DNA from: Pavona decussata
Taxonomy: Eukaryota
Direction of reading: 5' to 3'
DNA length: 64,000 nt
Assembly (NCBI GenBank): GCA_977016875.1
Contig: CDRNST010000123.1
Coordinates: forward strand, 3,906,001-3,970,000
A program made the translations under genes and the position numbers. The stretch's first letter is position 1. Each line of letters begins with the position of its first letter. The notes below the pieces were generated by a model. That model did not search any database and was not told the DNA's origin. It was given only the letters and a program-made list of their open reading frames with translations. Of the stretch, positions 1 to 64,000 are shown one piece after another.

Positions 1-521
1 TTCCTAGTCTGCTTCTCCTTTAGTTCCACATCACGACATTTTCCACGGATTTTTTTTCCTTTCTTCCTGCTAAATGCATGTTATCCGGGCAGCGGTTTAA
101 GTTGTTCCTACATAAGGACAACTTGCATATGTGTCAAAGTGGGGTAATACCACAAAGCTAAGTTTAAAATATACGTTGAGTTATACGCCAAACAGTGCAC
201 AGACTTGCTATTTTGTCGCTCTTGGCAGATCTGGCAATTAACATTCTCCTGCTTTTACCATATTACAAGCGAATAAATTTACCGCAGAATAACATATATT
301 TTTTTATTTAATAATTTCCATTCTTGTTTCTGTTCATCGTGCACCCTGAATGTCAAATCGATTCTTGAACAAAAACGAAAAATTCCTAGTCTGCCTTTCC
401 TTTAGTTCCATTTCATAAAGTTTGTCTTGGGATTTTTTTCGTTTATTTTCCTGCTAAACGTGCATGTTATCGGTGCAGGTGTAACTTGTTCCTACATAAG
501 GACAACTTGCATATGTGTCAA
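1..521. repeat. Diverged direct repeat of about 140 bp (1-138 and 383-521)
   Basis: TTCCTAGTCTGC...TTGTTCCTACATAAGGACAACTTGCATATGTGTCAAA occurs twice. Confidence 0.8.
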
Positions 522-549
522 ATTAGACTGAATAATTTATTTAATGTCA

Positions 550-720
550 ACAGAGCCGTTTTCAATTGAATGTCGTAAAACCAAAACCAAAGTAATTACT
601 CTGGCCAATCACGACAGATGTAAACAACACAACGAGCCAATCAGAACTCGAAGCAAATACATGTAACTGGCCCCAAGCGCGGAAAACTCGTGCGGCGAAA
701 ACTCGATAGGTTTTGGCTTA
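550..720 (+). repeat. Interspersed repeat fragment with a second copy at about 58950-59625
   Basis: Shared AAAACCA(A)AGTAATTACTCTGGCC.ATCAC...AGAACTCGAA.GCAAAT...CAAGCG.GG.AAA. Confidence 0.6.
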
Positions 721-1153
721 TGTTAAAAGTGCTTGACAACAATCCAGGTCGAATTGGAACTTGCAAATGTTGAGAATTGCGTCAACGGGGCCGTACGGGT
801 AATAAATCGCGATTACGTAGCTATCAGCGATAATTGAGAGACCTTTAAATCTTTAGTGAGGCATTGAGTCTAAGTATGATTTCACTCTAAACAGAAGAGA
901 AAGAGGTCAGAAAAGATACTTGTGTAACACACGATAGAGCAGTTTTCCAATGAACGTAACCATCAGCTTTAATTTTGTTTTATGTTCTGATAGAGCGCTT
1001 TTCAACTAACTGTCCAAAGTAATTCACGCTTGCTTTGGTATTGCTTTACTTGTAACGCATGCGCACTACGGGAGCTGCAAAATGTATACTGAAGGGTCCC
1101 TCACACCAACACCAGTAAAAATTCAAAATGACTCAAATATTAAATATGTCAAC

Positions 1154-4100
1154 CTTTAGAAGTTGCTCCTTGTTTCTCGTGACTTCATCTTGAACTCTTG
1201 TTGTCTCTTCTTTCTTCCACTGATCACGTTCTTTCTCCAATTCCTCTGTGTACTGCTTCTCAAGAGATGACCGCAGTTCATCCACTAATCTGGCTTCACT
1301 CTGTAAAAACACATCATATCACATATCTAATGACTGCCATAAAGCTACCTTCGTCAAGATTTCCCCTTTAAACACAGCGTCGTGATAAATACAGCTGCTC
1401 TAAGACTCCCCTTCACACAAAAAAAATTGATCAGCTTGAACCTGAAAATACAGAAGTGTTCAAGATGCTGGGAAAAGTCGCTTTCAGTGGGATTAAAGAA
1501 GGAAGACTGATCTTTGAATCAAGTGAAGTTACTAGACTGGAAGATTATGGGCTGCAAACGCTCAGTAATCACTCTGATTGGCTGTTACAACAAATGCAAA
1601 CAACAATACAACAATCAGGATTTGTGGTAAAACAATGCAACTGTACAGCTCGTTTCTGGTCCTTCTTTTTCATGCAACATTACTATTACATCTGACGACA
1701 AAAACTGGCGATAAAAAGGAACGACGTTTCGACCTCTCTAAGGTCATTTCCAAGTTATAAGAGAGTGATTGAAAGTTAACGTTTAATTTTTCCTACATAT
1801 GCTAATTTTCAATCGCTTTCTTACAACTTGAAAATGACCTCAGAGAGGTCGAAACATCGTTCCTTTTTCTCGCTTGTTTTTATCGTCAAATACCTATCGA
1901 AGAAACTTCTTATAAGATTAATATTACACCAAGGAATGTGACCTTGATGTTTCAGTGCAAATACTTTCAGAACCACGTGTACACATGACCCTGGACTTGA
2001 CAAAAGTCCGTTTGTTAAAACTTTGACCCCAAATGTCAAAGAACAAATTCTCCTATCTTGTCCCCATACTTTTCTTATAAAAATACTCAGGAGAAGTTAT
2101 TAAACTATCAAGAAAATTCACCTTGGGTGATCATATCCTTAATTCCCATGACCTCGGGGGTTGAATAAGCATTGTTATTATAAGAAGAAATTTTATGCTG
2201 TTAGGTCATGGATCATGAGCAACAAAGTTGTTAAACACAAGCTACAAAGGTGCAAGAAGTCTGCCTGGGCTGTTCAAACTACTTTCCCTCAATTGGTAAA
2301 TTCTCACCTCAGACAGAAGCATTTGTTTCTCCTTATCAAACTCTTCTGTTAACCTCTGTTCCAAGCCACGACTCTCTTCACTCAGCTGAACATAGCATTC
2401 CTTTATCCTGATCAACTCTTCGCTGTTTTCTTCCAATTCTTTCCTGCAAAAAAGTACTGTCTTCTTAGACGTTTTCAGTCATTCCAGTTATTTTAGCTTA
2501 GCCAGTTTTGTCTTCCTTTTTACCCAGGACGATCCTGAAAACAACGCTTGCGTGAGATTGCCTACAGGTGAGAGGCAATTACACTGTAGTGTATCATTTT
2601 GCTTTTGAACGGTAATAATGCTGAAACATAATTATAGTTGTACTACAGAGATAAAGCAACCATTTCAAGATAAGCTGTACACGGTTGCACCCTGTCACAT
2701 GAGCCTGTAAAGTTTACACAATTACCATAAAGGCATTAAAATAAAGACAAAACTATGTCTACATCTTTAAAAATCCTCAAACAGATCAAATCAGAAAGCA
2801 CTATAATTCCAAACAATGCAGACTTTTCATGACGAAAAACAAATACTACAACAACAGCACAGTCAGGTGAGACTCCAAGTGACACATGTTGATACTCTTT
2901 CATGTATAATATGCAGCCACCAGGGTAGCACGGAAGGTGCAGTGGTGAGAGCACTCTCTTCCCACCAATTTGGCCCGGGTTCGATTCCCGGACTCGGCGT
3001 CATATGTGGGTTGACTTTGCCATTGCTTCTTGTCCTTCTCTGAGATGTCTACTCCAGGTTCTCTGGTTTTCCCCTCTCCTTAAAAACCAGCCTTTCCAAT
3101 TTCTAATTCGATCTGGAATCTGAGGGCTACAGGTTTGTTAGTCATAACAGACTGTCAAATGTCACCATCGTTAAAACAACAAAGTTGATTATTTTTAGAA
3201 AATGAAACAACTGAACTTTTCCCAGAGTATTGACTTGCGAGAATGAGTCACACATACTTTAAATTTTGCACTATCTGCTGATGTTCCTGGTTCAGTTGAT
3301 CTCTTAACAAGTTCTTGGAATCTTCATGAAGCTGAAGGCATGCTTCTCTGCATCTAAGAAAAAAAGACAAGTTAAAAGTCTTTAAAACACCTAAACCATC
3401 ATGGACAGGGATTTGATTGAGTTTATTTATCAGGGCCTGGTTGTTCAAAGAGTGGATAACTCTATCCAGTGGATAAATCTCTATCCAGCGGATAAAATGT
3501 ACTCCAACCAATACATTTTATCCGCTGGATAGAGTAATCCACTCTTTGAACAACCGGGACCAGCTGTGGAAATCAACTTAGGGAAATATGTTATGAATTT
3601 TAGTAAGTTACTTTTCTATGCTGATTCTTTTGTCTTCATCAAATTCTGCAACCATCTGAAATTAAAATATAAAACAAATCAAGTACGTTTTCAAACAAAT
3701 AAAATTTATTGACCTTACACCACAGGTTGAATACATAGGATAAAATACCACTAAATTACCAGCAAGCAATGAAAGGAAATCTCCACTCCTGAAAGATATA
3801 TTATTGACATAAAATTGTTTGAAATATTTTCTTTGGAAAACACAGATAAATGCTTCATATAAGAGTAACCGGGAAATTATTATAATATTATAATTTCTTG
3901 TCCACATTTGCTTTTAGTTTTCGTGAGTGTTGCTGTTCAATTTATTGTTCCCTACAAAAGAATCTTTGTTTTTGTTTTTTCATGTGTCATATAATATACC
4001 AAAATGACAGCCCATACAGCAACCAGTGTAATATTAATTTTATAAAGAGAAATTAAGTGATACTCCTCTCAATTTTCTTTGTAAACTGAAATGTCCTCTC

Positions 4101-4814
4101 CACTTGTTGTCAGAATTTAAATTTCATTTCAAACTACTTGATATAACAGTGGAGGTTCCGCCAAATAGCCAGAAGAACATGTACACAAGAACAATCTTTC
4201 CTACACCTGTACATGTGTTTGGGGTGCATGTAAACACCAAAACTCTTTTACCTGAGCCATCTGTTGTTTCAGTTCGGCACAGGTTTCTGATAATTCTTCT
4301 CTTTGTTTAAGAGCTTCGTCAAGATCACTAGCAGACTCCTTCAATTAACAAAAGAATAATACTCATAAATTATATGAAGCTATATTTTACTCCATGCCAA
4401 ATTATACAACCCAAACTTATAGCCCAGTGATGGAGTCCCAAGTTTTTGCAAAATTCACAGAAAATTCACATTTGATAATACATGTAGTAAGCTTTTCAGA
4501 TCTTATCCAAGGCATTTCTTTAGCATCCGCAAGCTTGTTTTAACTTCTGGCTAAGAGACCAAAGCAATATGCAATGTGTCTCAATGAAACTCTCAGATAA
4601 ATAATAATATAGAATAATTACTATTCAAACTATTAATTTGTGTAAAAATCATCAAATTTTCAATTGACACTGAGGTGTATTACATGTATGCTTGCAAGGA
4701 GGACAGGTAAAAAAAATGCCACCCCCTGTATTAAAAATTCAACTCATCCAAATGACCTGTAATGACTGTATGTACACTTCAAAAGAGAAATGCTTGAACA
4801 AGCTACATATACTA

Positions 4815-4901
<87 letters not shown>

Positions 4902-7900
4902 GTTTATTAACAGATCCACTGGGTGGCTCTTCCCTGTTAAATTACAATAATTACAATTACAAAATAAATCAAATTAAATTAAATTAAGTTATTTACAAAT
5001 TATACAGCAAAAACAGGATTAACGGAAACCAATTACAGTAAAACTAACTAATGGCTTTGTACTCTGCTTCTTAAAAAATTCCTTGAGAGTCTTAAAAAGT
5101 AGTATTACTATATAGTATTACTATATAAAATGAAGAACCTGTAAGTTTCTCCTTGCCATGTCCAAATCTTTCAGGGCTTTTTGATGTTCTTCATCTGAAA
5201 TGAAAATAAGTGAAATTCTGTAGGAAGGGAGAGGTGGAAATATTAGGGATCAAGTGGGGGGGAATGGACAGACAAAGAGAAGGAAGGAGGGGAGAGAATA
5301 AGAGAGGGTCAAAGAGGTATGGATAAAAGGAGGAAAAGACAGAGGGGAGAGAGGAGTAGAGTGAGACTAGAAGGAAATTAGAAAGAGATGGAAAAAGGAT
5401 GGAGAGTGTGAGGATAGAGAGAGAAATGGATGGAACAAGTTTAATTCCATGGATATTCCATGGATATGCCATAGAAGAACACAAGAATGCTGAACTGTGC
5501 GCACAACACAATCATTACCTGGGTCCTTCTTGTCATTTTCCATTTCTTGGATCTTTTTCTGAAGTTCTTGAGATTTCAACTTGTTTTATGATTAAGAGGA
5601 AGAAAACTATTAAGAAAACATGCTAAACAATATCGGGTACCGTATACAAAGAGAATTTCCTGCCCTCTTAAGGAAAACCAAGTGCTCACTCTTCCTCCAG
5701 CTTAACTACTAACAATCCTGGGAAAAAATCTTGGCCCATCAAGAGGGGCTTTGTTCCCCCACCCCTCCCCCTGACAATGTTGAGCCCATGGGCATACATG
5801 TAGAAGTCAACTTACAAAATTGATTTGTGGGGAGGGAAGAGGCAATCTTGTACAAAACAACATAAGCATCATTTTATGTGAGGACTGGTTGAATGTTCGT
5901 GTTTTGTTTGAAAGTTTAAGCTTTGCCCCTAGAATGTTTGTTCAGGATTGAAGCCATTTAGGAAACGTATGGTAGAGCGTGTCTGTATAACAATATGACA
6001 CAAGAAAAAAATTGCCTGTTTTCTCTCTGCAAGATACACTGTAACTCTACCTCATGTTCCTGAGCAATCATCTCCATTCTCTGTGCATTTGTTTCTTGTT
6101 TGTTTAGTTGATCTTTTAAACTGCTCAACTCTTTCTCCAGATTCTGTACTTGCTCTCTTTTCACCTTGTTACTAATCAAGCATTGCTCCAGTTCTTTCCT
6201 TAACTCACTGACTGTTTCTTCCAAGGGCATTTTACTGAGAAAAACAAACAACAGTAGAGAAAACTTCAAGGGTTTGAGGTTTCAAGCATTCTTAATAAAA
6301 AAATTATTTGCATGTGAAAAGATTAGCCTGCTTAGGCCTAACTGTGTAGGCTAGTTTCAGTTGAATACAAAGTTAGAATACAAATACGGCCTATTTGTCA
6401 ATTATCTTGATTAAATACAATTAATATTTCAAGACTTACTCAGATTTTGGAGTACTCCAGTTTTCTTTGTTCAGGTTTCTCACGGTGAGATGAGCAAAGG
6501 AGCTGTTGTCATGGATGTTAGATCCTACCCCTACACCAAGCCTGCTGGCACTCTCATACATCTTGACCTGCTCTTGAAGCTCTGTCAGCTCATGCTATAA
6601 AGAACAATATTTTTAGTCAAACGAGAAAAGTTTCATGAACTTAATTTACTTGCAAACCAAGGCTGTGCTCTAAGGAAAATTTCAGGGAGCCCTTCAGGCT
6701 CCCAAGTGTTTTAGCTGGGATGCCCAGGCCTCCTAGTTGGTCGCCCAAATTAATAAATCAGTCAGTTAATTATTAAAAATTAAACAAACTGTTTTTGTAA
6801 CAAGTCAAATAGAACTATGTGCATTTATTAATTGTTTTTATGTTCATGAAACATCATATCCTTTGACCTCTTGAAAGCCTATCATCACTTATAGTCAAAT
6901 ATTATTTAATTCACACTGTCTTATAGAAGCAGTGCAAAACATTTTTTCAAAAATGAATAGTACACATATACCAAAGATAATCTGATAAACCTAAAACTGT
7001 CTCATTGAAGTTCAATTCAAAGCATCATACAAGCTTTGCAAAACACTATTTCGTTTGAACTCTGTATACTTAATTCTTTAGAAATTCTCAACGACAGTGT
7101 TTAAATTGGAATTACAAATTACAAACTACGGTAGATCAATACTGTCAACAATTCCCCTTTATGTGGGAGTCCAAGAGTTTAAACAAGGCAGCAAGATCTT
7201 CATCCACTTTTTCTTCAACAAAACATTGCCGCTTTACTGCTCTGATGATCAGTGAATTCGTTAATTTTAAGCCGAAGCGTGCGAAAAAAAACCCTGCATG
7301 TTGTCATATGATCCCCATCAAAGTTTTCGTACCATGAGAAACAATGGCAAAGCCGCCGAATTTTTCATGTTTTTTAATGGAAAAGTAAGATTAAGGTCTG
7401 TTTAGGTAATTTTTATACAAATGTTTTGGTCAAAAATAAGAAAACTATTCTTTTTACTAATCATTTAGGTTGAAAAGATAATTCGTTTGCGACAAATGAC
7501 TGAGATCCCGTGGCGGCTTTCCAGGGAAAGCTGCCATGAATTTCTGCAACGAAACCCGCGGCCGTCCCAAAACTGTTATCTTTTTGAATAAGTCGTCTTG
7601 TCGGAAAGTCATCGTTTAAGAGCAGAACAGAATCATTTTCTTTCCTATGTTATCGGTGAAATGTTCAGGACAAATGAGCTTTTTGTGGATTCGGTCGATT
7701 TTATTTTTAGTGCGTGATACGTAATAACTTGTCACGACACCAAGGACAATGCGGGACTTATAGAGTTTACAACAATCAAAAAATAAATGTATCTTTTCTT
7801 TTTTATACATCGTGTTTTGCTGGAAAAACAATCTTAAGTTATGTTTTACCCTCACAGACACGGCAGTAAAAAGCCTGCTAAAATATTACATTTATTTAGC

Positions 7901-10900
7901 ATAAAAGAGTGACTCCCGTGTTTATTCAGCGATTTATTAATCGCCGACCGTACTTTACGCCTATCAGAGCAGAAGTAACAACTTCTTTTGAAAAACTAGC
8001 TGATGAGCCATCCCAATTTAAAGGAAAAATTTTAATGCTATTGGAATAGCCGTTAAAATCGAAAACTGTGCAGCTAGTCAAGTTCGAAGTCAAGGATTAT
8101 GCTACATGTGAACTCACGTGGAACAACCTTTGAACATCAACCCGCGCCCGACTGAACAACATTTTCTTTTAAAAGAGCGACTCTCGTGTTCATTTAGCGA
8201 TTTATTAATCGCTGACCATACTTTAAGCCTGTCAGAGCAGAAGTAACAAATTCCTTTTGAAAAACTAACCAACGAGTCATCCTAATTTAAAGGAAAAATT
8301 ATAATGCTACAGTCAACTCTCTCGTAAGCGACCACCCTTGGTGCACGACAAAGTGGTCGCTTACGGGAGGTGGTCGCTCACGGGAAAGATCAATAAAATA
8401 AGCCTAATGCTGGACTGATAAATTAATTACCTAAAAATATTACCCTAGCAGCTAAAATTAGGCAAATAGAAACTAATTTATTTGATTTTTTCACGTCTAT
8501 TCATTCTTCTGACGAAACTTTGTGTAACATTTTGGAACAGATCACTGTAACATTTCCCATTTACCTACAGATCTAATTATAGTAATCTTCTCTGTCTGTA
8601 AACTGTCAGTTGTCCGGGGTAGCGTCATTAAAAATTGAACTTTTGTTGCTTCTGAGTAATTATGTACTCAGATCATACGCGAATATTTCGGGTGGTCGCT
8701 TACCGGAAACGGAAAACAAAAGAATATGTCAAATTTCTGGCCTAAAAAGTGGTTGCGGTCCCTTAGAAATTTGAGTGGTGGTCGCTTACGAGAGAGCTCT
8801 TGAAACAGTATTTAACTGAGAAACAAAACGGTTGTTTACGAAGTGGTCGCTTACGGGAGGTGGTCGCTTACGAGAAGTGGTCGCTTTGAGAGAGTTGACT
8901 GTATTTGGAAAGCGGTTAAAATCGAAAACTGTGCAGCTTGTCACGATCAAAGTCAATGATTATGTTACACGTGAATTCACGTGGAACGACCTTTGAATAT
9001 CAATGCGCGCCCGATTGAACAAATTACGTATTACGTACAAATTAAAAGGAAATTACCAACTAACCTTTAGTGAAATGCACTGTCCTTCAGCAACATTCCT
9101 AGCAGAAGTGCTTTCTTGAAGAGCCATCCGCAACTGGTTAATTTCTGACATGGTCCCTACACATACAACAAAGTGCAGAGAGCAATTAAAAACTCTCATA
9201 AAACAAACACATCATCCAGGACTAAAAGAATGTGCTGCATACCTGACTTGAGAATTTCTTGACACTGCCTCTGACTGGAATCCAGGCTCTTAGTAAGTGA
9301 GTTTATCATGTCTGCCTTCTCAACAAGTTCATCCCTCAGCTGATTAGCTTCTTCGTGCTAGCAAAGTACATAATATACATCTATAACAGAGTAACCAGCT
9401 AAGCCTTCTCACAAATGATCTGTACAAGTAGGCAACACAATAGACTACAAGGATTCAGGATCAGGTTCATTTAACAGTACAAAAGAACATAGAAAAGATT
9501 GCTGATTAAATCAGCAATCTTTTCTATGCTCTTTTGTAACATATACCAGAGGTTTCATTAGAAGCCGGCAACCTGCCAATTCTGGCGGCTACAGTGTACT
9601 CTCTATATCAGCGCCACCTACTTTTAACTTATGGTTTGAAGGGTTTTTCAAGGTTTTCTTGAAAAAATTAAACAAACTCAATTGTCAATAAAGTTTTTTC
9701 TTTGATATTTCATCATATTTTTTGGTTGTTGGATAATTGCATGTTATGTTTTAACAATGTTATGAGCAAGTTGTGTCGACGTTCGCGATCGACTCTTCTC
9801 GCTGTTTGCTTTCCAGCAGGCTTGATAGCGAGAATGAATTGGAGACAAAGATGCCTTGATTACACGCTCTCCTTTCTTCAGTTTTCCATGTGCTTTCGTG
9901 CTTTGAGAAATATACTGTAAAGAATATGGCAGAGAGAAAGTGCACCTCAGGCAATGGAAATGAATTAGCATATTTTAGTAAAAGATCACAGCCGCTTACA
10001 GGTGCGGGTGAGTACGCATAATAAGTGTTTGGTTTTCATTCACATTGTCAATGTAAAGCCTTCAGTTCCCACAAAAGCCAATCGTGGTTCAATTGACATA
10101 AACTATGAATTGTGTGAATTTTACAGCTTTGACAAGGTCTAGTTGACAGACTGTCTTTTCCATTGTCAACAATTTTGGCAAACCTATAACAAAAAGAGTT
10201 TAATTCAATTTGAGCTTCGCTCAGTGACTGGCAGTTATTTTGGAAATATGGATCGGGATAAACCTTTGTGTTTGCACATTGTAAGTTACCAGTACTTAGC
10301 TTGCAACAACTTCCGGTTTACCACTTCAATACTCATGTAAAATTTAAAAACTGTTGTTGCTCCCATTAAGAAATCTACTGTACCATAGAGATTGTAATCA
10401 ATTTGGTGCCCAGAATGCTGGAAATGATCTGGAAAGAAGCATTTCCGAGCTTTCAGATTTTAAAATTTTCTGGGAGAGCATGACCCCAGAACCCCCTAGA
10501 GGAAAGGAGCCTTATGGCCCCTTTATTGTCTCCTCCGCCTACTTCAACTTTTATTGAAACGGCCCTGGCTTGAGCCTTTTTTTTTTCAAACTGGGCTATG
10601 GTGCAAAACCTATTACATGGGAACAATTCTTTTTGCAAGTTAATGGCAACTTCTATTCAACATGAAATGTTTTCAATGGACATGAAAGGCTTCATGGCAA
10701 TGACCTGTTATTCTTCACCTTGGCTGAGATTGGTTTTGTCACATCTGGTGAACTTTTTACCTCATCTTGACTAATAACATAAAATGTCATGACATTTTGC
10801 GGCACCTTACAGTCCCTTGATAAAACTGCTTCGTCTAGTTTCTGTTTCAGGGCCAGGACTTGTTCCTCATGCTTCTTCTTCATAGCATTCACAACACTTT

Positions 10901-13900
10901 CATGCTGCTCCTTTGCCCTTGTCAAGGACTCTGAACGACTTAATTCCACAAGCTGTTGGTTCAAGCTGTCTATTGTTGTCTCAGCAACGTGAAGTTTGCT
11001 GATCACCTGAAAAGATACAAAAATGTAAAACTTGTGGAGGTACATAATGTATATGCTAATGGGGCTGCCATTTTCATCAGTGCACTGCCTTAATTCTGAA
11101 TGCCCTAAGTCTTTCCCTCCCCTTCCTGCTCCTGTCTTTCCAGCTGATGCCCACCTCCTTGGACACATCCTCCCCAATCGTCCTTTTTTTCATAATTATT
11201 AAAGAGCTTAAGCAACGACAAAGGCGATGGCAATGACAACGCTGCAAAACAATAGCTGGCTTAATGAGCAAAAACAATATTGCTCTGCAGGTGCGTTTTA
11301 CATTTTGGTACATTTCTTTACCGTCCTCGTGAAATGACCAGATTTAAGGTTTTGAGGAGAAGGAGAATGCACGACAGTGAATTTTTCATTTTCTTTCTTA
11401 ACTTGTAACCACTCCTACCAACTTGGTTCCTGGATAGTTTGCCATTCTTGTAAAAGTTGAGCGGGTTGAAATAATTGTGAAGTAGCACAAATGAAATAAA
11501 GATAAATTTTCAGGTGATGTCTTTGTTGTCGTTGCTGTCGTCGTTGCTTAAGCTCCCTAATACAAGATGGCAGCTACACATTTTTATTGTCACACAGATA
11601 TACTCAGCCCTTGCTTAACCCAAAACACATCTGCACTGCAGGCTATGTGGCAAAAATTAAAGTGTGATTCAAGTGCATTCTTTTCAAAGTACAGTGTAAC
11701 TATGTTGTACATGAGAAAGATGAAATCCACTAACCTCTTCTTTACTTGCTTGTAATGCATTGATCTGTTGGAAAGAAGCTGCAAGTTGGCCCTTCAGCTT
11801 GTTTAATTCTGTACTGCATGTCTGTACCATCTTCTGTGACTGCTCTAGACTAGTAGACAATCCATCACGTTCATCTGAAAACAGTAAAACAAATTAGATC
11901 AGAATGTTCAGAAAACAAATTAAGATGACAGAGGAGAATGAATGATGGAGTACTGTATTGAGACAATGACTGGGCTTCACTGCCACCTGTTTTACTACAA
12001 AACTACATGTATAATTATGCTGTGGTTCAATTTTTTTTTGTTTAAAAACCCATAAACAAGTTTGATTTTTATTTCCCTTTGTGTCAGATAATGGTAATGA
12101 ACACTGCACAAAGCAGTCCAGTCAAAATTGTTTTAAATAGTAAGCAAGATGCATAGACCCCAAGTGACCCAAGTCAGGCGGGTCTGGCGCGCATTTGAAC
12201 GTTTAAACCCACTGACCCACTGCAACTGAGTAAGAACCCGTATTTGTGTTTAAGCTCTGAAATTTTGATAAAATCAGCCAATTCCTAAAAGAATCTTAAT
12301 TTTCATGCCATGATTCCTACAAATAACAAATAAATGGCTCATAAAACATGTTAAAACTACACGAATTGCACGAAATGGCCATTTTAGATACCCTAATTTT
12401 CAAAACTTTCTGGGGGGGGGGGGGGGGGCCTGCCCCCAGACCCCCTCAGAAGCTTGCACCTTTGGTGCTCGCTGCTTGCACCTGTGGCGCTCTTAACAAC
12501 ACATACTGTATGACCAGCATTTCGGGTTCTCAAACTTGGGGGCTATGAAGACGACTTGAGTAGTAGGCAACTTAGTAGATGCCTAGTATTAATTTTTGAG
12601 GCAAAGAATTAATTTTTGGTGTGAAACAGGCGACAAAATCGCCAGCTACCAGAACATTTTGAATGGGCTGACAAAGGAAAATATAAATTAAACTAGTTTG
12701 AAATATTTTAAACCAAAAAAATAATAATAATAATAACTTAAACCACAACATTCTCACAGTCCTGTAATCCCGTAGTTGACACAAGTATGAAAATATGATA
12801 TCTCCGGTTCTATTTGGGCTACAAAGACGCTTAAAATGGGAAAGAAAATACTCCATCTTTGATAGCAAAAGTTACAGTATGATCCAAACTATTACAATGC
12901 ACTGAGTGTGACAATGATATTTATTTGCAAGTGAAAACTGCATGAGTTGAAACAAGTGCTGGCAAGCGTTATGACACATTCTTTTGTTTTGTTTAGTGTC
13001 CTGGCTGGCCGTTGAGACAAATATGAAAATATGATATCTCAGGTTCTATTTGGGCTACACTCTACCTTTGAAGGCAAAATTTATGATCCTTTGTTAAGTC
13101 TATGATACTTTATTAAACCCTTCTGAAAGGCTTTTCTCAGGCTATTCAGAAGACCAATGAAAGATTAACAATTTGAAAACAATGAGCTAGCTCATACATA
13201 CTAATTATGCGTCTGAATAGACACACATCTGCAGATTTTTAGACGCGTATATGCGTCCACAGCAGACATGTTATACGCGTATGTTTTGGTTCGCTTAATT
13301 CTGGCCTCCACTGCACTATGTTTACATCTAGCCTTTAAAACAATAATTACCTATATCTGCAGCAACTACTTCATGACAACTTCACGTCGATTTACATGTG
13401 TACCCGCATTTTGTGGGTCGTTAAGTATTCATATATTCATGCTATTGTTTAGACTCATTGCCGATTCATCGGTGTTCACGTCGGATGTCACTCGGGAATG
13501 TAAGACAACTATAGAAATCAGAAGGCCCTTTGAGGAAATGTGTGACAATTTCCTTTTGTTTATCATCTGAGAACGAACAATAGCTCAGTTCGATTCCCAA
13601 AAAAAAACTTTTTAAAGCTGTCGGACTGCAACTTTGCTTTAATAATCTCTTACTTTTAAAGTTTATTTTATCCTTATGATCAAGCACGCGCTTATCGGAA
13701 CGATCTCGAATATCAAACGTAAACACGGCTGTTAATATCAAGAACTCAGTTACTCCGAACTCATGATCACCTCAGCGTTTGCAGCAATATAAAAAATCCA
13801 GGCTTCATTTGATTTATTTAAAGAAGAAAGTGAAATTCATCAAAAAACCTTTTTACTTTGTAGGGAATAACTTCAATAATTCAAAATCTAAACGAGAAGG

Positions 13901-16900
13901 AGCAGTCGGCTGCGGAACTGTCAGATGGCGCGTCGTTGAGAAATCTCGACCACAGAAACTCATTCAGACCACATTTTACAGCGGTCAAATCGACCTCCTC
14001 ATTAAAAAAAATACAAACAAAAAAGCAACGTTTTCGGGATGAACTAAAATGTCAATCAGGACTCTCTGCAAGGAAGAAGACGGCTTTACATAAATTAACT
14101 TTGCAGTTCTAACTGCCGATCTACAAACAAACATCGAACTTCCACCTCCATTGACCAAAAAGCCTCGTTTAAGATCTCTTTTTGAAGCTCTCAAAATGCT
14201 CTATTGTCATTAATACATATCACACTTAGAAATGTTTTGCGAAAAAAACTAAATGCATATTAAGTCCCAAGTCATTCTATGCAGTTTATTCACACATCAA
14301 GAACAATAGGATACAATAATAAACTCTGCCGCTCGTGGTCACATAATTGCGCTATTGTTCCATTCCTTTGAAGTCGCTTTAGGTCCTCATCCAAAAGATC
14401 TCACCTTTTTTCAAAGGAATGAAACCGAACTTATTCAACACGTTTTCGGTGGTTTCCGAAGTGATGCCCAAAGGACTAAAAACGAGCCTTCAAGCTACAA
14501 AATCCAGCGGTTTTTCCCATTTCTCAATGACACACTTAAATCGGCGTGAAGTTGTAATGTTAATCTGTATCGCTATTTTTGACCTTGCATGCTATTTTTT
14601 TCTCAAATGTTTTTTGATTGTCTCCCGTCTATTCGTTTCAATTGTAATTGTATCAACTGTCGATCAGTCTTCAAACATTATAGTAACAACTCTGTAATGA
14701 GGAAGCCTTATTCTATAAGCCCTATGGTTTCTCCTAAGGCTCCCTCACCACTTTCTCTGTAATATAATTATATTTTTTTTACTCTTACTTTGGTTTTTTT
14801 TTTTTTTTTTTTGGAACCTGTGTGGTGAAACAAACAATGACTGGTGAAATAAAATATGAAAAAACATTCAGTGTTGGAACGTTGCTGTACATGTACCTTT
14901 CATAAGTGCATTCTGGTGATTTAAAACACGGATCTGTTTTGTCATCTCTTCCTCTTGTGACTCCAGCTTTCTGGTCAATTCTTCAATTTTTCTGCCACGT
15001 GCCTTGTATAATATCTGAAGCTGCACATCCTGTGACCCATCCACCAAAAAATCATTGGAAACTTTGTTTGTTTGCGTAGCATGCCTGTCAGAGCCTCTGT
15101 CACTGATGTGTGGAAAGGCTTCATTCTGCTTATGATATTGAACTCGATAATTCCCTGGAGTATCCATCCTGTAATGATTCTGATCATCTTCATTCTTGGC
15201 ACTGTTGTCATAGAGATCCTGACCATGCCCTGGGGTATCTTCTACTGTATAGCCTCCATAATCTTCATCGAAATCATGAACATCAGATCCATTTGCTGTT
15301 GGATAATGAGGCTGATAAGTTCCATACTGCTCAAACTCCTCGTCCACATCATCATCATCATTAGGTGACTTGGGATAATTTGTATCACCTCCATTGTGGT
15401 CATAACTTTGCTTGTGCTCGTCAACTTGACCATCAAAAGGGCTTAATTCTTGTTCCCTGTATCCATAATAACCTGGATGGCCATAATCACTTTGCTTGTA
15501 CTCATCAACTTGACCATCAAAAGAGCTTCCTTGCTCTCTGTAACCAAAATAAACTGGATGGTCATAATGCTGTTCATAGTGATGCCCTGAGTCATAATTG
15601 TATGGCTGATTTATCATTCCTGCATTTGAATCTTGGTTTTGTCCTGACCCATTTATAAAGTGGAATGCACGCTGAGTGATCAAAGGAGGCCTTTCAAATG
15701 CACCTCCCTCAGAAGGTATCAATGTCTTGGTCTCTTGTCCATTTAAGATGGTTTGATGTTCTTGTTCAGTGAAATCCTCGGAGTACGGCGTGTCTCGACT
15801 GTAGCCAGAACTCCTGAGATCATGGGAAGAGAATGATGCATCATCATCCAGAAGGCCATCGTCAAGTTCACTGTTCAACAGTTCTCGGATCTTATAAGAA
15901 CAAGCCAAGTTCAACAAATCAATTACACCAGTGCACTACAAGTAGATGTGATACAGAGTTGAGGAAACCCAAATCTATCAAGAAGAAACCCCTTACACTG
16001 GAAAGGCTTGGTGCATGAGAGGAAGTTGATTTTTATGTCTATTTGTTTGTTTCTTTGCTTTTTGCAGTTTTTTTTAAATCATGAACAATAATGTTTCTCT
16101 TTAGGGGTGGTCATTTTTTTTTTAATCAATTGTCTGCCTTGATAAAATCCTTCAGAAACATTATTTACTTATTGCAGGGCAGATTCTGTAGTTCATGCAT
16201 AAACTGCAGTGGCTAAGTCTACATGAAGTAGTTTTAGGCCCGGTTCAGACAACGTATCAAATTCGAAGTTGTACCAACCCAAATTATTAATCCAGGCAGA
16301 GTTGATTCAGACGCTGAACTTAATTCAGCCAAAATTAATACACTGAAGCATACCATGACTGAAGAAAATAGCAGATTTGTAATAATTTATGCATATTTTG
16401 ATTTGGCTCATGTGAAGTACAGCGTCTAAATCAAAGCTGGTCCACAGCCGTTATTCCCGGCTGAGTCAGGTGGGAATAACGGCTGAGTAGATCTGAATTA
16501 GGTTGGCTGATCTGAATTGATTCAGCCATACTTGAATCACATGAACTTAATTCATTGAATTCGATTCGCCTCATGTGAAGTACGGCATTTGAACCAGGCC
16601 TAACGCTTTTTGGCCTGGAAACATCCATTCTAACCCTCTCACAACTATCCTTAAATGTTTTCTCAACAATTCCCTTCTTTATAACTTATGTTAAATTCTA
16701 AATTACTCCTACGACAAAACAATGAGTGTAAAAGTGATAGTCTGAAAAAGGTGCTGTCCTACAAACTGTGCAGTGTACCAATAATATACATTGCACTTTT
16801 TAGATCAGGGCCCAGTTGTTCAAAGCCCGATTAAGCTAATCCTGGGTTAACGTGAACTTTGATCCTAGTTTAATTACTAATGAATAAAGTTTTGCCAAAA

Positions 16901-19900
16901 CATTTTTGTCCCTCAGTTTTGGCGTCGACATTTCTTTATCATTAGCTTACAATTAGCTTTTAAGAATCTTCTTAGTGAGCGTGCTAAAAAACCTTGGTTA
17001 ACTTTTAATCGTGGATTAACGTTAATCGGCTTTCGAAACACCAGGCCCAGGAGGTTGGTAAGTTAGAGAGGTCTCTCCTCTCCAAACAAAGTGTTCTAGG
17101 ATGTGTGACTTTTATCACTGATTCAGTAACCACAAAACACATACATAGTTTTCTGTATTATTTGGCTGCTTTTGCAAGAAGAAAATTAAATGTATTAAAA
17201 TCTTACTTCTTGTTCCCTTTCTTGGTCTTCTTTTTCCAGCGCCGCTTCTTCCTCATCTTCTAGCACCTGCAAATAAAGATGCATTGAAGACTGAAGATAA
17301 AAACTACTGCATTACCAGATTGATCAGTTGCTGGTCGTCACAGACACTGTTTGAAAGGTTCAGTTTCAGTGTTTCATGTAGGGGAGGCTAAAATTATTTT
17401 TTAAAGTGGGGGGCTCTAACACATCATGTATCTCTGTTTTTACTCCCACAGAACTGATAATTTGTAGCACTGACCTACAATTACACCTGTAACGAAATCT
17501 CAAGGGTCTTTTTTAATCAGTAAGGTGAAAACATGGAACACACCCCCTAAGACAATCACAGATAAAAAAATCCCTCTGAATTCAAAAGAACTCTCACACA
17601 CAACTGGGAGCTTTGCCAAGCCGACAATGCAACCTACCCTTTATTACATCAACACCACAATTCAATAGCATCACAGCACAAAAAAGAGTGAATAAACGGC
17701 TGATATGAAATTGAGCCTAGATACAAGAATAACGTAACTAGGGAACTACTTGAAACCTACAAAAAACTCAAAAAGCCATGCAGGGCGGGTGTGCGGGGAA
17801 GGTCAGGCAATGGAGGAAGGCAACAAAAACAACTGAACCCTGAAACGCCATGTGACCTGAAGACCCCCCGTACACTCAATCCGTACTCCCAGCCGTGTGT
17901 GAGAAAAACGTTTTCTGCTTCTTTTGTTCCAGTCAGCCAGAGGAAAACCACACTTCTTCAAATGTCAATGATATTTGTTCAGTCCTTTTTGGCTGGCGAC
18001 TTTGTACTTAGTTATATGTTATTATAATGTACATTATATCCTTACTATAATGTTAATTTAGTAAATACAGTACTCCATTTAAACCAGCCCTGCTGAAATG
18101 GCCATCTCCGGTGTAAATATTTGTTCAACTAAATGATAAATAAATAAATTTTAATCCCAGACACCTCATTTGCTCACAAAAGGAGGCATTTAATTTTTTT
18201 TTTTTTTTTTTAAGATAGGCTCATCTCAAGTCATTTAAAATGAAGGACGACTGAAAATCCACATTATTTACATGATCAAATTGAAATACGTATTTACTGA
18301 TTCCTTGGTCCTCAAATTTGAGATCATGTGATTATTTGTAAGCTACAGAATGAAATTGGTGGCAGTTGAAACAGGGTCATTTTAAAGTCATTTCCATTGA
18401 TCTCTGTGACCAGTAATCATTCTAATAAAATTAGACAGTATCACAAACCATCCACCATTGTTGTTTTTTCTTGTCTATGAGAGCAAAATAATAATTTTAT
18501 GTCATCCAAATAGGCCTTATCACGGTTTTCGACACCATTTTGACGGGTAGGCAAACACGTCTGAAATAACAGTGTTTGTATGGGAATCCGATGTCAAATA
18601 ATTTTCATAAAACATCGCTTCTGAAAAATTCCTGAATTGGAAACTTTTGGAACTAGGGTAAGGATTTTAAGAAAAAAATTGGAGTGATCTAGCTGTGCCA
18701 GAAAGCGTCCAGTCGTGTTTTGAACTTTCCATACATTTCCCTGTATTTTTTTCCCGCAAACTATTTTTAGTAGCAGTTCACGGCCGGTTTGCTATACAGA
18801 CAAATGTATGGAAAGTTCAAAACACGACTGGACGCTTTCTGGCACAGCTACATCCCTCAATTTTTTTTTACTTAAAATCATTTTCCTTGTGCCAAAAGTT
18901 TCCAATTCATGAATTTTTCAGATCCGATGTTTTTTGAAAATTATTTGACATCAGATTTCCATATAAACACTGTTATTTCAGACGTGTTTGCCTACTCGTC
19001 AAAATGGCGTCGAAAACCGTGATAAGGCCTATTAAAGTACATGCACTATTGCTAACTGAAACACTCAAGGAAAAACAAAACAAAATTTCTGAAGACTTTG
19101 AGATTGAAAGAAATAATAATGCTGGTTACTTATAGTATTTCAGTTCAATATAGAAAGAAAATTTAAGATAGATTAGGCTGTGATATATATCACAGGAGTC
19201 TATCTACAGTATTTGGTGCGCACTTTTGTTTTTAATCAAAATTGTGAACAGCTGCGCTTGCTGGATTAGTAATTTCCTGTGTTATCATTAAGAAGACTAA
19301 ACTTTTTTAATAGGCAGGGGGTATACAAATATTAAAAAAATACTAAAACCTACACTGTAATTTCATTTGAATCATTCACAAGAATTTGTCACTACAACTG
19401 AAGTTTTCACAACGTCATAATGATAGAGTGAAAAAAATTTAAAAAGCTTGCCCTAGTTCCAGTTTAAAACAAACATGCACAATGAAAAATAAATGCTCAT
19501 TTTCAGCTTGGTAGAAGTTTATTTCATTACACGGTAAATTTGGTTAATTTTAATTGACTTAGGCCACAAAACAATTTAGCAAAAAGGGAAAAAAATTAGC
19601 ATTTTTGACAGATGTGAACAGTGATATCATGCAAAATACTATAATTACTACAATGCAAACACTGGGATGATGTTCAGCTTATAAATAAAACACAAACCAT
19701 CTGTGAAAAAAACTCAAGGGATTTTTCAATTCAGCGTGGATGGTGATCACAAGATTACACTTGGAGTATTAAAGCTTATTTCAGGACTACACGAAAATCA
19801 AACTGGGGAAAGATGAATTCCTAAATGTTTTGACTCTTACTGTCATATCCGATAAAGTGAAGAAAGAATTTTGTGTATTGTAAATACTGTAATTAGGGTC

Positions 19901-20231
19901 AACAAAGTCGGTTTTACAATACAACAGCACACGAAACTCTTTGAAGTAAGCTTAGCGCCGAGTAATCGAAAGGAATATTTCTTCAAAGCGCGATCGCGAA
20001 ATACAAACCACTTTGATCTAGAACAAGAGTGTTTAAAACGATCTCAAGGAAGAAGTCAACTACGTTATAAGCTATTCCGAGATAAAAGGCGTGAAACATG
20101 AACAAAGTGATTCTAATGCCTTCATCGATGCATGCAAACAAGGTTCAAAACCTTTCAATAAGGTGCCTAACCTGAGCGTCGAAATTCACTTGACTGATCC
20201 CAACACTCATGCCAGAAAACTCCTTAGTCAT
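1154..20231 (-). CDS. CEP152: Centrosomal protein 152 (asterless) homologue; multi-exon, 3' end runs off the left edge of the window
   Basis: Phase-consistent GT-AG exons: 20231/20210-20172, 17266-17207, 15890-14897, 11874-11735, 11006-10806, 9357-9243, 9156-9065, 6594-6440, 6234-6051, 5579-5519, 5194-5139, 4338-4252, 3655-3612, 3353-3258, 2443-2308, 1300-1154. The translation gives an acidic N-terminus (EDQEREQEIRELLNSELDDGLLDDD) and the blocks QLQILYKARGR, SESLTRAKEQHESVV, INSLTKSLDSSQRQC, ELTELQEQVKMYESA, MVAEFDEDK and IKECYVQL, which match recalled vertebrate CEP152 segments. The protein is coiled-coil rich. Confidence 0.9.
1690..1891. mobile_element. Penelope-derived inverted pLTR pair carrying two hammerhead-like motifs
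   Basis: Imperfect ~90-bp inverted repeat. Plus copy 1825-1861: AAC-TTGAAAA-T-GACCTC-AGA-GAGGTC-GAAAC-ATC-GTT. Minus copy 1756-1720: AAC-TTGGAAA-T-GACCTT-AGA-GAGGTC-GAAAC-GTC-GTT. Confidence 0.6.
2922..3185 (+). mobile_element. tRNA-derived SINE
   Basis: tRNA-like head with A box (GGTGCAGTGGTGAG) and B box (GGTTCGATTCC), followed by a non-tRNA body. Confidence 0.75.
3432..3561. mobile_element. Small MITE (PIF/Harbinger-like GGCC termini)
   Basis: GGCCTGGTTGTTCAAAGAGTGGATAACTCTATCCAG...CTGGATAGAGTAATCCACTCTTTGAACAACCGGGACC. Confidence 0.7.
4817..4900. repeat. (AAT)n microsatellite, about 28 units
   Basis: Read directly from the sequence. Confidence 0.97.
5222..5432. repeat. Purine (GA)-rich low-complexity tract in a CEP152 intron
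   Basis: About 210 bp of mostly A/G on the plus strand. Confidence 0.8.
7903..9022. repeat. Tandem duplication of a ~268-bp unit; second copy split by a MITE
   Basis: 7903-8160 aligns with 8171-8309 plus 8904-9022. Confidence 0.85.
8310..8901. mobile_element. Tc1/mariner/pogo-type MITE with TA TSD
   Basis: TA|CAGTCAACTCTCTC...GAGAGAGTTGACTG|TA; internal GTGGTCGCTTACG repeats. Confidence 0.9.
11203..11558. mobile_element. MITE with AGCTTAAGCAACGAC termini
   Basis: GAGCTTAAGCAACGAC...GTCGTTGCTTAAGCTC inverted ends. Confidence 0.7.
12152..12547. mobile_element. MITE with CATAG termini and probable 6-bp TSD
   Basis: CATAGACCCCAAGT...ACTTGGGGGCTATG; flanks AAGATG / AAGACG. Confidence 0.6.
14897..15890 (-). 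CDS. CEP152: CEP152 large exon 3 (994 nt; acidic, Tyr/His/Gln-rich low-complexity N-terminal region)
   Basis: Lies within ORF 14868..15917; AG acceptor at 15892-15891, GT donor at 14896-14895; in phase with flanking exons. Confidence 0.88.
16236..16601. mobile_element. MITE (Harbinger-like)
   Basis: AGGCCCGGTTCA...TGAACCAGGCCT inverted ends. Confidence 0.65.
16808..17048. mobile_element. MITE (Harbinger-like); related copy at 57757-58001
   Basis: GGGCCCAGTTGTTCAAAGCCCGATTAAGCTAATCCTGGGTTAA...TTAACGTTAATCGGCTTTCGAAAC.CCAGGCCC. Confidence 0.7.
18509..19033. mobile_element. Foldback MITE, near-complete ~525-bp palindrome
   Basis: AATAGGCCTTATCACGGTTTTCGAC...GTCGAAAACCGTGATAAGGCCTATT; arms pair along about 225 bp. 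Confidence 0.9.
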
Positions 20232-20596
20232 CTACGGGGCCGTTTCTTCCTTGAATGACGCATTTTCTCACCGAAAGAGCAAGAAATTGAAGGGGTCAAC
20301 GATTAGTCGCTTTCCTGCTCGAAGACAACACGGGAGCTAATGTCATTTCTCAAGGGAATTTGCCCGCGAAAAAAATGCCAAGTACCAGTCTCCGTTCGCT
20401 TTCAATCAAAGGAGAGAGGAATCTGGGGATGATATATCCCATGAGCGTTTGTTGTCCTTTCATGAATGCCACGTATGGTTCAGCGCCATTTTGATCTAAC
20501 TAGAATTCTTACGTCGGTAAAAACCGACGTGCAGACGATCGATTTTGCTTGCTTTTCCGCCGATCTGACCAGAAAGCGGTCTTCAACTAGTGCGCA
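20232..20596. promoter_or_regulatory. Bidirectional promoter region between CEP152 and the TMED7-like gene
   Basis: Divergent start codons about 365 bp apart; CpG-enriched relative to the introns; YY1-like CGCCATTTTG at about 20484-20493. Confidence 0.65.
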
Positions 20597-23500
20597 ATGA
20601 ATTGGTGGAGTAATTTTTATGTAGGTTTTTTTGTAGCCTTGTTGACATTGATTGCCGTGGAGTGTACGGAGTTGACTTTCGAGTTGGAAGACAACGCTAG
20701 GCAGTGTTTCTTCGAAGATTTCAAGAAAGATGCCAAAGGAACGCTGGAATTTCAGGTCAGTAGTCATTTCGTCTTGGGTATGAAGACTGTAATTTTTTTA
20801 GATCAGTTGTTTTGTGCCCATCATTTGTTCATTAACCAAACCATATTAACTCTTACATCTTGATCAGTTGCTTGTGTCCACATGTTGTGTACCGGCTTCC
20901 ACTGCTAAACAATTAATATCGCCGTTGTCCATGTTTTGGCTTATTTCCTAAACGTACACATTAGTTAGTCAGAACTAAAGGGTGCGGATTTTTCTTCAAT
21001 GTTTTAAAAAATATCATTATTTTGACAAAAGAAAACTGTTGCAATTGTCAGATGGAAGGTTTTCACTAAGAATTACATTGAGTTAATTAAACTTGCCGTG
21101 GAGAGATGGTAATAAGCTTAAAATCCTTGGGATTACACAACTTCATAAGGGGAAGAGTTTGCATTTCATGGAATATACACATACAAAGTGTATTTAAAAA
21201 GAAGCTCCATGAAATGAGATTATCTTTCACTCTTTCCACTAAACCAGTCTTCAAACAAAATATTTCATTATGCACTGTACATTATATTGAAAAGTGTGGA
21301 TAGAGAAATGCAGAGAGATCTAACATTAGAATAAAGAGTTTGTTTCCACACTGGTAACTGGGCAGGACTTGAAAGTGAAGGAGAAAATTTCATTGCATTC
21401 AAGGTCATGAGTTGATCTCCTGCCAACTGGCTTTGTTGCAGTCACAATCTACATCCTAAAGCCTGGTCATACTCTTGCCATAAGCACAAGCATACCTGCA
21501 TTAGAAAAATTGTGCATGAACCAGTTTAAGATAAGCATTAGCAAAAGCCCCCGAAAAACTGCTTTCCTTTTTATGCTTGTGCTTATATCAGGGGTACTTG
21601 TGCTTATATCACAACCATGCATCAATGTGAGGTACCGTATTTACTCGTGTATAAGTCGACCTTTTGTGACCAAAAAATCAGCCCAAAAAATCGCCCTCAA
21701 CTTATACATGAGTCATACCCAAAAGCCTGACCAAGAAACCCAAGAAATTAGCATAACAATTACTCGAAGTCCATTAGGAAAACCGAGTTTACAAAACCAG
21801 TTCTAATTGTGTTCGAGTATTGACAGTTTTCGGTGCATTCTTCGTCAACAAAAATGGAATATAAATAAATATTACGTGGTTGAAATACAAACCTACTGGA
21901 GATGTTTCTGCTGTGTCTTTTTAACATAGAGCAGACATTTTTCTTAGAGCTTCGCTGCTGTTTACGGTGCTGAACGTTCGTTTTCATCAAACGATTACAG
22001 GAGCTTAGTGACCTGGCAAATGCTGTTGTCTCGCGCGGGCTTTTTTGTTACGCGCGTGGACCAATTATATAACTGTAACCAAAGGCTTGTTATGCTTGTT
22101 ACGCGCTCAAGCCAATTACAATGCAGTACACGAGCACATTTGTTTACTTTGTTGTTAGCGACCAGAAAAGGACCAATTACGTTGCAACTATAGGTTAACA
22201 AGAAAACAAAACTTACTTGTACGTGTTTTAGGCTACATTGTTAACAAGGTCTTGACCACGTTACTTCTCACCTGATTACGAGTTTACAAAGATGTCCTCA
22301 AAACGTATGAAATATTCCGCTAAGTTTAAGCTACAAGTCGTTAAGTTCGCACAGGAGTCAAACAACTGTGCAGCAGGCCGTGAATTCTGCGTCAATGAAA
22401 AGTTGGTTCGCGACTGGCGAAAGCAAGTCGAGAAACTGAAGTGCATGCCGAAGAACAAATGCAGCAACCGCGGGAAACCGTGCCAGTGGCCCAAGTTAGA
22501 AGACAAGCTTCTCTGTTGGATTGAAGAGCAAAGGCAAAGTGGCTACATTGTCACCCGCAACATGATCATCATCAAGGAGAAGGCAATGGCTGCTGAATTG
22601 CAGATAACCGGGTTCCTGGCTTCCAACTGCTGGTGTACAAACTTCCTTCGCCGGAAGAACCTTGCTCTTCGACAGAAGACGAAAATGGCACAAAAGTTCC
22701 CAGAAGATCTCGACCAGAAGATCACAAGCTTCCACAGCTACGTTATCAACCGCAGAAAGAAGGAAAATTACGAACTTGTTCACATTGGGAACATGGACGA
22801 AACTCCTGTCTCGTTTGACATGCCATCGGCCAGAACCGTCAATGCAAAGGGCGCAAAAACCTTGTTGGTTAACACAACTGGCCACGAGAAATCACGGTTC
22901 ACTGTTGTACTTGCGTGCCTGGCAGACGGGACAAAGCTAAAAGCCATGGTGATCTTCAAACGAAAGACCATGCCAAAAGAGAACTTTCCACCTGGAGTCC
23001 TCGTACACTGTCATCCGAAGGGGTGGATGGACAAAGCTGGAATGAAGCTGTGGGTAGAGAAAGTATGGCGATCACGACCCGGCGGTCTTCTGAGAAAGAA
23101 AAGTCTCCTTGTTTGGGACTCCTTCCAAGCTCATCTTGTCGACCCAGTGAAGCAAGCAGTGCGCCAGACAAACACCGACATCGCTGTAATCCCAGGTGGT
23201 TTAACCAGCATTCTTCAACCGCTAGACGTTTCCCTAAACAAGCCTTTTAAAGATCGTCTCCGTGAGCGATGGAACAACTGGATGATCGAAGGCCAGAAGA
23301 GCTTCACTCCTGCTGGAAACATGAGGGCAGCATCGCTTCCCACTGTATGTTCGTGGGTCCTGGATGCCTGGCGTAGCATTCCGGCCAAGATGGTAGCGCG
23401 ATCCTTCAAGAAGTGTGGCATTTCCAATTCGATGGATGGCACAGAGGATGAAATTCTCTGGGAGGAAACTGAAGATGTACCTACCACTTCAGTTGATGAG

Positions 23501-26500
23501 GAGGATGAAGATGAAGGCGTTTATGCAGACCACCTAACATCAGAAGAGTGGCAGAACTTGTTTGGCGAGAGCGATGATGAAGAATTCGCCGGCTTTGAGT
23601 GAGCAGGGACTGTGCTTACTCTACAAACGGCTCCTTTAGGAGCCACCAAGTTAACAAAAGTCAATGACCAACAAAGAGTTGTGTTTTTATTTATTCTCTT
23701 TATTTATTTCCTCCCCTGCCCTGTTCTTTCTTTCTTTTTCTGCGATATTGCCTCGCGCGCGCAAACTTCGGAAAGCACGTGGAGCTACCTTAGTTACCAG
23801 TACTCCTCAAATTTGTAGTTTGGTTACCAAGTTTTCCAAGATGGCGGTGTTTTCATCGAGCGATCCTTTGAAGCTCTTCGGCTTTCCTTCGGTCTTCTTA
23901 ATCTCCTTTCAAACTCAACATTGAGATAAAGGTTAGTTAAATGCAAGAAGATTTCATTTTCAATGCTATTTACTTCAAAATATTGTAAATTACTTCTCAA
24001 GTAAGTCAACGTGCTCGTATGTGCGTAAATCCGAAAATCGTGATGATATAAACAAGTGCTAATAAACTTCACAGCACACGATTACATTTTGCTCTGCAGT
24101 TTTATTTATTCACCATGTTTACAGTACATTCTCAGAAATAAGAGATTAACTTTTTGGGAAACTTCTTTTGCTCTGAAATTTTCTTCTTTAGCCAGAAATG
24201 ATGAAAATCCGATTTTTGACCTTGAAAATGGGGGGTTGACTTATACACGAGTTCGACTTATACACGAGTAAATATGGTAAACAAAAGAGCACATCCGCCC
24301 TGTGCTTGCATTTGTCACCCTGTGATTCTGCTCTTGTAACTAGTGGGATCTGGTGTGAGGTATAGTAAGCATAAGCATAAGCACAAGGAAATCAGAAGCA
24401 CAGCACATCTTATGGTAGTCCCCACACTGTCAATCATTATTATTTTATCCATTTTTTGTGCTAATCGTTATACTTTTGTCATAACTATGAGCCAGGCTTA
24501 GGTAAATATGTCACATTGGAAACTGTTCTTCGTTATTTTGTCAAATATTAGTATTCATACTGTTCTGATCAACACTGGGATGTACTATTGTGTGCATGTT
24601 TGGGAAGGTGGACATTACAGTGTTTGGTACACTCTGTGGTTCTCTGTTCCCTTTGGCTACTTACTCTTTGTGCACAGTGATGTTTCTGTTTTAATCAAAA
24701 TAAACTTATCTTTCCTGGTCCTATTTCTTCCCCCTTTATTTACATTTGACTATAAAAAATTGCGATAAAACATTTCGTAAAAACATTATAAAAAGGTTAA
24801 AAAACACGACGTTTCGATGTACATTAATCGCAGGCAATTTAACGACCTAAGTAATAAGATTGGCCCCATATTGCAGCCAGTTTTTGTTAGTAGGAAATTA
24901 GAACATGATCTTAAGCCTAGGGAAGTTAAGCCGTCGATTGTGAATCAACAATGCGTTGTTTACTATTTTTCATGTGATCTGTGCGATGCAGATTATGTCG
25001 GCTATACAGCCAGACACCTTTTTCAACGCGTTGCTGAGCACAAGAACTCGGCAATTGGCAAACATTTTCTTGAAGCTCACGGGAGCAAACACCTATTGAA
25101 TCAGGGCCATTTTAACATCTTGAGAAAGTGTCAGAGCAAATTTGATTGTTTGGTATTTGAAATGCTGTACATCAAGAAACTTAAGCCTTGCTTGAACACT
25201 CAAACGGACTCTATACGTGCGAAACTTTTTGTTTAACCGGTAGCATTCTTCAATGCTACTATTTTAATTAATATCTATTGTCCATTTTTGTATTTATAGC
25301 CGCAATCTTGCATTTTTAATTTCACTTGATAATGATGTAATGTACATCGAAACGTCGTGTTTTTTAACCTTTTTATAATGTTTTTACGAAATGTTTTATC
25401 GCAATTTTTTATAGTCAAATGTTTTTCTAAGTCTTTGTTTATTTACATTACATGTACAAAATAAAACTGATACACTCATTGTCATTTATCTTCAGGTCAT
25501 TAGCGGTGGAAACTATGATGTAGATGTAGTTCTTTTCGATGAGAGTGGTAAAACTCTATACAATGTTCAAAAGAAACAGTACGACAGCTACACATTCACA
25601 GCTCAAACTGAGGGAGTTTACAAGTTCTGCTTTAGCAATGAATTCTCAACGTTTAGTCACAAGGTGGTGTACTTTGACTTCCAAGCCGGCGATGAAACTC
25701 CACTAACCAAAGAAATGGGAACTCACCACACTGCTCTCACACAAATGGAGACAGCTTGTGTTACTATACATGAAGACCTTAAGGTTTGTAAATTTTTTAG
25801 AAGAAAATTATTGCAAAAGATACATTGTTCATAATGTATGTTTACTGCATCTTATGGTACCAATTTTTTTTTGTCTAGATGAATTTTTGACATCTGTTTG
25901 AAATGTTTGTGGTTGTGTGCATTTCAGCTGTCTGAACAAAACTTGAATTTGCAGAATGTTTCTCAAAAAGATTTCAGAGCTGTCTGCTCTGAATCTCAAT
26001 AAGAGCCCTGCGTGTTACACTATAATTATCCTTTATTTTCTTTTGATGGGCATTTGCCTAATTACTGGAGAAAAGTAAAAGATTGAGGAAGCATTTCCTT
26101 ATTGTGCTAACTTTTTGGATTCCATGCTAAAATCTCGTCACCTTCAGAGCAAGTTTAGCCCAAACCAAGTGCTCTAAGTTTGTAGCTGTTGCTAAATAGC
26201 TGTAGTCATTTCCAGTGCAATCAAGAATCAGAGGGTCAAACGTTCACCCCTTGTAAGACTGCTATGTTACTCCTCAGAGACTTTATTGATCATAATTTTT
26301 TTTCTCTGAGTTCTTCATCTGCGGGAAATAAATTTTAGAGGACCCTAATGGGCACCAGCCAGCTGCCCGTGAATGGCAGCTGATTAGACTTTGTCCATGT
26401 AATGTCATCGTTCATTTATTTTTAAATTATTTCCATTTACTACTTGACTGCACATCAGTAAACTCTAAAAAGGTCAGAAGAATTTTAAAATGCATAGTAC

Positions 26501-27343
26501 GTAGATCTGTATAAACTGAACTGTTTATACATTAGTTTTTTGCTCAAAAAATAAATAGAAAGTAATTTTGAAAACCAACAGAGAAAATTAAATTTCAATT
26601 AAAAAACATTGGTAATTAGCAGTAAAGTCAACAACAAAGAATCTGTGTTTATATTTAATGCAAATGACCATGGATTCAGTTGTTAGAGCATTATGTTTTA
26701 TTTTTTGACCAGTATGTGCAAGCTCCTGGGTTTAGCTCCCACTGGGGAATCAGATTATTTTTGTTTTCATTTTAGTTTTTGTTTTTAGTATTTTGTCTTG
26801 GCTATCTTGTTTTGTTTTTTTATTTAATTGTTTTTTGCAGTCCCCTATTAATTTTTGTGGCAGTCTTTTAAGCAGAGCGGGATTTCGTAGCAAATGAGGT
26901 GACCACTTTCCCCTAGCTTTTTGGGTGACAGTGCTCAAAAGAAATATTATCCGATGAATATTATTTCCACAACAGTTCTTTGGAAATCTAATAATATTTA
27001 TTACAGACGCTTTGATGCACAACTTTATAATTTGATTTATATAAGCAAAATGTTGGCCTGGTAACCCCAACGGTTAATTTAAGCTCTGGGTGATCACTTT
27101 AGAGGTCAACTGTAGTTAAAATGGTAGAAAAATAATTGTGATTTTTCTCAATTTATTCAGATTGCAACAGACTATCAAACCCATCATCGTTTACGGGAGT
27201 CACAAGGACGCGATATGGCAGAATATCTGAATGAAAGAGTGCAGTGGTGGTCCATTGGCGAAGCCTGTTTTATTCTTACTGTTGGAATCTGCCAAGTTAT
27301 TATTCTTCGACGATTTTTCGCAGAAAAGAGGTCAACTATTTAA
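20597..27343 (+). CDS. TMED7: Transmembrane emp24 domain protein, p24-gamma subfamily (TMED7/TMED3-like), 209 aa
   Basis: Exons 20597-20755, 25496-25783, 27161-27343 (all phase 0, GT-AG). Signal peptide, then GOLD domain ([48 protein letters not shown]), [15 protein letters not shown] helix, and cytosolic tail [11 protein letters not shown]. Confidence 0.93.
21635..24277 (+). mobile_element. Full-length pogo-superfamily DNA transposon (DD35D, Passer/POGK-like) in TMED intron 1
   Basis: 25-bp TIRs CCGTATTTACTCGTGTATAAGTCGA (one mismatch), TA target duplication at 21633-34 and 24278-79, subterminal repeat of the TIR core, single transposase ORF. Confidence 0.93.
22292..23602 (+). CDS. pogo-type transposase (Brinker-like HTH, CENP-B/Tc5 HTH, DDE_1 domain, acidic tail), 436 aa
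   Basis: Uninterrupted ORF; catalytic motifs GNMDETP, LVWDSF and [12 protein letters not shown] with 35 residues between the 2nd and 3rd Asp; ends [10 protein letters not shown]. Confidence 0.93.
   Translation: MSSKRMKYSAKFKLQVVKFAQESNNCAAGREFCVNEKLVRDWRKQVEKLKCMPKNKCSNRGKPCQWPKLEDKLLCWIEEQRQSGYIVTRNMIIIKEKAMAAELQITGFLASNCWCTNFLRRKNLALRQKTKMAQKFPEDLDQKITSFHSYVINRRKKENYELVHIGNMDETPVSFDMPSARTVNAKGAKTLLVNTTGHEKSRFTVVLACLADGTKLKAMVIFKRKTMPKENFPPGVLVHCHPKGWMDKAGMKLWVEKVWRSRPGGLLRKKSLLVWDSFQAHLVDPVKQAVRQTNTDIAVIPGGLTSILQPLDVSLNKPFKDRLRERWNNWMIEGQKSFTPAGNMRAASLPTVCSWVLDAWRSIPAKMVARSFKKCGISNSMDGTEDEILWEETEDVPTTSVDEEDEDEGVYADHLTSEEWQNLFGESDDEEFAGFE
24742..25422 (+). mobile_element. 5'-truncated Penelope-like retroelement with inverted pseudo-LTR ends
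   Basis: GIY-YIG endonuclease fragment in ORF 24817..25236 ([30 protein letters not shown]...[13 protein letters not shown]). Apparently perfect 85-bp inverted repeat 24742-24826 / 25338-25422. TTTATTTACATT occurs on both flanks. Confidence 0.88.
25323..25359 (+). ncRNA. Minimal type I hammerhead-ribozyme-like motif (variant core) in the Penelope pLTR
   Basis: CAC-TTGATAA-T-GATGTA-ATG-TACATC-GAAAC-GTC-GTG: stem I CAC/GTG, 6-bp stem II, GAAA, palindromic ACGT stem III, GUC cleavage triplet. Confidence 0.6.
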
Positions 27344-28733
27344 GTGTTGAAGAGATGATTGTTATAAAGAACAGAGTTATTCCAATTTGTTATAGCAACC
27401 ACCTGAAGTCCGCCAGATCACAAGCAAGTAACTGTTCTCAAATGCAATGAGGAGGGACTTGTTTTATTTTCGTGCTGAACTACCGGTAGTTGGTCCGAAT
27501 AAAAAACTAGCCTTTTTGAAAAAGCACAAACTGTTTTTACTCCTAAAACTTGTTGTAAATTGTAGTGAATGACCATTGGTTAAATATCAGCAATGTTGGT
27601 ACAAAATACGTTATGCTTTGGAAAGAAGGTTGCTAAACTTTCATTGACAAACAAATTTTTGTTATAAAAGCAAATTATCAAGACCAATTGGTTTTGTCAT
27701 TGTGATAATTAATTCTGCCCTTTATTCTTGTACAGCTTGCAATCAAATTAGAGCAAGTTATTTTATTGTTTCTTGTGACACAGTGATCATTGTAACATTC
27801 TTGGGACATTTTGTTTTTTAAAAGAAAAAATCGTTTGTTCAACCTCAGAAAGATTACATTCTTCTGTTTGGTAATCCAGGGAAGATTTGCATGGTACAAC
27901 TTTTGCTAAAGACACCTGGAAAATGGGGAAACATTGTGAAAGCATTGGTTTTCAGATACCCTTGTTTTTGTGTGTGCACAATGTTGATAGTTGAAGTCAA
28001 ATGTTTTCTGCTTCTGGGAAGCAAATTTTGCATCTGTAATGTGCAGTCAATTACAGCTGTGCCCATCACACACCCTCCCCCCCCCCCCCCCCCCACCTCC
28101 TCGGCAATAATGGGGCATTTTCCCACACTGTCTATCCCGGGGATCAGGCATTAGCCTTCTACCCAATTACCCCAGGGCACGTGACCATCTGACTTTTTTA
28201 ACTTCACAGCATTGTCACTTCTTTTAATAGCCAATTCATCGGCAAATATGGTAAGTTTCTGATTGAATACGTCTAGATAGGACATAAATGGGGGTCAAGC
28301 GGAGGGGGGGGGGGGGGGTGGGGGCATGGGAACAGCTGGAATTGAGTGATGCATAACATTAAAAAAACAATTAAAAAATTTCTTAATTTACCACAACAAT
28401 GTTTTCTTACTGGCAAGGATGTCTGCAACTATCACCAGTAACACCATAGCACATGTAAAGCTGTTCTTATACTTACACTGTTTTGAGTGTTCTGTATGTG
28501 ACTTACATTGAGCGCAAAAGTTTTGTAGGTTTATGTGCATGTTTAACAAAACTTACACATTTTATCAATCACCGTTGGCAAATTAACCGGGGTGAATATG
28601 ATTTTGGGATGTTGCCAGTAAAAAGTTGTATACATTGTACCATGTAAATTGGCCGTAACAGAGAACTACATTGTATTTTGTACCAATGAAAGCTAAATAT
28701 CGAGTTTGCTCATGTTCTGCTAAAAAAGAGAAT

Positions 28734-31700
28734 AAAAAAACATTACCTTTTGCAGTAGTCAATACCCACCTTCTCCTTCTTTTAAAGAGTAAGATTTTTC
28801 CAGAAAGAGAGATTTTTGCGTGTGTCTGTGCAAGAAAATGGTGTGGCACGCTACACCCTGCAGGATCAGCAAGAGATTTGATAAATATACTGGCCGAAAA
28901 TCTTCAGTCTTATCAGTAGCTCAAAGAGTAGGTAAAGGAAATAAATCTGCAGCCTGAAAAATATGAAACAAGTTAGCAACTGTAGAGGAGTTTTGCAATA
29001 ATTTATTATACATGAATGGAAATTAGTCTGAGGTCGGCCTAGTTCTGTTAAAGCTACCAAATCTGAAACTGATTCCCAGATGGTTAATCCAGTTTTTGCC
29101 GATAGTAATAAATGCCTAAATGCGGGACCAGAGTGCGTCCAATTTTCATCCCGTATTTAGCCGTTAATTAACAGCTAAAATGTGAAACAATATTATCTTC
29201 AGAGCCGATTCTTAGCCGTGAAATAACAGCGGAAATTGAGAACAATATTATTTACAGAGCTAACTATAAGCCGTCAATATTAACGGCGAAAATTCATTGA
29301 AAGAGCACTCAACTGACCGAAAATCTTCCTAGTCTAATCACCTGGCTAAAATAATTGTCACGTATAATATAGAGATTTTTAACAACGAAAGTTGTCATCA
29401 GTTGATAACAGAAAGAAAAACAGAAAAGGAAAATTTATTTTTTTGCCTTTTATGAATTTTGAGACCATCGTTCCGTAATGGCGAACCACCGGACACGAAA
29501 CATAAGTTTTATGGTCCTCGGCGTAGCCGCTCGTTTGGGTCGTCACGCAATCTTTCCTCGTGACGAGCCAAAAGAACGTTTTTTGTCTTTTAGTCACCAT
29601 CCGCGTGTGGCTCACGTGTGGATCAACACGTTTATCTGCTTGGTTTCAAGAGAGGGAGAGCTGAGAGAGAACGGGAGAGTGGTTGTAATGTCAAAATCCG
29701 ATAAAGAAATGTAAGAAATGGTTCATTGCCAGAAAAAAGAAAAACGGCGTTAGTTGGCAACGTTGTTATGTTTAAGATCGTGAAGTTACCGTACTGATTT
29801 CAATATATTGTTCATTTGCTCATGATAAAATTAGAAATCAGAATACGGCTTTGACACGAATTACTCCGACTATGTGGGGTGATGGATTGAGAACGAAAAT
29901 GGTTTGATTTGAAAATATAAGCTAAAAATAGTTACATTTATTAAAGAGGGATTTTGACTTTTTTGATGAAAATGGTACCACGATACCTTCCGGTATTAAA
30001 GTAATTCGAGAACACTCACAGAAAGGAATCAACTGAATTCTTGAAAGGACAACTTGTGATCTGCTCTAGAGTGTTTTTTCTTTTTTTCTGGGTGTTTGAA
30101 ATCACCCCTAAATCCCTGTAATACTTGCCAGCACCAGTCCGATCTGCCTGGTTGAAATCATTGTTATTTTGTTGTTTCAATGGGCGGTGTTGTGGTCATT
30201 GACGTTCAGCTTTTGTCCTGCGTAAGGAACCTTAAGTGAGTTTTCTTTTTTTCTTTTTTTATGATTAATTTGCCAATACTAGTTTTTGTTGAGTCGACCA
30301 AAGTCCAGACCATATGTTCAAAGTTTCAGATGTAAGGTTGAATATTACCAAGAGAGGATGAGGTCATCCTCCCGTGATAATATTACTGATCAGCACGGTC
30401 CGAACGTCCATCAGTTGGTCATGCGAAGGCATTCAATAATATGGAGGAAGAAGTTTTACGCCCTCGCGAGGCAGTTATTACTAGAAGAACACAAAGTCTC
30501 AAGCGAAGGGAGAATGCGGTAAGTACGATTATTTTCTGTAATAATTTATGTGGCACTCGCGCGAGAGCCAACGTTATTAACAAGACGCTGTGGGAGCGTA
30601 GAAATGTTCGTCCGGACGGCGTATTTGTATGGAGTTCCATCTCAGCCAAACTTCGAGGTTTATATTTTCATTCTTGTGACTAACTTCTTGTATTTCAGAC
30701 TGCATTTGTAGTGACCTGTAACTGGGTTCTTAGCGACTCTTTAGGAAGAAAATTAAAAAAAAAAACATTACCTTTTGCAGTAGTCAATACCTATCTTCTC
30801 CTTCTCTTAAAGAGTAAGATTTTTCCAGCAGGAGAGATTCGGAATAATTTTTGGTGTGTCTGTGCAAGAAAATGGTGCTGCATGCAGGATTTGATAAATA
30901 TACTGGCCGAAAATTTTCAATTTTATCAGTAGCTCAAGCAGTAGATAAATGGAATAAATCTTCATACTGAATAAGACAAAAGAAAAGAGAGCAACTGCAG
31001 AGACCTTTTACAATGATATACATGAAGGGAAAGTAGTCAGAGATCGGCCAAGTTCTGCTGGGTCCTGTTGAAGCTACCAGACCTGACAACGATTCCCAGA
31101 TAATGTCAGTTACTTCAGTGGGTTGCATGGCAAGTAACGGCTAAAACCTACAGCTGAGTAGCTTTGTAAGTGACAAATCCAGTTTTCGCTGTTAATTAAT
31201 GGATAAATACGAGACCAGGGCAGGGTACGTCCAATTGTTATCCCATATTAAGGCGTTAATCCACAGCTAAAATGTGAAACATTAATATCTTCAGAGCCGG
31301 CTTTTAACCGTGAAATGATAACTTTAAGAAAGAGCACTCAGAATAACTCACTGATAACTAATAAAATTCTACGAAGCTCAAGTCGTCGCCTGGCTAAATT
31401 TTTGTTATATGTATATACATATATAGAGATTTTTATCAACGAAATTTGTCATCGGCTGATAACAGAAAGGAAAACAGCGAGCCACCGGACACGAAAACAA
31501 GAGTTTTTTTAGACCTAGCGAGGCGCAAAGAAAGTATTTGTGTCTTCCGGTCATGAGTGACTCACGAACCAACACGCCGCCGAGCGGTTTATCTGCTTGG
31601 TTTCAAGAAAGCCGAGAGAGAACGTAAGTAGTTATAACATCAAAATCCCGCAAAGAAAATAACGATAAAGAAATATAAGAAATGGTTCATTGCCAAAAAA

Positions 31701-32730
31701 CTTCGTTAGTTGGCAACGTTGTTATGTTAATTTAATGACACAAGACTCCTAAAGTTATTTAAATTGTTCATGGCAAAATTTGAAATCGGAGTGGACTGGG
31801 GACACGCCGAATTCCTCAGAGAGATGTGGTGTGACGGATTGAGAACGAAAATGATTTGATTTCCAACTGACTGCACAATTAAAAATAGTTCGGCTATTAA
31901 AGGGCAAGTATCACGGGGATTTTGGCCTTTTTTGGTGTAACTAGGCATTACGCACTATTGAACAGTCACTTAATAGCGCCGTATAAATTCATTATAATTA
32001 TCATTATTATTGTTATTAACTGGCACCACAATACCTTCACTTAGTAGAACACTGAGAGAAAGGAATCAACTGAATTCTTGAAAGGAACAGCTAGTGANNN
32101 NNNNNNNNNNNNNNNNNNNNNNNNNNNNNNNNNNNNNNNNNNNNNNNNNNNNNNNNNNNNNNNNNNNNNNNNNNNNNNNNNNNNNNNNNNNNNNNNNNNN
32201 NNNNNNNNNNNNNNNNNNNNNNNNNNNNNNNNNNNATCCATTCCGGCCCAGTCCAGTCGAGTTGACAATTTTAGTACACAGGGGTGGTAATTAACAAAAC
32301 TGGAAATGTTGTTATTATTTTGTTGTTTTGGGTGCTGTTGTTAGTGGTGTTGTTTTTATCCTGCGTAAACAACCTGAAGCGAGAGGTTTTTTCTGTTTCT
32401 TTTCTACGATTCATTTGTAAATGTATACCAGTTTTTTGTTAAGTGATATAGTCTAGATCCCGGTCGATGAGAGTCCAGTCCACATGTGTAAATTTTCAGA
32501 TGAAATCTTGAATATTCATGTAGGCAGCATGCACGTTCCGAAAACGGCCACCAGCATATGAAAGCATTAAATAATATGGAGGAACAAGTTTTACGCGCTG
32601 GCGAGGCAGTTATCAACAGAAGAAAACAAAGTCGCAAGCGAAGGGAAAATGCGGTAAATACGATTTCATAATTTTCTCTAATATAAACGTCTGTGGCTAT
32701 AGCACTGGCGCGAGAGAGCCAAAGTTATAA
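28734..32730. repeat. Diverged local tandem duplication of a ~2-kb unit
   Basis: 28734-30575 is collinear with 30760-32730 (shared AAACATTACCTTTTGCAGTAGTCAATAC, CCACCGGACACGAAAC, GTTAGTTGGCAACGTTGTTATG, AATAATATGGAGGAA.AAGTTTTACGC). Confidence 0.85.
32098..32235. other. Assembly gap (138 N)
   Basis: Run of N. Confidence 0.99.
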
Positions 32731-33875
32731 AATTAAATAATTTTTCAGCAATCAACAAACAATTAAATATTCTCCGTCAAGTCCTTAATGCCAGCAATTT
32801 CGTTTCTGAAGCGTGTGTTGCAATACACTAAGTAACGATCGAGTAGTTATTGGTCATCAGAGGAATGTAAGGATTCCAAGGGCCGTTTCAAATCAGGCAT
32901 TTAACATCGCGTGACCGTACTTTAATAACTGTACATCATATCAGCTGTGTTCTGTATACCCAATACATGAAGTACAAGAAATAGATTTTGTCATCAAAAA
33001 TCGTAGTAAACAAGAATTTTAGTCTTGTGGTGATGCATGGAAAAAAACTTCATTCCGTCCCAAAATATGTTATACAGTTCACGAGGTCTTACTTTGGAAC
33101 TGACAATTTTATAGGCGGACCTCGCAATTAGATTAAAGTTCCGGCTGATTTAAGACAAACAGTACTCGAGCCGCTTCTTCATGAGTAATTTCGTCCTCGT
33201 GGGGATTATAGGGCCAACTAATGTTGATTTTAAGGCCAGGATTATCAACAGTCTTGGAAGCAATCGACAAATTTCGACTACGCCTAAAGAAGGGATTTTT
33301 TTTCAGTTTCTAACGATCGTAATAGCGAAGTGCACAGGAGTCACAAATATAGCGCACGAGTCACCGCCGACTTTGACTGAATCTGCCGCGTTTGCTTCTC
33401 AAATTTGCTTATAAACTTTTCTGCAGGCCACGCAGTCAAGCTGTAATCGGGTTTTAAGTGTTGCTGAAAGTTGAAGAGTTTTAAGAGGTGTAAAAAGTGT
33501 TGTAGGTTTGGCCTCATTCCTCAATCAGGATCAAGCCAAATATTCTGTGAGCAGGATGCAAGGGGTAAAATATCCTTCAGGTTGTCGTTAACAATAACTC
33601 CAATTCAGTGCTACACTGTCGCAAATGTTTGGGATCAAGCTTTAAGTTCAAGATAAGCCCTAGAGTCTCCCCCTAAGCTTTCCAGAACAAAACGACAAGG
33701 ATCGACCCTGTTTCTAAAAAAAAAAAGGCAGATAAATTTTATGCACGCTCCAATCTGTGGTTTTACTTTATTAGAATACTAAATGACTTGAATTTAATGT
33801 CAGCTTCATTTAACTAGGCAGAGCTGTAAATGTTAATCCAAGTTAATCAATCCACCAATTCTCCTGGATAAAAGC

Positions 33876-34266
33876 CAGGGGCACCCAACGGATCGTTTCG
33901 GTAAATTATCTGTTCGGAAGGTCCTTAATCCCCTCCAATTTTCTGAGGGGAATTTTCACCTCGAATTTTCGTGATATGGAAAATTTAAGGCCTAGTGTTT
34001 TCGGATTGATAAAAATGTCGTTTTGAGTACCGAAAAAAGGTCAGCTAAGATTTTCGGAAAGGAAATAAGACCTAAGGTTTTCGGGAAATGGACAAAAATG
34101 CCCTATAGTTATTTCGAAAAGACCGAAGTTCCACTAGAATGACCGAACAGATAAAACAGTATTAAAGTGCAGCCTAAAATGAACCTACAGAGCTTTAAAG
34201 GCACTCCAGATAGCCTAAAATAGCGTTTCAAAGGATCTGAGAGAAAACTGTCGTTGGGTGCCCCTG
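33876..34266 (+). mobile_element. ~390-bp MITE, CAGGGGCACCCAA TIR, 6-bp TSD (copy 1)
   Basis: TSD AAAAGC on both sides. Confidence 0.92.
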
Positions 34267-34748
34267 AAAAGCGGCTTTTGATCTTTTCTCTACAAGTCTT
34301 TCATAGACGGCTTGCACAATGTCTACAGAAACCTTAGGAACCGGATTAGACCACGAGCGCGCTGAGTATGGCAAAGACAAAATCTCCCGAGGTTGGCTTC
34401 CCCCTCCCCACAATTGAACCTGTTACTTTCCCGCAATATGGATCCCTTTCTAGACTACGAGTAATAGTTAAAGTAGTGGTAATAGTAAAGTATGGTAAAG
34501 CGAGGGAACCACGCGAGTGCACGCGAAAATTGCCTCCCGAGAGGGAACGCGCGCGTCGCGTCTCCTCGCGTGAGGCAAGAAAACTAAGGCCAGCAAGGAA
34601 ACTAAGGGACATGAGCCCGCCTGCTGTGAACAATGGACCTCAGGCTAGAAAGCTCTCTTTTTGGGTCAGCCGCGAGAGGATTGGGGCCTCTTGTGGCTGA
34701 CCCAAATAGAAACTAATGAATTGAATCTAGAATAAGAACAGTTTAGGT

Positions 34749-34755
34749 TATAAAT
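34749..34755 (+). promoter_or_regulatory. Candidate TATA box of the 290-aa membrane protein gene
   Basis: TATAAAT about 145 bp upstream of the ATG. Confidence 0.4.
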
Positions 34756-34895
34756 GCGCCAAAGAGCCATTCTAAGTATTCCCATTGCAGAAGGGTTCTA
34801 AAAAACGTTCCTAGAGATTAAATTAGATTGTTCTTTTTCGTCGCTAGGCAACAAAGAATTCTGACGACTCCGCTGGAACTAACTGGTTTAAAACC

Positions 34896-35768
34896 ATGCT
34901 CTCCGTACCCCCGAGCAAAACGCTTACCACCCTGCATAGGTTTACAGCTTGGTCTGCGTTCATAGCCTACTTTGTCAATGGTCTCCTTGGTGTAGCCTTT
35001 CCAACGATCCTCAACTTTGCTATGTTCAACATGAAACTCAGCGGTCGTGAAAACGACTATGTGCGCATCATTTGTGCTCAACTGGTTGTAATCGGTTTCT
35101 TGTACGTGGTGACAGCGCGGTCGCACCCCAAGGCCGACGGAAACGGAGCAATTTTAGGAACTGTGCCTGAAAGATTGTTTTTTGTCTCGGCAGTCTTGAT
35201 ATGGTTGTATCAACAGTCACTGATTCCTATTCTCTTCGCCGCTGCGTTCACGGTACTCGATTCTACGTTGGCCGTAGGTACGTTCATAATCTGGTTCCGT
35301 GGTACACCCGGAGCGTCCCCGATGAAAGGCCTGAGAGAAATAGCAGATATCATGTTCCCAGTCCTCAAGCCTATGCAAAAATGGTCCTCGAAATGCACGC
35401 AAATCGTTGGGTACTTTCAAATAGTGATTTCGCTCACCCTCTTGTTCAAACCCGAGATTGCACGCGATGTCTTGTGTCTGGACGCGGTCGGAAGCTTCTC
35501 CGAGGGATTGATAGCATTGATTTTCTTGTCAAATGTTGTCATAAGCTGGCTTCAGATCCTCGGAGGCGGAGATGGCAATGAGTCGTCGCCTATAGCAGCG
35601 GTGTTTTACCGCCTTGTCTGGAATGTGCCTTTGGTTGCAATTATGTATTACTTTGGCCGCATCGAACAAGGGTTCGCTGTAGCGATGGGTACATCAGATT
35701 TGATCGGCGCATTTGTTATCTTGATACCCCTTTGTATAGAATCGTTGTCTTCTAAAACGAAAAATTAG
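34896..35768 (+). CDS. Intronless uncharacterised polytopic membrane protein (about 8 TM, two internal repeats), 290 aa
   Basis: Long open ORF with AAAACCATG start, upstream TATAAAT, and alternating hydrophobic helices. Both halves share P after TM1, xRL in TM3 and a D in TM4. Confidence 0.8.
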   Translation: MLSVPPSKTLTTLHRFTAWSAFIAYFVNGLLGVAFPTILNFAMFNMKLSGRENDYVRIICAQLVVIGFLYVVTARSHPKADGNGAILGTVPERLFFVSAVLIWLYQQSLIPILFAAAFTVLDSTLAVGTFIIWFRGTPGASPMKGLREIADIMFPVLKPMQKWSSKCTQIVGYFQIVISLTLLFKPEIARDVLCLDAVGSFSEGLIALIFLSNVVISWLQILGGGDGNESSPIAAVFYRLVWNVPLVAIMYYFGRIEQGFAVAMGTSDLIGAFVILIPLCIESLSSKTKN

Positions 35769-36342
35769 CATCAGTCAAACTGTATTATCCAGGTTTTCCA
35801 AAACCAACGCAGCATGATTTTTAACAGAAGAACAAGCACACCTTAAGGAATGGAAGACGTTCAGTGAACAATTTTTTGAACACATTTTTAGCGCCCTTGT
35901 TTTTGAAATGAATTTTTCTCACTTTTGTAAAGCGCCTTAGATTTTTTAGATTTTGGCGCTATATAAGTTGTCATTGTAATTGTGGTTAATGCACAGCGCA
36001 ATTTTCCATAAGCTTCCCACAGCGAACGATGTGTGAAAAATAACTACAGAAAATCCTAACCGTATATTAATTAGTACAGATCAAGAAACCTAAACCAGAC
36101 CTAACTCTTATTAGTCAAATAAACCTAGGACTAACAAATTAAAAAAAAAATTACTGATTACAAATTTAAAAAAAAAAAATTACTGAGTTTACCATCGTGT
36201 TGGTTTCGACTAACACTCAAAGGTCGACTTTTGGAAATTCTACCAACCAGAAGCATGCAATTCGCTGTTCTGCAGTCATATATATGACACATATACTACA
36301 TTTGGTCGTTCGGCCCAGTCCTCACCCTTACGCCATTGTTGA

Positions 36343-36503
36343 CAAACTCGTACCCAGAGTCCTCAGGCTCTTTGGCCAGCGGTTTGTCGCCAGGAGAGCC
36401 CTTACGGGGCAGCCGATAAAAAAAATTATAATTTAATTCTCCAGAGTCTCTCCTGGCGCCCACCCGCTGACCAAAAAGCCCGAGGACTCTGGGTGCGAGA
36501 TTG
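36343..36503. mobile_element. Foldback MITE with 9-bp TSD (Mutator-like)
   Basis: CAAACTCGTACCCAGAGTCCTC...GAGGACTCTGGGTGCGAGATTG; flanks CATTGTTGA / CATTGTTGG. Confidence 0.8.
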
Positions 36504-38074
36504 CATTGTTGGATGACAATAATAATCAGGAACTCTATGAAGGCTGATACAAATCTGTCAAGGACAAGCACTATTTGGCTAGCTGTTTTTGTTAAAACAC
36601 TTTATATATCAACCATTTTACATTGTTTGAATCAAGAAGAGAGTGCCACTCTCTTGTGTCAATTACGGCATTCCCCTCGCTGGTGAGGGAGACTCCCATG
36701 TTTGGCCTTTTACGAGGGCGCCATCGTGCCGCTGGTTGTTGCTGCGACTTTAACGGTGGTCTTTTGTAAAAGCTAGCGTGTGCGTTTGGCCAACTGGGGG
36801 ATTTCAGTTTGTACTTAAACCCGGACTTAAACCATCAAATTAATGAAAATTTTCATACATGCATGTTGCACTGACTTTGAGCATAGTTAATTGAGGGAAT
36901 GGTCATGAAACCTTACCATGAAAACAATATGGTTCTGCAAGTGTTGGAAGAGCCGCGACCGTGCACAATCCTTTGTTATAACGTTCACTACAGCTGAATA
37001 TTTTAACAGGAACGTTTCTATTGGTCAGTTTCTCGAACACATTTCAAAATCTATTGTGGTTTGTGCACGGTCAAGGCCAAAAATGTTAACAAAAACCTAT
37101 AACACTAAAAGAAGTTTGTCAGGTTTCATAACCATTGCCTTTTATAACCATGCTTTGAGCAAACCAGTGTTTCGCAAGTTAGGTTTCAGTTTTCACCCCC
37201 CTTGTTAATAAATATTCGTTGAAAACTAAGGTGACCTCAATTCCTGACCGTGAACCCCTCAACGGTAGCATTCTCACAAGATAAGGCCGTGGATGATCAA
37301 ACCTTTTATCCAAAACTGACTGGGGCGCTCGACGATAATCTGGGAAAGGGGCCCCCAAAAGGTGCCAAAGTCTCCCTTTGTGTTTCTTTTAAAACCTTCT
37401 GGCTTGTTTTTCTTTTTTCGTTACTTATTTGTTTATTCAAGTACCTTTGCTAATATAACCTTTGTTTACTTATTTCCATGTATGTTCGCTAGCTAATATT
37501 AATTTAAATGTATCATATCTTTTGTTAAGTATGAGATCAGGTGCCTAAACTCTTTTTAACCCCATGGCTTTTCGTTGACACACCTCCACATTTTTCAAAC
37601 CCCAGTTCCTTGCATTAACATTGTTAATTAGTATGTGGAAATAAAGAAACTTGAAACTTTAAACCCTAAACTTGCTTTTAGGCAAAGAAACTTCTGGCAG
37701 TGGGCATTTTAATTTGAACACCGCCTAAGCGGTACTATACCACGAATTTGAACTCCTAAAAGATCCGTTAACTTTGCATGGGACTGAGTACCTTTGGGAA
37801 TTTGACGTGAATGTTAGCAGGCGGGAAACTAATGTTCTCACAGGCAGACGAAAACTGTGTCCAAAGGAAAAACCAAAAGTATTCACTATCTACAAAGTAA
37901 CGTAATTCTTTCTTCACTGTTTGCATGGGTTCAGTAGATGAGGCTTCGAATTTTCGTATCGGCAAGATTCGGCCACTGTCTTCTCTCGTTTTAACGCCCT
38001 TTAAAGCCGCAGGGTAGTAGAGGAAATGTGCACTGACGGTTAACAGTGTGGTTTAAAAGATGAGTCAAAGTATG

Positions 38075-38302
38075 TCATATGCTAATTATCAAAAACTGAA
38101 TCATTGGATAATGCAATTCGAGGGATTTGATTGGCTTAGCGGCCATGGTCTATGAGCCATTATACCATGGCCGAGAAATGGCGACCATTAAATTGTCTGC
38201 TGGTTATTCTTGCACAGCGAAATCAGTAAGATCTAGCAATATTTCTTGATTGTTTTTAATAAAACAATTATTCCACTTGCGCTTGTTGGATATGAGATGA
38301 TT

Positions 38303-38360
<58 letters not shown>

Positions 38361-38385
38361 GCTCGTGGAATAATTGCTAATTATT
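38075..38385. repeat. Interspersed repeat ending in a long hairpin
   Basis: AATTATTCCAC...GTTGGATATGAGATGAT...ATCATCTCATATCCAAC...GTGGAATAATT palindrome at about 38265-38376. Confidence 0.7.
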
Positions 38386-41300
38386 CCTGCAATTTAATGT
38401 TCGTGTATTGACAGTCAATTCGGCCAGTGCCAAGGGTGAAACTAAAAGGAATAAAATGCCCCTCCCCCCCTCCCCCTTGTGGCTCATTATGAGTATCGAG
38501 GTCAAAGTATAACTTGCGATAGAACGGTACTGCACTGTCATTTTTCGCCAAGGTAACCCAACCTGGATGGCGGGAAGAGACGTCGGAGACAGAAAAGTGA
38601 GACATGTAAGAAGTAGCGAAGATAAGAGTCCAAAAATGCATACATTGATCATGCAAGCCATGTTATCAGAGAGACAAAAAGATAACTGGGGGTTATAGTC
38701 CGTCTGCAGCGCAGGCTAATTTGGGACGAGAGCAGTGAAAAACGGAGGAAGCTTCTTTTACTCTCGTCGGCCCAAAAACGCACAAAATCTACTGGTTATA
38801 CTGAATTCTTTTGTAGTAGTAACATCCCCTAAATGTGACAGGATAAGCAAAATGCGTGGACAACTGTCTCAGTTCCTGACTGATTTGACCCAATGAACTG
38901 GAAAGTTATAGTCACATTCACTCCACTCAGCCCACTCAGCCTTTTCGGAGAGTGCGATATCACAATTAATTACCAAACCGACCACATGCCGGTACTGAGG
39001 GTCGAAACAGTCCGGATCCATTAACTCCCACCAGGAGCCTTAATCCTGCTTCACTTTACAGTGTAATAGTTATGAAATAACCAACAACTAGGCCGAAATT
39101 TTGTTACCATCATTTAGCTAAAAGACATAAGCCGTTTTGAAGAATTGTTAAGTGATCGCAAACGATACGTATTGCGCGAGTTCAATTCAATGGTGCAAAT
39201 TGCTGCTTCCTGCTTGGGTGTTAATTTGGCCACGAAAATTAAAAACGTGTATGCCACTATACAAATTAGTTTACATCTGAAAGAATTCCTATTTTAGGTC
39301 TTAATACTCGATCGATCATCAAAGAATAGTCGTATTGTCCTTAATTTGACACAAAGAATGAGGTCGACCACAAACAAATAAACTTTTGTTCTCTGAAATA
39401 TTTTATGATAGGAAACTCAAGCGCACTTCAATAATATAAGACGAGATAAGAGAATGTTTTCGAGATCCCGATTTCATTGATGAGCTGTCAAAGTTCGTGA
39501 AATGCGGTCCAGCCTCTCTTGCGCGTGCCTCCAGTAAAATCGGCCCCAAAATTATTAACCGGCCTGAAAGATAGAGAGATACTTACGTTTTTATTACAAA
39601 TCCATCATGTATCAGAGAAATCAGCACTTTTATTGCATGTAGCCGCTGTCCTACTTGTCCAACTTTTCCAGGTAGATTGGAAACACGATCATGAAATAGG
39701 ACCCGCAGTTTCACTGAGTGGGTTCGATCAAGCGTTCGATTGTCGGATTTGATTAAGAAAAAGAGTTGATGTGAAATCGTCTTTTGTTTTTCCAGTTAAT
39801 ATTATTTACGTGCCACTTCTTTCAAGCAAAACCGTGTCAGCTTTTATGTCGCATTGTCACAGTGGGTTTGCGGTTTTCTGTTAAAGTGGGCAGTATTAAG
39901 AATTCGAGAAAAATCAGTCAATGATAAATAACGAAAATACACAAAATTCTCTAAAACGAAAACAACATTCTCTAAAAAGGTTACTTAAGATCAAAGTTAC
40001 CTGAATCTTTTCATTATTTTTACCTCGAAACAAGTATTTTGCTGGACAGGAAAAGCTAGAATGTCTGTCAGTTATAAATTTCCTTATTTGATGCTGGTGC
40101 AAATTCTCATAACATTCCAAGCTTGCGCCGGCCAGCAGCTCGTTAACATCCCGGCGGGTGCAAAACAGTGTTAATCCGTTGTGAACTATTGCACATAATT
40201 TTTCGAGTTTTGTTCATGTTGGAACCTCTTCGACTGTCGTTTCTGTCCTTCAAGGCAAGGTGAGTACTCATTTAACCTGTTGGGTAGCGAAAAATTGATC
40301 ATTTTGCGATAAAGATTGTGTAAATATTGAGCGCGAATGAGAATTCACGATATGTACACAACGATGATATGTGTGACGAAGACTTGCTGTGTTAATAATT
40401 GAATCCACATTTCGACGTGACAGATATCTCTCATGAGGAATGGTATATCTTGGGTGGTGCCGTCTGGGAATATAAAAAGCACTGAATAAGGATTTGACTT
40501 GCCTTTGTCGTCCGTAAAGAAGAAACACGTGAATGTATTTTAACAGTTTGATACATCCGAATGGCCGGTGGAAATGAACAAGTGATCGTATAAAACCTTG
40601 GTAATTTCAAATTGGCTGTTTGAACACGTTTGAAGCTTGCATACTTTGTTTGACCAACTCGATCGTTCCCTGGATATTGTGCAGCGAAATTTACGTTTGT
40701 TTACTGAAAGCTTGAGTCCAAAAAATCAAGACCGGTGGCAAAATTTCAAGTGATCGATTATCGTATTAAATTTAACTTAATTTGTTTCTTTTGACGTTCG
40801 ACCGACCGAAGGCCGTCTTGGACTGATATCGAGTATATCGGTCTTATCGTAAATTTCTACTTTCACACAATCTTCAATACCTCAAGATTTAAAATTGTGT
40901 ATGTGGCTTTATCGCTTATAATTGTTTATTAAACAATCAAAATGAAATGTTCAAACTCCCGTTGATTTTGTTTGCTTAGCTAAGTACATTGCTTGTAATA
41001 GCTGACATTCGTACACGCATACATTAAAAAAAGCGTAAAGTTCGGAGTATATTGTACTGGATTGAAACCATAAGATAGTGTACCGACGTAGTAAAGTACT
41101 TGGGATGTTAAACGAATACAAAAAGAATTCATGACTCTCCACATTAAGAAGTAAAACGTTCTCCTTTCATACTATAAATAGGTCGTAGTTTTGAAGGTCT
41201 GCTTCATAAATCTGACCATAAAATTTGGTTGAAACTCTGATTATTGAATACTTAAACTTTGATTTGTACAGTTCTTATGCTATAATGTCTAGTTAAAAAC

Positions 41301-42330
41301 ATCTGGCTTGTTTTTGCTCGAAGCATGAATATACACACAACATCATAAATCATTCTGTAATTTATGTATTTTTACCCAACGTCAGTGCAATTCAAGTTTT
41401 GTTTGAAGATCTAATCACAGGATCTTGCCAATTCGGCCTTATTACCGAGTCATATGAAATCAAGCTTCAGTCATACACTACAGTCAAAAGTATTGCAAAC
41501 TTTTGAGGCTGTGGATGAAATCCTAAGGTCAGTGATCATTAAAATCACATCCACTAAGCAGAATATATTTGCCCCTGATAAGTCTCTTGGGAAGGTTTGA
41601 CAACGCAAGTGAGTAAATCATGGAATGTAAGTTGTGTACTTTGTTGAGATTCAGTTTTTCAACTATTTCTTGCATTTAATCTGTGTTAAAAATTTCAATG
41701 TATGTGAAAATGCAACTGTTACAAAAGGAAGTCTAACAGGGAGCTGAGGGCCGGGGATTTTGTCAATCAACTCTGACAAGAACTTAAACACCTATTAAAG
41801 TGACATAATTTATTTATAAACCTGTGGACAGGCTTATATTAATTGATTAGGGCTTGGGGCATAACCGATCTACGGCGCTTTTTAGATCGGTTTTTGTTGT
41901 TTTAGCTCAGTTTTGCTGATTTTTTCCAAGTGGTCTTCAATTTCTTCAGGAAATGTTGCCGAAATGCTTTATCCACTGCTTTGCACTTTGCTTTGTGATC
42001 TAAAAGCAGAAATGTTGCACACAATATAATCATGGGTTTTACTCTAGACAAACCACAAAAAAATGTCAAAAGATCGCAGGGTAATGTTTCCCAATGGAAT
42101 AAGGCCATTTGTGCAAACGATTGGGCAAATGTGAGCAAAAATTAAAAGTGAATTCAAAATGTTACATATGAGATGTCGAGCTTAAGAAAAGAAACAGACA
42201 TTCCCAGCCTGCATTTTCATTTCTAGGATAGGGTACGCAGGAACGTGACTGAGCAGTGAACTTTACAATGCAACTTGATCTTCCAGGTCAATCTAAGGAC
42301 AGTAGATCCTCTGACTGGTTTATTAACCAT

Positions 42331-42334
<4 letters not shown>

Positions 42335-42376
<42 letters not shown>

Positions 42377-42728
42377 TTCGAGATACTCGGGTTTCCTATG
42401 GGTGGTGCCTGCTAATACAAGAATATTTTTGCGCGGTTTAAAACTATGGGGAGAAAGCAGAACCTAGCAAACGCTTTTGGTATCTTGAAAGAAAATTGGG
42501 GGTAACCATGCATTTTTCAGAGATAATTAAGCTTCAATTTAGGAAAAAATCCCACACACTGCTTCATATTTTGGCACTTTTTAGAGATATTATTGCTTAA
42601 TTATCTCTGAAAAATGCGTGGCTACCCCCAATTTTTCGTTTTGAATTCCAATAGGCCTTCCTAAGATCTGCTTTTCCCGCATAGTCATAAACCGCACTAA
42701 CAGACTTCGATATTAGTAGGCACCATCC
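42335..42728. mobile_element. MITE with TTAA TSD (Kolobok-like)
   Basis: TTAA|GGACGGTGCCTACTA...TAGTAGGCACCATCC|TTAA. Confidence 0.85.
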
Positions 42729-43269
42729 TTAAGCCCGGATATCAACATACATGTGATTCTCCTCACTGTTCTCTGTGTATTTCTTTCAGTATTAGTTGGG
42801 AGAATTTGTTTTACAATTAAAACATTTGATCTTTGGTGATCATTTTCTTTATTCTTGCAACCTGTGGGTCTGGTATTGTAAGGAGAATTTAGATGCTGGG
42901 GCTTAAAGGGATAGATTATTTTAACCATGGCAATAAGAAGCATCTTACCCCGGTTAAATGATGCATTTATAAGAATGGCATTAATCACGTCATTGCTTTG
43001 CTACAGTTATTTCATCATTGTTGGTTGTCTCAGTGCATGGCAGATGATGGTCCCCTGCCATTTATTTATATTTATTATTTATAAAAACAATATTTATTAA
43101 AAAATGGAAGAGTAACCACAATTCACAAGCATTTAAAATGAGCCATCCTCTGGTTAAAATATTTTTATGTTAACTTATTATTTAGAACAGTAAGTTTTTG
43201 GAGTCCTGTCTGACAGAGATGTTGACAATATACTTATGAGATAGGATGGTGTTTTAAGCCTGAATTTAT

Positions 43270-43520
43270 TGTTGACATGGACATCATCCAAGACCTTAAA
43301 CCAACTTTGAACATGCAAACTGACTCCATCCCCGCTAAGCTATGTATTTTACATAATCACAGAGAAACTAAATGTCTATTATATTGTTTATTGTTTTCAC
43401 TCATATAAATTCAAACCACAAAGAAACAGCCACTTTTGCCTTGATAATGATGGAAGTAACATCAAAACGTCAGACAACATTAGTTTGAATTTTTCTACTG
43501 AGATTTTTCAGTAAATCACT
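43270..43520 (+). mobile_element. Degenerate Penelope-like 3' fragment
   Basis: Encodes IIQDLKPTLNMQTDSIPAKL, resembling [20 protein letters not shown] at the end of ORF 24817..25236; followed by a decayed hammerhead-like motif at 43438-43474. Confidence 0.65.
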
Positions 43521-44822
43521 AGACATGGACATTGCATACATTATAATGAGGCAGGATATTAAACCTACAAGCACCGAACATTGTATCTGTAGCCCAATTC
43601 TCAGATGGTCCAGGTCCCTCACGGCCACACACTGAGAAAGTGTGGCCGTGAGCGACCTGCACCATCTGAGAATCAGGGTATCGTATCTGAAGACTCCCCA
43701 GTCTTGTTCCCAGTGCCCAGTGAAATAACCCTAATCCAGCAGAGCAGGCAACAAGAACTTTCTTTCATGTATGACGTGTTTGGAATTCTTAGAGGTTATT
43801 TACAAGACACTGGGCGGGCGCAACCGGGTTCCTGTTCCCTCTTGTGGCTCTTTTCAGGCTTTCTTTTCGCAACTGCTTAAGTTGCATACTAACTACGAGG
43901 ATCTTTCATCTGTTTAACTTTTCACCCACAGTTCAATATATGATGCTTCATATATTCATATTTATTTAGTCTGGAATGGGTAGTGCATGATTGTGTAGGC
44001 AATAAACTTTACTGCACACTTTCTCAATCTTCACCCAGGTGTATAAATGTGTACCACATGCAATAATCTAGTATCTCATTTACATTTGCTTGATGCTACA
44101 GAAACTGGGTTAAACTCCATTACCATGTAAAATGTTACCCTTTTACTATGTACAATGTTACCCTAAACCTTAGTTTAACAAGTAGATGAATATTGTAGGC
44201 CTATATTGTGTTGAAACTGACTGACAGGGCCTATACAACAATCATATAGTGTCATGTAGATGTTTACGAAAATCAATATTCTTATACTTCAGCATCCAAT
44301 GAAATGCGAGAAAAGACTTGTATCGATTTCATTACATCTTCTCTAATATTGAATATTGATTTTTAACAAACCCAAAGTACAAATTAATCTAAAAATTCTC
44401 TTAACTGAAAACTGAGCTGCAAATTCTGGAAGAAAGTGCAGCCCAATAGCTTTAATTTGTTTGTGTGATTATTGAGGTACATGCTTACTTCAAATGTTAA
44501 GTTTGAACCAGTCATCTAAGATCAGAGGTTTTACGACACTGTAGAAAGGCAATGGTTATTTACTAGTCAATTATGTTTCAGCTTAAGTTTTCAAAACTGT
44601 ACATTAAAGCTGTTGTGGAGCTGAATTGTTAGCAATAGAGCTTAAGAATATTTTTTCTTCAGAAAAAAAAGCCTTATTATCATTAATTTGTTTAAGATTG
44701 CAGGATCAATCATGAAGGATTCTAAGACTAGGTGATTAAGCTCAAACCTAAAGATCTACTGCTGTTAAGTTGATTATTAAAACATCTGCTGGGATGAAGG
44801 AACCAGCCAAACTGTGTGACTA

Positions 44823-47800
44823 ATGTTCAAATTATATAAAGCAAACAAATCTGGAAAAACCTCCAAGGCAACAAATCACAGTAATGGAGACTCCCACACA
44901 TCTGACGGCACTCCACACAGGTATGTTAATAATGCTTAACTCTCACGTTTATGTTTAGAGAGAGAAGAGGGGGATAAGGAGTTACAACACCTGACAGCTG
45001 CGTAAGTGAACAGAAGGCAATCTTTATACCAGGCATCTCTAAGAGATGCCTGGTCCACTCTTCCCCTTAATTACTCCAGACCCCTTCTTCCCCCCCCCCC
45101 CCCCACCCCCCGATGATGCCTGCTACACTGTTGGCAGGCTATATCATTGCTCAGTAGCCTTACATACACTTGATTGAAGAAACATTGTCAGGGCAGATCG
45201 TATAAACCATGAATGACATCTGCAAGACCCAATGACTTTCTGGGTTCAACATTTAACCTATGAGCTTCTTTGCATTATCTTCTTGTTAAAAAATTAAAGT
45301 ATGTGCTGTTGTTAGGGCTTAAAATTAACATATTTCTTGTGGACAAATCTAAAAAATGCAACATATCCACATGCTGATTAAATCACCCCATAATTCCATC
45401 AGGTTGTTTACAATTATTCACACCTTGCATGGGACAACGTTTTTGCGATCAACTGTATACCTTGCCTCGGCCATTTACTAATAACTGCTATCTGAGGCTG
45501 CCTATAATGCCACTTGCTGTCATATGGATGTTTGCATGTAATCTCATCTAAAACATATTTATGTCACCAATCCATGAATCAGCGCCTCCACTGTACACAG
45601 TAAAAAGTTTGTAACGCTTATATTAAATATTGATTTCTATTAAAAACACAGAACTGGAAAACAAAGAGATCTAACCAATATTTTGGAAGAGAGCAGTTCA
45701 GTTGATGAACCACGGAGCTTTGAACAAGATGAGCAGTACCTGGAGGAGTGTTTGAAAGCACTTGATGGAAACCCAGATGAACTGCAGGTAAAAAAAACAG
45801 CTATGAAGTACAACAAAGACACCTGCAACCAACTAAAGTTTGCAAATAATGGGCAGGAGAACTTAAGCTGATTTCTCAGTCTCTTATAAATTTGTGGAGA
45901 GACAGTCAGGGGCACCCAACGGCAATTTTCTGTCAGATCCTTTGAAACGTTATTTTAGGCAATCTGGAGTGGCTTTAAAGCTCTATAGGTCAATTTTAGG
46001 CAGCACTATATAATATTTTTATCTGTTTGGTCATTCTAGGGGAACTGGAGTCTTTTCGAAATAAGTAGGGCATTTTTGTCCATATTTTCCCGAAAACCTT
46101 AGGTCTTATTTCCTTTCCGAAAATCTTAGCTGACCTTTTTTCAGTACCCGAAACAACATTTTTATCAATCTGAAAACACAAGGCCTTAAATTTCCCATAT
46201 CATGAAAGTTCGTGTTGAAAATTTCCTTTAGAAAATTGTAGGGGATTAAGGGCCTTCCAAACAGATAATTTACCGAAAGGATCCGTTGGGTGCCCCTGGA
46301 CAGTGTTGTACAGTGATTCCTTTTGATTACATGTGCTAGTTTGAATGTAATTCCAGAAGTTCATTTCAATCTCCTTTACAAGGCATCTGGAATGAAATGA
46401 TTGTTTGTTTATATTTACTTTGCAAAATGTTTATCTTGCAGGTGGGGGAAGGAGATTTAGAGGAGTATGATTTTGATGACTACAACTCTATTGCCAGCAC
46501 TGCGTCTCTTCTTAACATCCATGCCGAGATAACGCGAGAAGAAAAGAATTTTGCGGCAAGAAGTCATTCACAACTTTCAACCAATGACAATGCTGCATTC
46601 CAGGCATCTCAACCAAGAAGTCCAGAAACTGTTATAAATGGCACAGATAGATCCCAGGTTCACCTCAGAGAGCAACTCTTAAGAATTTCCAAGGTGCAGG
46701 CATCCATTTCAAAAGTGAGAAACTGGAGTAAACTTGGTGCAAATGCTACACTGAACAAGGATGAATGGAAGGATGTGTTACTTGAAGCTGCCCAAGAAGG
46801 GGACTTAAAAAGAATGGTAAGGTTGCCTTTTTTAAATCTTGATTAAGTTTTGCTTAGTTTTGGACAGTCAAGCACAGTTCTTAAATTACTTTGGATGCAA
46901 CATTGATTTGAATGGGCCTGCGATAGATAAAGAAACTATCTCATTGACTGATTGATTTTACTAACAGCCAACAACCAACTGACTACTGACTGACTGACTG
47001 ACTCACTCACTGACTGATGTCTTTGAATGAGTTTCTAACTGATTCATTCATCTGTCCATTCATTTATTCATTCACTCACTCAGCCAAAATTTCCTTTAAA
47101 GTATAAAAATTGGCATGAAGAACACAACTACCTAGGAGACTTGCTTTATGGGGCAATTAAATACAGTAATAGCCCACGTATAAGAACCTGAATTTTTCAA
47201 TAATTTATTTAGCCTAAATAGGTTCTTATATAAATGGTACTTAAAGCAAATTTAGGCTACCAAGGTTCTTAAAATAGGTTCTTATATATATTATAAATAT
47301 CATCTCATAATACAGTATAATGGCAAACACAATAGACATACAACATGCTACTTAAGCTTGAAAGAAAAAAAAAGTTATGTCAAGTTACTTTTAAATAGAT
47401 GATGATCTTACACTTTCACAGCAACCCTTTCTGATAAGAACCTAACTTAAAATTTTAGCCTAAATAGGTTCTTTTGTGGAGGGGGCTTAAAATGAAAATT
47501 TTAGCCTAACAGGTTCTTAAAATCCAGGTTCTTATACGTGGGCTATTACTGTACCCTGACATGTGCAAGCAGGTAAAAATTACACTCCTTTGCCCAGTGG
47601 TAAGAGACACATACATGTTCAGTAAGCTGGGTGGAACGAGTGATTTGTTCATCACTTATTTGCAATGCAAGAAGGTTAAATATAATATTCCTTTGTCCAA
47701 CAGCAAGAGGCATATGGCAAGCTGGGTGGAACAAGTGAACTGGCCATCAGAATAACAGACTCGCTTGCCAACACGGCTTTACATAAGGCTGCAGAAGCCG

Positions 47801-50765
47801 GAAATCTGCTATGCCTTCAGTGGCTTGTGGGACAACTGCCAAATGACTGTTTGAGAAATATCACAAACCATGATAGCCTTACTCCTTTAGCAGTTGCAGT
47901 AAAGGTAAGTTGAACCTCTACTAATGGATGACTGCCATAAAGATTGTTGTTTCCATTGCATTACAAGACACATCCCCTTATGTGAGTACTTAATTAGACA
48001 AGGCTTTCCTTTAAAGAAATTTCCTTAGTTGATAATTTGTAAACATTATTATTAGGTGAACACCTTTTAAACAATTTTGCACTATAAACTGGAAACTTTT
48101 CCCACAAATTCATATGAAGGGCACTTGGTACCCTGCAAGACGGAGGTTAATTCCCTTCTCTTTCTACTCGCAAGCTTATTCGTCTGTTGGGATAGCCCCT
48201 CTGCTGTGGTTCACGATAGTTGATGATTGCCAGCTATAAACCATTAAAATCTACAGCCAGAAAATATTTTTAGCGCTCTTTTCAAAATCGTTTCTTATTT
48301 CTATTAACACTTATGAACATTTGGAATAACTTCTACTGCTTTTCTAGTTCAGTAAACATACCAGTTCAACTGTAAAGTTGTGGTGACACAAAAAAAATAA
48401 CTATGTCTGAAATAAATATTAAGAAGCACCTCTATAAGCTCAAACAGTGCTGTTGAGTTATGCAGGATCAAGGATTATCAAGGCCTGGACATACAGTGCA
48501 GCAATACAAACACTAACATTACCTGCAACTGTTGCTCCCCGTTTCATAGCCTGCAAGTACAGTCACCTCTCATTGCACCTAGCCGCCACGCCCATAGCAG
48601 CCAGAAGCAACAAGAGGTAGCTGTATTGGTAGTCCACCATGGTGTGTACCCCCCCCCCCCCCCCAAAAAAAAAAATTGTAATCTACAACATTGCATCATG
48701 TTCTCAAGCACTTTCTTTAAAATGTTGCATATGCATGCCTGTTGGCAGAGTGGTATAATCAAGGTGGTCCAATCAACTAAAGATTCAACTTGAAGCCAAG
48801 TTGAATCTCCAGTTGATCAGACCACCTCAACTATTATATATTTTTATATATAACAAAGAACTTATTACCACTTATACTCTTGAAACTCTTGTGTTTAGCA
48901 TGGTAGTATGCAGTGTGTACAGTGGCTCCTTGAACAAACATCTGCGGCAGAGGAGATGTCCAACAATGCTAGCAGGTCTGCTCTGGTGCACTTGACAATT
49001 CAGAGTGGACAAGATGAATGTCTCAGATGTCTTTTAGCCTACATCAGGGACAAATTCTTGGAACTCGGTAAGGCAGCGTGGTATATTGTGAATCTGGGCT
49101 GTGAAGAGTCACGCAATCTACATTCGTAGTTCTGGTTACAAATCTAAAAGGAGAAAGTTGACATGTTTGATATTTGCTGTACTCGTGCAGTAAGACAGCA
49201 ATTCCCCAAGCTCTTGTTATTCGTAGACAACAGAAGTTCCAGCAAGCATATAAAATAGTTATCCTCACAATTTCAGTTGCTTTCGGACGTTTTCTGTAAC
49301 ATGATAAAATTAAGAAATTAGGGAGAAGGACTGGACCTTAGACGACTTAGACTTTCTAAAAGTCCGCTTTCTTGGGTGTCCAGTTAGGCGGAACTGCAAT
49401 CAGGCTAGACATATTACTAACATTACCCAATTCATCGACATAGTTGGTTTTTCATCTGCGGTAATTTTTCCCTTACCTGTCCAAACAGACATTAAAAATC
49501 CCACTCTGAACAGAAGTGATCTTGTGCTTTGTTTTGTTTCTTCTTCCAGATGTGACGGACTCATCTGGCGTGACACTCGCTCATGTCGCGGCCAGGGAAG
49601 GTCACATGACTTGTCTCCAGACCCTCGTCGATCACAATATTGACGTCACCGCTGAGGACAAAGATGGGCGTTCTCCCGCCGATTATGCGTACGCAGCCGG
49701 TCAAACCGGTTGTGGCCGGTATTTAGTAATGGAAGAATCTTGCTGGTTACTTTCCTTGAGAATAGCGAAGTTGCACAAAGAACTAAAAGATTGCAAAGAC
49801 GAAAATAAAGAACTCAGACAAAAGATGGAGGCAAGTGTTTGCCGTTAGTATGCGTAAAAAAATTCTCGCGTGTAGGCTAGAAGCTAAATGGGTATAACAG
49901 TGAAACTTAGTTTACATTGTAGATGCTCTACGAGCTTTAGAATCAACGCATAACGGACAATGAAAGGCCCGCGACAGGCCTTCAAAGTTAACTTGCCAAT
50001 ATGCCTGTTACTGGAAAAATCAAGCACCTTACTAGTGCAGACTGTAAATCGTTTTTGCTATTTTGCACTCACATTTTTTGCCCACCTTTTGTACACCTAT
50101 CTGCACCTGCATGGACCTGCAGCATATAGTCACAGAATTGGTCAGAATTTTGTGTTAATAATCCTTTCCTGTACCGAGTGCCACAAGACGCAATTATTAG
50201 CTTAGTATTTGGTCAATTTGTGTGAAATTTGCACAACCAAAAGATCTTGGAAAGATCTACAAATTAAAGGCATAAAATCGGGCCCCCCTCCTATATGAGA
50301 CTTGATTGACCACCCTTCAATGGTTTGGAATTTTTTCCCTTGGTATGTTAAGGGTCCAGTGTATATCTTACAACAAGCAATGCACCGAGAGCTGTACATT
50401 AAGCTATAGTTTAGGGGGAAACCCAGTATGCACAACGAACAAGACAATTTTTAAAGTTTTTCTTCTTTCGTTTTGGACTTTTCTCACTCTATGATATGTG
50501 ACCTACTCTATCTCTGTTGGTAAGATTTATAGCACACCACAGAAAACACCTTTTTATATCACATGCGGTCTCCCAGTTCATAGTTAGCGATTTAGAAAAA
50601 TTCGTCATTTCTCTCGGGAGGGAAAGGGTTAAGCGAACACAGTAAGATAAAAAGCGACGCAACTTGACGAAAAACTGCTGTGCGATAAAAAGTGATGTAG
50701 CCATAAGTTTTTGATTTTCTTTCTTTTCTTTTCACACTGACTTCGTGTTGTAATAGTTCAACTGT

Positions 50766-50804
<39 letters not shown>

Positions 50805-53800
50805 TTAAACAGGACCTTGAAAGTCGAGCGAGGTCAGGTTTACCAGACAGACCGGAAGCTGTCGGTGGAGATCAGGTACAGACTCAGGGGAAGCGAAAGA
50901 TAAACATACTAGAAACTCAACGTAAGGATAGCGATACCAAAATTACCGCACCTGGCCAATCATAACAATCGCAACTAATACAATGAACCGAATAGAACCC
51001 AAAAGAAAAAATCGCGCGTGCGGTGTAAAACCCACCAGGAAACTCGCACAAACTCCGTAAAAACAGGTGATTGGTTGGGAAAAAAATAGCCGGCTTGCTC
51101 TGATGCGTGATGCCAGTAAGAAATCTCTTCGCAGAGTTCAGCAAGCGTATGATTACTTTCGATGGTTACTCCTTAAGTTATGCTATGTGTGGGGATAAAA
51201 GTTCGGGCGTCCAAACGCTTCAAAACAACAACAATAATAAAAAGTCTAGAGAGAGAGAGAGAGAATTGGAAAGGGAAGGGAAGATGGAGAATGAAAGACG
51301 TCGTACTTGCCTGGGTCGAGTTAAATGGGTACGCTAAACTCTCACGCAAATTTTAGCGCTTTACCCTTCCATTTACTGAGTGTTTGATTAAAAAAATAGC
51401 GTCTGATTTCCATTTCTTTTGTCAAAAAAGTTCACGAGGACATGATATGAAATTTCGACTAGTCAAAGGTGCAATCAGTTTTTTTTTTTTTTTTTTTTTC
51501 AGTTTTCACGTTTATATTCTTTATGTAAATTTACTTCCCCAGAGTGACAACAGCAGCACAGGAGCCTCGAGATCTTTGGACGATAGACTGGGTACGAAAA
51601 TAACGGACAGCCCGCGTAGCGACAGAAGTCAAGTCAGCGGTTCACCCGATGGAGAAAGCCCCAAGGGATTTGGGCATGAAAGGTAAATGGAATAAAGTAT
51701 TTTTTTTTCCTTTTAAGTGGACTTTAGTGGCCAGTCTTAGCGGGTGATTTGGGTAGAAAACGTTGGGTGTTCTACTTCATGTTGAAAGAAGTGCGAGTTA
51801 AAGTTGACAAGCTTGGAAGAGTGCGTAAACATCAACTTCGTAAATAACGTAATTCACTGTTCGTCCGTCTTCGCTCTCTGATGGATCTCTGCTCATTTAC
51901 AGAGAGTACAGGTTGACAAAATTAGGCCACTACTGTTATTGGGTTTCCTGTCATACAGGTGCGTTTTTGAGGTTTTTGGAAACAATTCTTCATCAATCCT
52001 TATCTTGCTTTTCTTAATAGACCTGCCTATTCGTCAGCTCACGTGAACGGGTCAGATCACAACCCTGACCATAGACCGCCGTCGTCCAGCAGGATGATCA
52101 ATAGTAACGGCATTCCCATTGTGAACAAGGAGACTGAAGTCAAAAGTGCGCGCCAGTTTGAAGCCTTGAAGCTGCAGAGAAGATTGGGTGCTAGAGGAAG
52201 CATCGACTCCGCTGGCTCGGGTGTATCCTCTCCAATGTCTTCGTCTGATACAACTACAGATAACACGACCGTGCAGCTTGTTATGGCGTAAGTGTGGCCC
52301 CTTGACATATCATGACGTTCTATCTTACCTTAATCCCACCTATATAAATTACTTTCCCGCCAAGTGTTTCCAAAATAGACCCTTTCAATCCTACCTTATA
52401 CCACTTACGTTTCTGCAACTTCTTTCACCCTTATTACCGGGGTCTCTCTTCTTCGGGTCACGCTATTTCTTGTGTTTGTTCAGCTTTCCCGGTGCCATAG
52501 GTTTCAGTACTTTCCTACTTCCGTCTTTCAAAACAATGCGTATTTTTATTGCGTATCCCATCCCAAACCAATCTCGTACCCAGAGTCTTCAGGCTTTTTG
52601 GTCAGCGGGGCAACGCCGGGAAGACTCTGGGGACATCGAAAAAAATCAATTTTTTTGATTGGCTGTTCCGTAACGGTTGCCATTGTTTTACCGCAGAAAT
52701 CCTGCGGTAATGAAATTCGATGTCCCCAGAGTCTTCCCGGCGTTGCCCCGCTGACCAAAAAGCCTGAAGACTCTGGGTACGAGATTGATCCCAAACATTC
52801 ATAGCATCGGGGGCTTTTTAACATACTAAGGACGGTGAATTTCGTTTTCCTTTCTGAGCTTAAACGCTGTCTCCACGAATTCATTCCCTGGACAATACTG
52901 CCACGGTGCAATTTGTTGACATGATCACAAAGAAGATAAAAAAAAATTGAGTTTATTGCAGTTGTAACATACAGTTTCGTTAATTGGCGCTGCCTTTGGG
53001 ATTGCTTAAGGTTTCCACTGTTTCATAATACGCGGCATTAGAGCGGTGCTGTTGAATATTACCTTTTCGCGTTTAATTCAAGATTCCTGATCAAAAAGAG
53101 TATCATAACTGGAAGAACCATAAGGCTAAGACCGCTACGTCATATGTGACCAACGATTTCGTTTTACCCGTCCGTCATAAAGGACCTTCAGATCTGAGAA
53201 CGAGTCACAACTTTTAGATTTCGATCCAGTCACCTCCCCAAACCTCTCGCACTTTCCTGTTGCTTGTCAGTAGGTAATACGATTCTAGAAACAACGTTTG
53301 CTGTGACAAGTGGTCATCTAAAGCACGGGAACAAGGTCTGAAAAGTCGCACGCGTCCACAGACTGGTACTTGTACTCAGATCTAAAAGTTTCTAATCTTA
53401 GTTGTGATGACAACTTGTGTTCCCCTCTCAGATAATTGACGGCGGAGTAAATGCATTCTTTGTTTGGCAAAAGGCTTAATAACACAATGTGTTAAATGTG
53501 GGTTTGAAGTTTGTATTTTCTAAAAATGATGTCACTGATTACAGGAAACAGATAGCAGCCAATACGCGAAAGCTGGTCATGTCCAAGCATGCGCAAAAAG
53601 TGGAGGAATCACCGCTGATTAGAACGAAACCAACGCCAGTGGAGGGTGATGGTGTGACTTTAGATGAGCCGCGAGGAAAAGGTAACCAGCTGTTCTGTCA
53701 GCATACGCTGCATTACTTTTACTACATCACTGCTCGACACGATTTTGTTATCACTCTTGGTGACTATTATATTGTTGAACACGATGCAAGAGCCTGCTGT

Positions 53801-54995
53801 CGACCTGACCATAAGGGTTTGGGTAAAGTAGTAAAAATATAGCGACTGGTACCTTTACCCACAGAAAAGTTCTAAAAACTTCAAACCCAGCGGCCTTTGA
53901 AGGAATAATGTTTCTCAACAAAGTTTCTAATTTAACCAGATATGAAGCGCCAGGTGTGTGAATGGTTTCTGTGTCCTGGAACACTTTACAGTAAGGGTAT
54001 ACAATAAATCCTGCTTCTAGTTTAATCGTTTTCATTCTAACATTGTCTTCTTTGTCCCAATAGTCCCCAATCTCCAAGTTGTTCAACCTGATGCATATCA
54101 TTCCGCATCCTCATCTCGGTCTCATTCTCCTGCTCGGACAGACTCGACATCAGGTAGTCGTCCAACATCCGGGACTCCGAGAGAAGACTTCATTGAAATA
54201 AAGCGAGTAAAAACAGCTACAGCTAAAGACGAGAAAAGAAACGCCAGCGAGGATAGAGCGGGTACGCCGTCGAGAATGAGATCGCACGCAAACAGACGTA
54301 AAATCACGTCATTTAGCTCTGATAGCACGCTCAGTTCGGACAGTGACGTCGAGCGCAGTGGTCAGCGGAGTAATGGACCACGTCATCGCCGAGGATACCA
54401 ACCTTCGAATCGAACGAAAGAACACAACGGAAATGCTACGGTTTCGCTCCAGAGTTTGCCTAGACACTCTTCTGGCGAAGAAAGTAGGGCGAAGAAAACT
54501 GTTTCGTGGAATGAATCGCTGAGGGCGAATACTCCAACAGATGTAAATAAACAAATTTCTAATGAAAAACCGCGCACACCTCCAAAGCCACCGGTAAGGA
54601 CAGTATCGCGTGACAGTGGTGCCATACGGAATGTGTCGCGTGACGGTGGTGCCATACGGACTTTATTGCGTGACAGTGGTGCTGAAAGAACATTTTCGCC
54701 TGCTGGTACATTGTCGCGTGGCAGTGAGGGGACGATATCGCGTGACATTGTTTCTGCAAAGCCCGGTTTGCGTGACAGTAATATGTTTGGCTATGGACAT
54801 GTTGCCAGAAATCCTCCGCGTGGCGGAGTCAGCAGAAGTGTGGAAAACTTTGCTATTCCGGGTGTTGTAGCTCAACAGCCTGTCAAGCGAAATGGGGTAA
54901 GTCTACAACAACAAAAATTACAACGAAATTTAACTTTCACTTTAGAAAAGTTGGAAATTGATCAGGAGCGAATTAGGTACCTGATTCGCTCCTGA
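44823..54995 (+). CDS. SNCAIP: Synphilin-1-like ankyrin-repeat/coiled-coil protein, about 932 aa
   Basis: Phase-consistent exons 44823-44920, 45652-45787, 46442-46816, 47704-47904, 48899-49067, 49550-49830 (GC donor), 50813-50875, 51543-51682, 52021-52287, 53545-53681, 54064-54995. Ankyrin repeats (NTALHKAAEAGNLLCLQWLV, TPLAVAVKHGSMQCVQWLL, TLAHVAAREGHMTCLQTLV) are followed by CGRYLVMEESCWLLSLRIAKLHKELKD, which resembles recalled human synphilin-1 CSRYLVVVETCMSLASQVVKLTKQLKE. Long Ser/Arg-rich disordered tail. Confidence 0.8.
45907..46298 (-). mobile_element. Same MITE family (copy 2, inverted orientation)
   Basis: TSD GACAGT on both sides. Confidence 0.92.
47164..47551. mobile_element. Tc1/mariner/pogo-type MITE with TA TSD
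   Basis: TA|CAGTAATAGCCCACGTATAAGAACCTG...CAGGTTCTTATACGTGGGCTATTACTG|TA. Confidence 0.92.
50765..50806. repeat. (TTTA)n microsatellite serving as the polypyrimidine tract of a SNCAIP-like exon
   Basis: Read directly; ends just before the AG acceptor at 50811-12. Confidence 0.9.
52569..52787. mobile_element. Foldback MITE with perfect 9-bp TSD (Mutator-like), same family as 36343-36503
   Basis: CAATCTCGTACCCAGAGTCTTCAGGC...GCCTGAAGACTCTGGGTACGAGATTG; TSD ATCCCAAAC. Confidence 0.9.
54064..54995 (+). CDS. SNCAIP: Synphilin-1-like terminal coding exon (low complexity, decapeptide repeats)
   Basis: AG acceptor at 54062-63, open to TGA at 54993-95, contains ORF 54276..54995; AATAAA at about 55038 and 56101. 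Confidence 0.75.
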
Positions 54996-55219
54996 ATTGA
55001 TCTTTAAACTTACAGAACTACATGAGAGTCTAACGCAAATAAAGCTTTGTTGTTACTTGTCAAGGCGCACGTTAACCGTTGAAATTGGCTGATGTTCAGG
55101 CATGACTCTTTACGCTATATGTGTCATTTTTTTCAAACAGGGAAGTTCAGGTACTGAGCGCTTGTCATATTCCTTTGATGGATATCAACAGCAGGACAGA
55201 CCATGGTATGGAATGCAAC

Positions 55220-55440
55220 TAAAGTCCGGTTTTCACTAGGGTATAAGCATAAGCGCAAACGCCGCTTAAGCAAGTGAGAACACATGCGACATGAGAATAA
55301 GCATCAGCCAAGAACGAGAATTCCGTTGAGAAATTGTTTTCAGTGCGTGCGTCTGTCCTTATGCTTATGTAGCTAGTGTTCTCATTTGCTTATCTTTATG
55401 CTGATGCTTATGCTTAAGTTCTAGTGAAAACCAGCATTAA
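55220..55440. mobile_element. MITE in the probable 3' UTR of the SNCAIP-like gene
   Basis: GGTTTTTCACTAG...ATAAGCATAAGC / GCTTATGCTT...CTAGTGAAAACC inverted ends. Confidence 0.65.
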
Positions 55441-56911
55441 ATCGCTTTCTTATATTTAACAAGAACATTTGTACATTTTTAATTGTGGCCGAGACTACAA
55501 ACTAGCCAGACTTATTGCTTATCAGTAGCTCCGCTTACATCTGTTTCTTGGCTGTTCAAGACAGCTTGCATCGATCTAATTAGCCTGGACGTTAGTTCCG
55601 TTAACGGAAGAACGTGGTGGATTTCTTGCGTGGATCGTGCGCGCAACCGAATCTAACTTCCATTGCACGCACGAAAATGTTTTCAGAAGGGATGGATTTT
55701 ATAGAATTGACTAGCATTTTGTCAGTTTCTTTTTTGTGGCATAAAGCACCTTACTGTTTTACCTTTTCTTCTCTCTTAGGTATGAGACTGATGATTTTGA
55801 CTGACATGCACCCGTAGGACCCAAGATCCGAACGAATGGAACAAGAAGCAGCCCGTTTATGACCCTCTTCTCCCATTTTTTCAGTTCTTATCATTCCTTC
55901 ACCAGTAGCTCACGGTTTAACCGTGACAGAAATGAAAACAAAGACCGCAGCGCGGCATGTTATATGTTTTTCAATTTTAGTCTGACTGTATTAAAAAAAA
56001 TGAATACGAGTCAGTCCTTGGTGACAGAAGACTTTTACACCTGCTTGTAAATATCACAGTCCTATTAACTTATTTCCAAAATTTTAATATTTTTATTGTA
56101 AATAAAATAGAAAGTATTATTGATACCAGATTTTAGACGGTGGTGTGGTGTTCGTTTCTTCACAGCCCCTTCATTAAATGGTTTAGTATTCTTTCCTTTG
56201 ACTTAAACCAAACAACCTCATGTTGGAATGCTCAAGATATCAAATTTGGTTTACATTTTCAGCCGTCCATTTCTAGTCGGGAACAGGCTAAGAGCATACC
56301 AGCCGAGCCCCCCCCCCCCCCCCGGGGGGGGGGGGAGAAATGCCAGTGAGGATTGTTCGTTCAGCTTCACTGCAGCTTGGCGTGCATACTAACGTGATTA
56401 GTTTCATCTCTCGGGGTTTGAATCGTGCAATCCGATAGTCGCTTGAGTGGTCTTTCTATCTCAAGTTCCTGGAGTGAGAATACTATTTATTTCTTCAATA
56501 GCGTAAATAGAGAAATTTAACGAACGCATTTGGGTTCTAGGATACAGGCAAAAATTATATCAAAATGCGTTGTGAAACGGCGTTGGCTGATTTCCCGTGA
56601 ATACGAGGTGCATCACGGAGGCAAGAGGAGGCCTTTTTTATATTGAATTTTCTATTTTCCCCCATATTTCTAACTTTCCAAATACATTATAATGATTTCC
56701 ATACAAACACTTGCGCTATTGCACAACAAGGACTCTCCCACTAGGATTTTGGGATGCCTCTGTTGGACTGCTAGCCTGATTTATCCAGACCTTTCAATCT
56801 CACGTCTTCTTGTTTAAGGGAAAAAAAAGGAAAATGTTATTTCTCAAACCTGATTTGTCCAATTTTTTTTTGTTGTTGTTCACTCGTGGCATGGAGACTT
56901 CTTGGTGCATA

Positions 56912-57302
56912 AGAGGGTCTCAATGGGGTGGTGCCATTTACGGTTAACGGCTAATATTTTGGCGGTTTTTCTACAGCTAACGGTTAATTTCTCTCCCTTA
57001 CGGTTAACAGACATCTGAAAAAAAGTCAGTTGCTTTACTGAAAGTTCAAAATTAGTTTCCATTGTTGCAAAAGACATTTTTAAGGTCTCCAGGTCTCTAA
57101 CGACCTTTCCTGGATGAAAATAGAGTACATCAGCCACTAGACAAGACACAAAAACTCCTAAGAAGCGACCTTGACAATCTAAATCGTATTTTTTATGATT
57201 AACCTTTTTTATGACTAACAGTTAAAACTTTCCATTTTTTACGCCTAGCGACTAAAATGTTTGGCCATTTTACGACTAACAAATAACCCCATTGAGACCC
57301 TC
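56912..57302. mobile_element. MITE
   Basis: GAGGGTCTCAATGGGGT...ACCCCATTGAGACCCTC inverted ends; internal ACGGTTAA repeats. Confidence 0.8.
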
Positions 57303-57609
57303 GCATATGTGGCAAGACAACTAATCGGGTCCGCCGGGGGTGGATGGAATTAGCCAATATAGTTCAGTCCTCGTACGCAGTACATGCAGGGACCGCGTCG
57401 AACTGTTAAGATGAATCCCAAGAATTGTTTCTACACAAAGACTATTGGGGCAAAAACAAAACTTGGGATTAATTCATCTTAACTTATGAAGGATTCGTGA
57501 ATCTGGCCCCAGATCACTAATACACTGAGGCGAACAACTTTTGATAAGGGATGAAAAGTATCTTTAAAAGAATACGGAAGCTAACGGACAACCACGAAAC
57601 ACATAAAGT

Positions 57610-57756
57610 ATAGAGTGCTTTCATTCACGTGACTACCGGCCATATTGGTTTACTGAAACAAAAGAAAGTATTTGCATAAAAATAGAGTTCAATTCCCAGA
57701 GGTTTAGTTTGGGACACCAACATGGCCGCCGTGACGTCATGTGAAAACACTTTATA
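57610..57756. mobile_element. Small MITE
   Basis: ATAGAGTGCTTTCATTCACGTGAC...GTGACGTCATGTGAAAACACTTTAT imperfect inverted ends. Confidence 0.6.
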
Positions 57757-58001
57757 GGGCCCAGTAGTTTTCGAAATCCGATTAACGTTAATCCAGGATT
57801 AAAAGTTAACCGTGGTTTTTTCTCTCGGTCGTTAAGAAATTTGTTTAATTAAAGCTAATTTTAAGCTAATGATAAAGACAGGCTTTAATCAGAGAGGGAA
57901 AAATCATTTTGAAGAATCTTTATTGATTTAAGAATTAAGCGCGACTCAAAGTTCACATTAACCCAGGATTAGCTTAATCGGGTTTTGAACCGACTGTGCC
58001 C
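57757..58001. mobile_element. MITE (Harbinger-like), inverted relative of 16808-17048
   Basis: Shared CCGATTAACGTTAATCCA and TTAACCCAGGATTAGCTTAATCGG blocks. Confidence 0.65.
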
Positions 58002-59183
58002 TGGCGTAATTTGGTCTTACGTAATATGCAGTAGCAGGCAATCCGTACAGAAAAATGATAAGGGGTCAGTTTCACCTTACAAAGAAACCGTGGTGCTGCG
58101 TTGGTGAGATAGTGGAAACGAAATCAATATTTGATTTTATCAACTGAGCTGATAAGATACTTTCGCTACCGTAAAGAGATCAAAGAGATGACGTTTCAGG
58201 CCCGAAACTTCAGCTCTCGAATCTCTTTACGATAAAATAGTTGATAAAACCAAATAATCTAAATGATTGATAATGAAATTAAGCATGCACTAAAGCGATA
58301 AGGCTATACACGATCCAGAAACCTTCCACTGAATACATCGAACATAAGGAAGATAAAAAAGTACAATTTGCACAACAACTTGGTAATATGCGTTGACATC
58401 GAGATCAAATTAAATGCCCAAAAACCATACCCTATGGAGGAAAACGCACCTAACAACTTATATGGGAGTATCCTTCATCTTTACCTTCGAAAATAGCATA
58501 AAGGTTTTGGTTTTGAGATCGTCTACCATTTCATTTATGGCCCCCTTAGATATAGTTTATCAAAAAATTTATTGTCTTTGCAATATCGTGACTGAGTGAA
58601 AACTACGAGGATGTCAAATGCCCGCGGTGTAGACTAATATCCGACTCCGGGACGGACAATACTCCATAATGCCCCGGGGCGGCCGGACACTGGCCGGAAT
58701 TAAACTATGAGCCAAAAAAATGTTTCTAATTTTTTTGAAAATATTAATTCTAAGTAGATTATTTTAATCGTTTTTAAGTTAACTTGCAGCCGTTATCAGT
58801 TACCGTCTATATTTCAGCCGCTATGTTGTTTCAGATCTGCGTCGTGGAAATACCGACTCAGAGAAAATAGGGTGCAGGGATTGATGGAAACTAGGACAAC
58901 CCCACAGCACGGAGGATGAAGCAGTTCTCCACACAGACAAAAAGTTTATCATTAGACTGATTTTTAATTGACCACTGTAAATTCAAAACCAGTAATTACT
59001 CTGGCCGATCACAACAACCAAAAACAGCGCAATGAACTACAACCAGAACTCGAAAGCAAATCCATTTAACCGTCTCCAAGCGTGGGAAAACGCGTGCGAG
59101 CAAACGGCATGATAGGTTTTACATTTGTTTCTAGTTAGTGGACAAGCTGACTCGAGTGTTTTTAACCAGTTACAGAGTAAAGT

Positions 59184-59574
59184 CAGGGGCACCCAACGGA
59201 TCGTTTCGGTAAATTATCTGTTCGGAAGGCCCTGAATCCCCTACAATTTTCTAAAAATAATTTTCGCCTCGAACTTTCGTGATATGGCAAATTTAAGGCC
59301 TAGTGTTTTCGGATTGATAAAAATGTCGTTTCGGGTGCCGAAAAAAGGTCAGATTTAAGATTTAAGATTTAAGATTTTCGGAAAGGAAATAAGACCTAAG
59401 TTTTTTGGGAAGTGGATAAAAATGCCCTAGTAATTTCGAAAAGACTCAAGTTCCCCTAGAATGACCGAACAGATAAAAATATTATAGCGCATCTACAGAG
59501 CTTTAAAGGCACTCCAGATAGCCTAAAATAGCGTTTCAAAGGATCTGAAAGAAAACTCCCATTGGGTGCCCCTG
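59184..59574 (+). mobile_element. Same MITE family (copy 3), nested in an older repeat
   Basis: TSD TAAAGT on both sides; internal AGATTTA slippage expansion. Confidence 0.92.
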
Positions 59575-60714
59575 TAAAGTGAAGCAAAACTAAAGCAAAC
59601 GCGAATTGCTATCGATATTCAATAGAACAAAAAGGCCTATTATTATTGATTTTCGAACGAGGAAAATGCCGACGCCTCTCACAAAACCCAAACAAGTGAG
59701 CCTGCTAGAAGAGTGGAGGGAGAAATGTAGGGACAACCTAAGGATAGGTGTGAGATGGTATGGGTGGATTGAAATGCAATTAAGAGTGGGTTGACGTGGC
59801 TACATTTTGATTAATTTAGCCATTGTACTGTAGACAAAGGAATTTCAACCCAAAGCTGGACTTACAGGTTCAAACCACATTCATGACATGCGTGAGTAAT
59901 AGCTTAACTTTAGGAACGAAAGGTTAAGATTCTAAACAATTTGCAAAGCTATTTTTAACTAAGAGATTGTCTTTGTTATCTTTTCAAGGTTATTGGAGTT
60001 TGCAATTCAAAATGCCATCATCCGTTTGAAATTCCAATCCCGTAAATCTTAGTAGAATTTCTTCGTTCCTTTTAGAATACATTCATAAAGAAGGACAAAT
60101 TGAAAATAAGTGAATTTTTTTATGGTGGGGGGGAGGGGATGAGAAAAATAAAGAGTGATTTTAAGGTGACTAAAAATTGAAATGACGTTTAGAACAAGAG
60201 AAGAGAACTGGCGGGCGAGTTGTCTCTCATTTCTGAAAGTCTGTGTGTTTCCTATTTTATATGTTACAAAAACTTCCTATAACCTCTTTTACTACATATT
60301 AAAACCAACAGATGGACGTAATCTTCTTTGTATCAATTTCCACAACTATGCAATGTTTTGTTTTGTGATAAAGCTATTCCCCTTTTGTCTGAACTGAGTC
60401 GCTTCGGTGTTATATTGCCGTTTGTGTAAATTTTTATCATAGTAAAAAGTCAAAAATAATAATTTCATGGCTATTCTCACTAGCAACTCACTATCGACTA
60501 AAACTTCCCTGCCGGAATAGTGTCCCCGGCTTTACTCCTTCTACCCCTGCGGTTTTTATTTCGCCAACGCCCGGGACCGGATTTTTGAACAGACAAATAA
60601 AGAAAATTTTAAATAAATAACTTTTATTCACCCTCTGCAGTGTTTATAGCACAAGTGCTGGTGGGGCCGAGCATTAAACTTCATAAAGAAGTAATTTAAA
60701 TTGAAAATAACCTG

Positions 60715-60876
60715 ATTAAAAACCCCAACTGACAGGAGACGGACCAACTGGCTATTTACAAGTGCAGCAGAAGGGGCTACCAAGAAACAACTCCAGCTAG
60801 CGGTCAGAGCGGGACTTGAACCCGGGACAACCGGATTTCAAGCCCAGCGCCCTAACCACTCGACCACGCTGCCTCC
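60715..60876 (-). mobile_element. tRNA-derived SINE
   Basis: Minus strand GGAGGCAGCGTGGTCGAGTGGTTAGGGCGCTGG...GGGTTCAAGTCCCG (A and B boxes) followed by a non-tRNA body. Confidence 0.75.
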
Positions 60877-60952
60877 CTTACCAAGTGAATCAGTCATATT
60901 TTAACATAGGATCAATGTAAAGGAACTAAATATAACATACTATGGGAAAGTA

Positions 60953-61428
60953 TGGTTCGTCTACGAGGACTCGAACCTCGGTCTGCTGCATTCAAGGCGG
61001 ACGTGATAACCTTTAAAGGGGCAGTATCATGGGAAATCGATGGGAGATATCATGATTTTCGGCCAAAATTCACTAAATTTAAACTTTGAACACTATGTTA
61101 ATTAATTTCTCAATCGCTAATTTAAAGAAATATTAATAGTGATTCTAAGACGAAAGGTTGAACCAAAATAAAGTACACCCAGCGATTTTTAGTGCGTTAC
61201 AACAGCAAAATTTGAAAACGTCTGCCAGACGTTTTCAAATTTGAACCCCTCTCTATCTTGGTCATCTGCCGGCGAAAATATCCTTGGATAGTTTCTTTGC
61301 ATTCTGATAGTCTTTTAATGGACTTTTGTCATTATATCTTGGCTGCTATCAACCGAATAGCATCTTTCCGATTTTTGATGTGTTACTAAAAATAGCGTGA
61401 TACTGTCCCTTTAAATCACAGGCAAACC
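60953..61428 (-). pseudogene. tRNA-Val-like pseudogene or SINE head, split by a TTAA MITE
   Basis: Minus strand GGTTTGCCTGTGA[insertion]GGTTATCACGTCCGCCTTGAATGCAGCAGACCGAGGTTCGAGTCCTCGTAGACGAACCA; T arm intact, anticodon arm decayed. Confidence 0.5.
61017..61410. mobile_element. MITE with TTAA TSD (Kolobok-like)
   Basis: TTAA|AGGGGCAGTATCATG...CGTGATACTGTCCCT|TTAA. Confidence 0.8.
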
Positions 61429-64000
61429 TACAGCAGAAGCGGATTTTGGTATTTTTATCCGATGGTCGAAATGTTGACCATGTTGATCTTGTTTCATACC
61501 AAAAGATGTGATTTTTACTTTCTCCAACCTGACGTTTCACAGATATCAGACGCTCGTGTGTATTAGGCGATTGACGGATGTTTACTCTTCAAATTATCAC
61601 GCCTACACTTATTTCATCTTTTTTTGACACATGGACCAAAAATGTTAATTAACGACCTCGTTAAAACCAAAAACCCTAACAAATCGCTTCTTGACCTCGA
61701 CGGCTTTACAAGCAGTTGACAGTTAAAAAAACATGCCGAAACGTGTCTGTTGGATTGAAAATCGTCCGCGTTTTATATCTAAAGCTAATTGTGACCTTCC
61801 TGCTGTCCAGACCGTTCTGATAAAAAAAATTATAATAATAATATTTGATAAGACATCTCAGTCGGTATTAACCATGAAACTAGAAAAATGTCACGTTGGT
61901 TTAGCGAGATGTGAACCCACGACCTCTATGATGTATGATTCCAGTACAAAATTTGATTATTTCACTTTGATAAATTTGGAGGATTTGCGAGAAAATGAAA
62001 TCCTAGCGTTTTCATTTATATCACTGAGTTGGTTAAACAACAAATACAAAATCAGGTTATATCAGTTAATTCGCTGGGGATACAGGTTCCTGGAATTCAT
62101 AAATCTTATCAAACCGAATCGGAAATGCAAATATCCAGGGTATAAGACGGTTTGTTAGAAACAACGAGGCCACGGGGAAGCCCCTTTCGTTTCTTTAATT
62201 GGCCTCTACCCACCGATGTAGTTGATTTCCGCTGGTTTTCGTCCGCGCAACGCGTCTCTTTAGCACGTTGCACGCCCCTCCCCAACCCATCCCCTCTGCC
62301 ATCGACAAAAACCGCGCTTTCAGGCGCAGGCCGTATGAGAAATGCAGAAATACCATCATCGCGTGCGAACCTAAATTGAAACCCTGACCCTCGTAGGCGT
62401 ACCTGTCAATCTATTATTTTTTGGTTCTCCGTCTCTGTTCACAATTTCCCTGAAATTCATTAAGTCCTCCTTACACCTCTCCTTTTATTCGTTTATAAAC
62501 CTTTAATAAAAAGACGAAAACTTCTGCAAGATTTATGAAGCTGCGCACGCAATGCGAACCTGTGCGGATGGCATTCTTCGATTGCGTGAAATCTCGAAAG
62601 AAACGGCTGAACTTTAGGAAAAACAAAGCATTCAGTAGCAAGTAATCTTTCCTTAAGAGAACGCAATTCAGTCAATTCGTTCGCTTAATCCTTCATGGAC
62701 AAATCTCTAAGGATGTTTACAAAAGCGATTATCAAGCACAATTAAATAATTCACATAACCGACCGATTGCCTGGCACTCATTCAATAACTTTACACGCGA
62801 TGACAATCATTTCAAAGATGTTTTCACTAACACTACAGTTTTCACAGACAGAAGATAATCGACAACTTTTGGATTTCCACCTCGCGTGGGTGGCGCTGAA
62901 ATGCCCCTATCATTTAACCCTGATATATATATATATCTCCTTTACAGTAATCTTAGGTACTTGGGTTAAGTTTGAGAGAAGGCCTTCAATTAAGCTCAGA
63001 GGCTCCACTGCGTCGGTGTTCTGTCGATTTTACATCAAGAAACGAATTGGAGTACTTGCTTCCCACAGAAAACAAATGCAGTGGCCAGGCTTAAAAACGC
63101 CTAGCTTAACACACACTTGAACTCTCATTAACGCCCTCTGAACTCGTATCATTTGAAAAGTTGTTCTCTGTGCTTTTATTTCTGGAAATAAATTAAAACT
63201 AATACTTCCAGAATAAAGCAATGTCCTCTTGCTCGAGAATTTTTCAGTGGATAAGCGGCAATTCTTGTCCCAAAAAGATGTTCTACAAACAATAACCTAT
63301 AGTAACTACAAGATTCACATTCCTAGAGGTCACACTGGTGTACATTAGAAAGATTGAAGGATTGAATTCCCGGACATAAATACCCTATAATGCAGCAAAA
63401 ACTTGTTTTCTGCAACAGATATCAATGCTTAGTACAATGATATTTTCAAACGTTGTTTATGCGTTTGCATTTTTTTTTTTCAGTAAAATTAAATAAACTG
63501 AACTTTTTCCGGAAGGCTTATTGCAATATTTATCTTCAAAGCCGAGGAGTGCTTACATTTATTCATACACTATTTATCTTGGAAGGAGAATAATTCGGTG
63601 TTCCAAAATAAATACGACCATTGTTAGATAATGTTTTTGATTGTGATGTTTCAGGCCAAATTAAAAAGCTACTGCAGTAATGGAAAAAATGCAATAGACA
63701 GTGTTATACTCTCTTTTCAAGAACTTGAATTGTGAATCTAAATATTCACAGAGTTCATTCAAATTCATGAGACGTGCTCGTCAAGTCAAGTCAAGAGATG
63801 GGCACTACAAGTAAAATGTCAGTAATTTCCAAGTGCTTTGGAAATGTTCTTTAAACAAATAATACCATGCTCTAAGCCAATCAGAGGTGAGCATGTAAGC
63901 AGTTTTAACGTCATGGGTCTTCGGAAGGTTTAACATATCATGGGCGATTTATGAAGATCTCGACTTGGCCTTCTTGGAGAAAGGTAAGGGTTTTGCCAAG

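Follow-up and report, generated by a model that had tools for sequence, protein, structure and literature searches.

What are the short, similarly folded motifs that recur at four places in this stretch of DNA, and do they amount to a ribozyme family that has escaped recognition? The first-pass annotation of the window (the whole 64,000-nt stretch analysed here) had read them as atypical minimal hammerhead ribozymes with a U3-A8 core, sitting in host introns, and the sequence does read as it described at all four sites. Site 1 (25323-25359, plus strand) is CAC / UUGAUAA / U / GAUGUA-AUG-UACAUC / GAAAC / GUC / GUG, in which the core UUGAUAA occupies 25326-25332, a bulged U stands at 25333, helix I is formed by CAC and GUG, and helix II (25334-25339 with 25343-25348) is followed by GAAA and an ACGU palindrome; the predicted cut falls between C25356 and G25357. 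Site 2 (1825-1861, plus strand; core UUGAAAA at 1828-1834) is AAC / UUGAAAA / U / GACCUC-AGA-GAGGUC / GAAAC / AUC / GUU, site 3 (1756-1720, minus strand) is AAC / UUGGAAA / U / GACCUU-AGA-GAGGUC / GAAAC / GUC / GUU, and site 4 (43438-43474, plus strand) is a decayed U3-A8 form. A 28-nt descriptor recovers all four with zero or one mismatch, and with up to three mismatches allowed it matches six times in the window, whereas shuffled sequence gives 1.39 matches on average and none of 100 shuffles reaches six.

The 3′ core box GAAA (G12-A13-A14, then A15.1) is present at sites 1, 2 and 3, and the ACGU palindrome at sites 1, 3 and 4. At site 2, G16.2 has changed to A, and ACAU (1852-1855) replaces the palindrome; at site 3, the essential A6 has changed to G, and this copy, taken individually, fails the 5′ core box; at site 4, G12 has changed to A (box AAAA at 43465-43468), helix II lacks two of its pairs and helix I is disrupted. 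Because sites 2, 3 and 4 each carry at least one disabling change, 25323-25359 is the sole intact motif among the four. A covariance model built from these sites (R1) found no copies in the window beyond the four themselves, and no canonical CUGANGA minimal motif occurs in the window.

We consider it highly probable that these sites represent the hammerhead motif found in the pseudo-LTRs of Penelope-like retrotransposons, in a minimal variant that has already been published. The sequence, its placement in the element, the covariation and the conservation across the lineage are observed; cleavage, dimer formation and any role in transposition are inferred. The variant has U3-A8 in place of C3-G8, a helix II of 6-7 bp and an open helix I of 3-4 bp. 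The extra U that had been noticed before stem II is an unpaired U between A9 and G10.1, and the proposed minimal hammerhead with a palindromic stem III agrees with the type-I architecture without a loop 3 found here.

The surroundings of site 1 are those of a transposon insertion of 691 bp (24747-25437), composed of an inverted, 5′-truncated tail copy of 80 nt (24747-24826, minus strand; the reverse complement of 25338-25417) and the 5′-truncated body of a young Penelope-like element (24827-25437, plus strand; assigned by Pfam GIY-YIG and pseudo-LTR alignment). It is flanked by a target-site duplication, the 12-bp TTTATTTACATT at 24735-24746 recurring exactly at 25438-25449. A perfect inverted repeat joins 24742-24826 to 25338-25422, and the last 5 nt of the duplication also extend this repeat, which leaves an ambiguity of 5 nt in placing the boundary. 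The inverted tail holds just the 3′ half of the hammerhead motif (24805-24826, minus strand). Truncation at the 5′ end, an adjoining inverted truncated copy and a target-site duplication fit the Penelope insertion signature; as described in PMC8557442, it includes such an inverted copy at the 5′ end and also a variable 3′ tail. The body encodes the C-terminus of a GIY-YIG endonuclease (24829-25233, stop codon 25234-25236; Pfam 27.7 bits against a cut-off of 22.6); an 86-nt spacer leads from the stop codon to the motif, and a stretch of 81 nt then reaches into the next unit, where the ATG of the element stands at 25378.

The frame at site 1 shares 100% amino-acid identity with residues 692-826 of the full-length frame of one genomic copy (L073), and the site 1 motif is identical to those in both pseudo-LTRs of L073 and of a second full-length copy (L074). 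Both copies are ordered as inverted motif, sense motif, 826-aa frame and another sense motif, the two sense motifs being 2,580 bp apart. The motif lies within the 141-nt spacer that separates one unit's stop codon from the ATG of the following unit, and the first ATG follows about 21-22 nt after the predicted cut behind C17. The 826-aa frame matches RVT_1 (31.9 bits) and GIY-YIG (23.8 bits), and its protein carries GLKF at 196, DKG at 275, YVDD at 528 and CDLC at 740 followed by histidines, while a CX2-5CxxC linker finger is absent from it. Under the motif criteria of PMC8557442, by which Penelope/Poseidon-type elements have GxKF/Y, DKG and an endonuclease CCHH and lack the CX2-5CxxC linker finger, this points to a Penelope/Poseidon-type family. 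The Hydra clade, in which by the same criteria CCHH is absent, DKT replaces DKG, and an RWK motif and a CxCX5C linker occur, was considered and ruled out, the site 1 family having CxxC with histidines and DKG and lacking RWK and CxCX5C. The protein segment of site 1 recurs in more than 80 places of the genome at 97-100% identity, several of them inside intact 826-aa frames, and with dozens of identical copies and intact frames the lineage looks currently active.

The remaining sites are older. Sites 2 and 3 are the two arms of one short Penelope tail insertion of 227 bp, built in the manner of the site 1 insertion and comprising an inverted arm (1690-1778, minus strand; motif 1720-1756) and a sense arm (1803-1916, plus strand; motif 1825-1861) with a 24-nt spacer between them. 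The inverted repeat (1690-1778 with 1803-1891) is 87% complementary, and 1679-1689 and 1917-1927, identical at 10 of 11 positions, form a possible 11-bp target-site duplication. Matches to MIR821, MIR8706 and mir-304 at 1684-1898 lie far below the gathering thresholds and were set aside as artefacts of this long inverted repeat. The family of sites 2 and 3 has about 40 genomic relatives at 74-91% identity, one of which (L099) retains a decayed GIY-YIG remnant upstream. Site 4 belongs to an old repeat family of approximately 190-220 bp with at least 40 genomic relatives at 74-88% identity, several of them arranged as inverted pairs. A weak remnant of the Penelope endonuclease C-terminus (43268-43348, plus strand; tblastn 56% identity over 27 aa, residues 800-826, E = 0.004) lies 90 nt upstream of site 4, the same spacing as at site 1. 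Sites 2/3 and site 4 are tail fragments of related Penelope-like elements, older and decayed. The relation to Penelope that had been suggested for the three loci is supported at each of them, by the Pfam GIY-YIG match at site 1, by the endonuclease remnant of a relative for sites 2/3 and by the weak remnant upstream of site 4.

Compensatory change in stems I and II, first noticed by comparing the window copies, holds in a larger sample. We compared 44 distinct U3-A8 copies, the four window sites plus 40 from the genome, gathered with a search pattern that left helices I and II unconstrained. Paired cells make up 83.6% in the alignment as against 60.7% in shuffles, the observed value being reached in none of 500, and the covariation score of 0.635 compares with 0.231 for shuffled alignments and drops to 0.05-0.15 if partners are displaced by 1-3 columns. 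Changes on both sides occur in nine of the ten pairs. Helix I has three well-supported pairs, each with four pair types, and a fourth that is formed in just 39% of the copies; helix II has six pairs, five of them changing on both sides, with 88.3% of cells paired and at least 14 distinct fully paired sequences. The G10.1-C11.1 pair is present in 43 of the 44 copies and N7 varies freely genome-wide (the C at position 17 being a requirement of the search itself). This distribution of conserved and variable positions fits a hammerhead and not a generic hairpin. Thermodynamic folding is uninformative for the hammerhead, in that the monomer favours a rod pairing UUGA with the 3′ box, while two copies cofolded as a homodimer favour an extended duplex built on the palindrome in helix II.

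Since helix III consists of just the A-C-G-U palindrome, one copy cannot close it and two must pair. Penelope hammerhead dimers are reportedly the subject of a paper by Lunse and colleagues. The pairing might take place between both pseudo-LTR copies within a single transcript, or between different RNA molecules. In the Anolis carolinensis Poseidon element, whose hammerhead likewise lies in the pseudo-LTR where the ORF begins, cleavage depends on the protein that the element encodes, and RNA-seq contains no read ends at the cut site (PMC11167929); the protein of the present element may assist in a similar manner. Cleavage would trim tandem or read-through transcripts to unit length, starting about 21 nt before the ATG. 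An Anolis-like mechanism most likely applies here. The Anolis hammerhead has a C3-G8 core and an ATG that precedes the cut, whereas the ATG follows the predicted cut in the present elements.

Every insertion described here spans the cut site (site 1 with 81 nt 3′ of the cut), so the template that was copied must have been uncut at the motif, or religated. Such insertions, taken together with the poor cleavage of minimal Penelope hammerheads in vitro (PMC4209133) and with insertion of the Anolis element in vitro, for which cleavage is not needed (PMC11167929), argue against a strict requirement for cleavage. The same observations, along with the protein dependence of Anolis cleavage and the continued proliferation of Penelope-like clades that have no hammerheads (PMC8557442), favour the alternative that what has been conserved is a structured RNA signal and not a catalyst. 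The motif would serve as a site for binding or positioning RT/EN near the start of reverse transcription, or as a 5′-leader element upstream of the ATG, its hammerhead-like boxes having been inherited and maintained for binding. However, a mere binding hairpin would not need the features that follow hammerhead rules, namely the kept core boxes, the free N7, the fixed G10.1-C11.1 and the Watson-Crick pair kept between positions 3 and 8, and we regard this alternative as improbable.

That positions 3 and 8 form a compensatory pair, as the first-pass annotation had proposed, is borne out genome-wide. In the window's own genome (602 Mb), the variant-core pattern UUGANAA-U-N13-19-GAAACRUC gives 2,653 exact matches, as opposed to 42 for the reversed control pattern. 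When the bulge was left free and the four combinations at positions 3 and 8 were counted, each with its own control, U/A gave 2,895 matches (control 224), C/G 1,392 (control 80), C/A 266 (control 106) and U/G 196 (control 106), counts that are not phylogenetically independent. Positions 3 and 8 are coupled, and both paired states dominate, the mixed combinations staying near their controls. In the Anolis hammerhead, a single change at C3 or G8 abolishes cleavage and the double swap partly rescues it (PMC11167929). The bulge is U in 2,653 of the 2,895 raw U3-A8 matches, or approximately 98% once controls are subtracted, and A or U among the C3-G8 copies.

These counts also bear on the possibility that UUGANAA is merely CUGANGA decayed by C-to-U and G-to-A changes in dead copies. 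Both departures from the canonical core are transitions, and visible decay affects three of the four copies in the window. Nevertheless, decay of this kind is already contradicted, and very improbable, because the double change is far more frequent than either single change, because both pseudo-LTRs of copies whose 826-aa frames are intact carry the U3-A8 core, as do dozens of copies at 99-100% identity, and because it is common to families whose proteins have diverged to 42% identity.

The U3-A8 variant marks one Penelope lineage. At U3-A8 loci the Penelope ORFs are 42-95% identical to the 826-aa protein, whereas at C3-G8 loci they are just 23-31% identical to it. Retention of U3-A8 across such deep divergence within its lineage argues for selection on the variant core; its confinement to that lineage also implies that one switch in an ancestor could by itself account for the way positions 3 and 8 are associated. 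A further suggestion, that U3-A8 and the fixed U bulge make up a functionally tuned ribozyme of this one lineage, strikes us as unlikely, if worth keeping in mind. Were the ribozyme tuned to be slower, or strictly protein-dependent, the lineage could control the timing of RNA cutting.

That the host has adopted the copies as intronic ribozymes for processing its own transcripts is scarcely credible, as old copies have decayed freely at positions that are essential (A6 to G, G12 to A, G16.2 to A) and site 1, with just one complete sense-strand motif, offers no dimer in cis. The four window copies are dead by-products of insertion, one truncated and young and three decayed and old, and none is expected to act for the host.

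The motifs in this window are thus ordinary transposon remnants; the annotation was right about their identity and wrong about their novelty. The hammerheads in which De la Pena and Flores recorded an extra residue are canonical ones, reportedly of type III with a closed helix III. The present motif shares with them (De la Pena and Flores 2001, cited in PMC4209133) the single unpaired nucleotide at the same position, between A9 and G10.1 in some canonical hammerheads, and is unlike them in its U3-A8 core and loopless helix III. For Penelope-like elements, Cervera and de la Pena described the variant itself in 2014 (PMC4209133), reporting U3-A8 covariation with some 1,300 matches in Schistosoma mansoni, an unpaired nucleotide before helix II, a conserved G10.1-C11.1, a long helix II, a short helix I, a loopless helix III with palindromic 15.2-16.2 and motif pairs on opposite strands, and modelling an intermolecular helix III of four pairs common to two copies. 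Every feature that the annotation took to be atypical is contained in that description. In the coral Acropora millepora's genome, more than 6,000 type-I hammerheads were counted by the same authors in 2020, and apart from 1,508 canonical ones they belong to the minimal Penelope/Terminon type (PMC7229834). As the variant and the dimer logic are already published, the motif matters little as a discovery.

The closest known counterpart is the Cercyon elements of Schistosoma mansoni (PMC4209133), which share with the elements described here U3-A8, a long helix II closed by G10.1-C11.1, a short helix I, palindromic 15.2-16.2 without a loop 3, the location in the pseudo-LTR, and thousands of heterogeneous copies that are mostly solitary, with opposite-strand pairs 100-700 bp apart. 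The differences are the host, possibly the Penelope lineage, and the proportions in the present genome, where the variant is about twice as frequent as canonical cores that carry an identical 3′ box, and where the bulge is almost always U. Within this genome, Penelope-like elements and retrozymes also have canonical C3-G8 minimal hammerheads; these share the architecture and the GAAACRUC box, and differ in their freer bulge and in the distant ORFs beside them.

The expectation that standard searches would under-count this motif was correct as to the outcome and only partly so as to the cause. No Rfam hammerhead model (type I, type III, HH9, HH10 or type II) gives a match above the gathering threshold in the window, nor, in permissive scans, a match around the sites (E up to 10) or on five genomic copies. 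The canonical C3-G8 minimal copies of this genome are likewise missed, indicating that the minimal class lies outside these models irrespective of the core; minimal architecture is as much the cause as the core change.

What is new is the prevalence of the variant, with U3-A8 outnumbering the canonical core by about two to one in this genome, and its tie to one Penelope lineage that includes a seemingly active family. A descriptor restricted to CUGANGA, or Rfam, would miss approximately two thirds of the GAAACRUC-type minimal hammerheads of this genome. The young family of site 1, with its many identical copies and intact frames, would be a convenient natural system in which to study the dimer and protein dependence of putative U3-A8 cleavage. 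As to the mixed combinations at positions 3 and 8, many of those listed resemble single mutations of one paired state or the other.

The pogo/Tigger-like transposase gene of the window (22292-23668, + strand) comprises a 436-aa ORF with DDE_1, HTH_Tnp_Tc5 and BrkDBD domains, and, 22 nt past its stop codon, a good histone-type 3′ stem-loop (GGCTCC-TTTA-GGAGCC-ACCA), which scores 35.4 bits against Rfam Histone3 (gathering score, 34). Six or more further occurrences of the ORF end together with the stem-loop, at 91-100% identity, are present in the 602-Mb assembly of the same organism, so the locus belongs to a multicopy DNA transposon, with a histone mRNA 3′-end signal on its transposase gene. 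The stem-loop part by itself has matches at at least 40 other loci in the genome.

Outside the window, at least five U3-A8 motifs (the variant minimal hammerhead of Penelope-like elements, in which a U3-A8 pair replaces C3-G8 and a U is bulged), all of a single family and on the same strand, are spaced by ~2,108 bp (loci L020-L025, G000:C2:3454449-3470914), and their repeat unit contains a partial endonuclease remnant at 46% identity. These loci form a tandem array with a short, Penelope-derived unit, and the array could represent a retrozyme-like non-autonomous derivative.

Within the window, two perfectly complementary 72-nt arms separated by 75 nt (52569-52640/52716-52787) make up an inverted repeat to which a second hairpin (36343-36508) is related at 81-86%. 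They look like a small family of fold-back or MITE-like elements, which overlaps a 156-aa ORF (52188-52658). A long, AT-rich fold-back at 18509-19033 is built of nested inverted repeats, with arms of 170 nt (91%) and 75 nt (92%). A tandem segmental duplication of ~2.0-2.1 kb (28724-29423 and 30749-31477; 84-91% identity) includes 55-nt repeats at 29129-29279, and a ~400-bp repeat is present in three copies of 86-94% identity, two direct (33871-34271 and 59179-59579) and one inverted (45906-46299).
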